A stretch of DNA of 64,000 bases from Blastocatellia bacterium. GTDB lineage: Bacteria > Acidobacteriota > Blastocatellia > RBC074. A program made the translations under genes and the position numbers. Numbering within the stretch: position 1 is the first letter of the stretch; every line of letters begins with the position of its first letter. Where the stretch lies: assembly GCA_038211695.1 (NCBI GenBank), contig JBBQVH010000010.1:2825-66824 (forward strand). Direction: 5' to 3'. The notes under the pieces were generated by a model. It saw nothing but the letters and a program-made list of their open reading frames with translations, had not been told where the DNA came from and ran no database searches. Positions 1-64,000 of this stretch are shown in pieces.

Positions 1-20
1 AGTACGGAACCGATCTGGTC

Positions 21-2312
21 TTGAGAAACCTGGCCAACGGCAGCGAACGCACATTTGCCGACGCGCTGGATTACAGCTTCAGCAAGGATGCCAAGTCGCT
101 GGTCTTCACCGTTTCATCCAAAAAAGAAGAGACGAATGGAGTGTACGTCGCTGCTCCTGCGCCAACTCTTAATGACGCCGCGCCTGCTGAACTGCTCAGC
201 GGCAAAGGCAAATATTCGAAGCTGACCTGGGACGAAGAACAAACACAGATGGCGTTTGCCAGCGACCGTGACGACGCGGCAGCCAAACAGCCGAAATCGA
301 AGCTTTATTACTGGAAGCGCGGCGATGCGAAAGCCGCTGAGATTATCTCTACCGCTACGCCTGGCTTCCGCTCCGGGCTGGCCATCAGCGAACGCGGCGC
401 GATTAACTTTTCGCAGGATGGCAGCCGGTTATTTTTCGGCATTGCGCCACCACCCGAACCGGAAAAAGACCCCGCCGATGCAATCGCAGAAGAAGACAAA
501 GTCAGCGTTGATCTGTGGCATTGGAAAGACGATTACATTCAGCCGATGCAGAAAGTCCGCGCCGAACAGGATCGCAACCGTTCGTACCGCGTCGTCTACA
601 ACCTGAAAAATCAGAAGCTGACGCAGTTGGCTGACGAAACAATGCAGAACGTCAACCTGTCGGCATCGGGGCAATGGGCTGTGGGCACGGACGACCGCGC
701 GTATCGTACCTTGGTCGGCGTGGACACGAACTATTCGGACATCTACCTGGTCAACACAGATGACGCCGCCCGTAAACTGCTGCTGAAAAAATTTCAGTTC
801 GGCCTGACATTTTCGCCTTCGGGCAAATACGCAGTCTTTTTCGATGGCAAGGACTGGGGCAGCGTATCCATCCCCGATGGCAAGTTCACCAACCTAACCA
901 AAGACCTGCCCGTCAAATTCTGGCGCGAAGAAACTGACACTCCTGAAATGCCCCGCGCGTATGGCAATGGCGGCTGGGTCAAAAATGACAAGTCCGTTTT
1001 GCTTTATGACAAATACGACATCTGGCAAATCTCGCCCGACGGCTCTTCTGCAAAGAACCTGACCGACGGCGTTGGCCGCAAAGAGAAGACCACATTCCGT
1101 ACCGTCCGGGTGGATCAAGATCGCGGCACAGAGTCCAGTGAGCGCGGCATTGATCCATCAAAACCACTGCTGCTGGCTGCCGAAAACGAATGGACGCGCG
1201 ACAGTGGTTTTTATCGGGATCGAATTGATGGCAGCGCCGCGCCGGAAAAACTGATGATGGCCGCGAAAAGTTTCGGCGCGCCAACCAAAGCCAAAGACGC
1301 TGAGGTGTATCTGCTGACGGCATCGCGCTTCGATGAATTCCCTGATCTGGTGGTGACCGACGGCAGCTTTAAGAATCTGAAGAAAGTCAGTGAAGTCGGC
1401 AAACAGAAAGATCAGTTCACGTGGGGAACGTCGGAACTGGTCCGCTACAAAAACACGGACGGCGTGGCATTGAGCGGGATGCTGATCAAGCCGGAAAACT
1501 TCGACCCGAAGCAGAAGTATCCGATGATTGTTTACATTTACGAGACGCTGTCAGAGGGTGTGAATCGCTTTGTTGATCCACGCCCCGGCCATTCCATCAA
1601 TGCTTCGTTTTACGCTAGCAACGGCTACCTGGTCTTGATGCCGGACATCGTCTACAACATTGGCTATCCGGGTCAGAGCGCGCTCAAGTGCGTGTTGCCC
1701 GCCGTGCAGGCCGTCGTGGATCAAGGCTTCGTCAACGAAAATGCCATCGGCATTCAGGGCCATAGTTGGGGCGGGTATCAAATCGCGTATATGGTCACGC
1801 AGACCAATCGTTTCAAAGCCGCCGCCCCCGGCGCATTGGTGGCGAATATGACCAGCGCCTACAGCGGCATTCGCTGGGGCACTGGCCTCGCGCGCCAGTT
1901 CCAGTACGAACATACGCAAAGCCGCATCGGCGGCAGCCTGTGGGAATACCCGATGCGTTATCTGGAAAACTCGCCCGTCTTCCGCGCAGATCGCGTCCGG
2001 ACGCCGATCCTGATGCTGCACAACGATGCCGACGACGCCGTGCCCTGGTATCAAGGCATTGAGTATTACCTGGCGCTGCGGCGATTGGGCAAAGAGGCAT
2101 ACTTCTTCAGCTACAATGGTGAACCGCACGGCCTGCGCCGCCGCCCGAACCAGAAAGATTACACGCGGCGTTTGCAGGAATTCTTCGACCATTTTCTGAA
2201 AGGCGCGCCCGCGCCGGAATGGATGGAAAAGGGAATTCCCTATCTACAACGGGAAAAAGAGAAGGAAAAGTACAAGTCGCTGTCGGATGTGAGCGAGAAA
2301 AAAGAGAAGTAA
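21..2312 (+). CDS. S9 family serine peptidase (prolyl oligopeptidase/DPP-type) with an N-terminal TolB-like beta-propeller. The ORF is open to the window edge, so the 5' end may be partial.
   Basis: C-terminal alpha/beta-hydrolase triad motifs: GHSWGGY (nucleophile Ser), HNDADDAVP (Asp) and EPHGL (His). The N-terminal half is repeat-rich with WD-like strands. Confidence 0.8.
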   Translation: MRNLANGSERTFADALDYSFSKDAKSLVFTVSSKKEETNGVYVAAPAPTLNDAAPAELLSGKGKYSKLTWDEEQTQMAFASDRDDAAAKQPKSKLYYWKRGDAKAAEIISTATPGFRSGLAISERGAINFSQDGSRLFFGIAPPPEPEKDPADAIAEEDKVSVDLWHWKDDYIQPMQKVRAEQDRNRSYRVVYNLKNQKLTQLADETMQNVNLSASGQWAVGTDDRAYRTLVGVDTNYSDIYLVNTDDAARKLLLKKFQFGLTFSPSGKYAVFFDGKDWGSVSIPDGKFTNLTKDLPVKFWREETDTPEMPRAYGNGGWVKNDKSVLLYDKYDIWQISPDGSSAKNLTDGVGRKEKTTFRTVRVDQDRGTESSERGIDPSKPLLLAAENEWTRDSGFYRDRIDGSAAPEKLMMAAKSFGAPTKAKDAEVYLLTASRFDEFPDLVVTDGSFKNLKKVSEVGKQKDQFTWGTSELVRYKNTDGVALSGMLIKPENFDPKQKYPMIVYIYETLSEGVNRFVDPRPGHSINASFYASNGYLVLMPDIVYNIGYPGQSALKCVLPAVQAVVDQGFVNENAIGIQGHSWGGYQIAYMVTQTNRFKAAAPGALVANMTSAYSGIRWGTGLARQFQYEHTQSRIGGSLWEYPMRYLENSPVFRADRVRTPILMLHNDADDAVPWYQGIEYYLALRRLGKEAYFFSYNGEPHGLRRRPNQKDYTRRLQEFFDHFLKGAPAPEWMEKGIPYLQREKEKEKYKSLSDVSEKKEK

Positions 2313-2438
2313 TTGCCGCCGTTGGAGTGGTTGGTTATTGGTTTGGTAACTAGCCACTCCACATACTTTTCGGGGATTTAGCCGGTTGCAATTTCTCCGA
2401 TGGAAGGTTATAAACTCTCCTTCTTTTCAGGCATATCC

Positions 2439-2514
<76 letters not shown>

Positions 2515-2518
2515 GTAA

Positions 2519-2547
2519 AAAAGGGCGTCTTAGACGCCCTTTTTTAT
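2519..2547. terminator. Rho-independent terminator, probably bidirectional (an A-tract on one side and a T-tract on the other)
   Basis: aaaaAAGGGCGTCttaGACGCCCTTtttttat: a 9-bp GC-rich stem with a 3-nt loop, flanked by an A-run and a T-run. It lies between tRNA-Phe and the convergent phosphatase gene. Confidence 0.8.
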
Positions 2548-2566
2548 ATCAACCGATAGAACCGCC

Positions 2567-4297
2567 TCACTTCATCTTCAGCACAATCAGTGTAATGTCA
2601 TCGCCCTGGGGCAGTCCGCGCGTGAAGCTGATCACTTCATCCAAAATGCGTTGTTTGATCTGTTCGGCGCTCAGGCTCACGCTGGCCCTGACCAACTCTT
2701 CCAGCCTTTCATCACTAAACATCTCATTGTCAGTATTAACGGCTTCGGTCACGCCGTCGGTATACATCACCACGACATCGCCGGAATTCAATCGCGTCTG
2801 GCGCGGTTTGTATTCGACAAAGTCGAACGCGCCGAGCAGGACGGATTTGGTCGTCAGCATCTCGGTTTCGCCCGTGGCGCGGACAAGGATGGGCAGGTTA
2901 TGGCCTGCGTTGATGTAAGTGAAATGGCCGTCGCGGTCGAGCACGCCACAAAACAAAGTGATGAATCGGTTCGAGGCCGAACGCAGCACCAACATTTTGT
3001 TCAAGCTGCTGATGACTTCGGTCAGCGGTTGATTGCTGGCGAACTGGACTTGCAGTGCGCCTTGCGCCATCGCGGCCAGCAGCGCGGCGGCAACGCCTTT
3101 GCCGGAAACATCGCCCAACGCGAAGACGAAACGGCCGTCTTTAATGGGAATCAGGTCGTAAAAATCGCCGCCGACGTAGCGCGAAGGAATGTTGTGCGCG
3201 GCGACGTCGAAGTGATCCATTGATTTAATGGCTGCCGGCGAAAGCGTGACTTGCACCTGCCGCGCCATGTTCAATTCCTGCTCTAAACTTTTCTTCTCCT
3301 GCTCTTCGTGCATCAGCCGCACGCTTTCCAGAGATTTCGTCGCCTCAAACGCCAGCGATTCCAGCAGCTTTAAGCTGGTCTGCGTCAGCCCTCCCCCAGC
3401 CACGTTGCTGTCCACATACAGCACGCCGATCACGTCGCGTTTCAGAATGGACGTGGCATCCATGTTTTCAGTCATCTGAAAACTGCGTAGCGGGATGCAG
3501 GCGATGGCGCGCAGGTCTAAATTACGCACGCTGTCTCGTGGCAATCCCGCCATCGTGATATGGCTGTCGTTGATGATGACGCTGCGGTTTTGTTTGAAGG
3601 TTTCTTCAACGACCGAACGGCTCATTTCGAATTGATTTCCCTGAATCCAGTTCCGTCCCCTGTCGCGCGCGACTTTGAATTCCAGATTGCCGTCCACGTT
3701 GCGCAGCATCAGAAAGCCGCGTTCGGCCTGCGTGATTTCAATCGCCGCGTCCACAATCAGACAGAGCACGTCGTCCGGCGTCATCGAAAACTTGAAGGCC
3801 TGATTGACTTCGACAAAGCGGGAAAGTTTTTGCAGCTCTTCGTTGGCAGAGGTGACCAACGCAAAGCGATCTTTTGATGGCGGCGAAAGCGTCAGGTTGG
3901 GCGTGCTGTTGAAGATGGCCGAAGCGCTTTCGACCGTATCGTCCAGAAAAATGATCTGCTGATCGTCATCACCGCCAATGCGCAAACGATCCTGATGCTG
4001 CAACGCGCAGCGTTCAATGCGCTGATCGTTGACGAAGGTGCCACGCTTGCTGCCGACATCAATCAAAACGTAGCTCTCGTCTTCGTAAATGATCTCGGCG
4101 TGCTGGCGCGAAACGGTGTCTGACAGCAGTTGCAGATCGTTTTCCGCTTTGCGCCCAATGGTGAAGACGGATTTGCCCAGCGGCAGAAACCGCGTCACCC
4201 CGAACCGATTCACCATTTTCAGTTGCGCTGGCTTTTGCATGGAATGCAGAGAGCTTTGACAAAGAGCATGGAGTTCAGGCTTTAGCCTGCATTGCAA
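2567..4297 (-). CDS. FHA-GAF-PP2C (SpoIIE/RsbU-like) serine/threonine phosphatase
   Basis: N-terminal FHA signature (TIGR...[13 protein letters not shown]...[14 protein letters not shown]); central GAF-like region; C-terminal PP2C/SpoIIE motifs ([33 protein letters not shown]). Confidence 0.8.
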
Positions 4298-4345
4298 CTC
4301 AGGCGAGCCAGCAGGCTAAAGCCCGAACTCCATGCTGCGGAGCTA

Positions 4346-4681
4346 TTAGAAAGAAGAGATGGCAGCCTTTTCGTCCTCGTAGGTTTCGAGCACGGAAAGC
4401 AACCCGGTGATCGAGAGCAGTTGCCGCGCCATTCGTGAAGGACGCAGAACTTTCAGTTTGCCGCCGGCCTCTTTGACACTGGTGAATGATTTGATCATCG
4501 CGCCGATGCCTGAACTGTCAATTGTCGGCACATCGGCCAGATTAAGCAGCAGGTGCTTGCGGTCGTCGGCAATCATTTGTTTGATCGTCTCGCGCAGGCT
4601 TTCTTCACTTTTGCCGATAATCAAATTGCCGCTCAGATCAATAATCGTAACGTTGCTGCTGGTTCTAACGTGAATCTCCAT
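4346..4681 (-). CDS. STAS-domain anti-sigma-factor antagonist (SpoIIAA/RsbV-like)
   Basis: 111 aa. Typical STAS pattern: IDLSGNL..., DSSGIGAMI, and a GGKLKVL block with the conserved phosphorylatable Ser region (DSSGIG). Confidence 0.85.
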   Translation of the reverse strand: MEIHVRTSSNVTIIDLSGNLIIGKSEESLRETIKQMIADDRKHLLLNLADVPTIDSSGIGAMIKSFTSVKEAGGKLKVLRPSRMARQLLSITGLLSVLETYEDEKAAISSF

Positions 4682-4797
4682 CTTGAATCCTTTTTTATCT
4701 TTTTATCTTTTTATCTGGGGCTTCTGTCTTGTGATTTCAAACTTACTGTTCGTGGGGGCGGCAAGTTTCTAATGTGCCGCGCGATTATAGCGCAAAG

Positions 4798-5673
4798 TCA
4801 GCGCGGCAAGGTGAAGGAGAATCGGCTGCCTCTGTCGGCTTCGCTTTCGGCTGCCGCTTCGCCGCCGTGCAGTTCAACAATGTGTTTGACAATTGCCAAC
4901 CCCAAGCCAGTTCCTTTCGCACCTGATTCGGTGCTTGATTGCACTTGAAAGAATTTATCGAAGACGCGCGGCAATGATTCGGCGGAGATGCCCCGCCCAG
5001 TGTCTTCGACAGTGAAGCGAACGTTGTCAGGTTCTGCGCTGGCAAAGATTGTCACTTGCCCATTGGCGGGAGTGAATTTGATCGCGTTGGAAACGAGGTT
5101 GGTCAGAACTTGTTCAATGCGTTGGCCATCGCAATTGACTTCGGGCAGTCCGTGGCCCACTTGATTTCGCAGCGTTACGCCAGCCTGGGCGGCGACCGTT
5201 GCCATTTGTTCGACGGTGGCGGCGGCCAGTGAATGCGGATCAAGCATTTCGCGCCGAAGCTTCATCATTCCCGCTTCCATCTTAGACAGATCAAGCAAGT
5301 CATTGACCAGTTGGCGCAGGCGATGTGCTTGCAGCGCGATCTGGCGAATCATTTCGGATTGTCCGGCGGTCAGTTCACCATAAATACCGGCCTCCAGCAT
5401 TTCGGTCGTCCCGCTGATGACCGTCAGCGGCGTGCGCAATTCGTGTGTGACCATCGAAAGGAAGGCGTCCTTCATCCGATCCAGTTCTTGAAGCTGGGTA
5501 TTGGCGGCGGCAAGCGCGTCATTCATTGCCAGGATTTCCCGTTGCGAATCATCCACGGTGCGCAGGAAATTTTCTTCGACCTCGGCCAGCCGCCGCCGCA
5601 ACAAATCGCGTTCGCCGCGCAACCGCTGATTCTCTTCGCGCAACGCCTCGCTCATAGCTTTGAGAACAATCAC
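4798..5673 (-). CDS. Cytoplasmic sensor histidine kinase (N-terminal coiled coil, HisKA and HATPase_c)
   Basis: H-box [11 protein letters not shown]; N/G boxes [17 protein letters not shown] and GTGLGLAIV; no transmembrane segments. Confidence 0.8.
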
Positions 5674-5762
5674 TGGTACTGTACAGGGAGCGGTAGCGAC
5701 CTGGTTTATCCGTAAAACGCGACTTACAAAACAACCAGGTCGCTACCGCTCCCTGTACCGCA

Positions 5763-6692
5763 TCAAGCAACGATGATGAAGGTATTCCTGCCGCCGACCA
5801 CGTCCGAAAAATCCTTGTTGTAACTGACGTCCACGCGGCGGAACTGTTTGATCACGTCGCCCATTTCGGCGGCAGTGATGAAACCGTCTTCGGTGTGGGC
5901 AATGGCCCATTGCTGAATGTGTTTGGCGCGCGCCAGGAAGTTGCTGACCATTTGCAGGTAATGTTCTTTTGAAACGACATCGTCGCCCAGCCTGCCGCGT
6001 TGCGCGGCGATCAACTGATCCCACGCTTCGCCTGTGCCGCGCACCCAGGTTTCGCGCCAACCGGCAACGCTCTGCCGCAATCCGGCCAACCCTTCGGGGC
6101 CTGGGAAGCGCACAAACATCAATTCCGCGCGCGCGCCACGAATGAAATCGTGCGCATCGCGATTGACGCTGTAATTCTCCTTGCCGTTATCCACCACCTG
6201 ACGCTGGTTGCGCCACAAGGCCAGAAAGGCTTCTGACAGGGGCCGCCGCAATTCCATGGTTTCGGGCGTAAAGGAGAAAGCGTAATCGCCCACGCCCAGC
6301 GCCAGCATAATCGCCAGCGCGCGGCGATGTTCGTTTTCGATCTGCTGGACATTCAGCCACAGATTGTCGAACCAAACGGCATCCATCTCGCTCATCATTG
6401 CCCCAAGCGCGGGATTATGCAGCCGCCGGTGCGGGACGTAGGCTTCGCCCAATGCCAGCGAGACATCTTCTTCGGTCAGCGCTTCGCCTGCGTTTTCGAC
6501 CAGCGCGCGCGACATCCACCACGCCCACTGGCACAGGTCATTGTCCAGTACCTGTTTGCCCCAGAATTTAAGGTACCAGCCCAGGTCGGGTTGGCCTGCA
6601 AATGGAATGGCAATTGAATTGAATTTCAGACGGCGCAGCACGCTCAGTTCAAAGCCCAGCCACCGCCGATTCGTTGTTGAATTAGTGAGCAT
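5763..6692 (-). CDS. Hypothetical protein (309 aa), no recognisable domain
   Basis: Long ORF with coding-like composition, between the kinase and the HD-GYP gene; no motif I can place. Confidence 0.4.
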
Positions 6693-6715
6693 AATGTTGG
6701 AGAAGTGAATCCTGG

Positions 6716-7831
6716 TTAGCTTGGAATTTTCGGCGCTGGTTCCTGTTGTTCATCGCGCGCTGAATCGTGATGGACGATTGCAGCACTGTGGGCGACGTCA
6801 GTCTGAGCAGGCGATTCATCATCAGAAGCTTGATGCATCAGAACATCGCCATAAGGAGCAGCCGCCAGCACTTCATGAGGCAGAGCGACAGGCGTTGGAA
6901 TTGCCTCCAATTCTTTTGCCACTGGCGGCACTGATGACGCCAGTGGCAAATCTTCCGGAACCTGAGCGATGTGCTCTTCAATTGGCGCTTTGGTTGGTTC
7001 CAGCGATTGATGTTCCGGGTCAACGGCATCGGCGGCATCGGCGGCCGTCTGCAAGTCCTGCCGTTCGACAGCGCCAAAATCAGTCAGCGTATCGGGAGTG
7101 TAGAGTGGCGATGGAATTTCGCCGTCAATCGCTGCCAGCGCGGGCGATTCTTCTACTGCATGAATAGATGGCGGTTCAAATGCGGGGGGAACGCTCCAGA
7201 CTTCAGCCTCGCGTTGTCTTCTTTCCGCGACGACAACGGCCAGCAACAGTTTGGCAATGTGCGGGTCGAGTTCAATGCCGGACAGATCAGCAATGACCTG
7301 TTCCGCCTCCGGCAATTCATACGCTTGCCGGTAAGGGCGCTGCGAAATCAACGCACAGTAACTATCAACCGCCCGCAGAATGCGCGCGCCGACGGGAATG
7401 GACGCGCCCGCCAAACCATCCGGGTATCCCTGCCCGTTCCACCATTCCTGGTGCCAGCGAATCAAAAGCTGCGTTTGCCGTGGCAGTTGAAGTTCCGCCG
7501 CGGACTGTTCGCCCAGAATTGGGTGCCGCCATAAATCCAGAGTCTCTTCCCAACTGAGCGCGTTCGGTTGTAACAAATAATTGCGCTTCAACCCGCGCTC
7601 GCCGATGTCGTGCGCCAAAGCAGCGAATTTCAGCGCGGTTAAATCCTGGCCATGCAGGCCCACCTGTCTGCCGATGGTTTCGGCCAATCGAGCAATCATG
7701 ACGGCGTGCGGTTCGGTGTATCCCTCTATGCGGTCGGTCTCCAGCGCCAGCTTCATCAGACGTTCGCCCAGCGGGCGTTCCGCGTCAGCGAAGATCAGTG
7801 GCGCCGAGGGTGCTTGTTGTGCTTGCATCAA
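6716..7831 (-). CDS. HD-GYP domain phosphodiesterase (c-di-GMP-type) with a long acidic, Pro/Ala-rich C-terminal tail
   Basis: HD motif LAHDIGE, and downstream [15 protein letters not shown] (the GYP signature). The C-terminal 170 aa or so is low-complexity (P/A/E/D-rich). Confidence 0.7.
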
Positions 7832-8099
7832 TCAATCTCCTTTTATTGGCCCCTGGTTGGCTCCTGGTTGGAACCGTGGCCACTGGTGCTCTGCGGCGAA
7901 GCGCGCCCTTTGTAGGCGATAGTGCCGCGAAAAATCAAGCAGCAACGATTTTTCCTCGCGATCAAGCTTCGGCACCGGCGGCATTCGTTGGGCGTTGGGC
8001 GTTGGGGTACAATCACTGCGTCATCTTCACACATCATTTTGTAACCGCGGCACGAACGCTCAGGTGTCCGCGCTGAATTACAAGAAGGAGAACCTTAAA

Positions 8100-8915
8100 G
8101 TGGACATTCCACTTCTGCACATTGACGCCTTTACTTCAGAAGCGTTCAGGGGCAATCCGGCGGCAGTCTGTTTGCTCGAATCGCCAATGCCAGCCGACTG
8201 GATGCAGAACGTTGCGGCGGAAATGAATCTGCCCATGACCGCCTTCGTTGTGCCGCGCCCGATCGCGAATGAAGCCAGCCTGCGTTGGTTTACGCCCACT
8301 GTCGAAATGCCATTGTGCGGGCACGCCACACTGGCCAGCGCGCACGCGCTATGGGAAACGGGCAGGCTGAAAGAAACACAAGAAGCGCGCTTTCATACGG
8401 CCAGCGGCGTATTGATTTGCCGCCGCGCAGGCAGACAAATCGAGATGGACTTCCCTGCATTGATGATTCAAGAATCGGAATTGCCAGATGCCATCGCCGA
8501 AGCCTTCGGCGTTCATCCACGGAAAACCTTCTGCCAGCGACGCAACGATGGCACGAATGGCAACTTCCTTCTCGAACTTGATTCGGAAGAAGCAGTGCGC
8601 AATTTAAAACCAAACTTTGACTTGCTGCGCACAGCCGCCAAAGTTGGCGTTATCGTGACCGCCCGTGGCACGGCATCAACGTTTGATTTCATCTCGCGCT
8701 ACTTCGCTGGTTATGTCGGAATTGACGAAGACTCAGTGACCGGATCGGCGCATTGCATGCTGGCTCCATACTGGGGCGGTGTGCTGGGCAAAACGGAGAT
8801 GACGGCCTATCAGGCATCAGCGCGCGGCGGCGTGCTTGGCATACAACTAAGCGAAGACAGAGTTTTTCTAGGAGGGGAAGCGATCACCGTCTTGCGCGGC
8901 AGTCTGTTGTGCTAG
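8100..8915 (+). CDS. PhzF family phenazine-biosynthesis-like isomerase
   Basis: GTG start 7 nt after AAGGAG. The N-terminus, IPLLHIDAFTSEAFRGNPAAVC, is characteristic of PhzF/YddE-fold proteins. The ORF track extends upstream to 7995, but the RBS supports 8100. Confidence 0.7.
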   Translation: MDIPLLHIDAFTSEAFRGNPAAVCLLESPMPADWMQNVAAEMNLPMTAFVVPRPIANEASLRWFTPTVEMPLCGHATLASAHALWETGRLKETQEARFHTASGVLICRRAGRQIEMDFPALMIQESELPDAIAEAFGVHPRKTFCQRRNDGTNGNFLLELDSEEAVRNLKPNFDLLRTAAKVGVIVTARGTASTFDFISRYFAGYVGIDEDSVTGSAHCMLAPYWGGVLGKTEMTAYQASARGGVLGIQLSEDRVFLGGEAITVLRGSLLC

Positions 8916-8945
8916 CTGCGGCGCATCTGAAGGAAAGCACGCACG

Positions 8946-9467
8946 ATGAGGATCACTCCACAGATTCGCCAGGCCACCATCGCCGACGCTGAGCTGCTCA
9001 CCGACTTGGCGGCGCGCACGTTTCACTACGCGTTCGTGGATATGAACACGCCGCAAAATATGCAGGCCTATATGTCCAGGGCCTTCACCGTGGCGCAACT
9101 GATCGCCGAACTGAGTGACCCAGGCGCTAGATTTTTCATCGCCGAAGTCGAAGGCGCCGCTGCCGGCTACGCCAAAATTCACAAGGATGAAGCGCCTGCC
9201 TGCGTCACAGGCGCAAACCCCATCGAGTTAGTGCGCTTGTACGTGGATCAGAAATTCCAAGGCGCGGGCGTGGCCAATGATTTGATGCAGACCTGTCTGG
9301 ATGAAGCGCGCAGCCTGGGTCACCGGACGATCTATCTGGGCGTTTGGGAACACAACCACCGCGCGCAATTCTTCTATTTCAAATGGAATTTCCGCGTCGT
9401 CGGCAACCACATTTTTCAAATGGGCACGGATGCACAGATTGACTGGCTGATGGAACGCGAACTCTAA
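8946..9467 (+). CDS. GNAT family N-acetyltransferase
   Basis: Acetyl-CoA-binding motif block LYVDQKFQGAGVANDLM and the overall GNAT pattern. Confidence 0.75.
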   Translation: MRITPQIRQATIADAELLTDLAARTFHYAFVDMNTPQNMQAYMSRAFTVAQLIAELSDPGARFFIAEVEGAAAGYAKIHKDEAPACVTGANPIELVRLYVDQKFQGAGVANDLMQTCLDEARSLGHRTIYLGVWEHNHRAQFFYFKWNFRVVGNHIFQMGTDAQIDWLMEREL

Positions 9468-9472
9468 CTGTT

Positions 9473-9901
9473 ATGAAATCATTTTATCTCCCGATCCTGA
9501 TGGCCATCGGCGGCGGCGTGCTCTATCACGTTTCGCAGAAATCTGTCCCCAAAGAAGTAAGTCCGTTCGCCGCCATCATCATTGCCTACGCGGTTGGCAT
9601 CGTGTTGTGCGCTGTGGCGCTAACGCTTGATTCCGGGGGGCGGTCATTCGCGGCCTCGGTCAAGGCAACCAATTGGGCAGTCATCTCGCTGGGCGTTGGC
9701 GCGGCGGTGATCGAAGTTAGTTTTCTGCTGGCGTATCGCGCCGGATGGAATATCAACTCGGCCTCAGTTGTCATGAGCATCTCGGTCGCGCTGCTGCTGG
9801 TCCCAATTGGCCTGCTGGCCTTCAAAGAGCATTTGTCGTCACGCGGCATCGCTGGCATTGGCTGCTGTCTCGTCGGCCTGTACCTGCTCTCGAAAAGATA
9901 A
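9473..9901 (+). CDS. Small DMT/EamA-like membrane protein (4 predicted TM helices)
   Basis: 142 aa, four hydrophobic helices, directly upstream of a full EamA transporter. Confidence 0.5.
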   Translation: MKSFYLPILMAIGGGVLYHVSQKSVPKEVSPFAAIIIAYAVGIVLCAVALTLDSGGRSFAASVKATNWAVISLGVGAAVIEVSFLLAYRAGWNINSASVVMSISVALLLVPIGLLAFKEHLSSRGIAGIGCCLVGLYLLSKR

Positions 9902-9964
9902 CCCGCGCGCGCGGGCGTCCCGCCCGCTGTGTAAAGCGCGAAGCATTCTTTTTCCTCTCACCAA

Positions 9965-10846
9965 ATGAATCAATATCTTGCCGTCTGGTTGCTGCTCTGC
10001 CTGATCTGGGGTTCGACGTGGATTTTCATCAAGCTGGGGCTGGACGATTGGCCGCCCTTTACGTTTGCCGCCCTGCGCTTTCTGTTGGCGGCAACGATCC
10101 TGTGGATGGTTGTTCTGTTCAGACGGACTCCATTGCCCCGCGCGCGTCGCGACTGGCTGATGATGGCGGGAGTGGGATGTATTTCGTTTGCCCTGAATTT
10201 CGGTTTGATCTTCTGGGGGGGAAATCGAATTCCTTCGGGGCTGACGGCGGTCTTGCAATCGGTGATTCCGGCATTTGGGCTGATCATTGCGCACCACTAT
10301 CTGCCGGGTGAGCGCCTCACAGTGGCCAAATTGATCGGCGTGGCAATCGGAATTGCCGGCGTAGCCGTGATTTTTTCCGGCCAGATGCAAGCCGCTGGCA
10401 GCGCGGCTTTGTGGGGTAGCGCGGCCATTGTGGGCAGCGCGCTCTGTGTGGCCTACAGCAACGTAGTGATCAAAGCCTACTGTGGGCACCTGGATACGTT
10501 CCTGATGGTCGCGGCACAAATGACATTTGGATTGATCCCGCTGTTTGCGCTCAGTTGGATGCTGGAAGGCGGGCCGTTCAAATTGCGCTGGACGATGAAT
10601 GCAACCGTCGCGCTGATCTATCTGGCCATCGTCGGTTCGGCCCTCGCGCTTTCGCTTTATTACTGGATGGTCAAAAAGATTGCCGTGACCAAAACCCTGC
10701 TGATTTCGCTGGTCACGCCAGTCGTTGCATTGCTGATTGGATGGCTGGCACGTGGCGAAGTGCTAACCTGGCGATTGGCGCTGGGCAGCGCAGCGATTCT
10801 GTCGGGCATTGGGATAATCGTCGTGCCGAAGCGTTCAGACACTTGA
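9965..10846 (+). CDS. EamA/RhaT family (DMT superfamily) transporter, 10 TM
   Basis: Two EamA-like halves; WGSTWIFIK and related repeats; highly hydrophobic throughout. Confidence 0.75.
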   Translation: MNQYLAVWLLLCLIWGSTWIFIKLGLDDWPPFTFAALRFLLAATILWMVVLFRRTPLPRARRDWLMMAGVGCISFALNFGLIFWGGNRIPSGLTAVLQSVIPAFGLIIAHHYLPGERLTVAKLIGVAIGIAGVAVIFSGQMQAAGSAALWGSAAIVGSALCVAYSNVVIKAYCGHLDTFLMVAAQMTFGLIPLFALSWMLEGGPFKLRWTMNATVALIYLAIVGSALALSLYYWMVKKIAVTKTLLISLVTPVVALLIGWLARGEVLTWRLALGSAAILSGIGIIVVPKRSDT

Positions 10847-10898
10847 TTGCCCGTTTTTCTCAACGGTTGTTATACTGCGCGCCAAACGGAGGTAGCTT

Positions 10899-11393
10899 AT
10901 GCCAAACATTGATGACTTCTTTATGATTGCCGATAACGCGGGCGTGCGGTTGGAGATCATTGACGGTTTGCCGACTTGGGAGATGCTGCCGAATCTGACG
11001 CATCAAAAAACAATTGATCGCGTCCGGCAAAGCTTTAAACATTCGGAATACGTCAACGGCGGATGCGAGTGCCTGCACTACTCCGACCTGCATATCAAGT
11101 TTCCTGATGGTTCGGATAAACGCCCCGACGTTTCCATCTTCTGCCACGAACCGAGCGAGACCGAATCAGCCGTGACTGAAGTCCCGGAGGCCGTTATTGA
11201 AATCGTCAGCAAGGGCTACGAGAAAAAAGACCTCGAACTCGGCCCGCCGTTCTATCTGGGCCAGGGCGTCAAAGACGTGGTTGTCTATGACCCTTACAGT
11301 AAAGTGACTCGCCACTTTACTGTCGCCGGGCAGCGCGAATATGCGGAGTCAGTCACGTTGACATTGCGGTGCGGCTGTCAGGTAACGCTCTAA
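10899..11393 (+). CDS. Uma2 family (DUF820) putative restriction-endonuclease-like protein
   Basis: Core PEAVIEIVSKGYEKKDLELGPPFYLGQGVKDVVVYDP matches the Uma2 pattern (PD-(D/E)xK-like E...K). Confidence 0.65.
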   Translation: MPNIDDFFMIADNAGVRLEIIDGLPTWEMLPNLTHQKTIDRVRQSFKHSEYVNGGCECLHYSDLHIKFPDGSDKRPDVSIFCHEPSETESAVTEVPEAVIEIVSKGYEKKDLELGPPFYLGQGVKDVVVYDPYSKVTRHFTVAGQREYAESVTLTLRCGCQVTL

Positions 11394-11473
11394 ATTCGAA
11401 GAACAATTCGAGAAAAAGAAAACGGCGGTCACGATGGGCCGCCGTTCTGCTTTTTCCGTCAATCGCTTGCGCA

Positions 11474-13114
11474 TCAAGCAGACTTGTTACGCAGTTTGCT
11501 GTGACGTTGGCCATACAGGAAATAAACGACCAGGCCAATCGCCATCCAGATAATCAAGCGCAGCCAGGTGTCCCCGGGCAGACTGGCCATTAGCAGGATG
11601 CTGGTGATGGCGGAAAGTGGCGCCACGATCCAGACGGCCGGAACCCGGAAGGGGCGTGGCAAATCTGGTCTGGTTTTTCGCAGCACCATAATGCCGATGG
11701 ATACGATTACAAAGGCAAAGAGAGTCCCGATGCTGACCAATTCGCCCAGCAGACTGATCGGAACCAACGCCGCCATGATTGCCACAATCGCGCCGGTCAG
11801 CAACGTTGTAATCCAGGGCGTACGGTATTTCGGATGAATTTTGGCAGCCCATGCAGGCAGCAACCCATCTTTCGCCATGGAATAGAAAACACGCGGCTGT
11901 CCCATCATCATCACCACCATCGTTGAGCTTAAGCCGAGCACCGCGCCGATCTTGATAATCAGCGAAAACGATTTGAGGAGATAGCTGATTGTCGAACCGA
12001 TTACTGCTTTTTGCGATGCGGCATCAATGGCGACTGCAATCGGAGCGGCAGCTTCCTTAAGCTGCGTATAAGAGACCAGCCCAACCATGATTCCTGAAAC
12101 CAGGATGTAAAGCACCGTGCAAATCAGCAATGAGCCGATGATCGCCCGGGGCATATCGCGCTGCGGATTTTTCGCCTCCTGCGCAGCGGTGGAGACGGCA
12201 TCAAAACCGATATAGGCGAAGAAGATGACCGCCGCACCGGTAAAGATTCCGCTGACCCCAAACTCGCCGAAGGTTCCAGTATTCGGCGGAATGAATTGAA
12301 TGCAATCGCCCACGCCGGGCGTGCATCCCATGCCCAGATAGTGCGTGTTGACGTAGCCGATGCCAGCAACAATGAAAAGAACAACCACCGCAATCTTGAT
12401 TATCACGATCACGGTATTGAAGTTCGCTGATTCCTGAATTCCTTTGACCAGCAGCAGCGTGATCGCGATGGAGATAAGAAAAGCAGGAAGGTTGAAAATG
12501 GCGGTGGCCGTTGGCGCGCTGATGCCGGCTTGCGATATGGCCGTCGCCAGTTCAGTGGTCAACATGTTGTACCCGGCAGAGGGGTGCAAGATCGTTTCGC
12601 CAATTTTGACATTGTCGAGTTGAGTAGCAGCAGCCTGCGTCAGACTAGCAAACTTGATTCCAGGAGCCGCACTCATCGTGATGGGAAACGGGATGCCCAA
12701 ACTACCCAACAGACTGACCACATTGCCAGACCAGCCCACTGCCACCGTCGCTGCGCCGAATGCATATTCCAGAATCAAATCCCACCCGATAATCCACGCG
12801 ACAAACTCGCCGAGCGTGGCATAGCCATACGCGTAAGCCGAGCCGGAAATCGGCACGCTGGCAGCAAACTCCGAATAACAAAGCGCGGCAAACAGGCTGA
12901 CGATGCCTGCGATAATCATTGACACAACGACTGCCGGCCCCGCGTGTTTACCCGCAGCCTGTCCGGTCAGCACAAAAATTCCAGTGCCGATAATTGCGCC
13001 AATGCCGAGCATGGTCAGCGCTGTTGCGCTGAGGGTTTTCTTTAGTGTGTGTTCGCCTTCCGATTGCGCCTCGGCGATGATCTGGTCAATGGGCTTGGTT
13101 GCAAACAATGACAT
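11474..13114 (-). CDS. APC superfamily amino-acid permease
   Basis: 12-TM pattern; N-terminal consensus [22 protein letters not shown]...SGSAYAYGY. The start is taken at the ATG 7 nt after a GGAGG; the ORF track extends to 13156. Confidence 0.8.
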
Positions 13115-13311
13115 CCTAGTCCTCCTTGGCCTGACTGTAAGCAGGCCGGTTCGCATTTACTCAAGTAATGCTGGGGTCAGCAGGTGAATTTCTGTTGAAG
13201 TTGCGTTCGATTGCGTGTGGAATCGCGGATTGATCGAAAAACTCGTGCGGCGATTCCGAAGTGGCGCATACTCTAAACGCTGTCTTCGGAAAGCGTCAAT
13301 GCCTGACAGGC

Positions 13312-14817
13312 TTAATCTTCAAGCGCTTCGCTGGGAACGATGCCACGTTTGCGAGCCTGCGCGCGCCAAAGGAAGTAGACCGGCAAGCCGGTCGCGACAA
13401 TCGCCAATCCCGGCAGCGTCGTTTTCGGCTGATAGATGAAGAGCACCAGCAGAATGACCGTCGCGCCAATGATGTATAGCGCAGGCACTACTGGATAGCC
13501 GAAGGCTTTGTAAGGCCGCGGCACGTCCGGCTGTTTGCGGCGCAGCAGGTAAATTCCGGCAATCGTCAGAATGTAGAAGATCAGCGCCGCTGAAATCACA
13601 TAGGTCAGCAAATCGCCGTACAGATTGCCGTAGCTGACCGAGCCGTCCGCTGCCGTTTTTATCGTGCGCGGCAAAACATAAAATGCCGCCAGCAATCCCT
13701 GAATCAACAGTCCCCAAGCCGGGACTGAATGCCGGTTAAATTCGCTCGCCTTTTTGAAAAACAGCCCATCGTGCGACATCGCGTAATAAGCGCGCGCGCC
13801 GGCCAAGATCAATCCGTTGTTACAGCCAAAGGTTGAAATCAGCATCACCGCCGCCATCAGCGTTGCACCAATGCCGGGGAAGATCACGTTGGCCGTGGCC
13901 GCCGCCACGCGATCACTGGGTACTTGCTGAATCGTTTCCAGCGGAAGCGTCACCAGATAAGCGATGTTGGCCAGCAGATAAAGCGTAATTACCAGTCCCG
14001 TGCCCAACGCCAGCGAAAGCGGAATGTTGCGCTTCGGGTCTTTCACTTCGCCCGCGGTGAAGGTGATGTTGTTCCAGGCATCGGCGGAAAACAGCGAATT
14101 GGTCTGCGCCACGCAAAGTCCGACGAACAATCCGAATGTGGTTGCCGCAGTCAACCCCTGCCCAACATCTTGCAAGGTGCCTCGAACCGCCCAGAAGTTG
14201 CCGAAGTTCGCGTGAATTGCGCCGGAGTTCCAGCCAACCAGAATGCCCAGCACAATCAGCGCGATCAATCCGCCGGTTTTGGCCACGGTGAAAACGTTCT
14301 GGACCAGCTTGCCCAGCTTCAGTCCGCGCGTGTTCATCCACGTCAGCAAAGCGATCATCAGCACGCCGACAAGCTGCGCCGTCGAAAGCGAAACTCCATA
14401 GCTTGAACCCAGGTGAATCGGCTTAATGAGGTAATTCGTTTCGGAGATCGTCGGCCACAGCACGCCCAGAAAACGGGCAAAGCCAACGGCCACCGCCGCA
14501 ATCGTTCCCGTCTGAATGACCAGAAACAGCGTCCAGCCGTAAAGGAATCCCCACAACGGAGAAAACGCTTCGCGCAGGTAGACGTATTGTCCGCCTGCTT
14601 TTGGCATCATCGCCGCCAGTTCGCCATAACTGAGCGCGCCAACCAGCGTCAGAAAGCCCGTAATCAACCACACCACCAGCAGCCAGCCGGGCGAACCGAC
14701 CTGCCGTGCAATGTCCGCTGAAACGATAAAGATGCCCGACCCGATCATCGAACCTGCCACGATCATCGTTGAATCGAGCAGACCCAGACCACGAACGAAC
14801 TTTTCTTCTTGTGCCAT
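13312..14817 (-). CDS. APC superfamily amino-acid permease (second paralogue)
   Basis: MIVAGSMIGSGIFIVSADI...GGQYVYLREAF; 12 TM. Confidence 0.8.
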   Translation of the reverse strand: MAQEEKFVRGLGLLDSTMIVAGSMIGSGIFIVSADIARQVGSPGWLLVVWLITGFLTLVGALSYGELAAMMPKAGGQYVYLREAFSPLWGFLYGWTLFLVIQTGTIAAVAVGFARFLGVLWPTISETNYLIKPIHLGSSYGVSLSTAQLVGVLMIALLTWMNTRGLKLGKLVQNVFTVAKTGGLIALIVLGILVGWNSGAIHANFGNFWAVRGTLQDVGQGLTAATTFGLFVGLCVAQTNSLFSADAWNNITFTAGEVKDPKRNIPLSLALGTGLVITLYLLANIAYLVTLPLETIQQVPSDRVAAATANVIFPGIGATLMAAVMLISTFGCNNGLILAGARAYYAMSHDGLFFKKASEFNRHSVPAWGLLIQGLLAAFYVLPRTIKTAADGSVSYGNLYGDLLTYVISAALIFYILTIAGIYLLRRKQPDVPRPYKAFGYPVVPALYIIGATVILLVLFIYQPKTTLPGLAIVATGLPVYFLWRAQARKRGIVPSEALED

Positions 14818-14985
14818 AGGTGAATTTTGGAGTTTCGATTTTTGCTTGTGGATGTGACCAACTTATGGATCGAGATGAAAGCGAAACGTAAGACGTTCGG
14901 TAATTCAAAATCCAAAACCCAAAATTCAGGTTGGAGAAAGAAAAGGGCGATCCGAATTACGAATCGCCCTTGGAAGACTGCCACA

Positions 14986-16422
14986 TTACTTGCCCGGCGA
15001 AGCTGCCGGTTGCGCTGGCGGTGATGCGGGTTGCCCCTGCTGCGGCTGCGCCTGTTGCTGCACCTGCGCCGGTGGTGACTTCTTGTTGAATAAACTCTCG
15101 CCCAGATTCAAAAAGTCATTGCCGAAAACGAAGATGATCAATGCGCCAACGATGGCCAACCCCACGCTTTGAATCCGTTCGCGCAGCTTCATCGTCATCG
15201 TCAGCCCGACCAGACCCATGATCGCTTCGACAAACAGCATCAGAATCATTCCGCCGTCCAGCACTGGAATCGGCAGCAGATTGAAGATGCCCAGGTTCAG
15301 GCTCAGAAAGCCCATCCAGCCGATCATGCTGGCCCATCCGCCAGCGTTATAAGTTTCCACCGTCGCTTTGGCCATTCCCACCGGCCCTTGCAGCGAAGTG
15401 CGCACCGAACGGCTGCCATTGAAAATCTGCCGGAAGCCGATTGCCGTTCCACGCAGAATGCGCCAGTTGAAGTTCCACCCGTAGCTAAATGCCGAAGCCA
15501 GCGAAGACGTCTTAATCAGCACTGAAGTGTCGGGAGTAAAACCCAGCTTGTATTCGCCATCCAGGATCGTCGGGGTCGCCAGCAATTCCTGATTGCTGCC
15601 GTTGCGGTCAACCTTCAGCGCCAACGCCTGGCCATTGCCCGTTTGCAGCACTTCCTTGAACTGATGCCATGAGTTGATGGACTGGCCATTGATGGCAGTG
15701 ATCTTGTCACCGGCTTTCAGACCGGCTGTGTCCGCAGGCATTTTCGACATTACGCCAACCACGCGAATATTCGTCAGCGGGATATAAGATTCAATGCCCG
15801 ATTCGCCGAACTTCTCTTTCTGTACCTGACGGGCATGGGGTTTAAGCGTGACATCCATTTGCTGCCCATTGCGCTCAATTCGCAGCGGGATGGTTTCTTG
15901 CGGCCGCAGGAAAATTTCAAAGCGCAGGTCTTCCCAGCTTGGGTTCTCGTGGCCTTCATACGCCAGAATACGGTCGCCCGGACGCAGCCCAGCTTCTTCC
16001 GCGGCGGAGGCAGGCGCGATGCGGCCAATGACCGGCTGTTGCGCGCGATCCGCCATGTCCCTGTAGCCAATCAAAATACTGATCGTCGGGATTAACAGCG
16101 CCGTCGCAATGTTAAACGCCGGCCCGGCCAGCGCCACCAAAAAGCGTTTCCACTTCGGATGCGAATTGAATTCGTCCGCTGGCGCATCGCTCTTCCCCTG
16201 CAACATCTCTAGATTTTCACCGCGAAACCGCACATAACCGCCCAGCGGCACCGCGCTGAACCGGTAATCGGTTTCGCCGTATTTGAAGCCGAACAACCGT
16301 GGGCCAAACCCGACGGAAAAAACTTCAACGCCGATGCCCAGCATTTTGGCAACAATGAAGTGGCCAAATTCGTGAATGACCACCATCGTGCAAAGCACAA
16401 CGATAAAAGCAACTATACCCAC
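14986..16422 (-). CDS. rseP: RIP metalloprotease RseP (M50 site-2 protease with PDZ domains) plus a Q/P-rich C-terminal tail
   Basis: HEFGHF zinc motif near the N-terminus, two PDZ-like segments, and a C-terminal LDG motif region. GTG start 7 nt after AAGGAG. The tail NKKSPPAQVQQQAQPQQGQPASPPAQPAASPGK is atypical. Confidence 0.8.
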   Translation of the reverse strand: MGIVAFIVVLCTMVVIHEFGHFIVAKMLGIGVEVFSVGFGPRLFGFKYGETDYRFSAVPLGGYVRFRGENLEMLQGKSDAPADEFNSHPKWKRFLVALAGPAFNIATALLIPTISILIGYRDMADRAQQPVIGRIAPASAAEEAGLRPGDRILAYEGHENPSWEDLRFEIFLRPQETIPLRIERNGQQMDVTLKPHARQVQKEKFGESGIESYIPLTNIRVVGVMSKMPADTAGLKAGDKITAINGQSINSWHQFKEVLQTGNGQALALKVDRNGSNQELLATPTILDGEYKLGFTPDTSVLIKTSSLASAFSYGWNFNWRILRGTAIGFRQIFNGSRSVRTSLQGPVGMAKATVETYNAGGWASMIGWMGFLSLNLGIFNLLPIPVLDGGMILMLFVEAIMGLVGLTMTMKLRERIQSVGLAIVGALIIFVFGNDFLNLGESLFNKKSPPAQVQQQAQPQQGQPASPPAQPAASPGK

Positions 16423-16701
16423 CTTGCTACTCCTTATTCTCAGGCCGCAGTGATTTTGCTTTTCCCCGGCCCGTGAAACGCGGCTCATTTGGCCGCAAAC
16501 AACATTTTTTCAATAGGCGCGGAGTGTATTTCAGGCCAGATGGCAGTGTCAAAGTAGCGTCTCTAACCCACTGACAAGCTTTGGTGATGGCCGTCTTGTT
16601 TGGCAGTAACGCTGCTGAAACGTTAGACTGTGGCTTCTGGTTTAGGCAGTTTGCTCAAACCTCGAATGTTTTCGAACACTTCAGAACCCAAAGTAAAAAT
16701 T

Positions 16702-16935
16702 ATGTCAGTACGAGTCAAAGCAATATATGAACAAGGCGTGTTGCGCCCTGTCAAACCGCTGAATTTGCCCGAAGGCGAGCAGGTGGAGTTGAACCTAGTT
16801 ACACTCTCCGAGGCCGAAGCGACGCGGTTATCAAAAGCCGAGAGCGAGGCGAGAGACATTGAGATCATTAATCGGAATCTTGATGAACTAAACGCAGAAG
16901 CCTTGGATGCACTCAGGTATCAGGTAGAACTGTGA
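16702..16935 (+). CDS. Type II antitoxin, DUF104/AF2212-like family
   Basis: MSVRVKAIYEQGVLRPVKPLNLPEGEQVELNLV matches the small antitoxin family signature. The stop is 3 nt before the toxin start. Confidence 0.55.
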   Translation: MSVRVKAIYEQGVLRPVKPLNLPEGEQVELNLVTLSEAEATRLSKAESEARDIEIINRNLDELNAEALDALRYQVEL

Positions 16936-16938
16936 AAC

Positions 16939-17269
16939 GTGGGGAACTATTATTTGGTACCGGATCTGTCTGGCAGAGACCCTAAACGCAATCGTGCGTA
17001 CGTCATTGTCAGCCGCCATGGGTTGATTGAAACAGGTTTCTCCACGGTGATCTGCGCTCCGGTCTATTCGCATCATCATGGCTTAACAACCCAGGTGCGC
17101 GTAGGAATTGATGAGGGCTTGAAACACGATAGCAGCATTCACTGCGATGAATTGATGAGTCTGATCAGATCGCGTTTGACTCGTTACCTCGGCACACTTC
17201 CACCTGAAAAAATCAAAGAACTCAACCAGGCTCTGAAAGCAGCCTTGTCGCTAGATGAGCAAGCAGCAA

Positions 17270-17280
<11 letters not shown>
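16939..17280 (+). CDS. MazF/PemK family toxin (endoribonuclease)
   Basis: [31 protein letters not shown]...VRVG...[15 protein letters not shown] matches the PemK/MazF fold signature. GTG start. Its 3' end overlaps the rimO start. Confidence 0.65.
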
Positions 17281-18653
<1,373 letters not shown>

Positions 18654-18661
<8 letters not shown>

Positions 18662-19223
18662 AAGCAAGATTGAAGAGAGCCGGTCCAAGCGCGGTTCATC
18701 AATGAAGATCAAGGGGCCGATTGATCTGCTGGCTGTCTTCATTGCCACTGGCGGCGGCGCGGGGGTGATTCCGTTCGGCCCTGGCACGTGGGGATCGCTG
18801 GTCGGATTGCTGATGGCGTACGGACTGATCGCCGCTTTCAATCAGAATGTTGCGTTGCTGCAAAACGCCTTGATCATCGTCAGCTTGTTTTTGGCGCTGA
18901 TTGGAATTTGGGCCGGCACGCGGGCTGAGACTATTTTTGATCGCAAAGACGCCGGGCAGATCGTCATTGATGAAGTTTGCGGCCAAGTCATTGCCTTCGT
19001 TTTCATCGCCCCCTTTCTGCCAATTCTGGCCAAATTCGGCGGCCAGTGGCGCTGGTGGCTGATCCCCGGTTTTCTGCTCTTTCGTGCGTTCGATATTTTC
19101 AAACCTTATCCCATCAACCGGCTGCAATCGTTGACCGGCGGCGTAGGCGTGATGATGGATGACATTGTCGCGGGAATATACGCGGCGGTGCTGATGTCGC
19201 TGGCGCTGTGGTTGACAACCTAA
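18654..19223 (+). CDS. pgpA: Phosphatidylglycerophosphatase A
   Basis: GPGTWGSLVG...FDIFKPYPI...GGVGVMMDDIVAGIYA are PgpA signatures. Confidence 0.7.
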
Positions 19224-19262
19224 ACCCGCTCCCTACTGGTTGCGGTACTGACCTGAACTTTT

Positions 19263-20501
19263 ATGCTGAACGCTGAAATTATTGCCATCGGATCAGAGAT
19301 GCTGACGCCGTTTCGTGTGGACACTAATTCGCTGTGGCTGACCGAACGCCTGAATTCAATGGGCATTGACGTCAAGCTGAAGACCGTCGTCGGCGACGAC
19401 GAAGCGCGGTTGGAAGAAACCATCCGCGACGCGATGAAACGATCGGAGATTGTCATCGCCACTGGCGGGCTTGGCCCCACTGAAGACGACATCACACGCA
19501 AGATGTTCGCCCGCGTGTTGAAACGCCAGTTGATCCTGAACGATGAGATTCTGGAAAAGCTTCGCGCTCGATTTGCCAAACGAAACATGCCGATGCCCGA
19601 AATCAACGCCCGGCAAGCGCTGGTGATGAACGGCGCGGACATTCTGGCCAACCCGAACGGCACCGCGCCGGGAATGATGGTGCAGGAAGCCACATGCACG
19701 GTCGTGATGCTGCCCGGCCCGCCGCGCGAGATGAAGCCGATGTTTGACGCTTCGGTCGCGCCTGTACTCAAAAAACGCGTCGGCGACGTGCTGATCCTGC
19801 GCCGCAAACTGAGCATCTTCGGCCTGACCGAATCTCGCACAGACGAACTAGCCGCGCCCATCTACACCAGATACAAAAATCCTTCGACGACGATTCTGTT
19901 CAAAGAAGGCCAGATCGAACTGCATTTGACCGCGCAGGTGAAAAGCGAAGCCGAGGGCAACCGGCTGCTGGATGAACTCAGCGGTCAGTTGGAGGAAGCG
20001 CTGGGCGAATACGTCTATTCACGGCGCGAAAATGAAACGCTGGAACATGTCGTCGGCGAACTACTGCGCTGGCGCGGGTACAGTCTGGCAACGGCTGAAA
20101 GCTGCACCGGCGGGTTGCTGGCCGGACGCATCACCAACGTCGCTGGCAGTTCGGAATACTTTCTGGAAGGCGTCGTGACCTACTCAAACGAAGCCAAGAC
20201 GCGAATGCTGGGCGTGCCGGACGCAATGATCGAAGAACACGGCGCGGTCAGCGAACCGGTCGCCTGCGCAATGGCCGAAGGCGTTCGCGAACTTGCCGGT
20301 TCCACTTTCGGCATCGGCATCACCGGCATTGCCGGGCCAGGCGGCGGCAGCGAAGAGAAACCTGTCGGCCTGGTCTATATCGCACTGGCTGAAGATGGAA
20401 ACGTCACCCCGCGCAAACTGATCTTCCCCGGCGACCGGCAGTTCATTCGCACGCTGGCCGTCAATTCTGCGCTTGATCTGTTGCGGCGACGGATTAAATA
20501 A
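19263..20501 (+). CDS. cinA: Competence/damage-inducible protein CinA (MoCF-binding N-domain plus NMN deamidase C-domain)
   Basis: N-terminus AEIIAIGSEMLTPFRVDTNS...IATGGLGPTEDDIT; C-terminal PncC-like LATAESCTGGLLA. Confidence 0.85.
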   Translation: MLNAEIIAIGSEMLTPFRVDTNSLWLTERLNSMGIDVKLKTVVGDDEARLEETIRDAMKRSEIVIATGGLGPTEDDITRKMFARVLKRQLILNDEILEKLRARFAKRNMPMPEINARQALVMNGADILANPNGTAPGMMVQEATCTVVMLPGPPREMKPMFDASVAPVLKKRVGDVLILRRKLSIFGLTESRTDELAAPIYTRYKNPSTTILFKEGQIELHLTAQVKSEAEGNRLLDELSGQLEEALGEYVYSRRENETLEHVVGELLRWRGYSLATAESCTGGLLAGRITNVAGSSEYFLEGVVTYSNEAKTRMLGVPDAMIEEHGAVSEPVACAMAEGVRELAGSTFGIGITGIAGPGGGSEEKPVGLVYIALAEDGNVTPRKLIFPGDRQFIRTLAVNSALDLLRRRIK

Positions 20502-20534
20502 TGCGGCAACAATATTGAAAGGAGCAGGCAAGAG

Positions 20535-20846
20535 ATGAAAGCAACAACGTCAAAATCCAAAGTCAGAATCGTGATCGCCAACACGCCAAAGAAGACAGCA
20601 GCCCGTCGCCCGAAGCGGAATGTGCCGCCCATTACAATCAATCCTGAGCGGCTGGGAGGAACTCCGACAATTGCCGGTACGCGGCTGCCGGTCGTGACGT
20701 TGATTGATTATCTCAATGACGAGGAAGCCATCAACAATTTCAAACTTGATTTTCCGGGCACGACTGACGAGCAAATTCAAGCCGTCCTTGAGCGTGTTCG
20801 GGAAGCGCTGGAAGAAGGTTGGTTGGCGGAACGAATTGATTATTGA
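20535..20846 (+). CDS. DUF433 domain protein (putative antitoxin)
   Basis: RLGGTPTIAGTRLPVVTLIDYL is the DUF433 core. A 4-nt overlap with the downstream gene couples the two translationally. Confidence 0.6.
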   Translation: MKATTSKSKVRIVIANTPKKTAARRPKRNVPPITINPERLGGTPTIAGTRLPVVTLIDYLNDEEAINNFKLDFPGTTDEQIQAVLERVREALEEGWLAERIDY

Positions 20847-21223
20847 TGCGCTTACTTTTCGACAAAGGGGTGCCGGTCAGACTGCGTCATTCGCTGTCAG
20901 CCCATAGCATAACCACGGTGCAGGCTCTGGACTGGGAAGAACTCAAGAACGGCGCCCTCCTGACAATCGCGCAAACTCAGTTTGATGTGTTGATCACGAC
21001 AGATTCGAACATGAAATATCAGCAGCGCCTGGACGCTTACGACATTGTCCTGGTTGTCTTGCGCGCCTTCAACACCAAGCTCAAATCTTACCTTCCGTTA
21101 GTTCCCGAAATAGAAGCAGTCCTAAACCAGATTCAGCCGGGCAATGTGGTCTACATCTACGCCGATCAAAAACTGGCCTTGAAGGATCAGCGCAAAGGCA
21201 CCAAGAGGAGAAGTCCCGAATGA
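20843..21223 (+). CDS. DUF5615 family PIN-like protein (putative toxin partner of DUF433)
   Basis: MRLLFDKGVP...DVLITTDSNM is the DUF5615 pattern, with the conserved DUF433-DUF5615 gene order. Confidence 0.55.
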   Translation: MMRLLFDKGVPVRLRHSLSAHSITTVQALDWEELKNGALLTIAQTQFDVLITTDSNMKYQQRLDAYDIVLVVLRAFNTKLKSYLPLVPEIEAVLNQIQPGNVVYIYADQKLALKDQRKGTKRRSPE

Positions 21224-21846
21224 TGACTTCAGAGACTCTTGCGCTTGTCGCGGCCTATCTGCTCGGATCAATCCCTTTCGGCTTTTTGATCGTGAAGCTA
21301 AAGAGCGGCGCGGACGTGCGCCAGACAGGCAGCGGTGGCACGGGCGCGACCAACGTCTCGCGCAAAGCAGGCAAGAGCGCGGGGATCATCACGCTGATTC
21401 TGGATGCGTTGAAAGGCACGGCGGCAGTAGCCCTGGCGCGATGGCTGACGGGCGAATCGGGAACTTCGTGGGTTATCGCGGGCGCGGCAGTGCTGGCCGT
21501 CGTCGGGCATTGCTTCTCTGTCTGGTTGAAGTTCAAAGCGGGCAAGGGCGTGGCGACGGGGTTGGGCGTATTCGTGGCAATTGTGCCGTGGTCGGTGCTG
21601 GCGGCGGTTGTAGTTTTTGCGTTTATCTTCTGGCGGACGCGGTATGTTTCGCTGGGGTCGGTGGCGGCGGCGGCGATCATTCCATTGTGGACGCTGATTC
21701 AGCACACGCTGATTTCGCCAATGGCTGATTTCGCGCCGATTCTGGTGGCGCTGTGTGTGGCTTCGGCAATCATCATTGCCAAGCATCACGAAAACATTGG
21801 CCGGTTAATGGCAAGGACAGAAAGCCGGTTCGGCGTGGCGAAGTAG
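21220..21846 (+). CDS. plsY: Glycerol-3-phosphate acyltransferase PlsY
   Basis: AAYLLGSIPFGFL...RQTGSGGTGATNVSR...LDALKG. Confidence 0.85.
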   Translation: MMTSETLALVAAYLLGSIPFGFLIVKLKSGADVRQTGSGGTGATNVSRKAGKSAGIITLILDALKGTAAVALARWLTGESGTSWVIAGAAVLAVVGHCFSVWLKFKAGKGVATGLGVFVAIVPWSVLAAVVVFAFIFWRTRYVSLGSVAAAAIIPLWTLIQHTLISPMADFAPILVALCVASAIIIAKHHENIGRLMARTESRFGVAK

Positions 21847-21885
21847 CGAATTTCAAATCTGAGATTTGGAATTTGAGATTGAGCG

Positions 21886-22890
21886 ATGAAGAAGATCGCA
21901 ATTATCGGGGCGGGGAGTTGGGGAACCGCGTTGGCGCTGGTTGCAGCGCGCGCGGGCAATCAGGTTCGACTGTGGGCGCACAGTGCGGAGGTCGTCGAAG
22001 GCTTATTGTACAGGCGCGAGAACAAGATTTACCTGCCGGGTTTTCCGCTGCCTGATTCGATCCTGCCAACCAATGATCTGGCTGAAGCATTGGCGAAAGC
22101 CGACATTGTTTTGGTTGCCGTTCCATCGCACGTTTGCCGCGACATTTATTCGCAGATGTCGCCGCATTTGCGCCCGCAGATGATCGTTGTCAGCGCGACC
22201 AAAGGCATTGAGATCGCTACTGGAATGCGCATGGAAGAAGTCGTGCGCGATGTGTTGAAAGATCGGTTTGCGCCGAACTACGTCGTGTTGTCCGGGCCAA
22301 GTTTTGCAGAAGAGGTTGCGAAAGATGAACCCTGCGCAATTGTCGCGGCTTCCATATCTGGCGAAAGTGCGGCGGCGGTGCAGCAGGCGCTTTCGTCCAA
22401 TCGCTTTCGCATTTACACCAGTGGCGATGTGATCGGAGTTGAAACCGCAGGCGCGGTCAAAAACGTGATGGCAATTGCGACAGGCGCAGTCAATGGATTG
22501 GGCTTGGGCTACAATAGCGCGGCTGCTTTGGTCACGCGCGGGCTGGCGGAAATCACAAGACTGGCAGTGAAGCTGGGCGGGCGGCCCGAAACGCTGGCGG
22601 GCCTGGCCGGAATGGGCGATCTGGTGCTGACCTGTTTCGGCAATCTTTCGCGCAATCGCAAAGTCGGGGTTGAACTCGGGCGCGGACGCAAATTGGAAGA
22701 CATCATCGGCGAAATGCGCGAAGTGGCCGAAGGCGTCAGGACGGCGAAGGCCGCACACGAACTGGCTGGCAGGCTGGGCGTTGAGATGCCGATCACCACG
22801 GGCGTTTACCAGATGCTGTACGAAGGCAAAAGCCCGCGCGAATTGGAAGTGGAATTGATGGAGCGCCCCTTGAAATCGGAGAGAGTTTAG
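21886..22890 (+). CDS. gpsA: NAD(P)H-dependent glycerol-3-phosphate dehydrogenase
   Basis: Rossmann motif IAIIGAGSWGTALA. GpsA-length protein with a conserved C-terminal region. Confidence 0.9.
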   Translation: MKKIAIIGAGSWGTALALVAARAGNQVRLWAHSAEVVEGLLYRRENKIYLPGFPLPDSILPTNDLAEALAKADIVLVAVPSHVCRDIYSQMSPHLRPQMIVVSATKGIEIATGMRMEEVVRDVLKDRFAPNYVVLSGPSFAEEVAKDEPCAIVAASISGESAAAVQQALSSNRFRIYTSGDVIGVETAGAVKNVMAIATGAVNGLGLGYNSAAALVTRGLAEITRLAVKLGGRPETLAGLAGMGDLVLTCFGNLSRNRKVGVELGRGRKLEDIIGEMREVAEGVRTAKAAHELAGRLGVEMPITTGVYQMLYEGKSPRELEVELMERPLKSERV

Positions 22891-22893
22891 ACG

Positions 22894-23382
22894 TTGATGA
22901 ATGGCGAGTATCGAATTCGAGCCGCAACGCCGGATGACGCAAGCGTGATTGCGCATCACCGTGGAACGATGTTTCGTAGTATGGGAGATTTTGATGAAGC
23001 TGCGGCCGCCAAAGTCGCCGAAGCCTCCTTGCCGCTGTTGAATGAAATGTTGGCGCGCGGTGACTATCTGGGCTGGCTGGTTATGTACAATGACAAATCT
23101 GTGGCGGCAGGAGGCGGAATGATCTTGCGAAAACTGTTGCCGCGCCCACAGGCACTGCAAGGTGGGACTGAAAGCTTGATCGTTAACATCTACACCGAAC
23201 CTGAACATCGCCATCGCGGGCTGGCTCGACTGTTAATGCAAACCATGCTGGATTGGTGCAGAGAGCATCAGGTCGCCAATGTGGTATTACACGCTTCGGA
23301 CGAAGGCCGCCCGCTTTATCAAACGCTGGGCTTTGTTCAGACCAACGAAATGCGCTGGCAGCCCCGTCGGCAAGATCAGTAG
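22894..23382 (+). CDS. GNAT family N-acetyltransferase
   Basis: IYTEPEHRHRGLARLLM acetyl-CoA-binding block. Confidence 0.7.
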   Translation: MMNGEYRIRAATPDDASVIAHHRGTMFRSMGDFDEAAAAKVAEASLPLLNEMLARGDYLGWLVMYNDKSVAAGGGMILRKLLPRPQALQGGTESLIVNIYTEPEHRHRGLARLLMQTMLDWCREHQVANVVLHASDEGRPLYQTLGFVQTNEMRWQPRRQDQ

Positions 23383-23551
23383 AAAATTGGACGGTGGCTC
23401 AAAAGGGGAGAAGAAGAGATGACGGAACAAACGAAAATAACGAAACAAACGGAAACGGAACTCGTCTTTGGCAATGCCTTTTCCGTCTCTTCAGTTATTT
23501 CAGTTTGTTCCGTCATCTCTCCTGATTGACCCACTACCGAAGATTGTTTCA

Positions 23552-24034
23552 ATGGCACAAAAAACACAGGCAGAACAACCCAAGACCGTCGCGACCAATC
23601 GCGAGGCCTATCACAACTACTTCATCCTCGAAACCTATGAAGCAGGCATCGAGTTGATGGGCACCGAGGTCAAATCCGCGCGCGGTGGCCGCGTCAATCT
23701 GAAAGATGGATACGTGATGGTGCGCGACGGACAGGCCTGGCTGCTGAATGTTCACATCAGCCCCTACACCCACGGCAACCGGCAGAATCACGATCCTGAT
23801 CGCGAACGCCGGTTGCTGATGCACAAACGCGAAATCATTCGCATCCAGTCAAACATTCAAGAAAAGGGATTGACCCTGGTCCCGACCAAACTTTATTTCA
23901 AAGGCAATCTGATCAAATGCGAGATCGGACTGGCAAAAGGCAAAAAGCTGTACGACAAACGTGAAACTGAGGCAAAGAAAACTCAGGAGCGTGAAGCGCG
24001 TACCGCAATGAAAAACAGGATGAGAGATGAATAG
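23552..24034 (+). CDS. smpB: SsrA-binding protein SmpB
   Basis: NREAYHNYFILETYEAGIELMGTEVKS...GNLIKCEIGLAKGKK. The ORF track begins at 23468, but homology starts at M29. Confidence 0.9.
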   Translation: MAQKTQAEQPKTVATNREAYHNYFILETYEAGIELMGTEVKSARGGRVNLKDGYVMVRDGQAWLLNVHISPYTHGNRQNHDPDRERRLLMHKREIIRIQSNIQEKGLTLVPTKLYFKGNLIKCEIGLAKGKKLYDKRETEAKKTQEREARTAMKNRMRDE

Positions 24035-24533
24035 TACGATTTTGATTTTGTTGGCATTGGTCGCAGTGGCCATCGCCGTGGTTGTTCTGCGTAAACGAAA
24101 GACGGCAACAGAAGATGGCGGGCAGAGTGGTTCAACATCAATAGGGGCGGGCGCATCTGGCCCAGCCGCTGATTCCGGCAAAGCGAGCAAAGAATCATCC
24201 AGCGCACCGCTTGGCAGTGCCCCCGATGATGACCGGGTCGTGCTGCAACAGTTGCGCGAAGCTGGGTCGGATTTAAGCAAGCCGCACCAGATTGAGTTTT
24301 GTCTTTACTTCCCGACCGAAGAGGCCGCCGGGAAAGCGGCGGAAAAATTGGAAGCGGAAGGCTTCGATGGCGAGTTGCGCCGCGCGCCGGATTTAACACG
24401 TTGGATGTGTCTGGTGTACCAGCAAATGGTGCCGGAGTTGTCGAAGATCACCGCCGGTAAACGCCGTCTGGCAAAGCTGGCGCAGGAATTCGGTGGCGAG
24501 TATGACGGTTGGGAAACAAACATTGAGAAGTAG
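24027..24533 (+). CDS. Membrane-anchored RraB-like (DUF695) domain protein
   Basis: An N-terminal TM helix, then the segment HQIEFCLYFPTEEAAGKAAEKLEAEGFDGELRR...RWMCLV, which resembles the regulator-of-RNase-activity-B fold. Confidence 0.45.
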   Translation: MNSTILILLALVAVAIAVVVLRKRKTATEDGGQSGSTSIGAGASGPAADSGKASKESSSAPLGSAPDDDRVVLQQLREAGSDLSKPHQIEFCLYFPTEEAAGKAAEKLEAEGFDGELRRAPDLTRWMCLVYQQMVPELSKITAGKRRLAKLAQEFGGEYDGWETNIEK

Positions 24534-24644
24534 TTCGATCAATGCCCGGCAAGCTGCCAGCTTGCCGGTGATTCCAGGATGTGTTCAACCGAGACCCCGA
24601 CAAGCTGGCAGCTTGCCGGACATTTTTTTTGAGGAGCCACGAGA

Positions 24645-26135
24645 ATGGAAGTTAAAGCGGATGCAAGGAAGTTTTACGAGATCGAATGCGACGCGCTGGT
24701 CGTTGGCGTGTACGAAGGCGAAGGCCACAAAGAAGGCACCTTGGCCGAACTGGATAAGCGCATTGGTGGCGTGCTGGCTTCGCTGGTGGAAAATGGAGAG
24801 TTCACCGGCAAGGCGGGCGAATCGGCTTACATTCACAACACCGGCGAGATGAAGGCGCGACGGCTGCTGCTGCTGGGCGCGGGCAAACAGGCCGATTTCA
24901 CCGCCGACAATGTCCGCCGGATGGCAGGCACGGCAACGCGCACATTGCGTAGCAAGAAGCTGCGCAGCTTCGCTTTCCTGCGCCGTTCCCAATTGGCTAT
25001 CGGCGAAAGTGCGCAGGCCGCCACCGAAGGCGCGCTGCTATCACTGTTCGACCCTGACAAATATCACACCAGCGACAAGACAGAGAATCATCTGGAAGCC
25101 ATGATCTTGGCAGCATCAAGTCTGGACGGGGAGGGTGACATCGAAGAGTTAAAGCGTGGCGTTGAACGTGGCCGCATTATCGCCGAAGCCACGAACTTCG
25201 GGCGCGAGATTGTTAATGAACCGTCCAACGTCATGACGCCAACCGCCCTGGCACAGAAGGCCGAAGAGCTGGCCAAGGATTACGGACTGGAACTGGACGT
25301 GCTGGACGAAGCGCAAATGAAAGAGCTTGGGATGGGTTCGCTGCTCGGCGTGGCGCAAGGTTCCGCGGAACCGGCCAAGATGATCGTGCTGCGCTACACG
25401 CCGAAAGTTGATTCCGACGAAACCATCGCCATCGTCGGCAAAGGCGTGACCTTCGACACAGGCGGCATTTCGATCAAACCCGCCGACGGGATGGAGAAAA
25501 TGAAGTACGACATGGCGGGCGGCGCAACGACCCTTTCCGCCATGCGCGCCATCGCGCAGCTCAAGCCCACGGTCAACGTCCTGGGTATCGTCCCAGCGGT
25601 CGAAAACATGCCCGGCGGACGTGCGCAACGCCCGGGCGATGTAGTTCGCGCGATGACCGGCAAAACCATCGAAGTCATCAACACCGACGCCGAAGGCCGG
25701 TTGATTCTGGCCGACGCAGTGGCCTATGCACGACAGCTTGGCGCGACCAAAATCGTTGATCTGGCAACGCTGACCGGCGCGGTTTCGATTGCGTTGGGTG
25801 ACGTATACGTCGCGATTCTGGGCAACAATCAGGATTGGATAAACGAAGTGATCGCGGCGGGCAAAAAGTCCGGCGAGAAGCTTTGGCAACTGCCTTTGGA
25901 CAAAGAGTACCGCGAACAAATCAAGAGCGAGATCGCCGACATCAAAAACGTCGGCGGGCGCAAAGCCGGCACCATCACCGGCGCGTACTTCATCCGCGAA
26001 TTCGTCGAAGACACACCGTGGGCGCATCTGGACATTGCAGGTACAGCCTGGAACGACAGCAACAAACCGTATTTGTCGGTCGGCCCCACGGGCGTTTGCG
26101 TGCGGACGCTGGTCAATCTGGTGTGTCGTGACTGA
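24645..26135 (+). CDS. pepA: Leucyl aminopeptidase (M17)
   Basis: NTDAEGRLILADA signature, VGKGVTFDTGGISIKP, MKYDMAGGA. Confidence 0.9.
   Translation: MEVKADARKFYEIECDALVVGVYEGEGHKEGTLAELDKRIGGVLASLVENGEFTGKAGESAYIHNTGEMKARRLLLLGAGKQADFTADNVRRMAGTATRTLRSKKLRSFAFLRRSQLAIGESAQAATEGALLSLFDPDKYHTSDKTENHLEAMILAASSLDGEGDIEELKRGVERGRIIAEATNFGREIVNEPSNVMTPTALAQKAEELAKDYGLELDVLDEAQMKELGMGSLLGVAQGSAEPAKMIVLRYTPKVDSDETIAIVGKGVTFDTGGISIKPADGMEKMKYDMAGGATTLSAMRAIAQLKPTVNVLGIVPAVENMPGGRAQRPGDVVRAMTGKTIEVINTDAEGRLILADAVAYARQLGATKIVDLATLTGAVSIALGDVYVAILGNNQDWINEVIAAGKKSGEKLWQLPLDKEYREQIKSEIADIKNVGGRKAGTITGAYFIREFVEDTPWAHLDIAGTAWNDSNKPYLSVGPTGVCVRTLVNLVCRD
26093..26135. repeat. Left copy of an imperfect direct repeat (the pepA 3' end) bounding the island
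   Basis: ggcgtttgcgtgcGGACGCTGGTCAATCTGGTgtgtcgtgactga encodes GVCVRTLVNLVCRD*. A 19-nt identical core recurs at 31056-31074. Confidence 0.7.
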
Positions 26136-26162
26136 GGAAGAGAAGGCAAATTCGGTAGAGCG

Positions 26163-26648
26163 ATGTCGGTAATGGACATTTACAGCAAGGAAAAAAGAAG
26201 TCAGATAATGTCCGCAGTCCGTTCTTCGGGAACGAAGCCGGAACTCATCGTCAGAAAGGCATTACATTCTCTAGGATTCCGCTTTCGCCTTCATAGCAAG
26301 GCGCTTCCCGGGAAACCGAATATTGTTCTGCCTAAACATAAAGCAGTTGTTTTCGTCCATGGATGTTTTTGGCATCACCACAAGGGATGTGGGAAGTCCA
26401 AGCTTCCCACATCGAATGCCGAATTTTGGCAGACGAAAATATTCGAGAATGTTCGGCGAGATAAGAAAACCATATCGCATCTCAGGAGACTTGGCTGGCG
26501 GGTTTTAATTGTTTGGGAATGTGAAACCAAAGGCGGCATATTCATCAAAAAGCTATACCGTTTCTTCAAGCTGACATGCCCATCGCCCGCTGCAATGTCA
26601 GTCATCAGCCGGGGAAATAAGAGGTCACGCAATGTCGCAACAAGCTAG
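26163..26648 (+). CDS. vsr: Very-short-patch repair endonuclease Vsr
   Basis: RSQIMSAVRSSGTKPELIVRKALHSLGFRFRLH...GKPNIVLPKHKAVVFVHGCFWHHH...LGWRVLIVWECE lines up with canonical Vsr along its whole length. Confidence 0.85.
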   Translation: MSVMDIYSKEKRSQIMSAVRSSGTKPELIVRKALHSLGFRFRLHSKALPGKPNIVLPKHKAVVFVHGCFWHHHKGCGKSKLPTSNAEFWQTKIFENVRRDKKTISHLRRLGWRVLIVWECETKGGIFIKKLYRFFKLTCPSPAAMSVISRGNKRSRNVATS

Positions 26649-28812
26649 GCAATCAAGCGAATCGGAGAAAATCCCGTTCCGCATGCACCCGAGAGTATTC
26701 GAGTCACTGGGTGCGGACTTAGTTACAAGTGACGCTGTGGCAATCATTGAGTTGGTGAAGAACTCTTACGATGCCCACGCAACGAGAGTGGACGTGCGCT
26801 TGAAGAAGAGTACCGAAGATAACGAGTTAATATTGGAGATTGAAGATAACGGCTCCGGTATGAACCATGAGGTAATTGAAAATGCCTGGGCAGTCGTCGC
26901 CACTCCCTACCGCGTCAAGCAAACCAACAGCAAGCAAGGACGAAAAGGGCGGAGAGCTTCCGGCGAAAAAGGGCTTGGAAGGCTATCCGCAGCGCGTTTG
27001 GGCAACAACTTGGAGATGTTTACCAAGCCCGCGAATGAAGATTGTTGGCAAGTAAAAGTTGATTGGGGCATTCTGGCGGCCTCGGATGATTTGAGTTCCT
27101 GCGAAATCCAACTTCAAAAATACAATGGCAATCCTCTTGCCGGGCGCACCGGCACGCTGATACGAATTTGTGAGTTAAAGAGTAATTGGGATGACGAAAA
27201 GATCGCTGAGCTTAAGGATTTGCTATCTAGATTGATTCCCCCCTTTGCTCGGGTTGAAGACTTTAAGATTTGGCTGACTCTTCCAGGTGAAAAAGAGGCA
27301 GAGTCTGAAGAAATTGAACCAGCAAAGTTTCTTTCCAAGCCGCCATACCTGCTGAAAGGGAGTGTAGATAAGTCAGGCAGAGCCAACTGCACCTACACTT
27401 ATGCTCCGCTACAAGGAGCGAGTCGCACGGTTGAGATTGTCCGTGAATTATGGGCTAGCAATTTCGTTGCGGCGGACAACGATCAAGACGACGGTCAAGA
27501 AGTGAACCAAGTGCCCGAGTGTGGGCCATTCAAGTTTGAGATAAGAGTTTGGGATCTCGATAAAGACGCTGAGACGTTTAAGGAAATCTCGCAAGAATTC
27601 AATTTGAATCTTGCGATGCTACGCAGAACCATAAAAAACTATCAGGGACTGTCACTCTATCGCGATGAAATACTGGTTTTGCCAAAATCGGAATCGGCAA
27701 GGGACTGGTTGGGACTTGATCTGCGCCGTGTGAGCAAAACCGGCAAGAGGGTAGGCACCAGTCAACTCATTGGCTACTTGGCAGCTACAGCCGAAAACAA
27801 TCCGAGTCTCAAAGATACAAGTGATCGCGAAAGGCTGGTTGATAATCAGGCCGCTAGGGATTTCAAAAAGCTCTTGTGGGAAATTGCCGGGCTATTGGAG
27901 AACGAGAGAGAGAAGGATCGGCTGGAAATTCGTAAACAGCGATCTTTGAAGGATTTGTTTACTGCACTTTCAACCAAGCCTCTCATTGAGCGGATGTCGG
28001 CTGCCGTGGCACAGGGAGTCGAAGCTAAAAAACTGCTCCCGCTGGTGGAAGAACATGGTGTTGAGGTTGAAAAAGCTATCGGTGAAATTGAGCAAACACT
28101 TATTTATTACAATCAACTCGCCAATCTTGGTGCTTTAGCAGCGGTGTTAGTGCATGAGGTCGGAAATAGGGTAGGCATTATAGGACGATTAACGCGGCGG
28201 ATTCGTAAGCTCATTGAAAGGAAAGATGCTTCCGCTTTGACAGTCGAAGAAGATTTGGGGCGTGCTGAACAGAGCGAGCGTGCCCTTAATCGGTTAGTTG
28301 ACCATCTCGCTCCCCTTGCAAGCCGCACGTTTCGTACCCGGCGACGTGACTCCAACCTCGAAGAGACAATTCTGAATTGCGTGGGAATGCGTGAAGAAGA
28401 GATCAAAGCTAAAAAAATCACCGTCGAGTATAAATCCGATTTGCCTTATGTTGTGGCGATTGACCCGGGCGAGCTTGACGGTATCATCCTCAACTTGCTC
28501 GACAATGCTATTCATTGGCTTTCAACTGTCAAAGATCGCCCGCGCCGCATAGAGTTTCGAGCCTTGCCAAGTAACAAAACATTGCGGGTTAAGATTGAGG
28601 TGCATGACTCTGGCCCTGGCGTAGATAAAGATGATGGAGAACGGATTTTTTTACCAGGAGTCTCCCGTAAGACAGGGGGGCTTGGCATGGGGCTTTTCGT
28701 TGTTGGAGAACTGGTAGCACAGCACAATGGAGCGTTTCATTTGATTACCACGCCGGCACTAGGTGGGGCAAGCTTTGGCTTCGATCTGCCACTTTCCGAG
28801 AGGGCAAAATGA
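26632..28812 (+). CDS. Fusion protein: N-terminal MutL/MORC/HSP90-type GHKL ATPase (HATPase_c_3-like), a central unknown region, and a C-terminal histidine-kinase core (H-box plus HATPase_c)
   Basis: N-terminus: AIIELVKNSYDAHA (N-box), IEDNGSGM (G1), GEKGLGRLS (G2). C-terminus: VLVHEVGNRVGII (H-box-like), ILNLLDNAIHWL (N), VHDSGPGVDKD (G1), GGLGMGLFVVGELV (G2). It overlaps the vsr stop and the next gene start. Confidence 0.7.
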   Translation: MSQQARQSSESEKIPFRMHPRVFESLGADLVTSDAVAIIELVKNSYDAHATRVDVRLKKSTEDNELILEIEDNGSGMNHEVIENAWAVVATPYRVKQTNSKQGRKGRRASGEKGLGRLSAARLGNNLEMFTKPANEDCWQVKVDWGILAASDDLSSCEIQLQKYNGNPLAGRTGTLIRICELKSNWDDEKIAELKDLLSRLIPPFARVEDFKIWLTLPGEKEAESEEIEPAKFLSKPPYLLKGSVDKSGRANCTYTYAPLQGASRTVEIVRELWASNFVAADNDQDDGQEVNQVPECGPFKFEIRVWDLDKDAETFKEISQEFNLNLAMLRRTIKNYQGLSLYRDEILVLPKSESARDWLGLDLRRVSKTGKRVGTSQLIGYLAATAENNPSLKDTSDRERLVDNQAARDFKKLLWEIAGLLENEREKDRLEIRKQRSLKDLFTALSTKPLIERMSAAVAQGVEAKKLLPLVEEHGVEVEKAIGEIEQTLIYYNQLANLGALAAVLVHEVGNRVGIIGRLTRRIRKLIERKDASALTVEEDLGRAEQSERALNRLVDHLAPLASRTFRTRRRDSNLEETILNCVGMREEEIKAKKITVEYKSDLPYVVAIDPGELDGIILNLLDNAIHWLSTVKDRPRRIEFRALPSNKTLRVKIEVHDSGPGVDKDDGERIFLPGVSRKTGGLGMGLFVVGELVAQHNGAFHLITTPALGGASFGFDLPLSERAK

Positions 28813-29963
28813 GTGAAAAAGGTGATGACAAAGTTTGGGTACTGATTGTTGAGGATACGCGTGATAGAGCAGTTACTCTTCGGCAAGAAATCATTGAAAG
28901 GTTGGGGAATGACGTTGAGATTGTCATCGAAGAAGATCACGAGAAAGCCTCGCAGGTCTTACTTCGCCCGCATCCTTACGATGTTGTGATCCTTGACTTG
29001 TTTCGCGGCAATCCGACAAACGGGGATAAGGCGGGCCAAGTTCTTTGGCAGGAAATATTGAATGTAAAGTTCGTCCCCGTGCTTGTTCATACTGCTGGTG
29101 CTTGTGACCTTGAACCGCCTTTTCCCGAAAAACACCCGATTCTTCGCTGCTTCCCGAAAACTTCCGATAGTGATGTGAAGATAGCTGAACACCTGTTGTC
29201 AATTCGCAAGTACGTTATGGAGTTAAGAGAAGTGCAGCAGGAGATCAATGCTGCATTCAAAAGCGTTCTCCTGGTCACGTCGGCAACCATCTGGAAAGAG
29301 GAAGCTGATGAGGAACAGCGTGCTCAATTGCTTCTACGAAGCGCGCGAAGACGAATGGCGGCGACAATGGATTCTGCCACTCAGGTCAGTCAGGAAAAGC
29401 TTCTGTTTTGGGAGCAGTATATTTACCCGCCTATGGAGCCAAGCTTATTGATGGGAGATTTGCTGCGCGCCAAAGACAAAGACAAGCATGATCCGACAGC
29501 TTACCGGCTTGTCTTGACGCCTTCTTGCGATTTGGCTTCCGGAGTCGGCCGCCGCACTATCTGCGACGTTTTAGTAGCAAAGTGTCAGAGTAGAGAGGCT
29601 TATGTGAAGGCGGTTGGCGTGACGATCGGAGATTCGATGACTGACAAAAATAAGGAGCGACTGGCAAGGTCGTTCAACGATGCGCATTACGGCAGCCATG
29701 TCTTTTTGCCGGAGTACAAGTCTGTCCTTCCAACGATGGCCGCTTGCTTGCGTGACTTGGAATTGATTCCGATCAACGAGATTGCATCACAAGATGAATC
29801 GAATGGAAAGTTCACCAGAGTTGTTTCGATTGATAGTCCCTTCCGAGAACAAATAGCGTGGGCTTATCTTCAAATTGCCGCAAGACCGGGAATGCCCGAA
29901 CGTGATTCGGAGCGATGCATTCAAGATAATTTTGCGCCGTCAGAGCCATCCGTAATCTCATAA
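28809..29963 (+). CDS. Receiver (REC)-like domain protein with an unrecognised C-terminal domain of about 270 aa (candidate effector)
   Basis: N-terminus VLIVEDTRD...YDVVILDLF(Asp)...VPVLVHTAG fits the CheY-like receiver layout. The C-terminal two-thirds has no motif I recognise. ATGA overlap with the upstream kinase-like gene. Confidence 0.6.
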   Translation: MSEKGDDKVWVLIVEDTRDRAVTLRQEIIERLGNDVEIVIEEDHEKASQVLLRPHPYDVVILDLFRGNPTNGDKAGQVLWQEILNVKFVPVLVHTAGACDLEPPFPEKHPILRCFPKTSDSDVKIAEHLLSIRKYVMELREVQQEINAAFKSVLLVTSATIWKEEADEEQRAQLLLRSARRRMAATMDSATQVSQEKLLFWEQYIYPPMEPSLLMGDLLRAKDKDKHDPTAYRLVLTPSCDLASGVGRRTICDVLVAKCQSREAYVKAVGVTIGDSMTDKNKERLARSFNDAHYGSHVFLPEYKSVLPTMAACLRDLELIPINEIASQDESNGKFTRVVSIDSPFREQIAWAYLQIAARPGMPERDSERCIQDNFAPSEPSVIS

Positions 29964-29983
29964 TTTTTGAAGGTGATTAAACG

Positions 29984-31040
29984 ATGATTGCGATTGATTT
30001 CTTTTGCGGGGCTGATGGGCCAACCCGAGGGTTGCTGAACGCCGGAATTGAAGTCCGATTTGGAATTGATTATGACGCAGTATGCCGTGAGACTTACGAG
30101 ACAAACAATCAGCCTGCACACTTCCTTAAAGCGGATGTGAAAACGCTTGAAGTCGCGGATATTCGAAGAGAGATTGGTGAGATTGATTCTGACAATTTGT
30201 TACTCGCCGCGTGCGCTCCATGCCAACCTTTCTCACAACTCAACCGTGGAGGAATCAATGATGATGAGGCGACATTGCTCGGGCGGTTCGGGCGATTTGT
30301 TCAAGACTTGCAACCCCGCTACGTGTTTGCGGAGAACGTTCCGGGCCTCAGCCGTGTTCCCGGCCAGAGCACGCATAAGAGATTCCATCGCATGCTGAAA
30401 AAACTCGAATACGGTGTCTGGGAGGGCGTGCTTGATGCGAAGTCGTATGGTGTCCCGCAAACCCGCCGCCGATTCATCATGATTGCGATTCGCGGAATTG
30501 AGCCGACCGCTCCGCCACACACACACGGGCGGGGAGCGGGTTTACTTCCTTTTGAAACGGTGGGGAATGCAATCAGAGATCAGCGTCACTATCCGCCAAT
30601 CCAAGCCGGAGAAACGCATCCGGCAGTCCCTAATCACAGGGCAGCCATTCTCTCCGCCGTTAACCTCGAGCGAATTCGTCATATCTCCTTGCAATGGAGG
30701 GGAACGAACTGCTTGGCCTCAGCACCTATGGCTGAAATGCTATTCGAACGGGCATACCGGCCACACTGACATCTATGGCCGAATGAAATGGGAAGCACCC
30801 TCGCCGACGCTTACTTGCAAATGCATCAGTCTTTCTAATGGCAGGTATGGTCATCCCGAGCAAGATCGTGCCATTTCATTACGCGAAGCTGCGAAACTGC
30901 AAAGTTTCGATGACGATTATGTCTTCCAGGCCGACGGACTTATGCAAGCGGCAAAACAGATCGGGAATGCCGTACCAGTAAAATTTGCCGAAGCGATTGG
31001 GTTGCATATTCGAAGGCTTGCCGGAGAACTCAGCCATTAG
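29984..31040 (+). pseudogene. dcm: Dcm-type DNA (cytosine-5) methyltransferase, interrupted by a single frameshift near 30680-30690
   Basis: Frame 1 carries motifs I (FCGADG), IV (PCQPFS), VI (ENV) and VIII (QTRRRF), and runs to ...NLERIRHIS. Frame 2 continues SPCNGG...YGRMKWEAPSPT...EAAKLQSFDDDYVF...GNAVPV (motifs IX/X). The ORF track shows two overlapping ORFs, 29984..30769 and 30483..31040. Confidence 0.75.
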
Positions 31041-31042
31041 CC

Positions 31043-31084
31043 AGCGTCTTTGTGTGGACGCTGGTCAATCTGGTCTGCGGCTGA
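31043..31084. repeat. Right copy of the direct repeat, a vestigial pepA 3' end
   Basis: gtctttgtgtGGACGCTGGTCAATCTGGTctgcggctga translates as VFVWTLVNLVCG*, a degenerate copy of the PepA C-terminus, immediately after the dcm stop. Confidence 0.7.
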
Positions 31085-31098
31085 CAGCCATCTTATTT

Positions 31099-31665
31099 TC
31101 ACGGTTCCAAATTCAGCCGCCGATCGTCATACAACCGTATGTGGTCGGCGGCTTGCCATTGGGCCAATTGGACGATCTGGCCAGTGTGATAGCTGAAGTG
31201 CTCAACCACATGAAAAACCGCGTCGAACACCGTTTGAGCGTAACCTTGCGGCACGCATTCACGTTGCATGGGCGCGTCAGATTGTGCGGCTGCCAATTCA
31301 TCCTCCAATCCCGCCAACACGGCATCTACTTCATCCAGCGTTCTCGTCAGCAAGATAATCAACTCGTCTTTGCCAATCCCTTCGCGTGCGGCGAATTCGC
31401 TGGCGCGTTGGCGCGTGTCCGCCGCGCCGCCGATGCCGGCAATGATCCACTGGCGCACGTTGCCCACCAGATGCAGAATCAGATTGCCGATGCTGTTGCT
31501 GGCCTCGTTTGGGTGCCACCAAACTTGTTCGTCGTCTAATTCAGCCAGCGCGGCGCTGATCTTGATGAAATAATCTTCGCGCAATCGGAAGCGCGCCTGC
31601 CGCAGAAAGGCAAGTCCGGCAGGCAGTGGCGCGGCAGGTGGTTCAAGTAAAAATGATCTTTTCAT
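31099..31665 (-). CDS. DinB/YfiT-like (DUF1572) family protein
   Basis: EDYF...L..LDDEQVWWHPNEASNSIGNLILHLVGN...HVVEHFSYHTGQI matches the DinB_2 four-helix-bundle pattern. The N-terminus overlaps the tail of the adjacent transposase ORF, so the start is uncertain. Confidence 0.6.
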   Translation of the reverse strand: MKRSFLLEPPAAPLPAGLAFLRQARFRLREDYFIKISAALAELDDEQVWWHPNEASNSIGNLILHLVGNVRQWIIAGIGGAADTRQRASEFAAREGIGKDELIILLTRTLDEVDAVLAGLEDELAAAQSDAPMQRECVPQGYAQTVFDAVFHVVEHFSYHTGQIVQLAQWQAADHIRLYDDRRLNLEP

Positions 31666-32579
31666 TCGGCAATATCTCCTTCCTTAAACTCTCGAATGCT
31701 GATTCGCAAACCTTCTTTCTGAGCGGGATCGGACGTCTTACCCTGTTACGGGCAAAATGCCAACAGCCAAGAGTGCCTTGCCTCGTAAGTGCGAACAGAG
31801 TTTCAATGCCCCATCTTTCCTTGTATTCCCGGTGCGGCTCCGGCGAGTGTTCCGCCGAAACCGGAATCAGGTACTCGCCCGATCCGAGGTAACAACCGCT
31901 TAGATACAGTTCCATCCCCCACATCTGACGCGCTTCGGGCAGGACTAACATCTGATTGACTCTGGTTGAGGTGAATAATCGCCAGGCGTGAACCAGCTTC
32001 CCGCGACTGTTGCAAACCGGCGTATCCTTCTTCAAGCGCATCCGGAATTTGATCCGATGCTGACGCAGAAAACGGAACCATCGTTTGCCGACAAACTCGC
32101 GATCGCCCAATAAACATTGGATATTTTGCGCGCCGAAGAGGTCAATGAAAATCTCGATCAGCGTCTCTCGCTCGATCGTGTCGGAGTTGCCGGTCTTGGG
32201 CAGCGGCAACCAAACGACTGGAAACCCGATCCCGCGATAAACGATTGAGAGCATCAAAATGTTGACGTCAACGGCACCGACTTTCCAGGCGCGTCCGATC
32301 CAGCGCCAGCGTGTAGGGGCCTTCGTCGCCGAGCAGTTTGACGACAAAGTGGGACAGTTCGGCATAAGGCAATTCGAAGTTGTGGAGGAACCGTTGGAGC
32401 CGTTTGTAGTTCGACTCTTCTTTGGCGTTGCCGGAAAAGGCCGTCGCGAGAATCGAGAGGTTGACGGTCCGGACCGCGTAAAGCGCCAACAGAAAGCGCG
32501 TCACAAATTTGATGCGAGCTTTGTTCCAAGGTAAATTCTCAAGCAACGTTTGCTCAAGTGAGCGAATGTCGAGTGCCAT
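31643..32579 (-). mobile_element. IS4/IS5-superfamily DDE transposase gene, split by a frameshift (ORFs 32268..32579 and 31643..32365). The IS ends were not identified.
   Basis: N-terminal ORF LLENLPWNKARIKFVTRFLLALYAVRTVNLSILATAF...YKRLQRFL; C-terminal ORF with DREF...KERWGIETLFALTRQ (DDE_Tnp_1-like). The two overlap by about 100 nt in different frames. Confidence 0.6.
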
Positions 32580-32798
32580 CGTGCGATCTCCTTTCAGTTT
32601 TGGTGGACCGAAAGTTTAATCGTGCGATGGCCTTAGCCGTCAAGCCCACAAGTCAGACTCATTTTTTGTCCTGTAGAGAAGTGTCAGGCACTACGTTTTC
32701 AACTACTTTCCCAACCACGCCTGGGGCGTACAAAACCGTTGGCGGAAGAAAAAGCACGGTCATCCCAGAAGATGAAAACCCGGATTGCTTTGTTACTA

Positions 32799-33919
32799 AC
32801 TGATGTTACGCAGTGGCCAATTGTGACTTCAACTTGACAAGCTCGGCGTAGGCGGATTTTACCGCCGACAGATAGAGCTTGGATTTCAAGGCGAAGTGGT
32901 TGAGCTTGGTCTTTATTTTGAGCTTCTCCAGTTTGATATAAGCGCACAAACTGGCAAATAGATGATTGCGTTGACTCGTCTCGGTGCGCGTCGGCGACTT
33001 CTCCGGCGAGGCATTCTGCTTGAGCGATTTGTGGTAGACCTCGATGCCCCATCGTTTTTGAAAGAGCTTCGCGATACGGTCAGCGTTGAGCGTCAAGTCG
33101 CTCGTCACCAGGTAGCGCACGCCCACCGAGCCGTCTTCGTTTTTGAAGATCTGCTTGAGCAAGAGGACTGCAAAAGGCACGCCCTCGAGCCAAACCTGGC
33201 GGGTTGTGTCTGCTGGCAAATCGAGTGTACTGACTGCCACGTAGGGACCGCGTTGATTGTCGGTTTCGCCCAAGGCCACCTTGCGGTTCTCCTTGAGCGG
33301 CATGATGAAGTCTTTCTTGAGATCGAGTTTGATGAACTTCATATTGTCGGCGGACGCATACCAGAGGTCATTGAGCACGTATTGGAAGAGCACCTGATTA
33401 TGCACCGCCACGCGCAGCAACATCCGGTAACGCTGGTTTTTGGTGATCGGAGAGCGACGCGCGGGTTTTGCCGGTCTTGGCGTCAACATATTCTTCTGTC
33501 TTCTCGACCGGATCGAAGGCAATCGGCAAAGACACTTCGCCGACGTTATAGAAAGCCGTCAAGAACTCGATTCCTTTGACGTGCCTGCTCAGAGAATGGC
33601 TCCAGTGCCAGCAGATAATGTCATTCTGGTCGGTGTAGAGCTTCTTGCTCAGAGAGTCATCAATGCTGATGACCCCGTCCGGACGTTCGATCTGACGGAC
33701 AAGCGGTTTGCTGACGCGCCACAAATCGGCACTGGTCTTGGGAGCATCGGCAAGCAGGCGGGTCACCTGATCGTGGCTGACCTGACCGTCAAGCATCCGC
33801 GCCATCCCGGTTGCAGTCGCTGGCCCGAAGCTGCTGATCAAGAAGTCAGTGTAGAGGTCGAACAGTTCATCATTCATCTGTCAAGTTTACTCTTGGCAGC
33901 CCGACTGCGTAACATCAGG
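32799..33919 (-). mobile_element. Insertion sequence (about 1.12 kb, IS5/IS4-superfamily) with 15-bp perfect terminal inverted repeats. The transposase is split by a frameshift (33398..33877 and 32806..33522).
   Basis: IR-L aaCTGATGTTACGCAGTgg (32799-32817) against IR-R ccgACTGCGTAACATCAGg (33901-33919). C-terminal ORF contains FQKRWGIEVYHKSLKQ (a DDE transposase signature). The two ORFs overlap out of frame. Confidence 0.7.
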
Positions 33920-33921
33920 AA

Positions 33922-34671
33922 TTAAGTCGGCCTTTTCTTCTGTTTTGCCGGTTTGATCTGCTTAACCCGCCGCTTGGAGCGTTCGCGCAGCGCGGCCCGC
34001 GCATTCCTGACCGCATCGCTTTGACCGAGAGGCGAAAGGGCGGCGAAGTTCGGATCGGCTTCGCTCAATGCCTGCCGCAGTTTCATCCCTTCTTTGATCG
34101 CTTTCTCGACTTCGTCGTAGATCGCATTGCGCGGCGCGCCTTTAATCCGCTCCTGTTCGGATTTGGGCGAGTCAATGAAGAGGAGATAGAGCAGAAGCGG
34201 GCCGATGCTTTCGCCGGTGGCCAGAGCACGAACGATCTGGCGAGGAAGCGGCTTGAAGGCAACGGCCCCGGCGTGGATGAAGATGTAGAGCGCCTGCACC
34301 GGGACGAGCTTGACCGGCTGAGGATTAGGGCTGCTGACTTTGCCGAGCGGATATGCGACGGCCACGAATTCCCCGCCCCCGAATCGTTGTGCGATGGCCG
34401 CCGTCAGATGGATCACCGCGCAGTCACATTCGCCCGCGATGTCGAGATGGTGGATGTCTCTCTGATACTTAAACACCAGCCAGGAAAACATCGTTTTGTT
34501 CAGATCGATGATGATGAACTCGTCCGGATTTACCATTGATGAGATACCTCGTTTTGATGACGTTGATGCGAGCGCCGTAAGCACACGACAGCGCGGCTTG
34601 GGTTGTTGAATGTTTGTGTGGGAAGTAGGCGAGCAGAGACGGCTCGCCAGGAAAGGCTGGAGGGACTTCAA
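33922..34671 (-). CDS. Hypothetical protein (249 aa), mobile-element associated. True start possibly at MVNPDEF.
   Basis: Long ORF next to the IS with a basic C-terminal tail (KRRVKQIKPAKQKKRPT). No confident domain assignment. Confidence 0.4.
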   Translation of the reverse strand: MKSLQPFLASRLCSPTSHTNIQQPKPRCRVLTALASTSSKRGISSMVNPDEFIIIDLNKTMFSWLVFKYQRDIHHLDIAGECDCAVIHLTAAIAQRFGGGEFVAVAYPLGKVSSPNPQPVKLVPVQALYIFIHAGAVAFKPLPRQIVRALATGESIGPLLLYLLFIDSPKSEQERIKGAPRNAIYDEVEKAIKEGMKLRQALSEADPNFAALSPLGQSDAVRNARAALRERSKRRVKQIKPAKQKKRPT

Positions 34672-34892
34672 CTACAAGAACTAAGATATAACAGAGATTG
34701 AAAGACCAGCCAATCCGAAAGATGAAATGCCAATGGCAAAACTGCCGACTGACAAGATGACGTGAGAACATTGAGATGCCTCGAATATGTGAATGATTCG
34801 GCTTGGAGTATCACTATCATTGCCGACGCTGAATCCGGACGCTGTAAGCGGTCAGGCATTGCTCAGCCTGGCCGCTTGCGCGGTGGTATTCC

Positions 34893-35186
34893 CTACCCTC
34901 TCCGAAAAGCCGCGACGATGCGGCTGGCCTCGTCCCGTGATGGCGGCGACAGGCGTTTGACCGCCTTTTGATATTGCTCGCGCCGTTGTTGTTTGAGTCC
35001 GGTCGCTTGCGTGATCAGGCGATTGATCCACTCCTGAACCTCGCTAAAGGAAAAGGCGACTTTCCTTTTCCCGATGCGGATGCGGGTGAATTCATCCGTC
35101 CCGGCTTTGCCCGCCAGAATGGTCTTGACCGCCAGCCCGGTCATTTCCGCGACCTGCTGCGCGTTGATCAGTTTTTCCGTCTTCAT
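34893..35186 (-). CDS. Helix-turn-helix DNA-binding protein (excisionase/AlpA/MerR-like)
   Basis: LINAQQVAEMTGLAVKTILAGKAGT...RIGKRKVAFSFSEVQEWI is the typical short HTH excisionase-type layout. Confidence 0.55.
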   Translation of the reverse strand: MKTEKLINAQQVAEMTGLAVKTILAGKAGTDEFTRIRIGKRKVAFSFSEVQEWINRLITQATGLKQQRREQYQKAVKRLSPPSRDEASRIVAAFRRG

Positions 35187-35508
35187 TCCGCACCTCCGCT
35201 TTGGTCGGAGATCGCCTTGCGCATCGCCTCGACCGCAGCTTCGGCCCTGGCCGCGATGCTGGCCTGAATGTCGCCCACGGAGATGAAAGCCTGATCAATC
35301 TCTCTCTCATCGCGATTTCCATCTCGATCGGAGAGACATCGGTGCAGATTTTCGCCAGAGAAAAATGTTTGATCAGGCAGCCGATGCCGCCCAGATGGCT
35401 GATGGCCGTGAGCGCGATCAGCCGCTGTTTTTCGTGTTCGGGAGTTTTGGAGGTGACGCCGTGAAGCTCGTACTCGATGGCGCGAAGCGAAGAGATCGGT
35501 GTAGACAT

Positions 35509-35805
35509 TTAGGCAGCCTCCTTGCTTTCGTCTTCGGTTTCATCTTCGTTGAGGATCGTGATTCCGGCCTCGGTCACGAGGTGAAGCAATTCGCCGAGAT
35601 TGGCCATCATCAAATGAAGGCTGTCGCCGGTCAGGTCGTTGATCTTGTTTTCGTCCACCATCTCCATCAGCGCGCCAATGGCCCCCGTGTGGCGAAGGGC
35701 GGCAAACATGGCATCGGATCGGGTGGCAGCGGATTGCGGCAGCAATCGGATTCCATCGTAGTGACTGGTCCGGTATTCAATGTGCAACGCCGTGTTGTTT
35801 TTCAT
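35509..35805 (-). CDS. Hypothetical small protein
   Basis: 98-aa ORF, coupled by a 4-nt overlap to the upstream ORF. Confidence 0.3.
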   Translation of the reverse strand: MKNNTALHIEYRTSHYDGIRLLPQSAATRSDAMFAALRHTGAIGALMEMVDENKINDLTGDSLHLMMANLGELLHLVTEAGITILNEDETEDESKEAA

Positions 35806-36164
35806 TGGGCTGCCTCCTCGATTTGCCGCAGCCGCGATGCGAGTTTCGGGCGGTCGCCTTCCGTGGCTTTGGCGATCCGTTCACGCAACTTGTTTTTGAC
35901 CAGGCGCAGGAATGCGGCGGTGTCGTTCTCGACCGCTGCCCACTCCGAACGGCGCAGCGACACCAGGTAAGGCTCTCGCCGTTGCCCTTCCCCGTTGGTC
36001 AGTAACATCACGCGCAGGCCGCGATCATTGAGGCGAACGCGGAACGTCAGGTGAGGCAATTTGATCGTTTTTGATTTCTGGCCATTCCCTTTGGAAGCAG
36101 CGACTTTGGGCCATTTGTGGCTAGCCACAAATGGCGGCTCGGCTGGCGGTTTGTGGCTGGCCAC
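35802..36164 (-). CDS. Hypothetical protein. The annotated 5' end runs through the palindromic repeats, so the start is uncertain.
   Basis: The ORF N-terminus (ASHKPP...ASHKWPK) is encoded by the two palindromes, which suggests that part is regulatory DNA rather than coding. Confidence 0.3.
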   Translation of the reverse strand: MASHKPPAEPPFVASHKWPKVAASKGNGQKSKTIKLPHLTFRVRLNDRGLRVMLLTNGEGQRREPYLVSLRRSEWAAVENDTAAFLRLVKNKLRERIAKATEGDRPKLASRLRQIEEAAQ

Positions 36165-36167
36165 AAA
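36111..36167. promoter_or_regulatory. Two operator-like palindromes, TTTGTGGC-N2-GCCACAAA
   Basis: CCATTTGTGGCTAGCCACAAATGG (36111-36134, a perfect 24-nt palindrome) and TTTGTGGCTGGCCACAAA (36150-36167), 15 nt apart, upstream of the small-gene cluster. Confidence 0.45.
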
Positions 36168-36217
36168 GGGCGCGACGGTTGCGGGCTGAAGGATTCGAGC
36201 CGATGAGTTAGCCGGAC

Positions 36218-36964
36218 TCAGCGGCTCGAATGTTTTGGGAGCAGGCCCTTGATGTCTCTGGCTTCGAGCATCGCCGCCTGTTGCTCGAATTCGATAAAAG
36301 CGGAAACGACTTCCTCGCTCCCGTATGCTTTCATCCGAGCATTGTGCAGGGCGCGCGCTTTGGCCAGCTCGAATTCAAGATCGGCTTCCGTTTGTTCGAT
36401 CTCGAATTCTTTGACCTTGACGCCGAGTTCGTGCGCCTTGGCCGATGCGCGTTCGTTGAGCCTGGCTTCCTCTTCGTGCTGTTTGACGCGGCTGTCGAAG
36501 TGAATGAGCAAAATCCAGATGCCGAGCACGAGCAGGAAGGAAACGTAGATGCCGACCTGAAGATACGTCTTCATCCCGTCGCTGAGAGGCGATCCGGTCT
36601 TGAGCGAATTGTTGAGCACGGTGTGAACGCCGACGATGACGAAGAGCACGACGTGCGAAAGCCCGGCGATGGTGCGTTGAAGCGGGGAAGTGAACCACCA
36701 GATACCGGCAGGGATGAGCAGGATCAAGGAACCGTCGAGGAGCGTGGCCGGGAAGGCGGCGACGATCTTGGATGAGGTGCCGCGTTGAAAGAGTTCGTAG
36801 TTATGCCACCAGGTGTAGCCAGCGGCCAAAATGATGAAGAGCGCGGCCACGACCATCACGATTAAGGCAATGGGATGCATCTTGGTTTTCGCGCTCTTCA
36901 CCGAGTCTTGAACGTTTTTGAGTTGTTCTTGCGATTGTTTGTAGAATGCTAAGACTTGCGCCAT
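36218..36964 (-). CDS. Membrane protein (4 TM) with a C-terminal coiled-coil
   Basis: Four hydrophobic helices, then a charged heptad-like segment HEEEARLNERASAKAHELGVKVKEFEIEQTEADLEFELAKARALH. Confidence 0.5.
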   Translation of the reverse strand: MAQVLAFYKQSQEQLKNVQDSVKSAKTKMHPIALIVMVVAALFIILAAGYTWWHNYELFQRGTSSKIVAAFPATLLDGSLILLIPAGIWWFTSPLQRTIAGLSHVVLFVIVGVHTVLNNSLKTGSPLSDGMKTYLQVGIYVSFLLVLGIWILLIHFDSRVKQHEEEARLNERASAKAHELGVKVKEFEIEQTEADLEFELAKARALHNARMKAYGSEEVVSAFIEFEQQAAMLEARDIKGLLPKHSSR

Positions 36965-37450
36965 TTCTGAAATACCTCAAGAAAATGGCGAGAAGTGCAG
37001 GGGAAGGCTTTTACGGGTTTGCTATCATTCCCGCAGCCGTCATCCGCAATACTCGCGGTTGCTGGTCAGGGGTGGCCGAATGGTGAGACATTCGATCATC
37101 CCGAAAACTGGCGGCTCGCGATCGGGATAATTACGAGCCGCCGAATAAAGCAATAGGCAAGCCCGAAGCGTTGATCGTTTCGGGCTTGTGCTGTTTTTAC
37201 CTGAGGCATCTCAGAGGCAAAAACTGCCAGCTACAGGTCAAACTACAGATTGCTGCACGCTGTTTCCTGCGGCCTGCAAAATGAACAAACAGCAGCAAAC
37301 AGAGCGAAACCGTAACAAAACGCATCCTACCCGCGTTGACACCTTGTGAAATCATGTGCTACTTATCCGCCCTTAAATTCCAAGCAGTAATTTCAGCTAT
37401 CGCAGACTGTAGAGCGAAACTTTTTTAGAGAGGAGCGGCGAAACCTAATC

Positions 37451-37918
37451 GTGATCGTCTTAGCCTTGGCAGGCGGTGTACTGAGCATTGATGGATCGTT
37501 TCTGGTTGTTTTCATATCCATCTTTTTGCTGATCTTCATTTTAAACCGCACGTTATTCAAACCCATCAATCAGGTGTTGGACGAACGCGAGCATCTGGGC
37601 GCGGGGCGTATGTCCGAAGCCAGGCAGTTGCTGGCGAAATACGAAGAGCGGCTGACGCGCTACGAACAGCAGTTGCAGGCGGCGCGCGGCGAAGCGTACC
37701 AGTATATGGAAGCGCAGCGTCGTGAAGCGCAAGGAGACCGGCTGCAGGTTTTGGCGCAGGTCAAGGCAGAAACCGCTTTGCAAGTGGCCGCCGCGCGCGA
37801 TGAGATTGCCCAGCAAACCAACGCGGCCAAACAGAGCCTGGAAGGCGAAGCGCGAGCGATGGCTTCGGTCATCTCGTCTCAGATTTTGCATCGCCCGGTT
37901 AGCGTCACAGAGAGCTGA
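37451..37918 (+). CDS. atpF': F0F1 ATP synthase subunit b' (b-like)
   Basis: N-terminal TM helix followed by a long charged helix ([24 protein letters not shown]...). GTG start. Precedes the canonical b subunit. Confidence 0.65.
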
Positions 37919-37940
37919 GGAATTGCCAGAGAGAGTTGAA

Positions 37941-38519
37941 ATGATCCATCCTGACCTGTTTTCTTCCAATCCAATCAGTTCAATCGCATTCCTGATACCC
38001 GGCTTTTTGAATGCCCTTCCTGCCATCTTTCTGGCTGGCGCTGGGACTTCGATGGCGGTGTCGAAGGCGGTGAATCTGGTCATCTTTTTAGGCTTGCTCT
38101 ACTTCCTGTTGCGCAAGCCCGCGCGCGAATTCTTTACCACGCGTCTTGCTGAGGTGCGCGCCACGCTGCAACAAGCCGCCAAAGAGAAAGATGCCGCGAC
38201 GGCCAAGATGGCCGAACTGGATGGGCGGCTGAGCCGTTTGGACACGGAACTGGCCGAAATCAAATCCCAGGCCCAACGCGAAGCTGCTGCAGAACGCGAA
38301 CGCTTGCAAGTTGAAGCGCAGCGCGATGCTGAAAAGATTCGCGTGACTTCACAGCGCGAGATTGAATCCGCCAAACAGATCGCAATGTCTGAACTGCGCG
38401 AGTTTGCCGCGACCAAAGCCGTTGACCTGGCTGAACAGATGATCCGCCGAGAGTTGAAGCCCGAAGACGATGCGAGGCTGTTACAACGCATGGGCGAGGA
38501 GATGAGCAAAGTTTCCTAA
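37941..38519 (+). CDS. atpF: F0F1 ATP synthase subunit b
   Basis: TM helix then a coiled-coil (REFFTTRLAEVRATLQQAAKEKDAATAKMAELDGRL...). ATG after a GAGAG RBS. The ORF track starts upstream in an overlapping frame. Confidence 0.75.
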   Translation: MIHPDLFSSNPISSIAFLIPGFLNALPAIFLAGAGTSMAVSKAVNLVIFLGLLYFLLRKPAREFFTTRLAEVRATLQQAAKEKDAATAKMAELDGRLSRLDTELAEIKSQAQREAAAERERLQVEAQRDAEKIRVTSQREIESAKQIAMSELREFAATKAVDLAEQMIRRELKPEDDARLLQRMGEEMSKVS

Positions 38520-38579
38520 TCAGTCATTGTCCGCCGTCAGTTAAAGGCTCGCGACGGACAACTGACAACTGACGAATTT

Positions 38580-39122
38580 ATGAGCGTAACCACCATTGCC
38601 AATCGTTATGCGCGCGCACTGGCTGATGTCATCACAGAGCGTGGCGAGATGAATGAAGTCGTGGCTGAGTTGAACGGCTTCGAAGGCCTGATGTCAGGGC
38701 ACGAACAGTTGCGCGACGTATTTGCCAGTCCTGTGATTTCCCTGGAACGCAAACGCGGCGTGTTGAATGATCTGCTGGCGCGACTGGCCTTGCATCCGAC
38801 ATCCGGTAACTTCCTGCAGCTTCTGCTAGTCAATTCGCGCTTGCACAATCTGGATCAGATGTTGCGGGCTTTGTCGCGTGAACTGGATGTACGCACGAAC
38901 ATCGTTTCGGCAGAAGTGACGACTGCACGCGAAATCAGCGAGCAGGAGAAGACGATGTTGCGCGACAAACTGCGCGCGGCCACAGGCAAAGACGTGAGGC
39001 TGCAATTCCGCATCGACACCAACATTATTGGCGGCGTCGTGACGCGCATTGGCAGTCTGGTGTACGACGGTTCGATCAAAAATCAATTGGCGCAGATGAA
39101 GCAGCGCCTGATGAGTGCATAA
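38580..39122 (+). CDS. atpH: F0F1 ATP synthase subunit delta (OSCP)
   Basis: [13 protein letters not shown]... N-terminus and [22 protein letters not shown]-terminus. Confidence 0.8.
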
Positions 39123-40721
<1,599 letters not shown>

Positions 40722-40762
40722 TTTTCGATTGCGGATCGTGGACTGCTGATTGACTAAACGTC

Positions 40763-40797
40763 GCAATCCGCAATCCGCAATCCGCAATCCGCAATCC
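40763..40797. repeat. Tandem heptamer array (GCAATCC)x5, immediately upstream of atpG
   Basis: gcaatccgcaatccgcaatccgcaatccgcaatcc. An inverted copy, cgattgcggat, lies at 40726-40736, just after the atpA stop. Confidence 0.8.
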
Positions 40798-40801
40798 AAT
40801 T

Positions 40802-41695
40802 ATGCCTAGCTTACAAGACCTCCGGCGGCGTGTTCGCGCCGTTAAAAACATGCGGCAGATTACGAAGGCCATGAAGATGGTCTCGGCAGCGCGCTTGCGC
40901 CGGGCGCAGGAACGCGTCACCGCCGCCCGGCCCTACACGACCAAGATGATGCAGATTTTGGGTGATGCGGGCAGGCGAGCAGGAGATTACACAGACCCAT
41001 TGCTGGTCGGCCACAGCCGCGAACTTGATGGCCGGAGAGAGCGCGTGGTGCTGGCGCTGGTGACTGCGGACAAAGGTCTGTGCGGCGGATTTAACACCAA
41101 CCTGGTGAAAGCCGCGCAGGAGTTCATTCGTCAAAATACGGACAAAGACGTTGAACTGGTCTTGGTCGGGCGCAAAGGACTGGAATACTTTCGCCGCCGC
41201 CCGGTCAAAATTCGTCGCGACCACGTGGGCATTACTGGCACTGGCAAGGTCAATGGCGCTGACGCCATTACCATTGGGCAGGGGCTGGTCGCCGATTATA
41301 AGTCTGAAGAAAATCTGGTTGACCGCGTTTATCTGCTCTACAACGAATTCAAATCGGCGCTTTCACAACGCCCAGTGGTCGAACAGTTGCTGCCCATTGG
41401 CCATCTGGACGCGCCTGAAGGCGGGCAGCCGGAAACGCTGGTGGATTACATTTATGAACAACCGGCAAACGTCATCTTCAGCGAACTTTTGCCGAAGCTG
41501 ATTGAGAATCAGGTGTATCACGCGCTGCTGGAATCCGTGGCTTCTGAACTTGGCGCGCGAATGACAGCAATGGATTCCGCGTCGAAGAATGCTTCGGAAG
41601 TGATTGATAAACTGACCCTGGTGATGAACCGTGTGCGTCAGGCCAGGATCACGCGCGAAATTATTGAAGTCGTCAGCGGCGCGGAAGCACTTTAA
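40802..41695 (+). CDS. atpG: F0F1 ATP synthase subunit gamma
   Basis: N-terminus LQDLRRRVRAVKNMRQITKAMKMVSAARLRRAQ, C-terminus RITREIIEVVSGAEAL. Confidence 0.9.
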   Translation: MPSLQDLRRRVRAVKNMRQITKAMKMVSAARLRRAQERVTAARPYTTKMMQILGDAGRRAGDYTDPLLVGHSRELDGRRERVVLALVTADKGLCGGFNTNLVKAAQEFIRQNTDKDVELVLVGRKGLEYFRRRPVKIRRDHVGITGTGKVNGADAITIGQGLVADYKSEENLVDRVYLLYNEFKSALSQRPVVEQLLPIGHLDAPEGGQPETLVDYIYEQPANVIFSELLPKLIENQVYHALLESVASELGARMTAMDSASKNASEVIDKLTLVMNRVRQARITREIIEVVSGAEAL

Positions 41696-41698
41696 GAA

Positions 41699-42271
41699 TT
41701 GCGGATTGTGGATTGCGGAATACTAGACGTTCCGATAATGATTTCACCCAGCAATACTAACAACTCCGACAATCCACAATCCGCATCCAGCTTGGGCCGC
41801 AATCCGCATTCAAAGCTTTTCTATTGGCTGCCACCGATTATCTGGATGGCAGCCATTTTCTCTTTTTCCACCGACACCTTTTCAGGGGAAAACACTGGCT
41901 CGCTGTTATTCAGTATTTTTCACGCCATCGTTCCCAGTCTGACGCCTGAGCAGTTCCAGCCGATCCATTACCTGATTCGCAAAACGGCGCATTTCACTGA
42001 GTATGGGATTCTGGCCTTACTGCTCTTTCGTGCCTTTCGCGGCAATGCAGGCTCGCGCTGGGCATGGCGTTGGGCGATTTATGCGTGGTTGATTCTGGCG
42101 TTGTATTCATTGTCGGATGAATTTCATCAGAGCTTCACGCATCATCGCACCAGTTCGATTTATGACAGTTTGATTGATACTTCGGGCGGGACGGCGGTGT
42201 TATTGTTGTTGTGGCTGATTAGTAGATTCAGGCAGGATCAGTTGTCGCCAGGCTCCACGCGCAACGATTGA
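41699..42271 (+). CDS. VanZ-like family membrane protein. True start probably downstream of the repeat region.
   Basis: LIRKTAHFTEYGILALLLF...SDEFHQSFTHHRTSSIYDSLIDTSGG is the VanZ core. The first 45 codons or so read through the repeat DNA. Confidence 0.55.
   Translation: MRIVDCGILDVPIMISPSNTNNSDNPQSASSLGRNPHSKLFYWLPPIIWMAAIFSFSTDTFSGENTGSLLFSIFHAIVPSLTPEQFQPIHYLIRKTAHFTEYGILALLLFRAFRGNAGSRWAWRWAIYAWLILALYSLSDEFHQSFTHHRTSSIYDSLIDTSGGTAVLLLLWLISRFRQDQLSPGSTRND
41701..41809. repeat. 15-bp perfect inverted repeat (GCGGATTGTGGATTG ... CAATCCACAATCCGC) plus a further CCGCAATCCGCA copy, downstream of atpG
   Basis: Arms at 41701-41715 and 41770-41784, separated by 54 nt. Another member of the same GCAATCC family lies at 41798-41809. 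Confidence 0.75.
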
Positions 42272-42594
42272 ACGGGTGAGGTCACGATGCGCTGGCCGCC
42301 AGAGTAGAATTCGATGCGGAAGCCAATGCCCAGCCAACCCATCTTCAACATACAACCGCCGAAGGTCGAACCGCTGATGGTGGCCTCAATCGGCTCTTCA
42401 AAATAACGACCGCCTTGGACCAGCGCTTTACCGGTTTCAGGCTCAAGCACAAAAATATAGTAATCGGTGTTCAGCGTGCGCGCGCAAACAGTATCGAATT
42501 GAGTGAGTGTGCGCAGGACTACTCCTTCGAGTGAAGAACTCAACTCTGTGAAGCCGTCAAGCGAACAATAACGCGGAATTCGATGCACACGCAC
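42238..42594 (-). CDS. Hypothetical protein (118 aa)
   Basis: ORF only; no recognisable motif. Confidence 0.25.
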   Translation of the reverse strand: MRVHRIPRYCSLDGFTELSSSLEGVVLRTLTQFDTVCARTLNTDYYIFVLEPETGKALVQGGRYFEEPIEATISGSTFGGCMLKMGWLGIGFRIEFYSGGQRIVTSPVQSLRVEPGDN

Positions 42595-43221
42595 CTCCTA
42601 AGCTAAAAATTAAAGCTGCACGAATTGATCGGGCAGCTCTCTATTGGTTGCGACTTTTACTCCACTCTTCCCATCCGGTCAAGCAACCCGCAATCGAAAC
42701 CGCCTTCAGTCATCTAGCGATAAAAGACAACTGGCCCAAGGGCAGCGCGATTGAGTGTGAGGGGGAATTGCCTGACAACGGATGGGAACGTCAGTGGTTC
42801 TGGGGTGAGGAGGAAAACTTTTTGGTGGCAGCGAAAAGGCCGATTGCTCACTGGGTACAATCGGCCTTTTTCGCGCCAAAGAGCTAATCGAGCGGGTAGC
42901 AGCGGGGGTTGTTAGTTACCGGCATCGGACCGCCACATCCTTACTCAACACCAGCAGATCTTGCTGGCACTGGTAAGAAACGCGCAATCGGCTGATTCTT
43001 CCAGCAAATCAGTGATTTTTTTTGTGCGGCAGGCAACCCGGCGCTTGGCGCCTGAAGGGAATGGTGATGGTGGAGTTGAAAGCATTGCTTTCAACTCCAC
43101 CAGACAAGAAATTTAAGGATGACGCGGGAAAAGCCTTCCCATCGAATCCAATCAGCGAATAAGATACACGGCGTCCACATCCAGCAAATACAAAATCATC
43201 AACAAGGAGAACTCTTCGCGT

Positions 43222-43998
43222 ATGAGCACGGGAAGTGATACAGGTAGTTTAGAGGGCAAGGTCGCGATTGTTACCGGCGGCGGGCGAGGCATTGGCAAGG
43301 CCATTACCAAACGTCTGGCCGGGGCCGGCGCAAACGTCGTCATCGCCAGCCGCAAGCTGGAAAATCTGGAAGCAACGGTGCAGGAGTTTTCCGCGCTGCC
43401 GGGCAAAATCGCGCCGGTGGAATGCCACGTTGGACGCGCGGATCAATTGGAACATCTGGTCAGCGAGACTGAAAAGCTCTTCGGCCCGGCGGACATTCTA
43501 GTCAACAACAGCGCGACCAATATTGGCCAGGGGCCGTCGCTGAATGTCACAGACGAGATGTTCGCCAAGATGTTCGAGGTCAACGTGGTCTCTTCGCTGC
43601 GGCTGATTCGTTTGACCGTGCCGAAGATGATTGCGCGCGGCACGGGCGGTTCGATCATCAACATCGCTTCGATTGCGGGGTTGCATCCGCAGCCCGGCGG
43701 ATTGCTGTACAGCGCAACCAAAGCCGCGTTGATTATGATGTCGCGCAACTGGGCGATGGAATTTGGCAAACACAATATCCGCGTCAATACGATCGCGCCC
43801 GGATTGATCGAAACCGATTTCAGCGAATATTTCTGGAAGAACGAAAACTACTTGAAGAAGCTGGAAGCAACACAGCCGATTCCCCGTGTTGGCACGCCGG
43901 ATGAAATCGGCGGCATTGCTTTGTATCTAGCTTCGGACGAATCGTCGTTTGTCACCGGCCAGGTCTTCGTTGTGGACGGCGGCGCGACGGCAATGTAA
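43222..43998 (+). CDS. SDR family oxidoreductase (3-oxoacyl-ACP reductase-like)
   Basis: [11 protein letters not shown] Rossmann motif, NNSA, catalytic YSATKAAL (YxxxK), PG...D. Confidence 0.85.
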
Positions 43999-44139
43999 GG
44001 CTTGGCAAGTGATGCCGGGCAAGTCATGTTTGGCGGAATCTGGCCCGGCACACAGCTTCCGTTCGTCCTTTTGACTTCTCACTTGATTGTCTATACTGCC
44101 CCTTACTCAAACCGGCTTAATCAACAAAGCAATAAAATT

Positions 44140-45549
44140 ATGTTCGACAAGTTTCACGAAGAGTGTGGGGTCTTCGGCATCTACGGACGCGAAGAAGCCT
44201 CGCGGTTGTCCTATCTGGGGCTGTACGCGCTGCAACATCGCGGGCAGGAGTCCGCAGGCATTGTTTCTTCTGACGGGACACGGCTGTATTCCGACCGCGG
44301 AATGGGGCACGTCGGCGATATCTTCAAGGAAGAGAATTTGGTGCGATTGCCGGGTCGTCTGGCCATCGGCCACGTCCGCTATTCGACCGCTGGAAAGGTC
44401 AGCATCAACGAAGCGCAACCGTTCGCGGTCAAATGCAGCTTTGGCCAGATCGCGCTTTGCCACAATGGCAACCTGCCGGATGCGACCGAATCGCGCTACC
44501 AGCTTGAACAGGACGGCGCGATTTTTTCTTCCACCTCTGATACGGAAGTCGTGCTTCATCGCATCGCGCGTTCGCGCGCGGGCAGCGTGGTAGAAGCGAT
44601 TACCGAAGCCTTGCGGAACGAAGACGGCGCATTTTCGATGTTATTCGCCACGCCCAACAGCTTGATTGCCGCGCGCGATCCGCGTGGATTCCGCCCGCTG
44701 TGTATGGGCGAACTGGAAGGCGCGACGGTCTTCGCTTCGGAGACCTGCGCGTTCGATCTGATCGGCGCGAAATACGTGCGCGATGTTGCGCCGGGCGAGA
44801 TCGTCGTCGTAGATGACTTCGGCGTGCGCTCGCTGCATCCGTTCGCGATCAAGCCGATTTCGCATTGCATCTTTGAGCACGTCTATTTTTCGCGCCCTGA
44901 TTCGCTGGTGTTCGGGCGCAGCGTCAACAAAAGCCGCCACCTGTTTGGCCGCCACTTGGCGCGCGAATGCCCTGCGCCCGCGGACATTGTCGTGCCGGTG
45001 CCGGATTCGGGTGTCGCGGCGGCGATTGGCTTTGCGGCGGAATCGGGATTGAAGTTTCGCTTCGGACTGATGCGCAATCATTACGTCGGGCGCACCTTCA
45101 TCGAACCGCGATCTTCCATTCGTCACTTCGGCGTGAAGATCAAACTGAATCCGGTGCGTGACCTGATCGAAGGCAAGCGCGTTGTGCTGATTGATGATTC
45201 CATCGTTCGTGGCACAACTTCCAAAAAGATCGTCAAGATGGTGCGCGAGGCAGGCGCGCGCGAAGTTCACATGCGCATCAGTTGTCCGCCCACCATTGCG
45301 CCCTGTTATTACGGCGTGGACACGCCAACGCACAAAGAATTGATTGCCGCGCAAAATTCGGTGGATGAGATTCGCGACTATTTGGAAGCTGATTCCCTGG
45401 GCTATCTGAGCATGCAAGGGATGCTGGATGCGGTCGGCGATGGAGGCAACACAAAGTTCTGCACGGCCTGTTACACGGGCAAATACCCGACTCAGCTTGG
45501 CATGAACGTCCAGACGGCGAGCCAGCGCGAAGCGGTTGCGGCGGATTGA
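44140..45549 (+). CDS. purF: Amidophosphoribosyltransferase
   Basis: Propeptide then CGVFGIYG (Ntn Cys); PRTase motif VVLIDDSIVRGTT; C-terminal Fe-S cysteines (CYYGVDTP...CTACYTG). The ORF track extends upstream to 44002. Confidence 0.9.
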   Translation: MFDKFHEECGVFGIYGREEASRLSYLGLYALQHRGQESAGIVSSDGTRLYSDRGMGHVGDIFKEENLVRLPGRLAIGHVRYSTAGKVSINEAQPFAVKCSFGQIALCHNGNLPDATESRYQLEQDGAIFSSTSDTEVVLHRIARSRAGSVVEAITEALRNEDGAFSMLFATPNSLIAARDPRGFRPLCMGELEGATVFASETCAFDLIGAKYVRDVAPGEIVVVDDFGVRSLHPFAIKPISHCIFEHVYFSRPDSLVFGRSVNKSRHLFGRHLARECPAPADIVVPVPDSGVAAAIGFAAESGLKFRFGLMRNHYVGRTFIEPRSSIRHFGVKIKLNPVRDLIEGKRVVLIDDSIVRGTTSKKIVKMVREAGAREVHMRISCPPTIAPCYYGVDTPTHKELIAAQNSVDEIRDYLEADSLGYLSMQGMLDAVGDGGNTKFCTACYTGKYPTQLGMNVQTASQREAVAAD

Positions 45550-45602
45550 AGTTGAAGAACTGTTTGAGACGCGTAAGATGTTTTCCTGAAACGGAGGTCA
45601 TT

Positions 45603-45875
45603 ATGAGTCCGAGAGAAATCTTAGTTGAAATCGGCAAGCTACCTTTTACGGAGAGGCAGCGATTGATCGAAGCATTAACTGGCAATGGGACGGCATCGTC
45701 TCTGTTCAATTCTTCGGGTTCAATCAGCGAGGACGATTTCCATTTGCTTCTTCAAGCCAAAGGAGTGATCACTCTTCCCACTCTGACTGATTATACGGAT
45801 GAGGATGAGGATTTTGAGCCGATTGAAGTCGAGGGAGAACCATTGTCCGAGCAAATCATCAGAGAGAGACGTTAA
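45603..45875 (+). CDS. Putative type II antitoxin (partner of the downstream PIN toxin)
   Basis: Small acidic protein, GGAGG RBS, stop abutting the PIN gene start. The ORF track extends upstream to 45546. Confidence 0.5.
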   Translation: MSPREILVEIGKLPFTERQRLIEALTGNGTASSLFNSSGSISEDDFHLLLQAKGVITLPTLTDYTDEDEDFEPIEVEGEPLSEQIIRERR

Positions 45876-46339
45876 TGGCAGCCTACTTTCTGGACAGCAG
45901 CGCGCTTGTTAAACGCTACGCCCGCGAAACCGGCACGGCTTGGGTAGTCAGCCTTTTCAAACCGGCGGCGGCAAATTTTATTTACGCCGCGCGAATTACG
46001 TTTGTGGAGGTCGTTGCCGCGTTGACGCGACGAACGCGCAGCGGGCGTCTTGTGCCCACCGCGACTGCAAAGTCGCTGATCAGGTTCCGCCGCGCCTTTG
46101 CTGGGAAATTTCTGATTGTGGATGTAACGGCATCATTGGTTGAGAACGCAGCCGCATTGGCCGAAAAGCATGTCTTGCGCGGTTACGACGCCGTGCAGTT
46201 GGCGGCGGCATTGCAAATCAACTCAGATAGATTGGCCGCAGGCACATTGGCGATCACGCTCATCTCAGCCGACGTGACGCTCAATGCAGCGGCATTGGCT
46301 GAAGGCCTCGCGGTGGATAATCCGAATCATCATCCTTAA
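45875..46339 (+). CDS. PIN-domain toxin (VapC-like)
   Basis: YFLDSSALVKRY (the N-terminal PIN Asp), central D...VTASL, and C-terminal acidic residues. Length matches VapC. Confidence 0.7.
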   Translation: MAAYFLDSSALVKRYARETGTAWVVSLFKPAAANFIYAARITFVEVVAALTRRTRSGRLVPTATAKSLIRFRRAFAGKFLIVDVTASLVENAAALAEKHVLRGYDAVQLAAALQINSDRLAAGTLAITLISADVTLNAAALAEGLAVDNPNHHP

Positions 46340-46372
46340 TCAACAAGGCAACCAACTCCCTGACAATCGCAG

Positions 46373-47398
46373 ATGCGTTTTTTAAAGGTTCTTTTTGCCA
46401 TCGTGATCGTCGCCGGGATTGTCGCTGGTGTCATTTACTGGGTGCGCCGGCATCAGCAACCGATTCCGGTGCCCGTGCCATTTGAAACACAGGGCAAACT
46501 GCAAATCTTCGCACTCGACGTTGGGCAGGGCGATGGCTTGCTGATTATTTCGCCCGGCGGCAAGACGGTGTTGATTGACGCGGGGAACGCGCGTGCGGGC
46601 GATGGCGTTGTCGCTGCACTGCAACGCCGCAACATCCGGTCGCTGGATTTGGTTGTCGCCACGCATCCCCACGCCGATCATATCGGCGGTCTGCGGCGCG
46701 TGATCGGCAAACTGACAGTCGGCAAGCTGCTGGACAGCGGCCAGAATTTTTCCAGCGATGAATATGGCCGGTTACAGCGCGCAGTTAAAAGCCGGAAGGT
46801 TGAATTGCTGATCGCGAAAAAAGGCTGGACATACGATCTGGGCGCGGGCGCGAAGCTGGAAGCCTTCAATCCGCACGGCGGCAATCAGTGGATTACCAAA
46901 GTTCGTGAAGGCGGCAGCGCTGAAAACGCTAATTCTGTCGTCTTGCGATTAAGCTACGGCAATTTTGCGATGATCTTTACCGGCGATGCTGAAACCGAAA
47001 CGGAGGCTGAAATCTTGCGCGCAAAGCTTCCACTGGGCGCACAGGTTTTGAAGATTGGTCATCACGGCTCGCGTTACGCCACCAGCGACAAGTTTCTGAA
47101 TGCCGTTCATCCACAAGCCGCCATCATTTCGTGCGGCGCGGAGAATGGTTATGGTCACCCGTCGCAGCCGACGCTCGACCGATTGAAAAGATCGAACATT
47201 CAGGTGTATCGCACAGACCTTGGCGGCGAGATCGCCATTGTTTCTGACGGCAACACCTTTCAAATATTCCCAACGCGGCAGGCCAACGTCGCTTCCCTGT
47301 TTGAGGGAAGAGTTGGATTGGAGGATTTGCCAATCACGCAATTTCCAAAAGATGCCGCCGCCGCAAAAACATTATTGAAACAAAAAGAAATTGATTAA
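46373..47398 (+). CDS. MBL-fold metallo-hydrolase (ComEC C-terminal domain-like) with an N-terminal TM anchor
   Basis: IFALDVGQGDGLLI...VATHPHADHIGG...KIGHHGS...YGHPS is the metallo-beta-lactamase motif series. Confidence 0.7.
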   Translation: MRFLKVLFAIVIVAGIVAGVIYWVRRHQQPIPVPVPFETQGKLQIFALDVGQGDGLLIISPGGKTVLIDAGNARAGDGVVAALQRRNIRSLDLVVATHPHADHIGGLRRVIGKLTVGKLLDSGQNFSSDEYGRLQRAVKSRKVELLIAKKGWTYDLGAGAKLEAFNPHGGNQWITKVREGGSAENANSVVLRLSYGNFAMIFTGDAETETEAEILRAKLPLGAQVLKIGHHGSRYATSDKFLNAVHPQAAIISCGAENGYGHPSQPTLDRLKRSNIQVYRTDLGGEIAIVSDGNTFQIFPTRQANVASLFEGRVGLEDLPITQFPKDAAAAKTLLKQKEID

Positions 47399-47421
47399 CC
47401 ACCCACTCCAAACTTCAAAAT

Positions 47422-48459
<1,038 letters not shown>

Positions 48460-48527
48460 CCACGTACTGCTGCACATCCACTGTTGTCCACTTTCGTTTT
48501 ACCCAACTTCTTGATCGGGAGATTCAA

Positions 48528-51134
48528 ATGGGAAGATCGCTTTTTCATCGCGTGCTCGTATCCGTCTGTTTGTGTGGGCTGCTGCTGCCCGCGCCAGCTT
48601 TCGCGCAACAGTCGCAAGCGCAAACCAAGAAGTTTGACCTGACCATTGACAACATCATGCGCGGGCCGGATTTGGTCGGCTACGAACCGTCGCGGCCTTA
48701 CTGGTCACAAGACGGCCAGCGCCTCTATTTTCGCTGGAAGCGCGCCGGCGAACCGCGATTGAAAGAGCTTGATCTGTATGTCGTCAATCGCGACGGTAGC
48801 GGTTTGCGCAAGTTGACCGAAGACGAAGCGAAGCAGGCGCCGCCAGCGACGGGCGAGTTGTCGAAGGACAAGAAGCTGACGGTTTTTGCCGAAGACGGCG
48901 ACATCTTTCTGTACGACCACGCGAAGAACGAACGCCGCCCGCTTGTCAGCACAACCGAAGGCGAAGGCAGCCCACGCTTCACCGGCGATCAAAAACACAT
49001 TGTCTTCACGCGGCAGAACAATCTTTATTCGATGGCGCTGGATGGCGGATCGCTGGTGCAATTGACGGACGTTCGTACGGGTGGCGGTGCGCCTGAACCA
49101 GCGGCTGCGCAACGTGGCGGCGGCGGCTTTGGCGGAGGAAGGCAGGGCGGCGGCGGCAATGCAATTGGTCAGGGCGGTCAGGGCGGACAAGCTGGACAAG
49201 CTGGACAAGCGCCGCCGCAGACGAGCAGCAGCCAGGACTTCATCAAGAAAGAAGAGCGCGAACTGATCGAAGCCATCAAAGAGCGCGCGCAGAATCGTGA
49301 AGAGCAGGAGGCCAAACGCAAAGCGCGCGAAAAACGGAAACCGTTTACGCCTCCCGCCGGACAAAGCGTTGGCTCTTTGACGCTTTCGCCCGATGGCAAA
49401 CAGGTTTTGGCCACGCTCTTCCAACCTGCCGCAGGCGCGAAAAATATCATCGTGCCGAACTACGTCACCGAATCCGCTTACACCGAAGATATTCCTGGCC
49501 GCAGTAAAGTTGGCGACGCGCAAGGCCGCAGCAGCCTGACAATCCTTTCCGTTGAAACGGGCGAATCGAAGTTGGTGGATCACGGTCAGAAACAAACCAC
49601 CGCACAACAGACAGGCCAAACGCCAGATCAGGGACAAGCTCAAGGGCAGGGACAACAGGGACAGCGCCCACAACCGCGCGCTCAGGAACGCGACCGCGAT
49701 GTGCAATTGATGAATGCGCAATGGGCAGAAGACAGCAAGCACGCCGTGGTCATGGCGCGCGCAGCGGACAACAAAGACCGCTGGGTGCTGCTGGTAGACG
49801 CGGCGACGGGTAAAACGACGTCGCTGGATCACCAACGCGACGAAGCCTGGGTGGGCGGTCCCGGATCGTTCACGCTGGGCTGGCTGGCGGATAACAAAAC
49901 CATCTACTTCCAATCAGAGCGTGATGGCTGGGCGCACCTGTACACGGTTTCTGCCGATGGAGGCGAGCCGAAGCAACTGACCTCCGGCAAATTTGAAGTC
50001 TCCGACGTGCGGCTGTCAGAAGACAAAACGAAGTTTTATTTCACGTCCAGCGAAGGCAGTCCGTTTGAACATCACTTGTATTCAATGCCCGTCGCGGGCG
50101 GCACGCGAACACGCATCACGACAATGGCGGGCGAAAACAACGTGACAATCTCTCCGGATGAGACGATGCTGGCCATTCTGCGGTCATACAGCAACAAACC
50201 GCCAGAGTTATACATCGCGCCGAATAAGACGAACGCAGCCGCCAGTGAGATCAAACAGGTCACCACGTCGCCAACCGAAGAATTCTCAAGCTACAAATGG
50301 ATTGATCCGCCGATTGTCACCTTCAAGGCGCGCGACGGCGCGGAAGTGCCCGCGCGGTTGTACAAGCCCGTCAATTGGCGGCCTGGCGGCCCGGCGGTTT
50401 TCTTCGTTCACGGCGCGGGCTACCTGCAAAACGTCCACAAATGGTGGAGCAGTTATTTCCGCGAATATATGTTCCATCACTTGTTGATGGAACGCGGCTA
50501 CTTGGTAATGGATGTGGATTATCGCGGCTCTGCTGGTTATGGCCGCGATTGGCGCACGGGCATCTACCGGCATATGGGCGGCAAAGATTTAACCGACCAC
50601 GTGGACGCGGCGAAGTACCTGGTGGCCGAGCACGGCGTTGATCCCAAGCGCATCGGATTGTATGGCGGCAGCTACGGCGGGTTCATCACGCTAATGGCGA
50701 TGTTTACAGAAGCTGACGTGTTTGCGGCGGGCGCTGCGCTGCGGCCTGTCACCGATTGGGCGCATTACAATCACGGTTACACGGCGAACATCCTGAATGC
50801 CCCGCAAAACGACGCTGAAGCTTATAAGCTCAGTTCGCCGATCTACTTTGCTTCGGGCTTGAAAGGCGCGTTGTTGATTTGCCACGGCGTGGTGGACGTC
50901 AACGTCAATTTCCAGGATTCGGTCAGGTTGGCGCAGCGGCTGATTGAGTTGAAAAAAGAGAATTGGGAGCTGGCGATGTATCCGGTTGAAGACCACGGCT
51001 TTGTCCAGCCGGCCAGTTGGGCGGATGAGTACAAGCGGATTCTGAAGTTGTTTGAAACCAATTTGAAAAGCAGCGCGACTGTAACGCCAGTGTCTGCCAA
51101 TCCTAAGAGTTCAAACCGCAAGTCGCAGCGCTGA
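48528..51134 (+). CDS. Secreted S9 family peptidase (DPP IV-like, TolB-type propeller) with a Gly/Gln-rich low-complexity insert
   Basis: Signal peptide; catalytic GGSYGGF (Ser), HGVVDVNV (Asp) and EDHGF (His); insert GGGGFGGGRQGGGGNAIGQGGQGGQAGQAGQ encoded by caagctggacaagctggacaagc tandem repeats. Confidence 0.8.
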   Translation: MGRSLFHRVLVSVCLCGLLLPAPAFAQQSQAQTKKFDLTIDNIMRGPDLVGYEPSRPYWSQDGQRLYFRWKRAGEPRLKELDLYVVNRDGSGLRKLTEDEAKQAPPATGELSKDKKLTVFAEDGDIFLYDHAKNERRPLVSTTEGEGSPRFTGDQKHIVFTRQNNLYSMALDGGSLVQLTDVRTGGGAPEPAAAQRGGGGFGGGRQGGGGNAIGQGGQGGQAGQAGQAPPQTSSSQDFIKKEERELIEAIKERAQNREEQEAKRKAREKRKPFTPPAGQSVGSLTLSPDGKQVLATLFQPAAGAKNIIVPNYVTESAYTEDIPGRSKVGDAQGRSSLTILSVETGESKLVDHGQKQTTAQQTGQTPDQGQAQGQGQQGQRPQPRAQERDRDVQLMNAQWAEDSKHAVVMARAADNKDRWVLLVDAATGKTTSLDHQRDEAWVGGPGSFTLGWLADNKTIYFQSERDGWAHLYTVSADGGEPKQLTSGKFEVSDVRLSEDKTKFYFTSSEGSPFEHHLYSMPVAGGTRTRITTMAGENNVTISPDETMLAILRSYSNKPPELYIAPNKTNAAASEIKQVTTSPTEEFSSYKWIDPPIVTFKARDGAEVPARLYKPVNWRPGGPAVFFVHGAGYLQNVHKWWSSYFREYMFHHLLMERGYLVMDVDYRGSAGYGRDWRTGIYRHMGGKDLTDHVDAAKYLVAEHGVDPKRIGLYGGSYGGFITLMAMFTEADVFAAGAALRPVTDWAHYNHGYTANILNAPQNDAEAYKLSSPIYFASGLKGALLICHGVVDVNVNFQDSVRLAQRLIELKKENWELAMYPVEDHGFVQPASWADEYKRILKLFETNLKSSATVTPVSANPKSSNRKSQR

Positions 51135-51151
51135 TTTGTCTGTTGGAGGGG

Positions 51152-54109
51152 ATGCCGGTGGACAAGCCTATCGTTTTTATCAGCTACAGCCACGATTCAG
51201 ACCACCATCGAGAGAAAGTCCTCGCGCTTTCCGAGCGGCTTCGAGATGACGGGATCGAGACGCGCCTGGATCAATACGTGAACGGCACACCCACCGAAGG
51301 CTGGTCACGATGGATGCTCAATCAATTGGACGAAGCGGACTTTGTGCTGGTGATTTGCACTGAAACTTACTACAAGCGATTTCGCGGCTGGGATGAATCC
51401 GCCAAGGGCGTGGATTGGGAAGGCGCGCTGATTACGCAAGACATCTACAACAACAAGAGCAGAACGGTGAAGTACGTCCCCGTTCTGTTTTCAGATGATC
51501 ACCAGCAATTCATTCCCGAACCTATCGGATCAGTGACGCGGTATGTCTTAACTTCTGATTCCAATTACCAAGCGCTTTACGATTTTCTGCTCGGTCAAGC
51601 TGGCGTAGAACCTCGCGCAATCGGCGAACCCAAATTGAAACCCCGCCGCAAAGCCACGCCGCTCAGCTTCGACGACCAACCCACCCAATCCGCCTCAGCG
51701 CAGCGCGAACAGGAGTTGGCCTACCTGGACAATCTCAAGGCTGAACATCTGCGCAAGCTCGACCTATACACGCCAATCAGCGGCGGGTCGCAACAGCAGC
51801 GGCGCGTTCGCATGCACATCGTTTGCGACCTGGAATCGTTTAACAGGGAACAGCCGGTGCGTTCGTTTGTTGACGCTGTCGAAGAGCTTCACCGCATTCG
51901 GCACAGTTCTGGTAATTCCAAGCGCGCGGTTCTGCTGGGCAAACCGGGTAGTGGCAAAACAACCATCCTTTGGAAGTTGGCGGATGATCTGGTCGCCGCC
52001 GCGCGCAAAGACCCTGCGGCTCCGATCCCGCTGCTAATCCGATTGGGCTTCTGGGATCAATCTGACCAGTCCCTGTTTGAATTCGTCGCCGAACAATTGG
52101 AAGAAGTGGGCGGGCTTGGCGATTATCTGGGTTTGTTACTGGCGCAAAAACGCGCGGCGCTCCTGCTGGATGGATTGAACGAACTGCCCGTCGCTGAACG
52201 TCGCAGTAAGTATGCGCAGGTTCGGCAATTCATCGAAGCGCATCCGAAGTTGCTGGCCGTCGTTTCCTGCCGCAAAGACGATTACGCGCCTAATTACGAT
52301 TTCGACCTCGGCTGTGACCGCATCACCATCCTGCCGCTCGACGCCATACGAATTCGCCAGTTTGCGCTGAAATATTTGCCGGAACAGGGCGAAGCTTTCT
52401 TTTGGGATTTGGCCGGAAAAGACACGCGTGGTTATTACGACGATTTCATTGCCACGGTTGGCGCGCCAGATGAAGATCGCTTCTGGCTGGAGCCGCAACC
52501 GCCGCCCGATTTGAAATGGACGTACGACGGGGACACCGAAAACGAATACAGCTATTGGCCACAATGGATCGAACACCGCGATAAGACTGCCAGTTTGATG
52601 ATGTTGGCGTGCAATCCGTACATGCTCTCGATGCTGCTTTACATCTATCAAAAGCAAGGCGAACTGCCTGCCAATCGCGGCGATCTTTTTCAATGGTTTG
52701 TGGAGGTATTGCTGGAACGTGAAGGAATTCTGGCTGACGAGCAGAATCCGTTGGTTGCCGGGCTGGCGCAGGTGGCCTACGCAATGCAAAGCCAGCGCGC
52801 GCCCGGCAACGAAGACAACGAAAACAGTGAAGCAGAGGAAGGCAATGCGCTGACCGTGCTGCCACAAACAGAAGTGCGCAAAATCCTGGATGAACAGTCG
52901 CTCAAGCTGGCCGTCAGCGCCAGCTTGCTCAGTCCGGGTGAACAAGTGCGCTTCACGCATCAACTGTTACAGGAATACTTTGCCGCCTGCTATCTGAAAA
53001 GCCAGATGACCACGGCGCGATCCGATGCCTCGGCCTTCTGGCCGCCGGATCGCTGGTGGCAGCGCACCAACTGGGAAGAAGTCGCCATTCAACTCGCCGG
53101 TTTGTATCCCAAAGATTGCTCGGAAGTCGTCGAATGGATTGCGTCGGCCAACCCGAAAGTCGCCGCACAGTGTGCAACTCGCAGCGGCGCTGCTCCATTG
53201 CCCGCCGCCACGCTTGAAAGATTGCGCGAACAGTGGCGTCCGCGTCTGGAAGGCCCAACAAGCGACACTGAACTTAAAGCGCGCGTAGACATTGGATGGG
53301 CGATGGGATTGCTGGATTTGGACAATCGCCCGGGCGTCGGAGTTGTTGACGGTCTTCCCGACATTGCTTGGGTCGAAATTTCCGACGGCAAGTTCAAGTA
53401 TGGTGATAAGAGTGGATATGCCGCCAAGCCGCGCAAGCTGACGCTGCCTGATTTCTACATCAGTCGCTTTCCGGTGACGCAGGCGCAGTTCAAAACTTTT
53501 CTGGACGATCCGGAAGGTTACGGCAATAGGCAGCGTTGGTTTGAAGGATTGACAGAAGACGAAGACGACCGCCGGATCGAAGAACCTTATTTCAAATTCG
53601 CCAATCATCCACGCGACAATGTCACCTGGTATCAGGCGATGGCTTTTTGCCGTTGGTTGTCGTGGCGGAAAGGCACGACCCACGATCTGGACAAGGTGAC
53701 GGAATGGGCGGTGCGATTGCCAACGGAGTTTGAATGGGAGAAAGCAGCGCGCGGCACTGATGGACGGGTTTATCCATACGAAGGCGATTACGATCCGGCA
53801 AAGGCCAACACCGGCAACACCGGCATCGGCCAGACCAGCGCGGTGGGTATCTTCCCGGACGGTGCATCGCCTTATGGTGTGGAAGAAATGAGCGGAAACG
53901 TCTGGGAATGGTGTCTGAGCAGCCACGACAATCCTGCGGACAAGGCAGAAGATGAAGACTTGCGAACGGACGAAGCTCGCCTCCTGCGGGGCGGTTCGTG
54001 GATCGGCGATCTAGACTTCGCGCGTGCCGTCTATCGTAGCGGCCTTCATCCGGGCGGTCGTGTCCTCATTGCCGGTTTTCGGTTGTTGTTGGTGCGTCCC
54101 CCTTCCTGA
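51152..54109 (+). CDS. TIR - NACHT-type STAND NTPase - FGE-sulfatase (SUMF1-like) domain protein. Candidate anti-phage or immune receptor.
   Basis: N-terminal TIR_2-like segment (IVFISYSHDSDHH...FVLVICTETYYKRF). Walker A LLGKPGSGKTT and Walker B LLLDGLNELP. C-terminus RLPTEFEWEKAARGTDGRVYPYEG...SGNVWEWCLS...RGGSW, the FGE-sulfatase fold. ATG follows a GGAGGGG RBS, 17 nt after the peptidase stop. Confidence 0.8.
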   Translation: MPVDKPIVFISYSHDSDHHREKVLALSERLRDDGIETRLDQYVNGTPTEGWSRWMLNQLDEADFVLVICTETYYKRFRGWDESAKGVDWEGALITQDIYNNKSRTVKYVPVLFSDDHQQFIPEPIGSVTRYVLTSDSNYQALYDFLLGQAGVEPRAIGEPKLKPRRKATPLSFDDQPTQSASAQREQELAYLDNLKAEHLRKLDLYTPISGGSQQQRRVRMHIVCDLESFNREQPVRSFVDAVEELHRIRHSSGNSKRAVLLGKPGSGKTTILWKLADDLVAAARKDPAAPIPLLIRLGFWDQSDQSLFEFVAEQLEEVGGLGDYLGLLLAQKRAALLLDGLNELPVAERRSKYAQVRQFIEAHPKLLAVVSCRKDDYAPNYDFDLGCDRITILPLDAIRIRQFALKYLPEQGEAFFWDLAGKDTRGYYDDFIATVGAPDEDRFWLEPQPPPDLKWTYDGDTENEYSYWPQWIEHRDKTASLMMLACNPYMLSMLLYIYQKQGELPANRGDLFQWFVEVLLEREGILADEQNPLVAGLAQVAYAMQSQRAPGNEDNENSEAEEGNALTVLPQTEVRKILDEQSLKLAVSASLLSPGEQVRFTHQLLQEYFAACYLKSQMTTARSDASAFWPPDRWWQRTNWEEVAIQLAGLYPKDCSEVVEWIASANPKVAAQCATRSGAAPLPAATLERLREQWRPRLEGPTSDTELKARVDIGWAMGLLDLDNRPGVGVVDGLPDIAWVEISDGKFKYGDKSGYAAKPRKLTLPDFYISRFPVTQAQFKTFLDDPEGYGNRQRWFEGLTEDEDDRRIEEPYFKFANHPRDNVTWYQAMAFCRWLSWRKGTTHDLDKVTEWAVRLPTEFEWEKAARGTDGRVYPYEGDYDPAKANTGNTGIGQTSAVGIFPDGASPYGVEEMSGNVWEWCLSSHDNPADKAEDEDLRTDEARLLRGGSWIGDLDFARAVYRSGLHPGGRVLIAGFRLLLVRPPS

Positions 54110-54376
54110 TCACTGTTGGGGGCGGTGCGCGAAGCGCAGGTGCGACACGCGCAGAATCCGCAGTACGCCGAACAGATAGTTGTCCAGATTGCGAATGCCA
54201 TCGAGTTCAGGCGCGGCGAGCGTGAATTGAATAAACGCATCGTGCAGCAAGTCTTCCGCCTGCGCGCGGTCGTGATCGGTCAAATGCAGCGCCCAGCCGA
54301 GCAAGCGGTCGTAACGTTCAGCGAAATGCTCAGCGTGGCTCTTCAAAGCGGGATTGATCTTCAGCAGTTGTAACAT
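54110..54376 (-). pseudogene. ECF sigma-70 fragment (region 2 only), a truncated remnant
   Basis: AERYDRLLGWALHLTDHDRAQAEDLLHDAFIQFTLAAPELDGIRNLDNYLFGVLRILR is sigma-70 region 2. No region 4. Its stop abuts the STAND gene stop. Confidence 0.5.
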
Positions 54377-56939
54377 CGAATAAGAAACTTCCTGGGAGCG
54401 CAGTGCCTCCGCCGCTCGTGATGGTGACGGTCGCCGCGCCGCTGGCCGTGCCCGAAGGTAGCAGATAATTGACCTGTGTCGGCGAAACGAAAAAGAGCGC
54501 CGCCGCACGTTCGACGCCATCGCTGTCTTTCACTTTGGCACTGGTATCAGCCAACTTTATCGGCAGCGGATTCGAGGTGGCTATCTGAGTCGCAGTTGCC
54601 AGCTTTGATCCGAACGCCGCGATGATCGAATCGCTCGCGAAAGCCGAACCGGCGTAGCTGGCGGCGGAAACGTTCGAGATTGGGCGCGTGACTGAGGCGT
54701 CACTGATCTTGCTGACAAAGGCATCCGTCCCCGCACCGGGCAAGTTGCCCAGTCTCTGCTGAAATGCGTTTGAGGTGACCGGGAATTTGTCCGATTTGGT
54801 TTCTCCCGTGACGAAGACGTTGCCGTGTGCGTCTGCCGCAATACCTCTGCCCAACCCCTCGCCTATGACTACGGAATAGATAAACGCGCCGCCCGCCGGA
54901 TCAATCTTTGCCACGAAGACGCCGCCTGTCGCTAGAAACGGATTCTCCGTTGTTGTTCTGACAAACGTGTTGGCAGACACCGTTCCGGCTATACAGGCAT
55001 TACCCCCTGCGCCAACAGCGAGCGATGGCCCGTCATACGGTTCCCCCGCTGCGCCATTGATGTAGGTCGAATAAACGAGCGCGCTTCCCTGTGGATTCAA
55101 CTTCGTGATGAAGGCAGCCTGCGTTGTGGGCGCGCCGATGATCTCTGATTGCAACGCTCCGGGCGTGATCGGAAACCCGTTGCCTTTCGTGGTGATTCCG
55201 GTCACGTAAGCGTTGCCGGTCGCGTCAACCGCGATGCGCCCGCCGAATCCTGCGCCAAGCAGCGTCGAAAACCCAAGCGTTCCATCGGCTTTGAACTTCG
55301 TCACGAACGCCAATCTGTTCTCACCCGATGGGACGCATCCTTGCCCGGTGTCGCGGCGGTATGCGCCCTCGGTCGTTGGAAAAGGCTCAACGGGTGGCGC
55401 GTCGTTTCTGGAGCAGGAAGAACTCGTCGTGCCGCCGACGTAGGCATTGCCGCCTGCGTCCACCGCGATACCCGCGCCCGCCTCTCCGCTGCCGCTACTC
55501 AGGTAGGTCGCGTAAAGCAACTGAGTGGCTGTGGGATTCAGCTTTGCCACGAAGATGCTGCTGCTGGTGTTCTTCATCGTTTTCTGAAAAGCATCGGGTG
55601 TAACCGGGAAATTGCGTGACGATGTTTCGCCAGTCACCCAGGCTTGCCCTTGCCCATCTACAGCGACGCCGTTGCCTTCCGCCGCGCCGCGCCCAAGCAG
55701 TGTTGAATATGCCAATGTCGTGCCCTTGCTGTTGAGCTTGAATACGAAAGCTTCATTGCTGAACTGGCTGGGCAGAGAAAAAGGCTGAATCGTTCCGGCT
55801 GTAGTCGGGAAGTTTTCGCTGTGGGTTTGGCCAGCTACGTAAACGTTGCCCTGCGCATCAACCGCGATAGCCCGGCTGCGATTGTCGAGCGCGTAATTCG
55901 TACTTTGAAAGTCGCGTATGCCGCGCGTCCCGCCGATGATGACTGAATAAAGCACATCGCTACCGTCGGCACTCAGTTTGGTAACGAAGATGAATGCACC
56001 CGACTTGGTCGGCGGAGTCACCGTGGGCGGCGGCGCGCCAGGCACCATCGGGAAAGTGAACGGGAAATTTTCCGACAAAGTAGTCGAGCCGGTCACGTAA
56101 GCATTTCCCTCATTATCCACCGCAATCGCCTGGGCAACGTCCGCGTCCTGCCCGCCGAGAAAGGTCGAATAACTGAGCATTGGGTCTATCACCGGCGGCT
56201 TGCCACCATCGTAACGCGCGATGTCGAAACGCACCTGCTCCCCTTCGATCACGTAGCGACCGGTGATTTCATGCTTCTCGCCTTTTGTTTCCTGGTAAAC
56301 GAACGGTTTGGGCTGCCGCACTTCTCCCGCGCCGGTTTCGATCAGCAAATCGCCATCGGCTGCCAGCCCCAGCCTGCGCGCGCCCTTGAACCGCAGCTTG
56401 ATCGCCCGCGGATTCGCGCCCGGCGCGATGACGAAATCGTATTCAAGCTGCTGCCGTTCGCTGCCCCCGCCGTAAAAGAGCAGGTCAATGCCCGGATAGA
56501 CGGCTTCGTATTTGATCCCGGCGTACAGCGGCGCGTTCGTCACCCACAGCCGAGGATTGTCGCCGAGAAAGTAATGGCTCTTGCCCGGTAATTCGCCCAC
56601 GCCGCTGATGCGCGGTTGCGCGTTGGCACCGGCGAATTGCAGGCGAACCGGCCCCGCCGCCGCTTCTGTTGCCGTGAAAAAGAGCGCGCCGCCGCGCCCG
56701 CGGGCGATGAACTTGACGACGGACTGCGCCTGTCCGCGATTGGCCTCGAAGTGAAGTGGCGTCTGGCCGTAGGCAGCGTGATGTTCCGACACGGTTCGAT
56801 TGCGGCGCGGCGATGGGCTGCCGTCCGTGCCAGTGGCTTTCGACGCCTGCGGTAGCGATGCACCGAACGTAAAGGCGGCCAGCAGCCAGACCAGCAATCT
56901 TGAGGCGCATAATGAAAGTGAGGAATATGGGTGTTTCAT
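54330..56939 (-). CDS. Secreted SBBP (beta-propeller) repeat protein with a truncated Solibacter-type C-terminal domain
   Basis: Signal peptide, then more than 10 repeats of the G(N/Q)AYVTG...(S/T)xNFPxTxxAFQ type. The C-terminus aligns to only the first half or so of the C-terminal domain of the neighbouring paralogue, then stops. Confidence 0.75.
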   Translation of the reverse strand: MKHPYSSLSLCASRLLVWLLAAFTFGASLPQASKATGTDGSPSPRRNRTVSEHHAAYGQTPLHFEANRGQAQSVVKFIARGRGGALFFTATEAAAGPVRLQFAGANAQPRISGVGELPGKSHYFLGDNPRLWVTNAPLYAGIKYEAVYPGIDLLFYGGGSERQQLEYDFVIAPGANPRAIKLRFKGARRLGLAADGDLLIETGAGEVRQPKPFVYQETKGEKHEITGRYVIEGEQVRFDIARYDGGKPPVIDPMLSYSTFLGGQDADVAQAIAVDNEGNAYVTGSTTLSENFPFTFPMVPGAPPPTVTPPTKSGAFIFVTKLSADGSDVLYSVIIGGTRGIRDFQSTNYALDNRSRAIAVDAQGNVYVAGQTHSENFPTTAGTIQPFSLPSQFSNEAFVFKLNSKGTTLAYSTLLGRGAAEGNGVAVDGQGQAWVTGETSSRNFPVTPDAFQKTMKNTSSSIFVAKLNPTATQLLYATYLSSGSGEAGAGIAVDAGGNAYVGGTTSSSCSRNDAPPVEPFPTTEGAYRRDTGQGCVPSGENRLAFVTKFKADGTLGFSTLLGAGFGGRIAVDATGNAYVTGITTKGNGFPITPGALQSEIIGAPTTQAAFITKLNPQGSALVYSTYINGAAGEPYDGPSLAVGAGGNACIAGTVSANTFVRTTTENPFLATGGVFVAKIDPAGGAFIYSVVIGEGLGRGIAADAHGNVFVTGETKSDKFPVTSNAFQQRLGNLPGAGTDAFVSKISDASVTRPISNVSAASYAGSAFASDSIIAAFGSKLATATQIATSNPLPIKLADTSAKVKDSDGVERAAALFFVSPTQVNYLLPSGTASGAATVTITSGGGTALPGSFLFDVTTAEDQSRFEEPR

Positions 56940-56956
56940 AGTTCGTCTCTCTGGCT

Positions 56957-59900
56957 TTACTTAATCCACACTTTGACCGGGTTGGCCGGTTTGCCTTCCA
57001 CGCTCAGGGTGAAATCCACTTCGCCCCGGCCCGCCAGGGCGCGCGGCAACAGTAAATTGACCTGGTCCAGTCCGGCGAATTCGCCTTGAGCTCCCGCGAA
57101 GATCACCTGTGTGCTGACGCCGCCGAACTGTGCGCTGACGGCGGTCATCGCGCTGCGATTGCGAACGCCCGTGCCGAAACTGATCAGGTAAACCTGCTCG
57201 GTCGCTGCTCCCAAATCAATTGGAATCGGCACCAGTTTGTTTTGCATCGCATCGAAACGCGCGATGGGTTCGTAGCTTTGCGCGCCGTTGGCTTTGACGC
57301 GCAGCGCCACGCCCGCCAACAAACCGCGCCCGCTGGCATCGGCGGTGAACAATCCCGGCGCGGTCGCTTCGATCTGTAATCCGGAGCCGGATGTCATGCC
57401 ATCACCGCTGGTAATGACAACCGTGGCCAAGCCCGGTGCGACTTCCGGTGGAATCAGATAGTTGACCTGCGTCGGCGAAACGAAAAAGAGCGGCGCAAAA
57501 TACTCCTCGCTGCGGCTGTCCCGAATGATGACCGTTGTGCCGACCAGATACACCGGTAGCGGCATGGACGCCGCCACTTGCGTTTCCACCGCCAGTTTCG
57601 CGCCGAAGGCCGTGACAATTGAATCGGCGGCGAACCGCGTTGAGTCGTAACTGGCGGCGGAAAGATTCGCCAGTGGCTGCGGCAGAGGGGATCGCTTGAA
57701 GTGGGCGGACTGATTGGTACTCAAATTGGTGAAAGTTTGACTGCGCGGCACGAAATCCAGGCCCCCTTGTTTGGCGGGCGAAACCGTGTAATTCCCGCCA
57801 CCGGGCAAATCCTGGAACGAGTAGAACCCTTGCGAATTGGTTGTCGCCGTGGCCGTGCGTCCGCCGCTCAATCCCACTTTGGCGCCACTGAGGCCTACAT
57901 TGTTATCGTCCGTCAGATAACCGCTGATCTGAAACTTGTCCCCTGGCAGGGCAACCAAGGTGAAGAGAACGGTCTGACTTTCGCTGAGGTTATTGATGGT
58001 GAAGCTCGGCGGGCTGAAGGTGCGCCCGGGGAGCGTCGCGGTAATGACGTAGTTACCACCCGACGGCAAGTCTCCGAAGAGTATACCGCCGATGATATAC
58101 CCCCGGGTGCCACTGGCCGTGCCCATACAACTGAACTCCACGGACGGGATGGCGTATCCATTGGCGTCTAACGCCTTGGCAGCAATCTCGTAGGTGCTGG
58201 GGCGGGGGATTGGCGTCGGCACAGGCAGTGGCGAAGGAATCAATGGCTCGGCATTGGGCGCAGCGGCGATTTTCGTGGCGAAGGCATGGTTGTAGCCTTT
58301 GCCGGAGCCGGGCGGCAACTCTGTCAGTCCTTCGTAATGGGGCTGATAAGAACCGGGCGTCGTGGCGTAGCCAAATCTCGCGCCGCCAGTGATGTAGGCA
58401 TTGCCCACCGGGTCAAGGGCAATTCCATATGCGCGGCTGTCGTTGTTGCCAATCATCGTTGAATAAATCAGCCCGGTGCCCGCCGGGTTGAACTTGGTCA
58501 CGAATGCTCCCTTGCCGGTGGCAACCGGGCGATAACTGTCTGAGGTGACCGGGAAGCGTGGGGAGAATGCATAGCCGGTTACATAGGCGCTGCCCGCCGC
58601 ATCCACCGCGATGCCTCTGATCACCTCACGGTCATCCAGGCTGCCGAAGTACGTGGCGTAAACTAGTGCCGTCGCGTTCGGGTTGAGTTTCACCACAAAG
58701 CCGTCCGTGTTGGGGAAATCGCGATTGGGGCTGCCGCCTGTCGGCTGAAATGCGCCGGGCGTGGTCGGGAACTTCTCCCATTCACACGCGCCAGCGATAT
58801 AAGCATTGCCCTGTGCATCCACGGCAATGTGCTGATCCCAGTTGGAAAACGGCGCAACACCCAGCGTCGTCGAGTAGGCGAGCACGCCCGCGGCGCTGAA
58901 CTTTGTGACGAAGACATAGCCGGGCGCGTGATAAACGCCGGGCGTCAAAGGGAAACTCGTTCCGAAGTTGCGCCCGGTGACGTAGGCGTTGCCTTGCGCA
59001 TCCAGCGCGATGCCAGACCCCACGCCGCCAGCGGTGCCTTCAGTCGGGCTGAACGTGCCGCCCAAATAAGTCGAATAAAGCAGCGCACTGCCCGTCGCGT
59101 TGAGTTTGGTGACGATGACCGGCGCGCCGCCTTTGCTCAATTGTTGATATGCGTTCAAGGTTGTCGGATATCCATTGCCCGACGAAACACCAGTAATCCA
59201 AGCTTCGCCGGAGGCGTTGACCGCAATGGCAAAACTTTTATCACTACCAACGCCACTAAGTAACGTGGCATAGGCCAGCGCATTGCCGCTCGCATTGAGT
59301 TTAATTACGAAAGCATCCGTAGGCGGATGGCGGTCGTCAGTCCCCGGTGCGATGGTGCGCTGAAAGGCGTTGGGCGTCGTGGGAAAGTTCGCCGTCGTCG
59401 TTTCGCCCGTTACGTAAGCATTCCCCTGCGGGTCCACCGCGATTCCGTAAGCGCGGTTGTCCAGATAAAGGATCGGATTGCTGTCCGCTCCGTTGGAGAC
59501 ATAAAAACCGTTCGTGCCGCCGATCAACGCGGAATACAGCGCCGTGCTACCCGTGGGATCGAGTTTAACGACGAAGACGAATTGCGCTGACGGGGCAGGG
59601 TTTGTCTGCCTGACCGCGCCAGGCGTCGTTGGAAACTCACCGCCGCCATAACCGGTGATATAAGCATTGCCCTGCGCATCTACCGCAATTGCTTCGCCGT
59701 GTCCTGCGCCGCCGTTGCTGGTTGCGCCCAGATACGTGCTGTAGCTGAGCACAGGGTCAATCACCAGCGGGCGGCTCGCATCGTACGCGCCAACCCCGAA
59801 TGCGACTTCGTTTTTGCCCCGCAGCAGATAAGCGCCGACGACCTGCTGTCTGCGCCCGCCAATTTTCTGATAAACGACGGGCCGGTGCTGCCGAACTTTC

Positions 59901-60628
59901 CCAGCCGTTGTTTCAATCAGCAAATCTCCCTGTTCATCAAGCCGCAACTTCCGCGCGCCCGCAAAGCTCAGCTTGATGCGCTTTGGATCAGCGCCGGGTG
60001 CCAGGCGGAAGTCGTATTCCAGTTGTTGCTGATTGCCGTAGTAAATAACATCAATGCCCGGATAGACGCCTTCGTATTTGACCCGTGCGTAATTGGGCAC
60101 ATCGGTCTTCCACCCGTTGGCGTCGCTGCCGAGGAAGTAGTTGCTCCTGCCAGGCAGTTCGCCCGCGCCGGTGATGCGCAGATTTTGATTCGCGCCCGCG
60201 AGTTTCATTCGCAGAGTGGCCGATTGTTGGGTTGATTGCGGAGCGCGGAGTTCCGGCGGCGCATCAAGAGAGTTTTGCGCGCTCCCCATTGACCTTGAGC
60301 CGAAATCCGCTTTCCGCAATTCCATGACCGCCTCGTTGGCGGTCAGAAAGAAGGTGTAGTCTTGTCCGCGCGAAAGGAATTTCACACGGGCGGAGGTCTG
60401 TCCTTGATTGGCTTCAAAGCTTAACGGCAACTTGCCGTAATTTTCCTGGATCAGTGCTTTCTTTGCCGAGTCATTCGCGGCGGGTTTGTTCCCTTCGGCG
60501 CTGGCCGCCATTGAGCTTCCGAAGATCGGTTTCGGCCACGATGCTTGTAAATTCAGCGTCAACAAACAGATGGCCAACATGGCCTTCAGGTGGGATTTCC
60601 GGTGATTCGTAAATTTCATGAGATTCAT
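56957..60628 (-). CDS. Large secreted SBBP repeat protein with CarboxypepD_reg-like domains and a complete Soli_cterm-type C-terminal domain
   Basis: Signal peptide; many GNAY(V/I)TG...FPTTPGA repeats; FQISGYLTDDNNVGLSGAKVGLSGGRTATATTNSQGFYSF (CarboxypepD_reg); C-terminus ...QVIFAGAQGEFAGLDQVNLLLP...FTLSVEGKPANPVKVWIK. Confidence 0.75.
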   Translation of the reverse strand: MNLMKFTNHRKSHLKAMLAICLLTLNLQASWPKPIFGSSMAASAEGNKPAANDSAKKALIQENYGKLPLSFEANQGQTSARVKFLSRGQDYTFFLTANEAVMELRKADFGSRSMGSAQNSLDAPPELRAPQSTQQSATLRMKLAGANQNLRITGAGELPGRSNYFLGSDANGWKTDVPNYARVKYEGVYPGIDVIYYGNQQQLEYDFRLAPGADPKRIKLSFAGARKLRLDEQGDLLIETTAGKVRQHRPVVYQKIGGRRQQVVGAYLLRGKNEVAFGVGAYDASRPLVIDPVLSYSTYLGATSNGGAGHGEAIAVDAQGNAYITGYGGGEFPTTPGAVRQTNPAPSAQFVFVVKLDPTGSTALYSALIGGTNGFYVSNGADSNPILYLDNRAYGIAVDPQGNAYVTGETTTANFPTTPNAFQRTIAPGTDDRHPPTDAFVIKLNASGNALAYATLLSGVGSDKSFAIAVNASGEAWITGVSSGNGYPTTLNAYQQLSKGGAPVIVTKLNATGSALLYSTYLGGTFSPTEGTAGGVGSGIALDAQGNAYVTGRNFGTSFPLTPGVYHAPGYVFVTKFSAAGVLAYSTTLGVAPFSNWDQHIAVDAQGNAYIAGACEWEKFPTTPGAFQPTGGSPNRDFPNTDGFVVKLNPNATALVYATYFGSLDDREVIRGIAVDAAGSAYVTGYAFSPRFPVTSDSYRPVATGKGAFVTKFNPAGTGLIYSTMIGNNDSRAYGIALDPVGNAYITGGARFGYATTPGSYQPHYEGLTELPPGSGKGYNHAFATKIAAAPNAEPLIPSPLPVPTPIPRPSTYEIAAKALDANGYAIPSVEFSCMGTASGTRGYIIGGILFGDLPSGGNYVITATLPGRTFSPPSFTINNLSESQTVLFTLVALPGDKFQISGYLTDDNNVGLSGAKVGLSGGRTATATTNSQGFYSFQDLPGGGNYTVSPAKQGGLDFVPRSQTFTNLSTNQSAHFKRSPLPQPLANLSAASYDSTRFAADSIVTAFGAKLAVETQVAASMPLPVYLVGTTVIIRDSRSEEYFAPLFFVSPTQVNYLIPPEVAPGLATVVITSGDGMTSGSGLQIEATAPGLFTADASGRGLLAGVALRVKANGAQSYEPIARFDAMQNKLVPIPIDLGAATEQVYLISFGTGVRNRSAMTAVSAQFGGVSTQVIFAGAQGEFAGLDQVNLLLPRALAGRGEVDFTLSVEGKPANPVKVWIK

Positions 60629-60984
60629 TGCAACTACTCTCCAGCTTTAAGATTGAGCAGGTTGGGAAAAGAGAAACAGCTTGTATGGACGATCGGGCCT
60701 GGTGAAGATCGGTGGCGGACTGCCTTGTCATTGCCACTCACACCATAGTGGTCGGAACTTGGGGCAATCCCACACGGGCGAAGAAATTTAATTTGCGCCT
60801 CCTGGTGTACGCACAGCCTCCGGAGTGCGGACTTGTTTGAAGAGCCATTTGAATTCCACCAGGCCTGCCCGGCCACGCCTACACGCCGGAGGCGGTGTGT
60901 ACTCAGGCTGTCTTGCAAGTTCTACGGCGTGGGCGAATAATCCCGCGCTTCTGACATCAATCTAAAAATCTGTGACGCCATTTT

Positions 60985-61587
60985 ATGAAGCGAATTGGAA
61001 TTTTGATCTCAGGTCGCGGCTCGAACATGGTTGCGATTGCCGAAGCCGCGCGCGACGGGCGCATCGCAAATGCCGAAGTCGCGCTGGCCATCAGCAATAT
61101 TGAAACAGCGGCGGGGCTGCGGCGGGCGCGCGAGATGGGCATCCCGACGTTCGTTCACAGCCATCGCGGCTCGACGCGCGAACAGCATGACCGCGCGATG
61201 GCGGCTGAGCTTCGCGCCCGCGAAGTTGATCTGGTCTGCCTGGCCGGTTATATGCGGTTGCTCTCGCCGTGGTTCATTCGCGAATTCGAGCATCGCATCT
61301 TGAACATTCATCCATCATTGCTTCCGGCCTTCCCCGGCCTGGACGCGCAGAAACAGGCGCTGGATTACGGCGTCAAATTCACCGGCTGCACGGTGCATCT
61401 GGTGGATGAGGAATTGGATCACGGCCCGATCGTCAAACAATCAGTCGTGCCGGTGATGACGGGCGATACCGTCGAAACTCTTTCTGGCCGCATTCTTGCC
61501 GAAGAACACAATGCCTACAGCGAAGCCGTTGCGCTGATCGTCGGCGGAAAGTTTCGGATCGAAGGCCGTCGTGTGATTGAGCTTTGA
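60985..61587 (+). CDS. purN: Phosphoribosylglycinamide formyltransferase
   Basis: RIGILISGRGSNM...CLAGYMRLL...NIHPSLLPAFPG. Confidence 0.9.
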   Translation: MKRIGILISGRGSNMVAIAEAARDGRIANAEVALAISNIETAAGLRRAREMGIPTFVHSHRGSTREQHDRAMAAELRAREVDLVCLAGYMRLLSPWFIREFEHRILNIHPSLLPAFPGLDAQKQALDYGVKFTGCTVHLVDEELDHGPIVKQSVVPVMTGDTVETLSGRILAEEHNAYSEAVALIVGGKFRIEGRRVIEL

Positions 61588-61615
61588 AGTTGTTTCGCTG
61601 GAACGCCTGCCAGAT

Positions 61616-63049
61616 TCAACCTTCCACTTTCAATTCGTTGATCAAACGGTGCAGATATTGACGGCTGATTTTAAGCCTGTGCGCGGCTTCTGATCGCGAT
61701 GCGTTACATTCGCGCAAGGCTTGGGCGACCAACTGGCGTTTGAACTGCTGGAGAGCAGTTTCAAACGAAAGGTCAGGCGGCAACACGCCGTTGACCAATT
61801 CCACTTGGGGCACGGCGGTTTGTTTGGGCGTGTTCTGAACGGTGTTTTCCTGCGCAACGACTTTTGGCGGCAACAGGCTGTCATCCAGTATCGCGGATTG
61901 ATTGATGACTACGGCGCGTTCGATGACGTTCTCAAGTTCGCGGATGTTGCCCGGCCAGCGGTAAGCAACCAGGTTGTCCAGAAAACTTTGTGTTGGCGTT
62001 GACGGCTGCTTGCCGTGTTTGGCTGCGGCTTTGGTGGCGAAGTGGTTGGCCAAAATCGGAATATCTTCGGGGCGTTCGCGCAATGGTGGCAGTTCCAGAT
62101 TGATGACGTTCAAGCGGTAATAAAGGTCTTCGCGGAACTGTCCGGCTTCGATCATCTGTTCCAGGTTGCGGTTGGTGGCTGCCACGACGCGAATGTCGAC
62201 GGTGATTTTTTGCTGGCCGCCCAGCCGTTCGAATTCGCGCTCCTGCAAAACACGCAGCAACTTCACCTGCATCGCCGGCGTCATCTCGCCGATCTCATCC
62301 AGAAACAGCGTGCCCGTGTCGGCAAGTTCAAAACGGCCTTGGCGGCGCGTGGCTGCGCCGGTGAAGGCGCCTTTTTCGTGGCCGAACAGTTCCGATTCAA
62401 CCAGCGTTTCGGGCAGCGCGGCGATATTGCAGGCAATGAACGGAGCGCGCGCGCGCGGGCTGTTTTCGTGAATGAAGCGCGCCATCATCTCTTTGCCGGT
62501 GCCGGATTCGCCTGTGACAAGCACCGTCGCGCTGGTTTCGGCGACGGCGCGGGCTTGATTCATGACGCGCGCCAGCGTCGGGCTGGAACCGACGATTCCT
62601 TTCTGCCAGTCGCCGCTGCGGCGCAGTTCGTTGCGCAGGTCGAGATTGTCCTTTTCCAGCAGGTAATGCTGCGCGGCGCGGCGGACGATGATTTCGACCT
62701 CATCCACATTGAATGGCTTGTAGAAAAGATCATATGCGCCGCGTTGTACGACTTTCAGCGCCGTCTCGCGGTCTTCGTCGCCGGTGATGACAATGACCGG
62801 CAGCAGCGGATTGAATTTCCGGACGGCTTCCAGAACGGCCAAGCCTTCACTGATGTCGTCTTTATTGGGCGGCATGCGCAGGTCGCACAGCACGACGTCG
62901 AGCGGCTCCTGTTCGACGATTGCCAGTGCCTGTGTGCGTGAGTCCGCTTCCAGCACGCGGTAGTTTTCTTCCAGCGCCCAGTAAAGCTGTTTGCGCACGT
63001 TCTCGTGGTCGTCCACCACCAGCACGGTTTGTTTCGGTTGGTCAGACAT
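61616..63049 (-). CDS. Sigma-54-dependent response regulator (NtrC family: REC, AAA+ sigma-54 activator, Fis-type HTH)
   Basis: VLVVDDHENVR...DVVLCDLRMP (REC); GESGTGKEMMARFIH and GAFTGA (sigma-54 interaction); C-terminal HTH SRSEAAHRLKISRQYLHRL. Confidence 0.9.
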   Translation of the reverse strand: MSDQPKQTVLVVDDHENVRKQLYWALEENYRVLEADSRTQALAIVEQEPLDVVLCDLRMPPNKDDISEGLAVLEAVRKFNPLLPVIVITGDEDRETALKVVQRGAYDLFYKPFNVDEVEIIVRRAAQHYLLEKDNLDLRNELRRSGDWQKGIVGSSPTLARVMNQARAVAETSATVLVTGESGTGKEMMARFIHENSPRARAPFIACNIAALPETLVESELFGHEKGAFTGAATRRQGRFELADTGTLFLDEIGEMTPAMQVKLLRVLQEREFERLGGQQKITVDIRVVAATNRNLEQMIEAGQFREDLYYRLNVINLELPPLRERPEDIPILANHFATKAAAKHGKQPSTPTQSFLDNLVAYRWPGNIRELENVIERAVVINQSAILDDSLLPPKVVAQENTVQNTPKQTAVPQVELVNGVLPPDLSFETALQQFKRQLVAQALRECNASRSEAAHRLKISRQYLHRLINELKVEG

Positions 63050-63116
63050 AAATACTTTCGAGGTCGGCAGTTGGCAGGGCAGAAGGTTGAAAGATTTCCG
63101 TCCGGCTGCAACTGAA

Positions 63117-64000
63117 TTATGCGGTTGCCGATTTCACTTCGGCCTTTTGTTCTTCGATGTGTTGGGGAAGGACGATTCTGAATTCGGTGCCGGAATCCAC
63201 TTTGCTGCTGACCTCAATCCGCCCGTTGTGCTGTTCCACAATATCGCGGCATGAATAAAGGCCGAGGCCAATGCCTTTCTTTTTGGTCGTCGCGAAAGGA
63301 TGAAACAACCGGTCACGGACGAACTCTTCCGTCATTCCTTTGCCGGAATCGGCAACCGCCACAATTGCGGTTCCATTTTCTACCTTGGTCACCACTCGCA
63401 ACGATCCCCCGTCAGGCATGGCTTCCAGCGCATTGATAATCAGATTTTCAATCACGCGTTCGATGGCTTTGCCATCCACAGTGGCAAAGAGTTCCGGCGT
63501 CAGCTGAGTTGATACTTTGTACTTGCTGGTTGCTTGCGCGGCAGTGCGCTGCAAAACTCGTTCGACCAGCACCGTCAGATTCGACTTTTCGCGAATGCGC
63601 TTGGTCGGCGTGCGCGGGTCGGACATCTTCGAAACCAGACTCTGCAAATTGTTGACTGTTTCCGACAACGTTCGCATGGCGTCTTCGCGGAAGCCTTCGC
63701 GGTGGAACTTGCGCTCCATATTATTAACCAGCAGCGAGAGCGACAGAATTTGATTCTTCAGATCGTGCGTCAATACCGCCGACAATCGCGCGAACGATTC
63801 AAACTGCTTCTGCTCGCCTTCCTTGCGAATCATATCGCGCAGCCGCGAGGCCATGCGGTTAAACGATTCCGCCAGCACGCGCGTTTCGTCCTTGGCCTTG
63901 ATTTTGATCTGATACCCCAGATTGCCTGTGGCGATGGCTCGTGCTCCGCTGGTTACTTTGCGGATCGAATCGGTGATGCCGCTGATCAGGTAATACAGCG
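63117..64000 (-). CDS. Sensor histidine kinase, cognate to the NtrC-like regulator. The N-terminal portion runs off the window.
   Basis: H-box LTHDLKNQILSL; N/G boxes NLIINALEAM, VADSGKGM and GIGLGLYSCRDIV. The frame continues open beyond 63878 toward the window end. Confidence 0.75.
   Translation of the reverse strand, partial: LYYLISGITDSIRKVTSGARAIATGNLGYQIKIKAKDETRVLAESFNRMASRLRDMIRKEGEQKQFESFARLSAVLTHDLKNQILSLSLLVNNMERKFHREGFREDAMRTLSETVNNLQSLVSKMSDPRTPTKRIREKSNLTVLVERVLQRTAAQATSKYKVSTQLTPELFATVDGKAIERVIENLIINALEAMPDGGSLRVVTKVENGTAIVAVADSGKGMTEEFVRDRLFHPFATTKKKGIGLGLYSCRDIVEQHNGRIEVSSKVDSGTEFRIVLPQHIEEQKAEVKSATA

Follow-up and report, generated by a model that had tools for sequence, protein, structure and literature searches.

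The 64-kb window (the whole stretch of DNA that was analysed, 64,000 nucleotides) carries, at positions 51152–54109 of its forward strand, a SEFIR–NACHT–FGE (FGS) gene whose product was initially annotated as an acquired anti-phage immune sensor. This locus raises the question of what kind of receptor the gene encodes, how it came to lie where it does, and how its specificity is set. Below we argue that its product is probably an NLR-like (STAND/NACHT) receptor of the antigen receptor type that resides in the cytoplasm; its specificity would have been written by mutagenic retrohoming, and its output would be abortive infection through NAD+ depletion. We assign this reading a probability of roughly 0.6.

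The gene and its surroundings

The gene was delimited from the list of open reading frames and their translations, the public-record protein and an AlphaFold2 model. It lies in a single, long open frame that starts at TTG 51143 or ATG 51152 and runs to 54109, and read from the ATG it specifies 985 aa; the frame is intact. The public-record product has 983 aa, which implies a GTG start at 51158, and either ATG 51152 or GTG 51158 is possible as the start. The preceding S9 peptidase gene (48528–51134) stops 17 nt upstream of the ATG, and the N-terminus of its product resembles a signal peptide, in agreement with the annotation of this peptidase as secreted. No sigma-70-like promoter site was found for the NACHT gene, terminator-like matches at the gene were no commoner than in shuffled sequence, and it is possible that it is co-transcribed with the S9 peptidase gene. 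No RNA families were found within 43–64 kb of the window.

On the downstream side, the stop codon of the NACHT gene abuts that of a truncated ECF-type sigma factor gene on the reverse strand (54110–54376), which encodes 88 aa counted from Met49 of a 136-aa ORF. Pfam Sigma70_r2 matches residues 69–130 of this ORF, so that region 2 is present without region 4. The neighbours on this side had been described as degraded, which is correct for the sigma remnant, but not for the next two genes, both of which encode DUF7948/SBBP proteins on the reverse strand in long and intact ORFs (54330–56939, 869 aa; 56957–60628, 1223 aa).

Comparison with related contigs bears out the proposal that the gene was acquired rather than ancestral. 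Firstly, homology detected by blastn stops at 51068–51071 in all four related contigs analysed (L085–L088), and restarts at 60971–60983 in three of them (L086–L088). Secondly, in these three Blastocatellia contigs the S9 peptidase gene directly adjoins purN, as which the gene at 60985–61587 of the window was identified. The ~9.9 kb that separate the S9 peptidase gene from purN in the window (51072–60970, no strand assigned) thus form a lineage-specific insertion that has the NACHT gene at its left edge and further contains the sigma remnant and the two DUF7948/SBBP genes. It was also considered whether the gene is a uniformly conserved core gene of the clade, and it is not. Together, these sequence comparisons support the view that the NACHT gene was acquired and resides in a strain-specific insertion of a Blastocatellia-like acidobacterium. 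No direct or inverted repeats flank the borders of the insertion, the repeats found being SBBP propeller units, and the insertion contains no integrase or transposase.

When the neighbours within the insertion were searched with PADLOC, none proved to be a defence protein, which counts against the reading given above. The lack of a defence-island context in the window speaks for the alternative that the protein is not anti-phage, but a sensor for cell death or kin recognition in bacterial aggregates, or a sensor of some other invader or environmental molecule. Along the same lines, STAND–CLec proteins that are diversified by DGRs show an enrichment in bacteria that are multicellular or form aggregates (Doré, PMC10907252). 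However, those bacterial NACHT and SEFIR proteins that have been tested act against phage, and STAND clades with FGE sensors are discussed among defence-associated sensor types in the available text of a recent study (Nature 2026). We consider this alternative improbable.

Domain organization of the encoded protein

The N-terminal domain had been annotated as TIR_2-type, an assignment that has to be replaced because SEFIR scores higher in the Pfam, PADLOC and PDB searches. Pfam SEFIR gave 61.4 bits (1.5e-16) against 41.6 bits (2.1e-10) for TIR_2; the PADLOC bSEFIR model matched at 4.5e-45, spanning only positions 38–224 of its 412; and 5Y8E, a crystal structure of SEFIR from Bacillus, was matched at 2e-13. 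It should be noted that an N-terminal SEFIR match stronger than the TIR match is a published criterion for bSEFIR. Judged by these sequence matches, the domain is a SEFIR domain within the TIR/SEFIR (STIR) superfamily, which together with an extension occupies positions 51164–51754 of the forward strand (aa 5–201, with the Pfam SEFIR core at aa 8–137).

SEFIR has been reported as an NAD+-depleting defence effector that acts via the SEFIR domain itself, and the mutation D40A abolishes defence. In our alignment D40 is invariant (32/32 homologues) and aligns to BcSEFIR D37; its equivalence to the residue mutated in the NIO-1130 protein was derived from numbering and motif, without aligning the two proteins. 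E90 is likewise invariant in 32/32 homologues and sits in a SEFIR-specific loop or insertion with low pLDDT. As regards the S·W···E context of the catalytic glutamate in TIR NADases, which had been named as a check on the N-terminal domain, an hhalign comparison with TIR paralogues (probability 97.9%) placed their catalytic Glu opposite D97, a column that in the 32 SEFIR homologues holds E in 22, D in five, A in four and Q in one (E/D in 27/32). A search of the available literature for a SEFIR catalytic residue returned nothing.

An alternative that must be weighed here is that the SEFIR domain is an adaptor and not an enzyme, and that after oligomerization of the NACHT module it recruits a separate SEFIR or TIR effector by homotypic contacts, in the way that IL-17R recruits Act1 in animals. 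This would fit with the fact that D40, the residue reported as required for defence, had been picked as a SEFIR–SEFIR contact residue, and with the finding that in paralogues the place of SEFIR is taken by EAD8, which is purely an adaptor domain. The alignment of the TIR catalytic Glu with an Asp, D97, and the low-confidence loop around E90 point in the same direction, and also count against our preferred reading. On the other hand, reports on bacterial SEFIR defence attribute the depletion of NAD+ to SEFIR itself, no SEFIR, TIR or EAD partner gene was found in the insertion, and the invariance of E90 argues against a mere adaptor, which we regard as unlikely.

The P-loop NACHT module with the motifs GKPGSGKT and LLLDGLNE, noticed in the initial annotation, was confirmed. 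The nucleotide-binding domain (51926–52285, forward strand, aa 259–378) matches Pfam NACHT (PF05729) with 32.7 bits at a cut-off of 26.7; the Walker A motif GKPGSGKT lies at 51938–51961 (aa 263–270) and the Walker B motif LLLDGLNE at 52160–52183 (aa 337–344), both on the forward strand, and residues G268, K269, D340, G341, N343 and E344 do not vary among 20 homologues. The Walker B signature for bacterial NACHT given in the available text of the Kibby preprint is D[GAS]hDE. Compared with this canonical form, D340-G-L-N343-E344 has an Asn in place of the Asp that precedes the Glu. This noncanonical DGLNE motif is a further observation that counts against our preferred reading.

The region between the NACHT domain and the sensor (52286–53368, forward strand, aa 379–739) had been described as helical repeats. 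No repeat family was detected in aa ~380–735, and the structural model and Foldseek searches instead indicate NACHT-associated helical and winged-helix domains and a helical linker to the sensor. The AlphaFold2 model of the whole protein has a mean pLDDT of 87.6 and a pTM of 0.78, and Foldseek showed that it resembles NLRC4 (3.6e-11), NOD2 (7.3e-11) and NLRP3 (1.3e-8). For aa 481–622, NCBIfam gave a weak match to EruA, an antiphage protein of the NACHT type; a search of the available literature for "EruA" found nothing.

The C-terminal part (53369–54085, forward strand, aa 740–978) matches Pfam FGE-sulfatase (PF03781) with E=1.1e-43. Its sequence matches in the PDB were ToxD, EgtB, OvsA and the DGR variable protein TvpA (2Y3C), and the same set was obtained by fold. 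It had been annotated as a SUMF1/EgtB-like domain, of which the fold stands, whereas the implied enzymatic nature does not. In the alignment, Gly and Ala occupy the positions of human FGE Cys336 and Cys341, and since both catalytic cysteines are absent, the FGS (C-type-lectin-like) domain is non-catalytic and predicted to serve in binding. In the case of EgtB, the enzyme requires a DinB-like iron-binding domain, and no domain resembling it was detected N-terminal to the FGE fold; the NCBIfam EgtB model (TIGR03440) scored 71.6, far below its cut-off of 360. A catalytic FGE or EgtB function was consequently rejected. Relatives are named "SUMF1/EgtB/PvdO family nonheme iron enzyme" by NCBI.

This naming and the significant secondary TIR_2 match (2.1e-10) are what speaks for the version initially proposed, namely a TIR_2-type NADase effector combined with a SUMF1/EgtB-like domain that senses a ligand and may be competent as an enzyme. 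In view of the higher SEFIR scores, the missing cysteines and DinB-like domain, and the low EgtB score, we find that version very improbable. Its broader claim, of a bacterial NACHT/STAND immune architecture, is upheld by the three-part NLR-like layout of effector, NACHT NTPase and C-terminal FGE-fold sensor. Thus, the protein appears to be an NLR-like receptor that fits the published "antigen receptor-type" class of bacterial NACHT proteins.

A DGR-type variable region at the tip of the sensor

Comparison with templates and codon analysis indicated that the last ~40 residues of the sensor (53983–54103, forward strand, aa ~945–984) are encoded by a DGR-type variable region. This region had been missed in the initial annotation. 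The templates with which it was compared come from two other genomes. In these last ~120 nt of the gene, non-A sites match the foreign templates in 84–86% of cases, while A sites are mismatched in 77–78% (Fisher p≈1e-9): compared with the L089 template, mismatches occur at 21/27 A sites and 15/94 non-A sites (p=3.8e-9), and compared with the L001 template at 20/26 A sites and 13/95 non-A sites (p=1.7e-9). The residues at template AAY codons are G952, D953, F956, S964, G965, L966, G970, V972, L973 and I974, and aa 951–970 form the most variable stretch of the FGE domain in the family. Part of the excess of changes at A sites could result from selection on binding residues. However, such selection would not explain that third-codon-position identity is higher in the variable region (71–85%) than in the FGE core (about 53%), with a lower amino-acid identity.

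Two further elements accompany the variable region. First, its 3' end carries an IMH-like motif, GCGTCCCCCTTC (54094–54105, forward strand), which is of the target type and identical to that of confirmed targets; a comparison of the 3' ends of variable regions and templates at eight related loci showed that templates have GCGTCCCACTCC where targets have GCGTCCCCCTTC. The nucleotides of this motif are read in another frame in L089, an indication that conservation acts on the DNA and not on the protein sequence. Second, a GC-rich hairpin sequence, TGCGC-GAA-GCGCA (TGCGCGAAGCGCA; 54126–54138, forward strand), follows ~20 nt past the variable region. The hairpin sequence GGGGCGGTGCGCGAAGCGCAGG is also found after the variable regions of L090 and L091, and related versions are present in L089, L001 and L008. 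Its folding energy is not significant (z –1.07), and hence sequence conservation alone counts here.

For close relatives of the gene, sequence comparison within the loci confirmed that they are DGR targets. Comparison of the template with the two variable regions in L089, a locus that also contains an Avd gene, showed that 13/14 and 11/12 mismatches fall at A; in L001, which has an RVT_1 gene and an Avd homologue, this is the case for 12/13 and 15/16, and in L009 for 21/22. In both L089 and L001, two convergent NACHT–CLec targets surround the Avd gene, the template and the reverse transcriptase gene. Reverse transcriptase or Avd homologues adjoin relatives in about 10 further loci. A scan of genome contigs revealed no relative above 48% identity, and a metagenome collection scanned with a pattern designed to match the window's own variable region gave 0 hits, so that the organism is not represented in that collection.

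Within the 64-kb window, on the other hand, a blastn search with 53600–54109 gave only the match to itself, and no template was found; tblastn with the relatives' proteins detected no reverse transcriptase or Avd (best E=0.8). These negative results count against our preferred reading. The gene would thus be a target without a local DGR, and its copy of the variable region is either served in trans by a distant DGR or the frozen product of past diversification.

The latter possibility, a receptor of the same architecture that is a frozen relic, supposes that the DGR that wrote it was lost, or left behind when the gene moved, leaving a sensor of fixed specificity or a decaying gene. It is a serious contender, to which we would give a little less than even odds. 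Besides the template, Avd and reverse transcriptase missing from the window, it is favoured by the 3' end of the gene, which abuts an unrelated, truncated sigma gene at the place where relatives have a DGR cassette and a convergent paralogue. In addition, degraded reverse transcriptase remnants adjoin relatives in L084 and L089, and one orthologue has a 9-nt deletion within the variable region, a change that DGRs do not make. Against a relic stand the intact ORF, with all its motifs, and the fact that both the 3' motif, of the target type, and the hairpin sequence are retained exactly. Moreover, the orthologous loci L081 and L083 likewise have no DGR within 10 kb; their differences lie mostly in the variable region, with 97–100% identity in the 3' flank. 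The absence of a DGR from the window pertains to 64 kb of the genome only.

Under the former possibility, the gene would be a live, remote target: a DGR at another place in the genome would act in trans to rewrite its ten AAY-derived codons, and probably those of other, unlinked copies as well. The exact 3' motif and hairpin sequence and the pattern of differences in L081 and L083 both fit with this, and we regard it as conceivable but on balance rather doubtful.

Discussion

Taken together, our preferred reading, an antigen receptor-type receptor with a specificity derived from retrohoming, suggests the following mechanism. The variable surface of the FGE fold, which would derive from an AAY-rich template through mutagenic retrohoming, would bind a ligand that is foreign to the cell and in all likelihood a phage protein. 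Binding would lift autoinhibition, upon which the NACHT module would bind ATP and oligomerize; the SEFIR domains clustered in this way would become active NAD+ hydrolases, and the ensuing depletion of NAD+ would halt the infected cell, so that phage spread fails.

The family to which the gene belongs shows how such receptors may vary at their other end. The N-terminal position on the same NACHT–FGE body is occupied in homologues by SEFIR, TIR, EAD8(+TIR), α/β-hydrolase or GT4-conflict domains. Likewise, in the orthologous loci L081 and L083 the body is 85–97% identical, and the SEFIR part 47–67%. Such effector swapping on one conserved NACHT–FGE chassis is typical of conflict systems.

DGR-diversified NACHT–FGE receptors are the closest bacterial analogue of antigen receptors proposed so far, and are known from comparative genomics alone. 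The present gene extends this class to Acidobacteriota. If it is a live remote target, the cell would possess a repertoire of NLR-type receptors that is dispersed, undergoes continuous diversification and is coupled to NAD+ depletion, which would amount to an adaptive-like arm of bacterial immunity. The gene specifies a compact, single polypeptide of 985 aa with an effector from a family reported to deplete NAD+, has a tip delimited to ten variable codons, and lacks overlapping partner genes, which makes it a practical construct for testing whether the FGE tip sets specificity, whether NACHT oligomerization activates SEFIR, and whether a target without a local DGR is diversified in trans.

Computational studies have already described NACHT proteins whose FGE-type sensors undergo diversification by DGRs (Kaur 2020, Kibby 2023, Doré 2024), and the available texts of Kibby (10.1101/2022.07.19.500537) and Doré (PMC10907252) consider those with FGS sensors to be likely DGR-diversified. 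The gene illustrates well a class known from computational prediction, and is not a new kind of system. The antigen receptor-type NACHT class appears in the available texts of the Kibby preprint and of the Nature 2026 study. Like the gene analysed here, its members (Kaur 2020, PMC7159879; Kibby, 10.1101/2022.07.19.500537) combine an effector, a NACHT module and a single C-terminal FGS domain, have effectors shuffled among NAD+-targeting and adaptor domains, and are predicted to undergo DGR diversification of the FGS domain. The differences are that the NAD+-targeting effectors named in the available text include TIR and Sirtuin, whereas the present one is SEFIR, and that the Walker B motif is D[GAS]hDE in the class and DGLNE in the gene.

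The paired STAND(NACHT/nSTAND1)–CLec loci of DGR clade 5D (Doré, PNAS 2024, PMC10907252) have exactly the layout seen in the relatives L089 and L001. The gene in the window, in contrast, is a single copy without a DGR within –51/+10 kb, its effector is SEFIR, and its host is an acidobacterium, while "Acidobacteri" is absent from the available text of Doré et al. (PMC10907252). The same text states that the CLec–STAND proteins are not characterised, which counts against our preferred reading.

With bSEFIR of Bacillus sp. NIO-1130 (Millman et al. 2022) the protein shares the N-terminal SEFIR domain, the conserved Asp D40 and the expected output, NAD+ depletion, but not full-length similarity: the match spans model positions 38–224 of 412, a limited coverage that counts against our preferred reading, and the NACHT and FGE parts lie outside the model. 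Avs/AVAST proteins (Gao et al. 2022) have in common with it a STAND NTPase, an N-terminal effector, a C-terminal sensor and the logic of ligand-induced oligomerization; their sensors are TPR-like, whereas the sensor here has an FGE fold. Membership of Avs was rejected, the best PADLOC Avs match being Avs2 with E=0.013 and 11.2 bits. In the case of TvpA (Treponema denticola variable protein 1, 2Y3C), the fold is the same as that of the sensor (E=1.9e-13, TM 0.67 to target), and in TvpA and other FGE-type CLec DGR variable proteins, as here, the variable region is C-terminal in the fold, at the place of the active-site cysteines of FGE. TvpA, however, is a surface lipoprotein without an NTPase or effector, whereas in the present protein the fold would serve as the sensor of an intracellular signalling NTPase.

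Gene structure and domain organization

ORF listing and translation identify one long ORF on the forward strand, running from 51143 (TTG) or 51152 (ATG) to 54109, with a Shine-Dalgarno-like run, GGAGGGG, directly 5' of both candidate starts. A public protein collection holds an identical product of 983 aa, encoded on an 88.5 kb NCBI contig, which implies a GTG start at 51158. As the initial annotation had pointed out, the gene follows an S9/DPP-IV peptidase gene (48528–51134) whose stop lies 17 nt before the ATG and whose product has a signal-peptide-like N-terminus. The two motifs quoted there were also found: GKPGSGKT at aa 263–270 and LLLDGLNE at aa 337–344.

Pfam searches place a NACHT domain at aa 259–378 (32.7 bits, cut-off 26.7) and an FGE-sulfatase domain at aa 740–978 (E=1.1e-43), both as previously proposed. 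The N-terminus had been described as TIR_2, and this part did not stand: the SEFIR model (aa 8–137, E=1.5e-16, 61.4 bits) outscores TIR_2 (aa 8–134, E=2.1e-10, 41.6 bits). Broadly, the original observation is real and its interpretation mostly right, with two points needing correction, namely the type of effector and the nature of the FGE domain; the signature of a diversity-generating retroelement (DGR) had been overlooked.

The N-terminal domain is therefore SEFIR rather than TIR_2. Residues 5–201 match the PADLOC bSEFIR model at 4.5e-45, and among solved structures a sequence search returned only 5Y8E and 5Y8F, both of a Bacillus SEFIR domain (E=2e-13). The domain is 60–71% identical to SEFIR domains carried by TPR or AAA_16 proteins. 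Bacterial SEFIR domains have been described as effectors that cleave NAD+ into ADPR and nicotinamide. SEFIR and TIR belong to the same superfamily, and aligning a profile of 32 SEFIR homologues with one of the TIR domains of paralogues gave a probability of 97.9%. In this alignment the catalytic Glu of TIR (S·WV··E motif) lies opposite D97, a position occupied by E in 22 of the SEFIR homologues, D in five, A in four and Q in one. A second acidic residue, E90 of the motif DWEG, is invariant (32/32) and also present in the sequence of the Bacillus structure; it falls within a SEFIR-specific insertion, where the AlphaFold2 model has low confidence. D40 is likewise invariant among SEFIR homologues and is, by position, the counterpart of an Asp that had been mutated in a tested SEFIR protein, with loss of defence.

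An NLR-like NACHT forms the middle module. The AlphaFold2 model of the protein, for which 90 homologues served as input, is confident (mean pLDDT 87.6, pTM 0.78), and Foldseek matched its central part to NLRC4, NOD2, NLRP3, NLRP7 and NLRP9 in the PDB (E 4e-11 to 2e-8). The NTPase motifs are intact, and 20 homologues show no variation in Walker A, in the Asp of Walker B or in the G-L-N-E after it. Walker B differs at one residue, Asn343, from the published NACHT signature D[GAS]hDE (Kibby et al., 10.1101/2022.07.19.500537), and this is a family-wide trait. The clade is sizeable: when aa 181–740 were searched against 1.84 billion representative proteins, 338 clusters were found at E≤1e-30 and 1930 at E≤1e-10.

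In sequence and fold searches the C-terminal domain resembles ToxD, EgtB, OvsA, CalU17, PvdO, FGE and TvpA, the last being a DGR variable protein of Treponema. The C-terminal sequence of human FGE was checked against PDB chain 2AII_X and then aligned to the window protein; the active-site residues Cys336 and Cys341 fall on Gly and Ala, and across the family homologues no conserved Cys was found at either position. Identity as EgtB was rejected, since the equivalog score of 71.6 is far under the cut-off of 360. The loss of both catalytic cysteines, together with the low EgtB score, argues that this is a non-catalytic domain, predicted to act as a binding module. The SUMF1/EgtB-like fold assigned initially holds, and the NCBI label 'nonheme iron enzyme' borne by relatives is misleading.

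A DGR-type variable region at the sensor tip

In a DGR, a template repeat serves to rewrite the 3' end of a target gene, its variable region. Such elements accompany several relatives of the window gene. In locus L089, home to a 50% identical relative, a bAvd gene and a repeat of 126 nt lie between two convergent NACHT–FGE genes. Set against the 3' end of each gene, the repeat shows 14 and 12 mismatches, respectively; 13 and 11 of these fall at repeat adenines, the feature by which a DGR template is defined. Locus L001 encodes a 48% identical EAD8–TIR–NACHT–FGE relative, a template with adenine-specific mismatches (12/13 and 15/16), an RVT_1 reverse transcriptase and an Avd homologue, and in L009 the corresponding fraction is 21/22. 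By their sequences, the relatives in these three loci are confirmed DGR targets. Reverse transcriptase or Avd homologues adjoin relatives in about ten further loci, among them L084, where remnants adjoin a SEFIR-type homologue.

The DGR variable region encodes RGGSW…ARAVYR…GFR, corresponding to aa 946–977 of the window protein. It includes aa 951–970, the part of the FGE domain that varies most across the family and that by alignment sits where FGE carries its active-site cysteines. Ten codons of the window gene (952, 953, 956, 964–966, 970 and 972–974) correspond to AAY codons of the template. Several lines of evidence indicate that the sensor tip of the window protein is itself a DGR-type variable region. 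Firstly, positions 53983–54103 match the L089 and L001 templates at 84–86% of non-A sites, while mismatches occur at 21/27 A sites for L089 (Fisher p 3.8e-9) and at 20/26 for L001 (Fisher p 1.7e-9). Secondly, we used codon positions as a control, setting the variable region against the FGE core in identity to relatives. The variable region is less conserved in amino acids (46–56% identity versus 65–70%) and more conserved at third codon positions (71–85% versus about 53%). This combination is what templated rewriting of the first two positions of AAY codons would produce; ordinary divergence gives the opposite. Thirdly, cis elements are present. All variable regions examined, that of the window included, end in GCGTCCCCCTTC, and templates have GCGTCCCACTCC; because the nucleotides of the GCGTCCCCCTTC site are read in a different frame in L089, conservation appears to act on the DNA. 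Another conserved element, past the variable region (window positions 54126–54138), is a GC-rich hairpin sequence whose loop is GAA; its folding energy is by itself not significant.

Within the 64-kb window, no template, Avd or reverse transcriptase was found. The family suggests that DGRs associated with NACHT–FGE genes often decay, leaving targets without a DGR. Short, decayed pieces of DGR reverse transcriptase lie beside NACHT–FGE genes at 11120–11407 of L089 and 12994–13170 of L084, and in L089 the template and Avd remain though the reverse transcriptase is degraded. L090 and L091 each contain two NACHT–FGE paralogues in convergent orientation, which match one another at their 3' ends (88% and 78%, respectively, over about 140 nt). 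No template was found in the stretch separating the paired genes; in L091 this stretch holds a Y1 transposase. The L090 pair adjoins a Ser/Thr kinase cluster, a PP2C phosphatase and an FHA–trypsin gene.

Turnover of the effector and the proposed mechanism

Among homologues, NACHT–FGE bodies of 50–67% identity carry SEFIR, TIR, EAD8 plus TIR, EAD8 alone, α/β-hydrolase or GT4-conflict modules at the N-terminus. The effector is shuffled on a constant NACHT–FGE chassis. In two genomes, loci L081 (4241–7282) and L083 (10001–12970) hold orthologous SEFIR–NACHT–FGE genes that occupy the same site on the chromosome and have the same neighbours. Their bodies are 85–97% identical and their 3' flanks 97–100%, compared with 47–67% for the SEFIR part and 73% for the variable region, in which one of them has a 9-nt deletion. 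Between these two orthologues, both protein ends turn over faster than the chassis.

By analogy with known families, the variable FGE surface would bind a ligand, upon which the NACHT module would oligomerise in a nucleotide-dependent manner; the clustered SEFIR domains might then hydrolyse NAD+, and the infection would be aborted.

Acquisition of the gene

The evidence supports acquisition of the SEFIR–NACHT–FGE gene, as had been proposed. Three related contigs with S9 orthologues, L086–L088, share the order purF–MBL–purM–S9–purN, and in them S9 and purN are only 20–55 nt apart; in the window, an insertion of about 9.9 kb splits this pair. There, purN lies at 60985–61587 and is followed by a sigma-54 regulator and a kinase, in the same order as in L088. 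Using blastn, nucleotide homology of the window to related contigs (76–84%) was found in three stretches separated by two breaks. The first stretch runs from 43.1 kb to 45549, the second from 46372 to about 51070, and the third, homologous to L086–L088, from 60971 onward; the breaks are a PIN-domain module (45550–46371) and the insertion of about 9.9 kb (51072–60970). The closest contig, L085, has different content again downstream of S9, showing that the S9 junction is variable.

Orthologues of the S9 peptidase are numerous in Blastocatellia MAGs, with identities of 70–87%; the top non-self full-length match of the NACHT protein is only 57% identical. The possibility that the latter is a conserved core gene was considered, and it is not: relatives occupy unrelated genomic contexts and have a scattered distribution that takes in Acidobacteriota, Chloroflexota, Accumulibacter, Zoogloea, Nitrosomonas and others.

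Besides the NACHT gene, the insertion contains a sigma-70 remnant and two DUF7948/SBBP genes. The remnant (54110–54376, reverse strand) encodes 88 aa of an ECF-type sigma factor, region 2 only. Its stop abuts that of the NACHT gene, and its truncation point coincides with the start of the NACHT gene's conserved 3' flank, which suggests that the sigma gene was truncated by the arrival of the NACHT gene or by later recombination. The tandem paralogous DUF7948 plus SBBP beta-propeller genes (54330–60628, reverse strand) encode 869 and 1223 aa, the larger also with CarboxypepD_reg, and contain a 38-nt repeat family of 13 copies that corresponds to the propeller unit. No connection between them and the NACHT gene was found. 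The degraded neighbours reported earlier are thus limited to the sigma remnant, both DUF7948/SBBP genes being intact. Border repeats, an integrase and a transposase were looked for at the insertion, and none was found.

Other insertions were observed in the same region. A lineage-specific insertion of about 0.82 kb (45546–46339), missing in 4/4 related contigs, lies between purF and the MBL-fold gene; it encodes a family-less 109-aa ORF followed by a 154-aa PIN-domain protein, probably a VapBC-type toxin–antitoxin pair. In L085, a TPR–CHAT (caspase-like) protein and a C11 peptidase, both missing from the window, are encoded immediately 5' of purF (2999–6307), a further conflict-type insertion in this neighbourhood. 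Elsewhere in the window, a low-GC island (26632–33522; GC 0.47–0.49, against about 0.55 elsewhere) encodes a 726-aa GHKL-type ATPase (HATPase_c_3 plus HATPase_c, with a weak PADLOC 'REase_II' match), a 384-aa protein without family, and the N-terminal half only (261 aa) of a C5 cytosine methyltransferase, followed by two ORFs for DDE transposases. The island resembles a restriction-modification or defence locus in decay, borne on an IS element.

Comparison with known systems

An 'antigen receptor-type' NACHT class has been defined by Kibby et al. (10.1101/2022.07.19.500537), and Doré et al. (PMC10907252) described a clade of DGRs whose STAND–CLec targets are paired and in some cases carry TIR; according to the latter authors, STAND–CLec proteins are without experimental characterisation. 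FGE-sulfatase-like domains are counted among STAND sensor types in a 2026 survey. The window gene fits this antigen receptor-type NACHT/DGR STAND–CLec class, and specialists will not be surprised by it. It is distinct in its SEFIR effector, its acidobacterial host and the lack of a nearby DGR, and it offers a clean construct for a first experimental test of this class of receptors.

What the first reader, a model, noticed from the sequence alone, without database searches (positions are those of the whole stretch)
54110..54520. Apparent insertion scar: truncated Soli_cterm domain gene and orphan ECF-sigma region-2 fragment abutting the STAND gene
The 869-aa SBBP protein ends after only the first half or so of the C-terminal domain, which its 1223-aa neighbour carries in full. 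The next 270 nt encode only region 2 of an ECF sigma factor, with no region 4. The reading frame of that fragment stops exactly where the convergent TIR-STAND gene ends. The juxtaposition of two truncated genes against an accessory gene suggests the TIR-STAND gene, perhaps together with the S9 peptidase, arrived by a deletion or insertion event.
Basis: inference. Interest (0 to 1): 0.5.

Follow-up and report, generated by a model that had tools for sequence, protein, structure and literature searches.

The report
Defence gene replaced a signalling operon
A phage-defence-type gene has replaced most of a membrane-signalling sigma-factor operon in a soil acidobacterium, leaving an 88-codon stub of a ~1000-codon gene; a sister lineage carries a restriction system at the same spot, so this is an ordinary but well-documented gene-replacement scar.

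Summary
The 869-aa SBBP protein keeps only positions 2-87 of the 225-position Soli_cterm domain. The next ORF (54376..54110, minus strand, 88 aa) holds only sigma region 2. Its stop codon directly abuts the stop of the convergent SEFIR/TIR-NACHT-FGE-sulfatase gene.

Related Pyrinomonadaceae contigs show what was lost. The stub is the first 81-88 codons of a ~990-aa single-polypeptide ECF sigma/anti-sigma hybrid (sigma2, sigma4, HxxxCxxC, one transmembrane helix, ~500-aa outer part). In intact relatives this gene lies between an SBBP gene and a TonB-dependent-receptor-like gene that converges on the S9 peptidase gene.

In the window about 6 kb (sigma codons ~82-994 plus the receptor gene) is replaced by the 3-kb defence-type gene. 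In the relative closest by purM, purN and the sigma stub, the sigma gene is cut at codon 149 and a type III restriction-modification system fills the same position. More distant relatives have S9 next to purN with nothing between.

The S9 peptidase is a conserved flank, not cargo. The Soli_cterm truncation is a separate ~0.45-kb deletion. No transposon hallmarks were found. Substitutions in the stub are mostly synonymous, so the truncation is either recent or the stub is still under selection.

The parts
48528..51134 (+). S9 (DPP-IV/prolyl oligopeptidase family) peptidase gene. It is the conserved left flank, not cargo.
   Evidence: Pfam Peptidase_S9 and DPPIV_N. Orthologues at 78-87% identity lie next to purM in all relatives, whatever occupies the slot.
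51135..51142 (.). Left junction: the sequence between the S9 stop codon and the first possible start of the cargo gene.
   Evidence: Sequence diverges immediately after the S9 stop in every state of the locus, and no shared att-like motif is present.
51143..54109 (+). Cargo: a single gene encoding SEFIR/TIR, NACHT (STAND NTPase) and a C-terminal FGE-sulfatase domain. The likely real start is ATG 51152 or GTG 51158.
   Evidence: Pfam SEFIR 1.5e-16, TIR_2 2.1e-10, NACHT 8.2e-8, FGE-sulfatase 1.1e-43. PADLOC bSEFIR 2.5e-45. Absent from all syntenic relatives except L001.
54110..54133 (-). Right junction tail: the last 7 codons and stop of the sigma stub. It is either non-homologous or only weakly homologous to intact sigma genes.
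   Evidence: blastn homology to L002 ends at 54134. Homology to L156 extends at most to 54122, and only with a gap.
54134..54376 (-). Remnant of the sigma/anti-sigma hybrid gene: codons 1-81, covering sigma region 2 only.
   Evidence: 88.7% nt identity to L002 and 83% to L156. Pfam Sigma70_r2 at residues 20-82. The full-length orthologue P0131 is 994 aa.
54378..54392 (-). Second junction: a deletion of ~0.45 kb that removed the 3' ~147 codons of the SBBP869 gene and the SBBP-sigma intergenic region.
   Evidence: Protein alignment A4. DNA comparison with L157. Sigma-side homology starts 5 nt upstream of the ATG.
54330..56939 (-). SBBP869: a DUF7948 plus SBBP beta-propeller protein with a truncated Soli_cterm domain.
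   Evidence: Pfam and NCBIfam. 56-58% identical to the L072 and L157 orthologues, which carry a complete C-terminus.
56957..60628 (-). SBBP1223: an intact paralogue with a complete Soli_cterm domain.
   Evidence: TIGR03437 positions 3-225 of 225.
51135..60984 (.). The whole variable block between the S9 stop and the purN start. It is absent from the empty-site relatives.
   Evidence: In L152/153, L154/155, L160/161, L162/163 and L164, S9 is followed by purN within 13-55 nt. L162 also shares the window's right flank of purN, sigma54 activator and kinase.
60985..61587 (+). purN: the conserved right flank.
   Evidence: Pfam Formyl_trans_N. 80-88% identical in relatives.

Best explanation
The site is a gene-replacement scar inside a variable block between the S9 peptidase gene and purN.

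Ancestral state (seen in relatives). The lineage carried a three-gene unit on the minus strand:
- an SBBP/Soli_cterm secreted protein;
- a ~990-aa single-polypeptide ECF sigma/anti-sigma hybrid (sigma2, sigma4, HxxxCxxC zinc-type motif, one transmembrane helix, ~500-aa outer domain);
- a TonB-dependent-receptor-like outer-membrane protein, whose 3' end met the 3' end of the S9 gene.

What happened in the window's lineage (inferred). A single defence-type gene (SEFIR/TIR-NACHT-FGE-sulfatase) now occupies the place of the receptor gene and of sigma codons ~82-994. About 6 kb was lost and 3 kb gained. What remains is an 88-codon sigma2-only ORF whose stop codon is supplied by the junction. A separate ~0.45-kb deletion removed the 3' 40% of the upstream SBBP gene and the intergenic region.

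Functional consequence (inferred). Without sigma4, the anti-sigma part and the membrane part, the stub cannot act as a sigma factor, so the signalling unit is dead. The flanking SBBP genes are decaying: one is truncated here, and the L002 gene is frameshifted.

Mechanism of arrival. Illegitimate or flank-guided recombination after horizontal transfer is most likely, since no mobile-element hallmarks are present. The mechanism is inferred, not shown.
For: Intact reference on one contig. L156 carries purN, SBBP (1373 aa), the sigma hybrid (994 aa, 85% identical to the stub), the receptor-like gene (1087 aa) and a convergent S9 (85.5% identical over the 228 C-terminal residues held on that contig). 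L157-159 and L151 show the same unit, and L008 shows its purN-SBBP-sigma part.

The family is ~1000 aa.
- ORF lengths.
- Sigma2 and sigma4 at residues 1-175.
- HxxxCxxC in 36 of 36 members.
- A single hydrophobic helix at ~470-510 in 7 of 7 tested.
- A receptor-like gene directly downstream in 24 of 30 paralogous loci.

Extent of loss. Homology of the window to L002 and L156 covers only 54376..54134/54122. No other piece of the gene exists anywhere in the 64-kb window.

Different cargo in the same slot. L002-L007 have the sigma gene cut at codon 149, followed by type III Res and Mod genes (PADLOC 5e-137 and 2e-137).

Empty sites. Five relative loci have S9 directly followed by purN.

Cargo identity. 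It matches the defence model bSEFIR at 2.5e-45. SEFIR proteins are enriched in defence islands and one protects against phage (10.1101/2022.05.11.491447).

Independent assembly. L001 reproduces both junctions.
Against: - No direct repeats, inverted repeats, integrase or transposase flank the cargo, and there is no GC shift. The mechanism and direction of transfer therefore remain inferred.
- The cargo has only 8-24 nt of leader and at most 24 nt of trailer. That is unusually tight for an insertion and may mean that later trimming deletions occurred.
- The stub shows mostly synonymous change: dN/dS 0.10 against L002, and 7 synonymous to 4 non-synonymous changes on the window branch. A long-dead pseudogene would not look like this, so the event must be recent or the stub is selected.
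- No contig shows the intact unit in a genome closer to the window than L002. The order of events is therefore not resolved: window and L002 could have been truncated independently, or in sequence. The S9 tree pairs the window with L151, whereas the purM tree pairs it with L002.
Confidence: 0.85

Rival explanations
1. The 88-aa sigma2-only ORF is a functional small protein kept by selection, for example an RNA-polymerase-binding decoy, or a stretch needed for expression or termination of the convergent defence gene. On this reading it is not a dead remnant.
For: - dN/dS is 0.10 against L002.
- On the window branch the conserved core (residues 11-78) has 6 synonymous and 0 non-synonymous changes.
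- The start codon and a GGAAG motif upstream are retained despite the adjacent 0.45-kb deletion.
- A second lineage (L002) also keeps an N-terminal stub.
- Gene callers predict the ORF.
Against: - The two stubs differ in length (88 and 151 aa), and each ends within a few codons of where homology to the intact gene stops.
- Most of the longest homologues listed are ~960-1100 aa.
- The short database hits at 51-64% identity (P0003-P0009) sit on short contigs, or carry no contig record, and their ends were not checked; at least one is annotated partial.
- The same substitution pattern is expected if the truncations are recent.
- Only 27 differences are available, so the test has little power to date the event.
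Confidence: 0.1
2. One ancestral event destroyed the sigma-receptor unit in the common ancestor of the window and L002, for example arrival of the restriction system with a cut at codon 149. The window lineage later swapped the restriction system for the STAND gene and lost a further ~65 codons.
For: - In the purM tree, and by purM, purN and sigma-stub identity, L002 is the closest relative of the window.
- Both carry a truncated sigma at the same slot with the same fixed boundary on the S9 side.
Against: - The stub evolved under purifying selection on both branches: 7 synonymous to 4 non-synonymous in the window and 8 to 3 in L002, against a neutral expectation of about 1 to 3. That is not expected if it was already dead in the ancestor.
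- The full-length S9 tree places L151, which has an intact unit, as sister to the window, with L002 outside.
Confidence: 0.2
3. The juxtaposition is a metagenome mis-assembly (chimeric contig), and no real truncation exists.
For: The record is a metagenome-assembled contig. The cargo boundaries are unusually tight.
Against: - A separate Logan assembly (L001) spans SBBP869, the stub and the STAND 3' end without gaps.
- Six separately assembled JGI contigs from different samples reproduce the analogous L002 junction.
- Both flanks are collinear with relatives.
Confidence: 0.02

Closest known systems
Defence islands and variable 'hotspot' slots between conserved core genes
   Same: Conserved flanks (S9 peptidase, purN) bracket different contents in related genomes. 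Two of those contents are recognised defence types: a SEFIR-domain STAND protein and a type III restriction-modification system. Empty sites also exist.
   Different: No integrase, tRNA, repeats or other mobile-element marks were found. The cargo is a single bare ORF. Its arrival is coupled to destruction of a resident signalling operon. Only two defence cargos were seen, so 'hotspot' rests on a small sample.
Bacterial SEFIR defence proteins (Millman et al. 2022 preprint, 10.1101/2022.05.11.491447) and NACHT/STAND (NLR-like) antiviral ATPases
   Same: There is an N-terminal SEFIR domain that scores above TIR, a match to the PADLOC bSEFIR model, and a central NACHT NTPase.
   Different: The PADLOC match covers only the SEFIR part (profile positions 38-224 of 412). 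The C-terminal FGE-sulfatase domain as presumed sensor is not part of the tested Bacillus protein. Defence activity was not tested here.
IutY of Pseudomonas putida (an ECF243 sigma/anti-sigma hybrid in cell-surface signalling) and the ECF52/ECF53 fused sigma factors of Actinobacteria (PMC8999054, PMC5826349)
   Same: The intact relatives of the stub have the ECF sigma, a zinc-type HxxxCxxC motif, one transmembrane helix and a large outer domain in one polypeptide. A TonB-dependent-receptor-like gene lies directly downstream, as in cell-surface signalling.
   Different: The proteins are far longer (~1000 aa). The outer ~500 aa has no Pfam or NCBIfam match. The receptor carries a CarboxypepD_reg N-terminus and no signalling (STN) domain was among its Pfam hits. 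The taxon is Pyrinomonadaceae (Acidobacteriota). The window itself retains only sigma2. Group assignment in the ECF classification was not tested.
TIGR03437 Soli_cterm domain proteins with SBBP beta-propellers
   Same: Both window proteins have the DUF7948, SBBP and Soli_cterm architecture, and the 1223-aa protein has the full domain.
   Different: The 869-aa protein stops at model position 87 of 225 because of a deletion.

Membership tests
Functional ECF sigma factor | Sigma region 2 (binds the core enzyme and the -10 element) | tested here: met
   Pfam PF04542 at residues 20-82, 26.5 bits against a cut-off of 24. NCBIfam ECF models match only their N-terminal halves.
Functional ECF sigma factor | Sigma region 4 (recognises the -35 element) | tested here: not met
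   No region 4 hit was found, and the ORF ends at residue 88. Orthologues carry region 4 at ~130-175. No remnant exists elsewhere in the window.
Single-polypeptide sigma/anti-sigma hybrid (IutY/ECF52-like), assessed in the intact relatives | Sigma2 and sigma4 followed in the same polypeptide by an anti-sigma-type zinc motif and a transmembrane helix | tested here: met
   ORFs of ~950-1060 aa. Sigma domains at residues 1-175. HxxxCxxC in 36 of 36 members at residues 218-255. One hydrophobic segment at ~470-510 in 7 of 7 tested. The window copy retains none of this beyond sigma2.
Single-polypeptide sigma/anti-sigma hybrid (IutY/ECF52-like), assessed in the intact relatives | A partner TonB-dependent transducer with an N-terminal signalling domain | tested here: inconclusive
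   A receptor-like gene lies directly downstream in L151, L156, L157 and in 24 of 30 paralogous loci. Pfam finds CarboxypepD_reg, OMP_b-brl_4 and TonB_dep_Rec_b-barrel on it; no signalling (STN) domain is among the hits.
Single-polypeptide sigma/anti-sigma hybrid (IutY/ECF52-like), assessed in the intact relatives | Activation by regulated proteolysis that releases the sigma part | not testable with these tools
   Known for IutY (PMC8999054). It would need experiments.
Defence hotspot or island | Different cargo between the same conserved flanks in related genomes, including empty sites | tested here: met
   The window has SEFIR-NACHT-FGE and L002 has a type III restriction-modification system. 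L151 has two small ORFs plus the intact unit, L156 and L157 have the intact unit, and five loci are empty.
Defence hotspot or island | Cargo belongs to recognised defence families | tested here: met
   PADLOC bSEFIR 2.5e-45, REase_III 5e-137, MTase_III 2e-137. The two small ORFs in L151 have no PADLOC hit.
Transposon, insertion sequence or integrative element insertion | Terminal inverted repeats, target-site duplication, or a transposase/integrase gene | tested here: not met
   Only short repeats with no pair positioned at the two cargo ends. No such genes lie between S9 and purN. There is no shared motif after the S9 stop and no GC shift.
bSEFIR defence gene | An N-terminal SEFIR domain that scores above TIR | tested here: met
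   SEFIR 61.4 bits against TIR_2 41.6 bits, both at residues 11-140. This is the selection criterion described in 10.1101/2022.05.11.491447.
bSEFIR defence gene | Protection against phage | not testable with these tools
   It would need expression in a host and a phage challenge.
Soli_cterm (TIGR03437) domain protein | A complete ~225-position C-terminal domain | tested here: not met
   The 869-aa protein covers positions 2-87 only, whereas the 1223-aa protein covers 3-225. About 147 residues are missing relative to L157 and L072.

The most novel reading that the evidence does not exclude
The N-terminal sigma2 stub may be kept by selection in lineages where a defence system has replaced the rest of the sigma/anti-sigma-receptor operon. 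It could be a free sigma2 domain that binds RNA polymerase, or a piece of coding sequence needed for expression or termination of the convergent defence gene. On this reading the S9/receptor junction in these Pyrinomonadaceae is a recurrent capture site for defence genes that works without an integrase.
Probability: 0.1. Interest if true: 0.6.

Novelty: new member of a known kind. Interest (0 to 1): 0.3.

Why it matters
The locus is a clean, fully bracketed example, in uncultured soil Acidobacteriota, of defence genes turning over at one chromosomal slot at the expense of a resident signalling operon. Empty, intact and two differently replaced states were all recovered.

For annotation, the 88-aa 'sigma factor' and the 869-aa SBBP protein should be treated as remnants. 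The STAND gene should be treated as lineage-specific cargo.

As a by-product, the comparison exposes a large family of ~1000-aa sigma/anti-sigma hybrids in Pyrinomonadaceae. Their outer half has no Pfam or NCBIfam match, and they are coupled to TonB-dependent-receptor-like and SBBP genes. ECF specialists may find this family worth classifying.

Tried and rejected
- Exact-sequence look-up of the 869-aa protein: not on record.
- GC content and skew across 44-64 kb: flat, with no sign of foreign composition.
- Repeat search across the cargo and both junctions: only short repeats, none placed at the two cargo ends, so no terminal repeats or duplications.
- Promoter and terminator scan: no promoter-like sites and nothing meaningful at the junctions.
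- Search for displaced pieces of the sigma hybrid elsewhere in the window: none.
- Shared motif downstream of the S9 stop across all states: none.
- More truncated copies next to defence genes among 58 paralogous loci: most of the short ORFs checked are frameshifted full-length genes. The one real truncation examined (L063) sits among carbohydrate-utilisation genes, not defence genes.
- PADLOC scan of the two small ORFs in L151, the stub and the full-length hybrid: no hits.
- Search for the full-length version of the L151 sigma gene: not found, best hit 64% identical.
- Supplementary tables of the ECF re-classification paper, to assign a group: not held.
- The metagenome scan did not return the JGI contigs already found by the protein look-up, and it gave mostly paralogues.
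Full report
**What is in the window**

Around the finding the genes run as follows.

| Coordinates | Strand | Gene |
|---|---|---|
| 44002-45549 | + | purF |
| 46373-47398 | + | metallo-beta-lactamase-fold gene |
| 47422-48459 | + | purM |
| 48528-51134 | + | S9 peptidase |
| 51143-54109 | + | 988-aa SEFIR/TIR, NACHT, FGE-sulfatase protein |
| 54376-54110 | - | 88-aa ORF with sigma region 2 only |
| 56939-54330 | - | 869-aa DUF7948/SBBP protein |
| 60628-56957 | - | 1223-aa paralogue of the SBBP protein |
| 60985-61587 | + | purN |
| 63049-61616 | - | sigma54 activator |

**Checking the observation**

The 869-aa protein matches the Soli_cterm model only at positions 2-87 of 225. Its neighbour matches positions 3-225.

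The 88-aa ORF matches Sigma70_r2 at residues 20-82 and has no region 4. Sigma homology starts at the ATG at 54376, which lies 47 nt inside the end of the 869-aa ORF.

The stop of the plus-strand gene (54107-54109) and the stop of the sigma ORF (complement of 54110-54112) touch.

A separate Logan assembly (L001) covers 53355-54691 without gaps. All 10 of its mismatches lie at its own contig end.

**What the sigma fragment is a fragment of**

A protein search found a 151-aa relative at 90% identity (P0002) and several shorter or partial ones.

A scan of species-representative genomes with their alignment returned 63 loci, mostly Pyrinomonadaceae and other Blastocatellia MAGs. Extending the reading frame in each showed that complete family members are about 950-1060 aa. 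Their features are:
- sigma regions 2 and 4 at residues 1-175;
- an HxxxCxxC motif at residues 218-255 in 36 of 36 members;
- one hydrophobic helix at about 470-510 in 7 of 7 tested;
- about 500 further residues with no Pfam or NCBIfam match.

This is the layout of a sigma factor fused to its own membrane anti-sigma factor. It is known for IutY of Pseudomonas putida and for the actinobacterial ECF52/53 groups, which are thought to be released by regulated proteolysis (PMC8999054; PMC5826349).

A TonB-dependent-receptor-like gene (CarboxypepD_reg, OMP_b-brl_4, TonB_dep_Rec_b-barrel) follows directly on the same strand in 24 of 30 loci with enough downstream sequence.

**Orthologous loci: four states of one slot**

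Look-ups of the sigma relatives and of S9 peptidase orthologues gave syntenic contigs.

- *State 0, empty.* S9 is followed by purN within 13-55 nt in L152/153, L154/155, L160/161, L162/163 and L164. L162 also shares the window's right flank (purN, sigma54 activator, histidine kinase) and left flank.
- *State 1, intact unit.* L156 holds everything on one contig: purN, an SBBP gene (1373 aa), the sigma hybrid (994 aa, 85% identical to the window's stub), the receptor-like gene (1087 aa) and a convergent S9 gene (85.5% identical over the 228 C-terminal residues held on that contig). L157-159 show SBBP, hybrid (980 aa), receptor and S9. L151 has the most similar full-length S9 of the relatives compared (86-90% depending on the alignment). 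It shows S9, two small ORFs, the receptor gene and the C-terminal 789 residues of the hybrid, which runs off the contig. L008 shows purN, SBBP and at least 188 residues of the hybrid. Gene spacing is 4-47 nt between SBBP and sigma, and sigma and the receptor gene overlap by 4 nt, which suggests one operon.
- *State 2.* In L002-L007 (six contigs from different samples) the sigma ORF stops at 151 aa. Homology to intact genes ends at residue ~149. It is followed by type III Res and Mod genes (PADLOC 5e-137 and 2e-137), then S9. The SBBP gene there is split into four ORFs, and L004 reproduces this.
- *State 3.* The window and L001.

**Boundaries in the window**

Nucleotide homology to L002 covers 54381-54134, and to L156 it covers 54377-54122. 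Beyond 54134 the alignment needs a gap and is weak. The junction therefore lies between 54134 and the stop codon at 54110-54112.

On the other side, similarity to relatives runs to the end of the S9 gene and is lost right after its stop codon.

The cargo is thus 51135 to about 54133. It is one ORF with 8-24 nt of leader and at most 24 nt of trailer. Relative to L156, the window lacks sigma codons ~82-994 (about 2.7 kb) and the receptor gene (about 3.3 kb). No trace of either is present anywhere in the 64 kb.

**The Soli_cterm truncation is a second lesion**

The 869-aa protein aligns with the L157 and L072 orthologues (56-64% identity) up to about residue 850. About 147 residues are then missing, and the last 17 residues are translated from the sigma region in another frame.

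In L157 the SBBP stop is 4 nt from the sigma ATG. The window has therefore lost about 0.45 kb between roughly 54392 and 54378. The sequences allow a few bases of microhomology (TTATTC / ATTC) at the join, but this is not proven.

**Mechanism**

No terminal repeats, target duplications, integrase or transposase, GC shift or shared sequence motif were found. The S9-side boundary is fixed in all states. The other boundary varies: the receptor gene is intact in L151, sigma is cut at codon 149 in L002, and at codon 81-88 in the window.

This fits insertion at the convergent S9/receptor junction with adjacent deletions. It equally fits replacement by illegitimate recombination, with selection protecting S9. 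Which of these occurred is inferred, not shown.

**Timing**

Over stub codons 1-81, the window and L002 differ by 19 synonymous and 8 non-synonymous changes (dN/dS 0.10). That value falls within the range of the five flanking genes tested, 0.03-0.11.

With L156 and L157 as outgroups, the window branch carries 7 synonymous and 4 non-synonymous changes, and the L002 branch carries 8 and 3. The conserved core (residues 11-78) has no amino-acid change on the window branch. Neutral decay would give about three non-synonymous changes per synonymous one.

So either both truncations are recent and independent, or the stub is still under selection. The trees do not settle the branching order. The full-length S9 tree pairs the window with L151 (intact unit). 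The purM tree pairs it with L002.

**The cargo**

Its N-terminus matches SEFIR better than TIR and the PADLOC bSEFIR model at 2.5e-45. SEFIR-domain proteins are enriched in defence islands, and one protects Bacillus against phage phi29 (10.1101/2022.05.11.491447).

The NACHT and C-terminal FGE-sulfatase domains give the usual three-part effector, NTPase and sensor layout of STAND proteins. That reading rests on my own knowledge of the family. Defence activity is inferred, not tested.

**Verdict**

Four corrections apply:
- S9 is not cargo.
- The missing material is a ~990-aa sigma/anti-sigma hybrid plus a receptor gene.
- There are two separate lesions.
- The whole SBBP-sigma block is itself accessory relative to more distant relatives.

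This is a well-supported but ordinary case of defence-gene turnover that destroys a resident operon. It is a new member of a known kind.

Noticed in passing
L156:6982-9966, L157:2308-5250, and 36 full-length copies among L009-L059: Pyrinomonadaceae and other Blastocatellia MAGs carry a multi-copy family of ~1000-aa single-polypeptide ECF sigma/anti-sigma hybrids, several copies per MAG. Each has sigma2, sigma4, HxxxCxxC, one transmembrane helix and ~500 aa with no Pfam or NCBIfam match. A TonB-dependent-receptor-like gene usually follows, and often an SBBP gene. Their group in the ECF classification was not determined.
   Followed up: partly
window 60801-60907; L002:9887-9990: An imperfect ~105-nt palindrome (arms of ~22 bp; DNA fold -24.4 kcal/mol, z = -2.0) lies upstream of SBBP1223 in the window. 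A related copy lies directly upstream of the sigma start in L002. The corresponding SBBP-sigma intergenic stretch in the window was removed by the 0.45-kb deletion. It may be a regulatory or promoter element of the unit, or a small mobile palindrome.
   Followed up: partly
window 44002-51134 and 60985-61587; L152, L154, L160, L162, L164: The order purF, metallo-beta-lactamase-fold gene, purM, S9 peptidase, purN is conserved on one strand across Blastocatellia relatives. A peptidase and an MBL-fold gene are therefore embedded in a purine-biosynthesis cluster.
   Followed up: no
L002:17467-18078; L162:9350-9961; window 48460-48527: A 203-aa Uma2-family gene (PADLOC candidate PDC-S03, 1e-13) sits between purM and S9 in L002 and L162. 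It is absent from the window, where only 68 nt separate the two genes. This is a second small presence/absence site in the same cluster.
   Followed up: no
L151:1080-6307: In L151 a Peptidase_C11 gene and a 1102-aa TPR-CHAT protein lie between the short-chain dehydrogenase gene and purF. Relatives L152 and L154 have nothing there. This is another variable slot, carrying a conflict-system-type gene.
   Followed up: no
L002:6780-9886; L004:166-3272: The SBBP gene next to the truncated sigma in the L002 lineage is broken into four ORFs, with the DUF7948 domain split across two of them. Separately assembled contigs reproduce the breaks. The pattern is consistent with decay after loss of the sigma hybrid.
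   Followed up: partly
window 54330-60628 compared with L002, L156, L157, L072: The SBBP genes of the block are far more diverged between relatives (43-58% aa identity) than the flanking purN (80-88%) or the sigma stub (85-90%). They also differ in number (one or two) and in length (869-1373 aa; L156 has extra Kelch repeats). They are either fast-evolving or exchanged surface proteins.
   Followed up: no
L063:10001-10583: A paralogous sigma hybrid appears cut at about residue 195, in a locus of rhamnosidase, glucuronyl esterase, DeoR regulator and arabinofuranosidase genes. Remnants of this family also occur away from defence genes.
   Followed up: partly
L040:10866-12152: A paralogous sigma hybrid in a 5.7-Mb Blastocatellia contig is interrupted by about 1.3 kb and changes frame. 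This could be an insertion element or a long-read assembly error.
   Followed up: no
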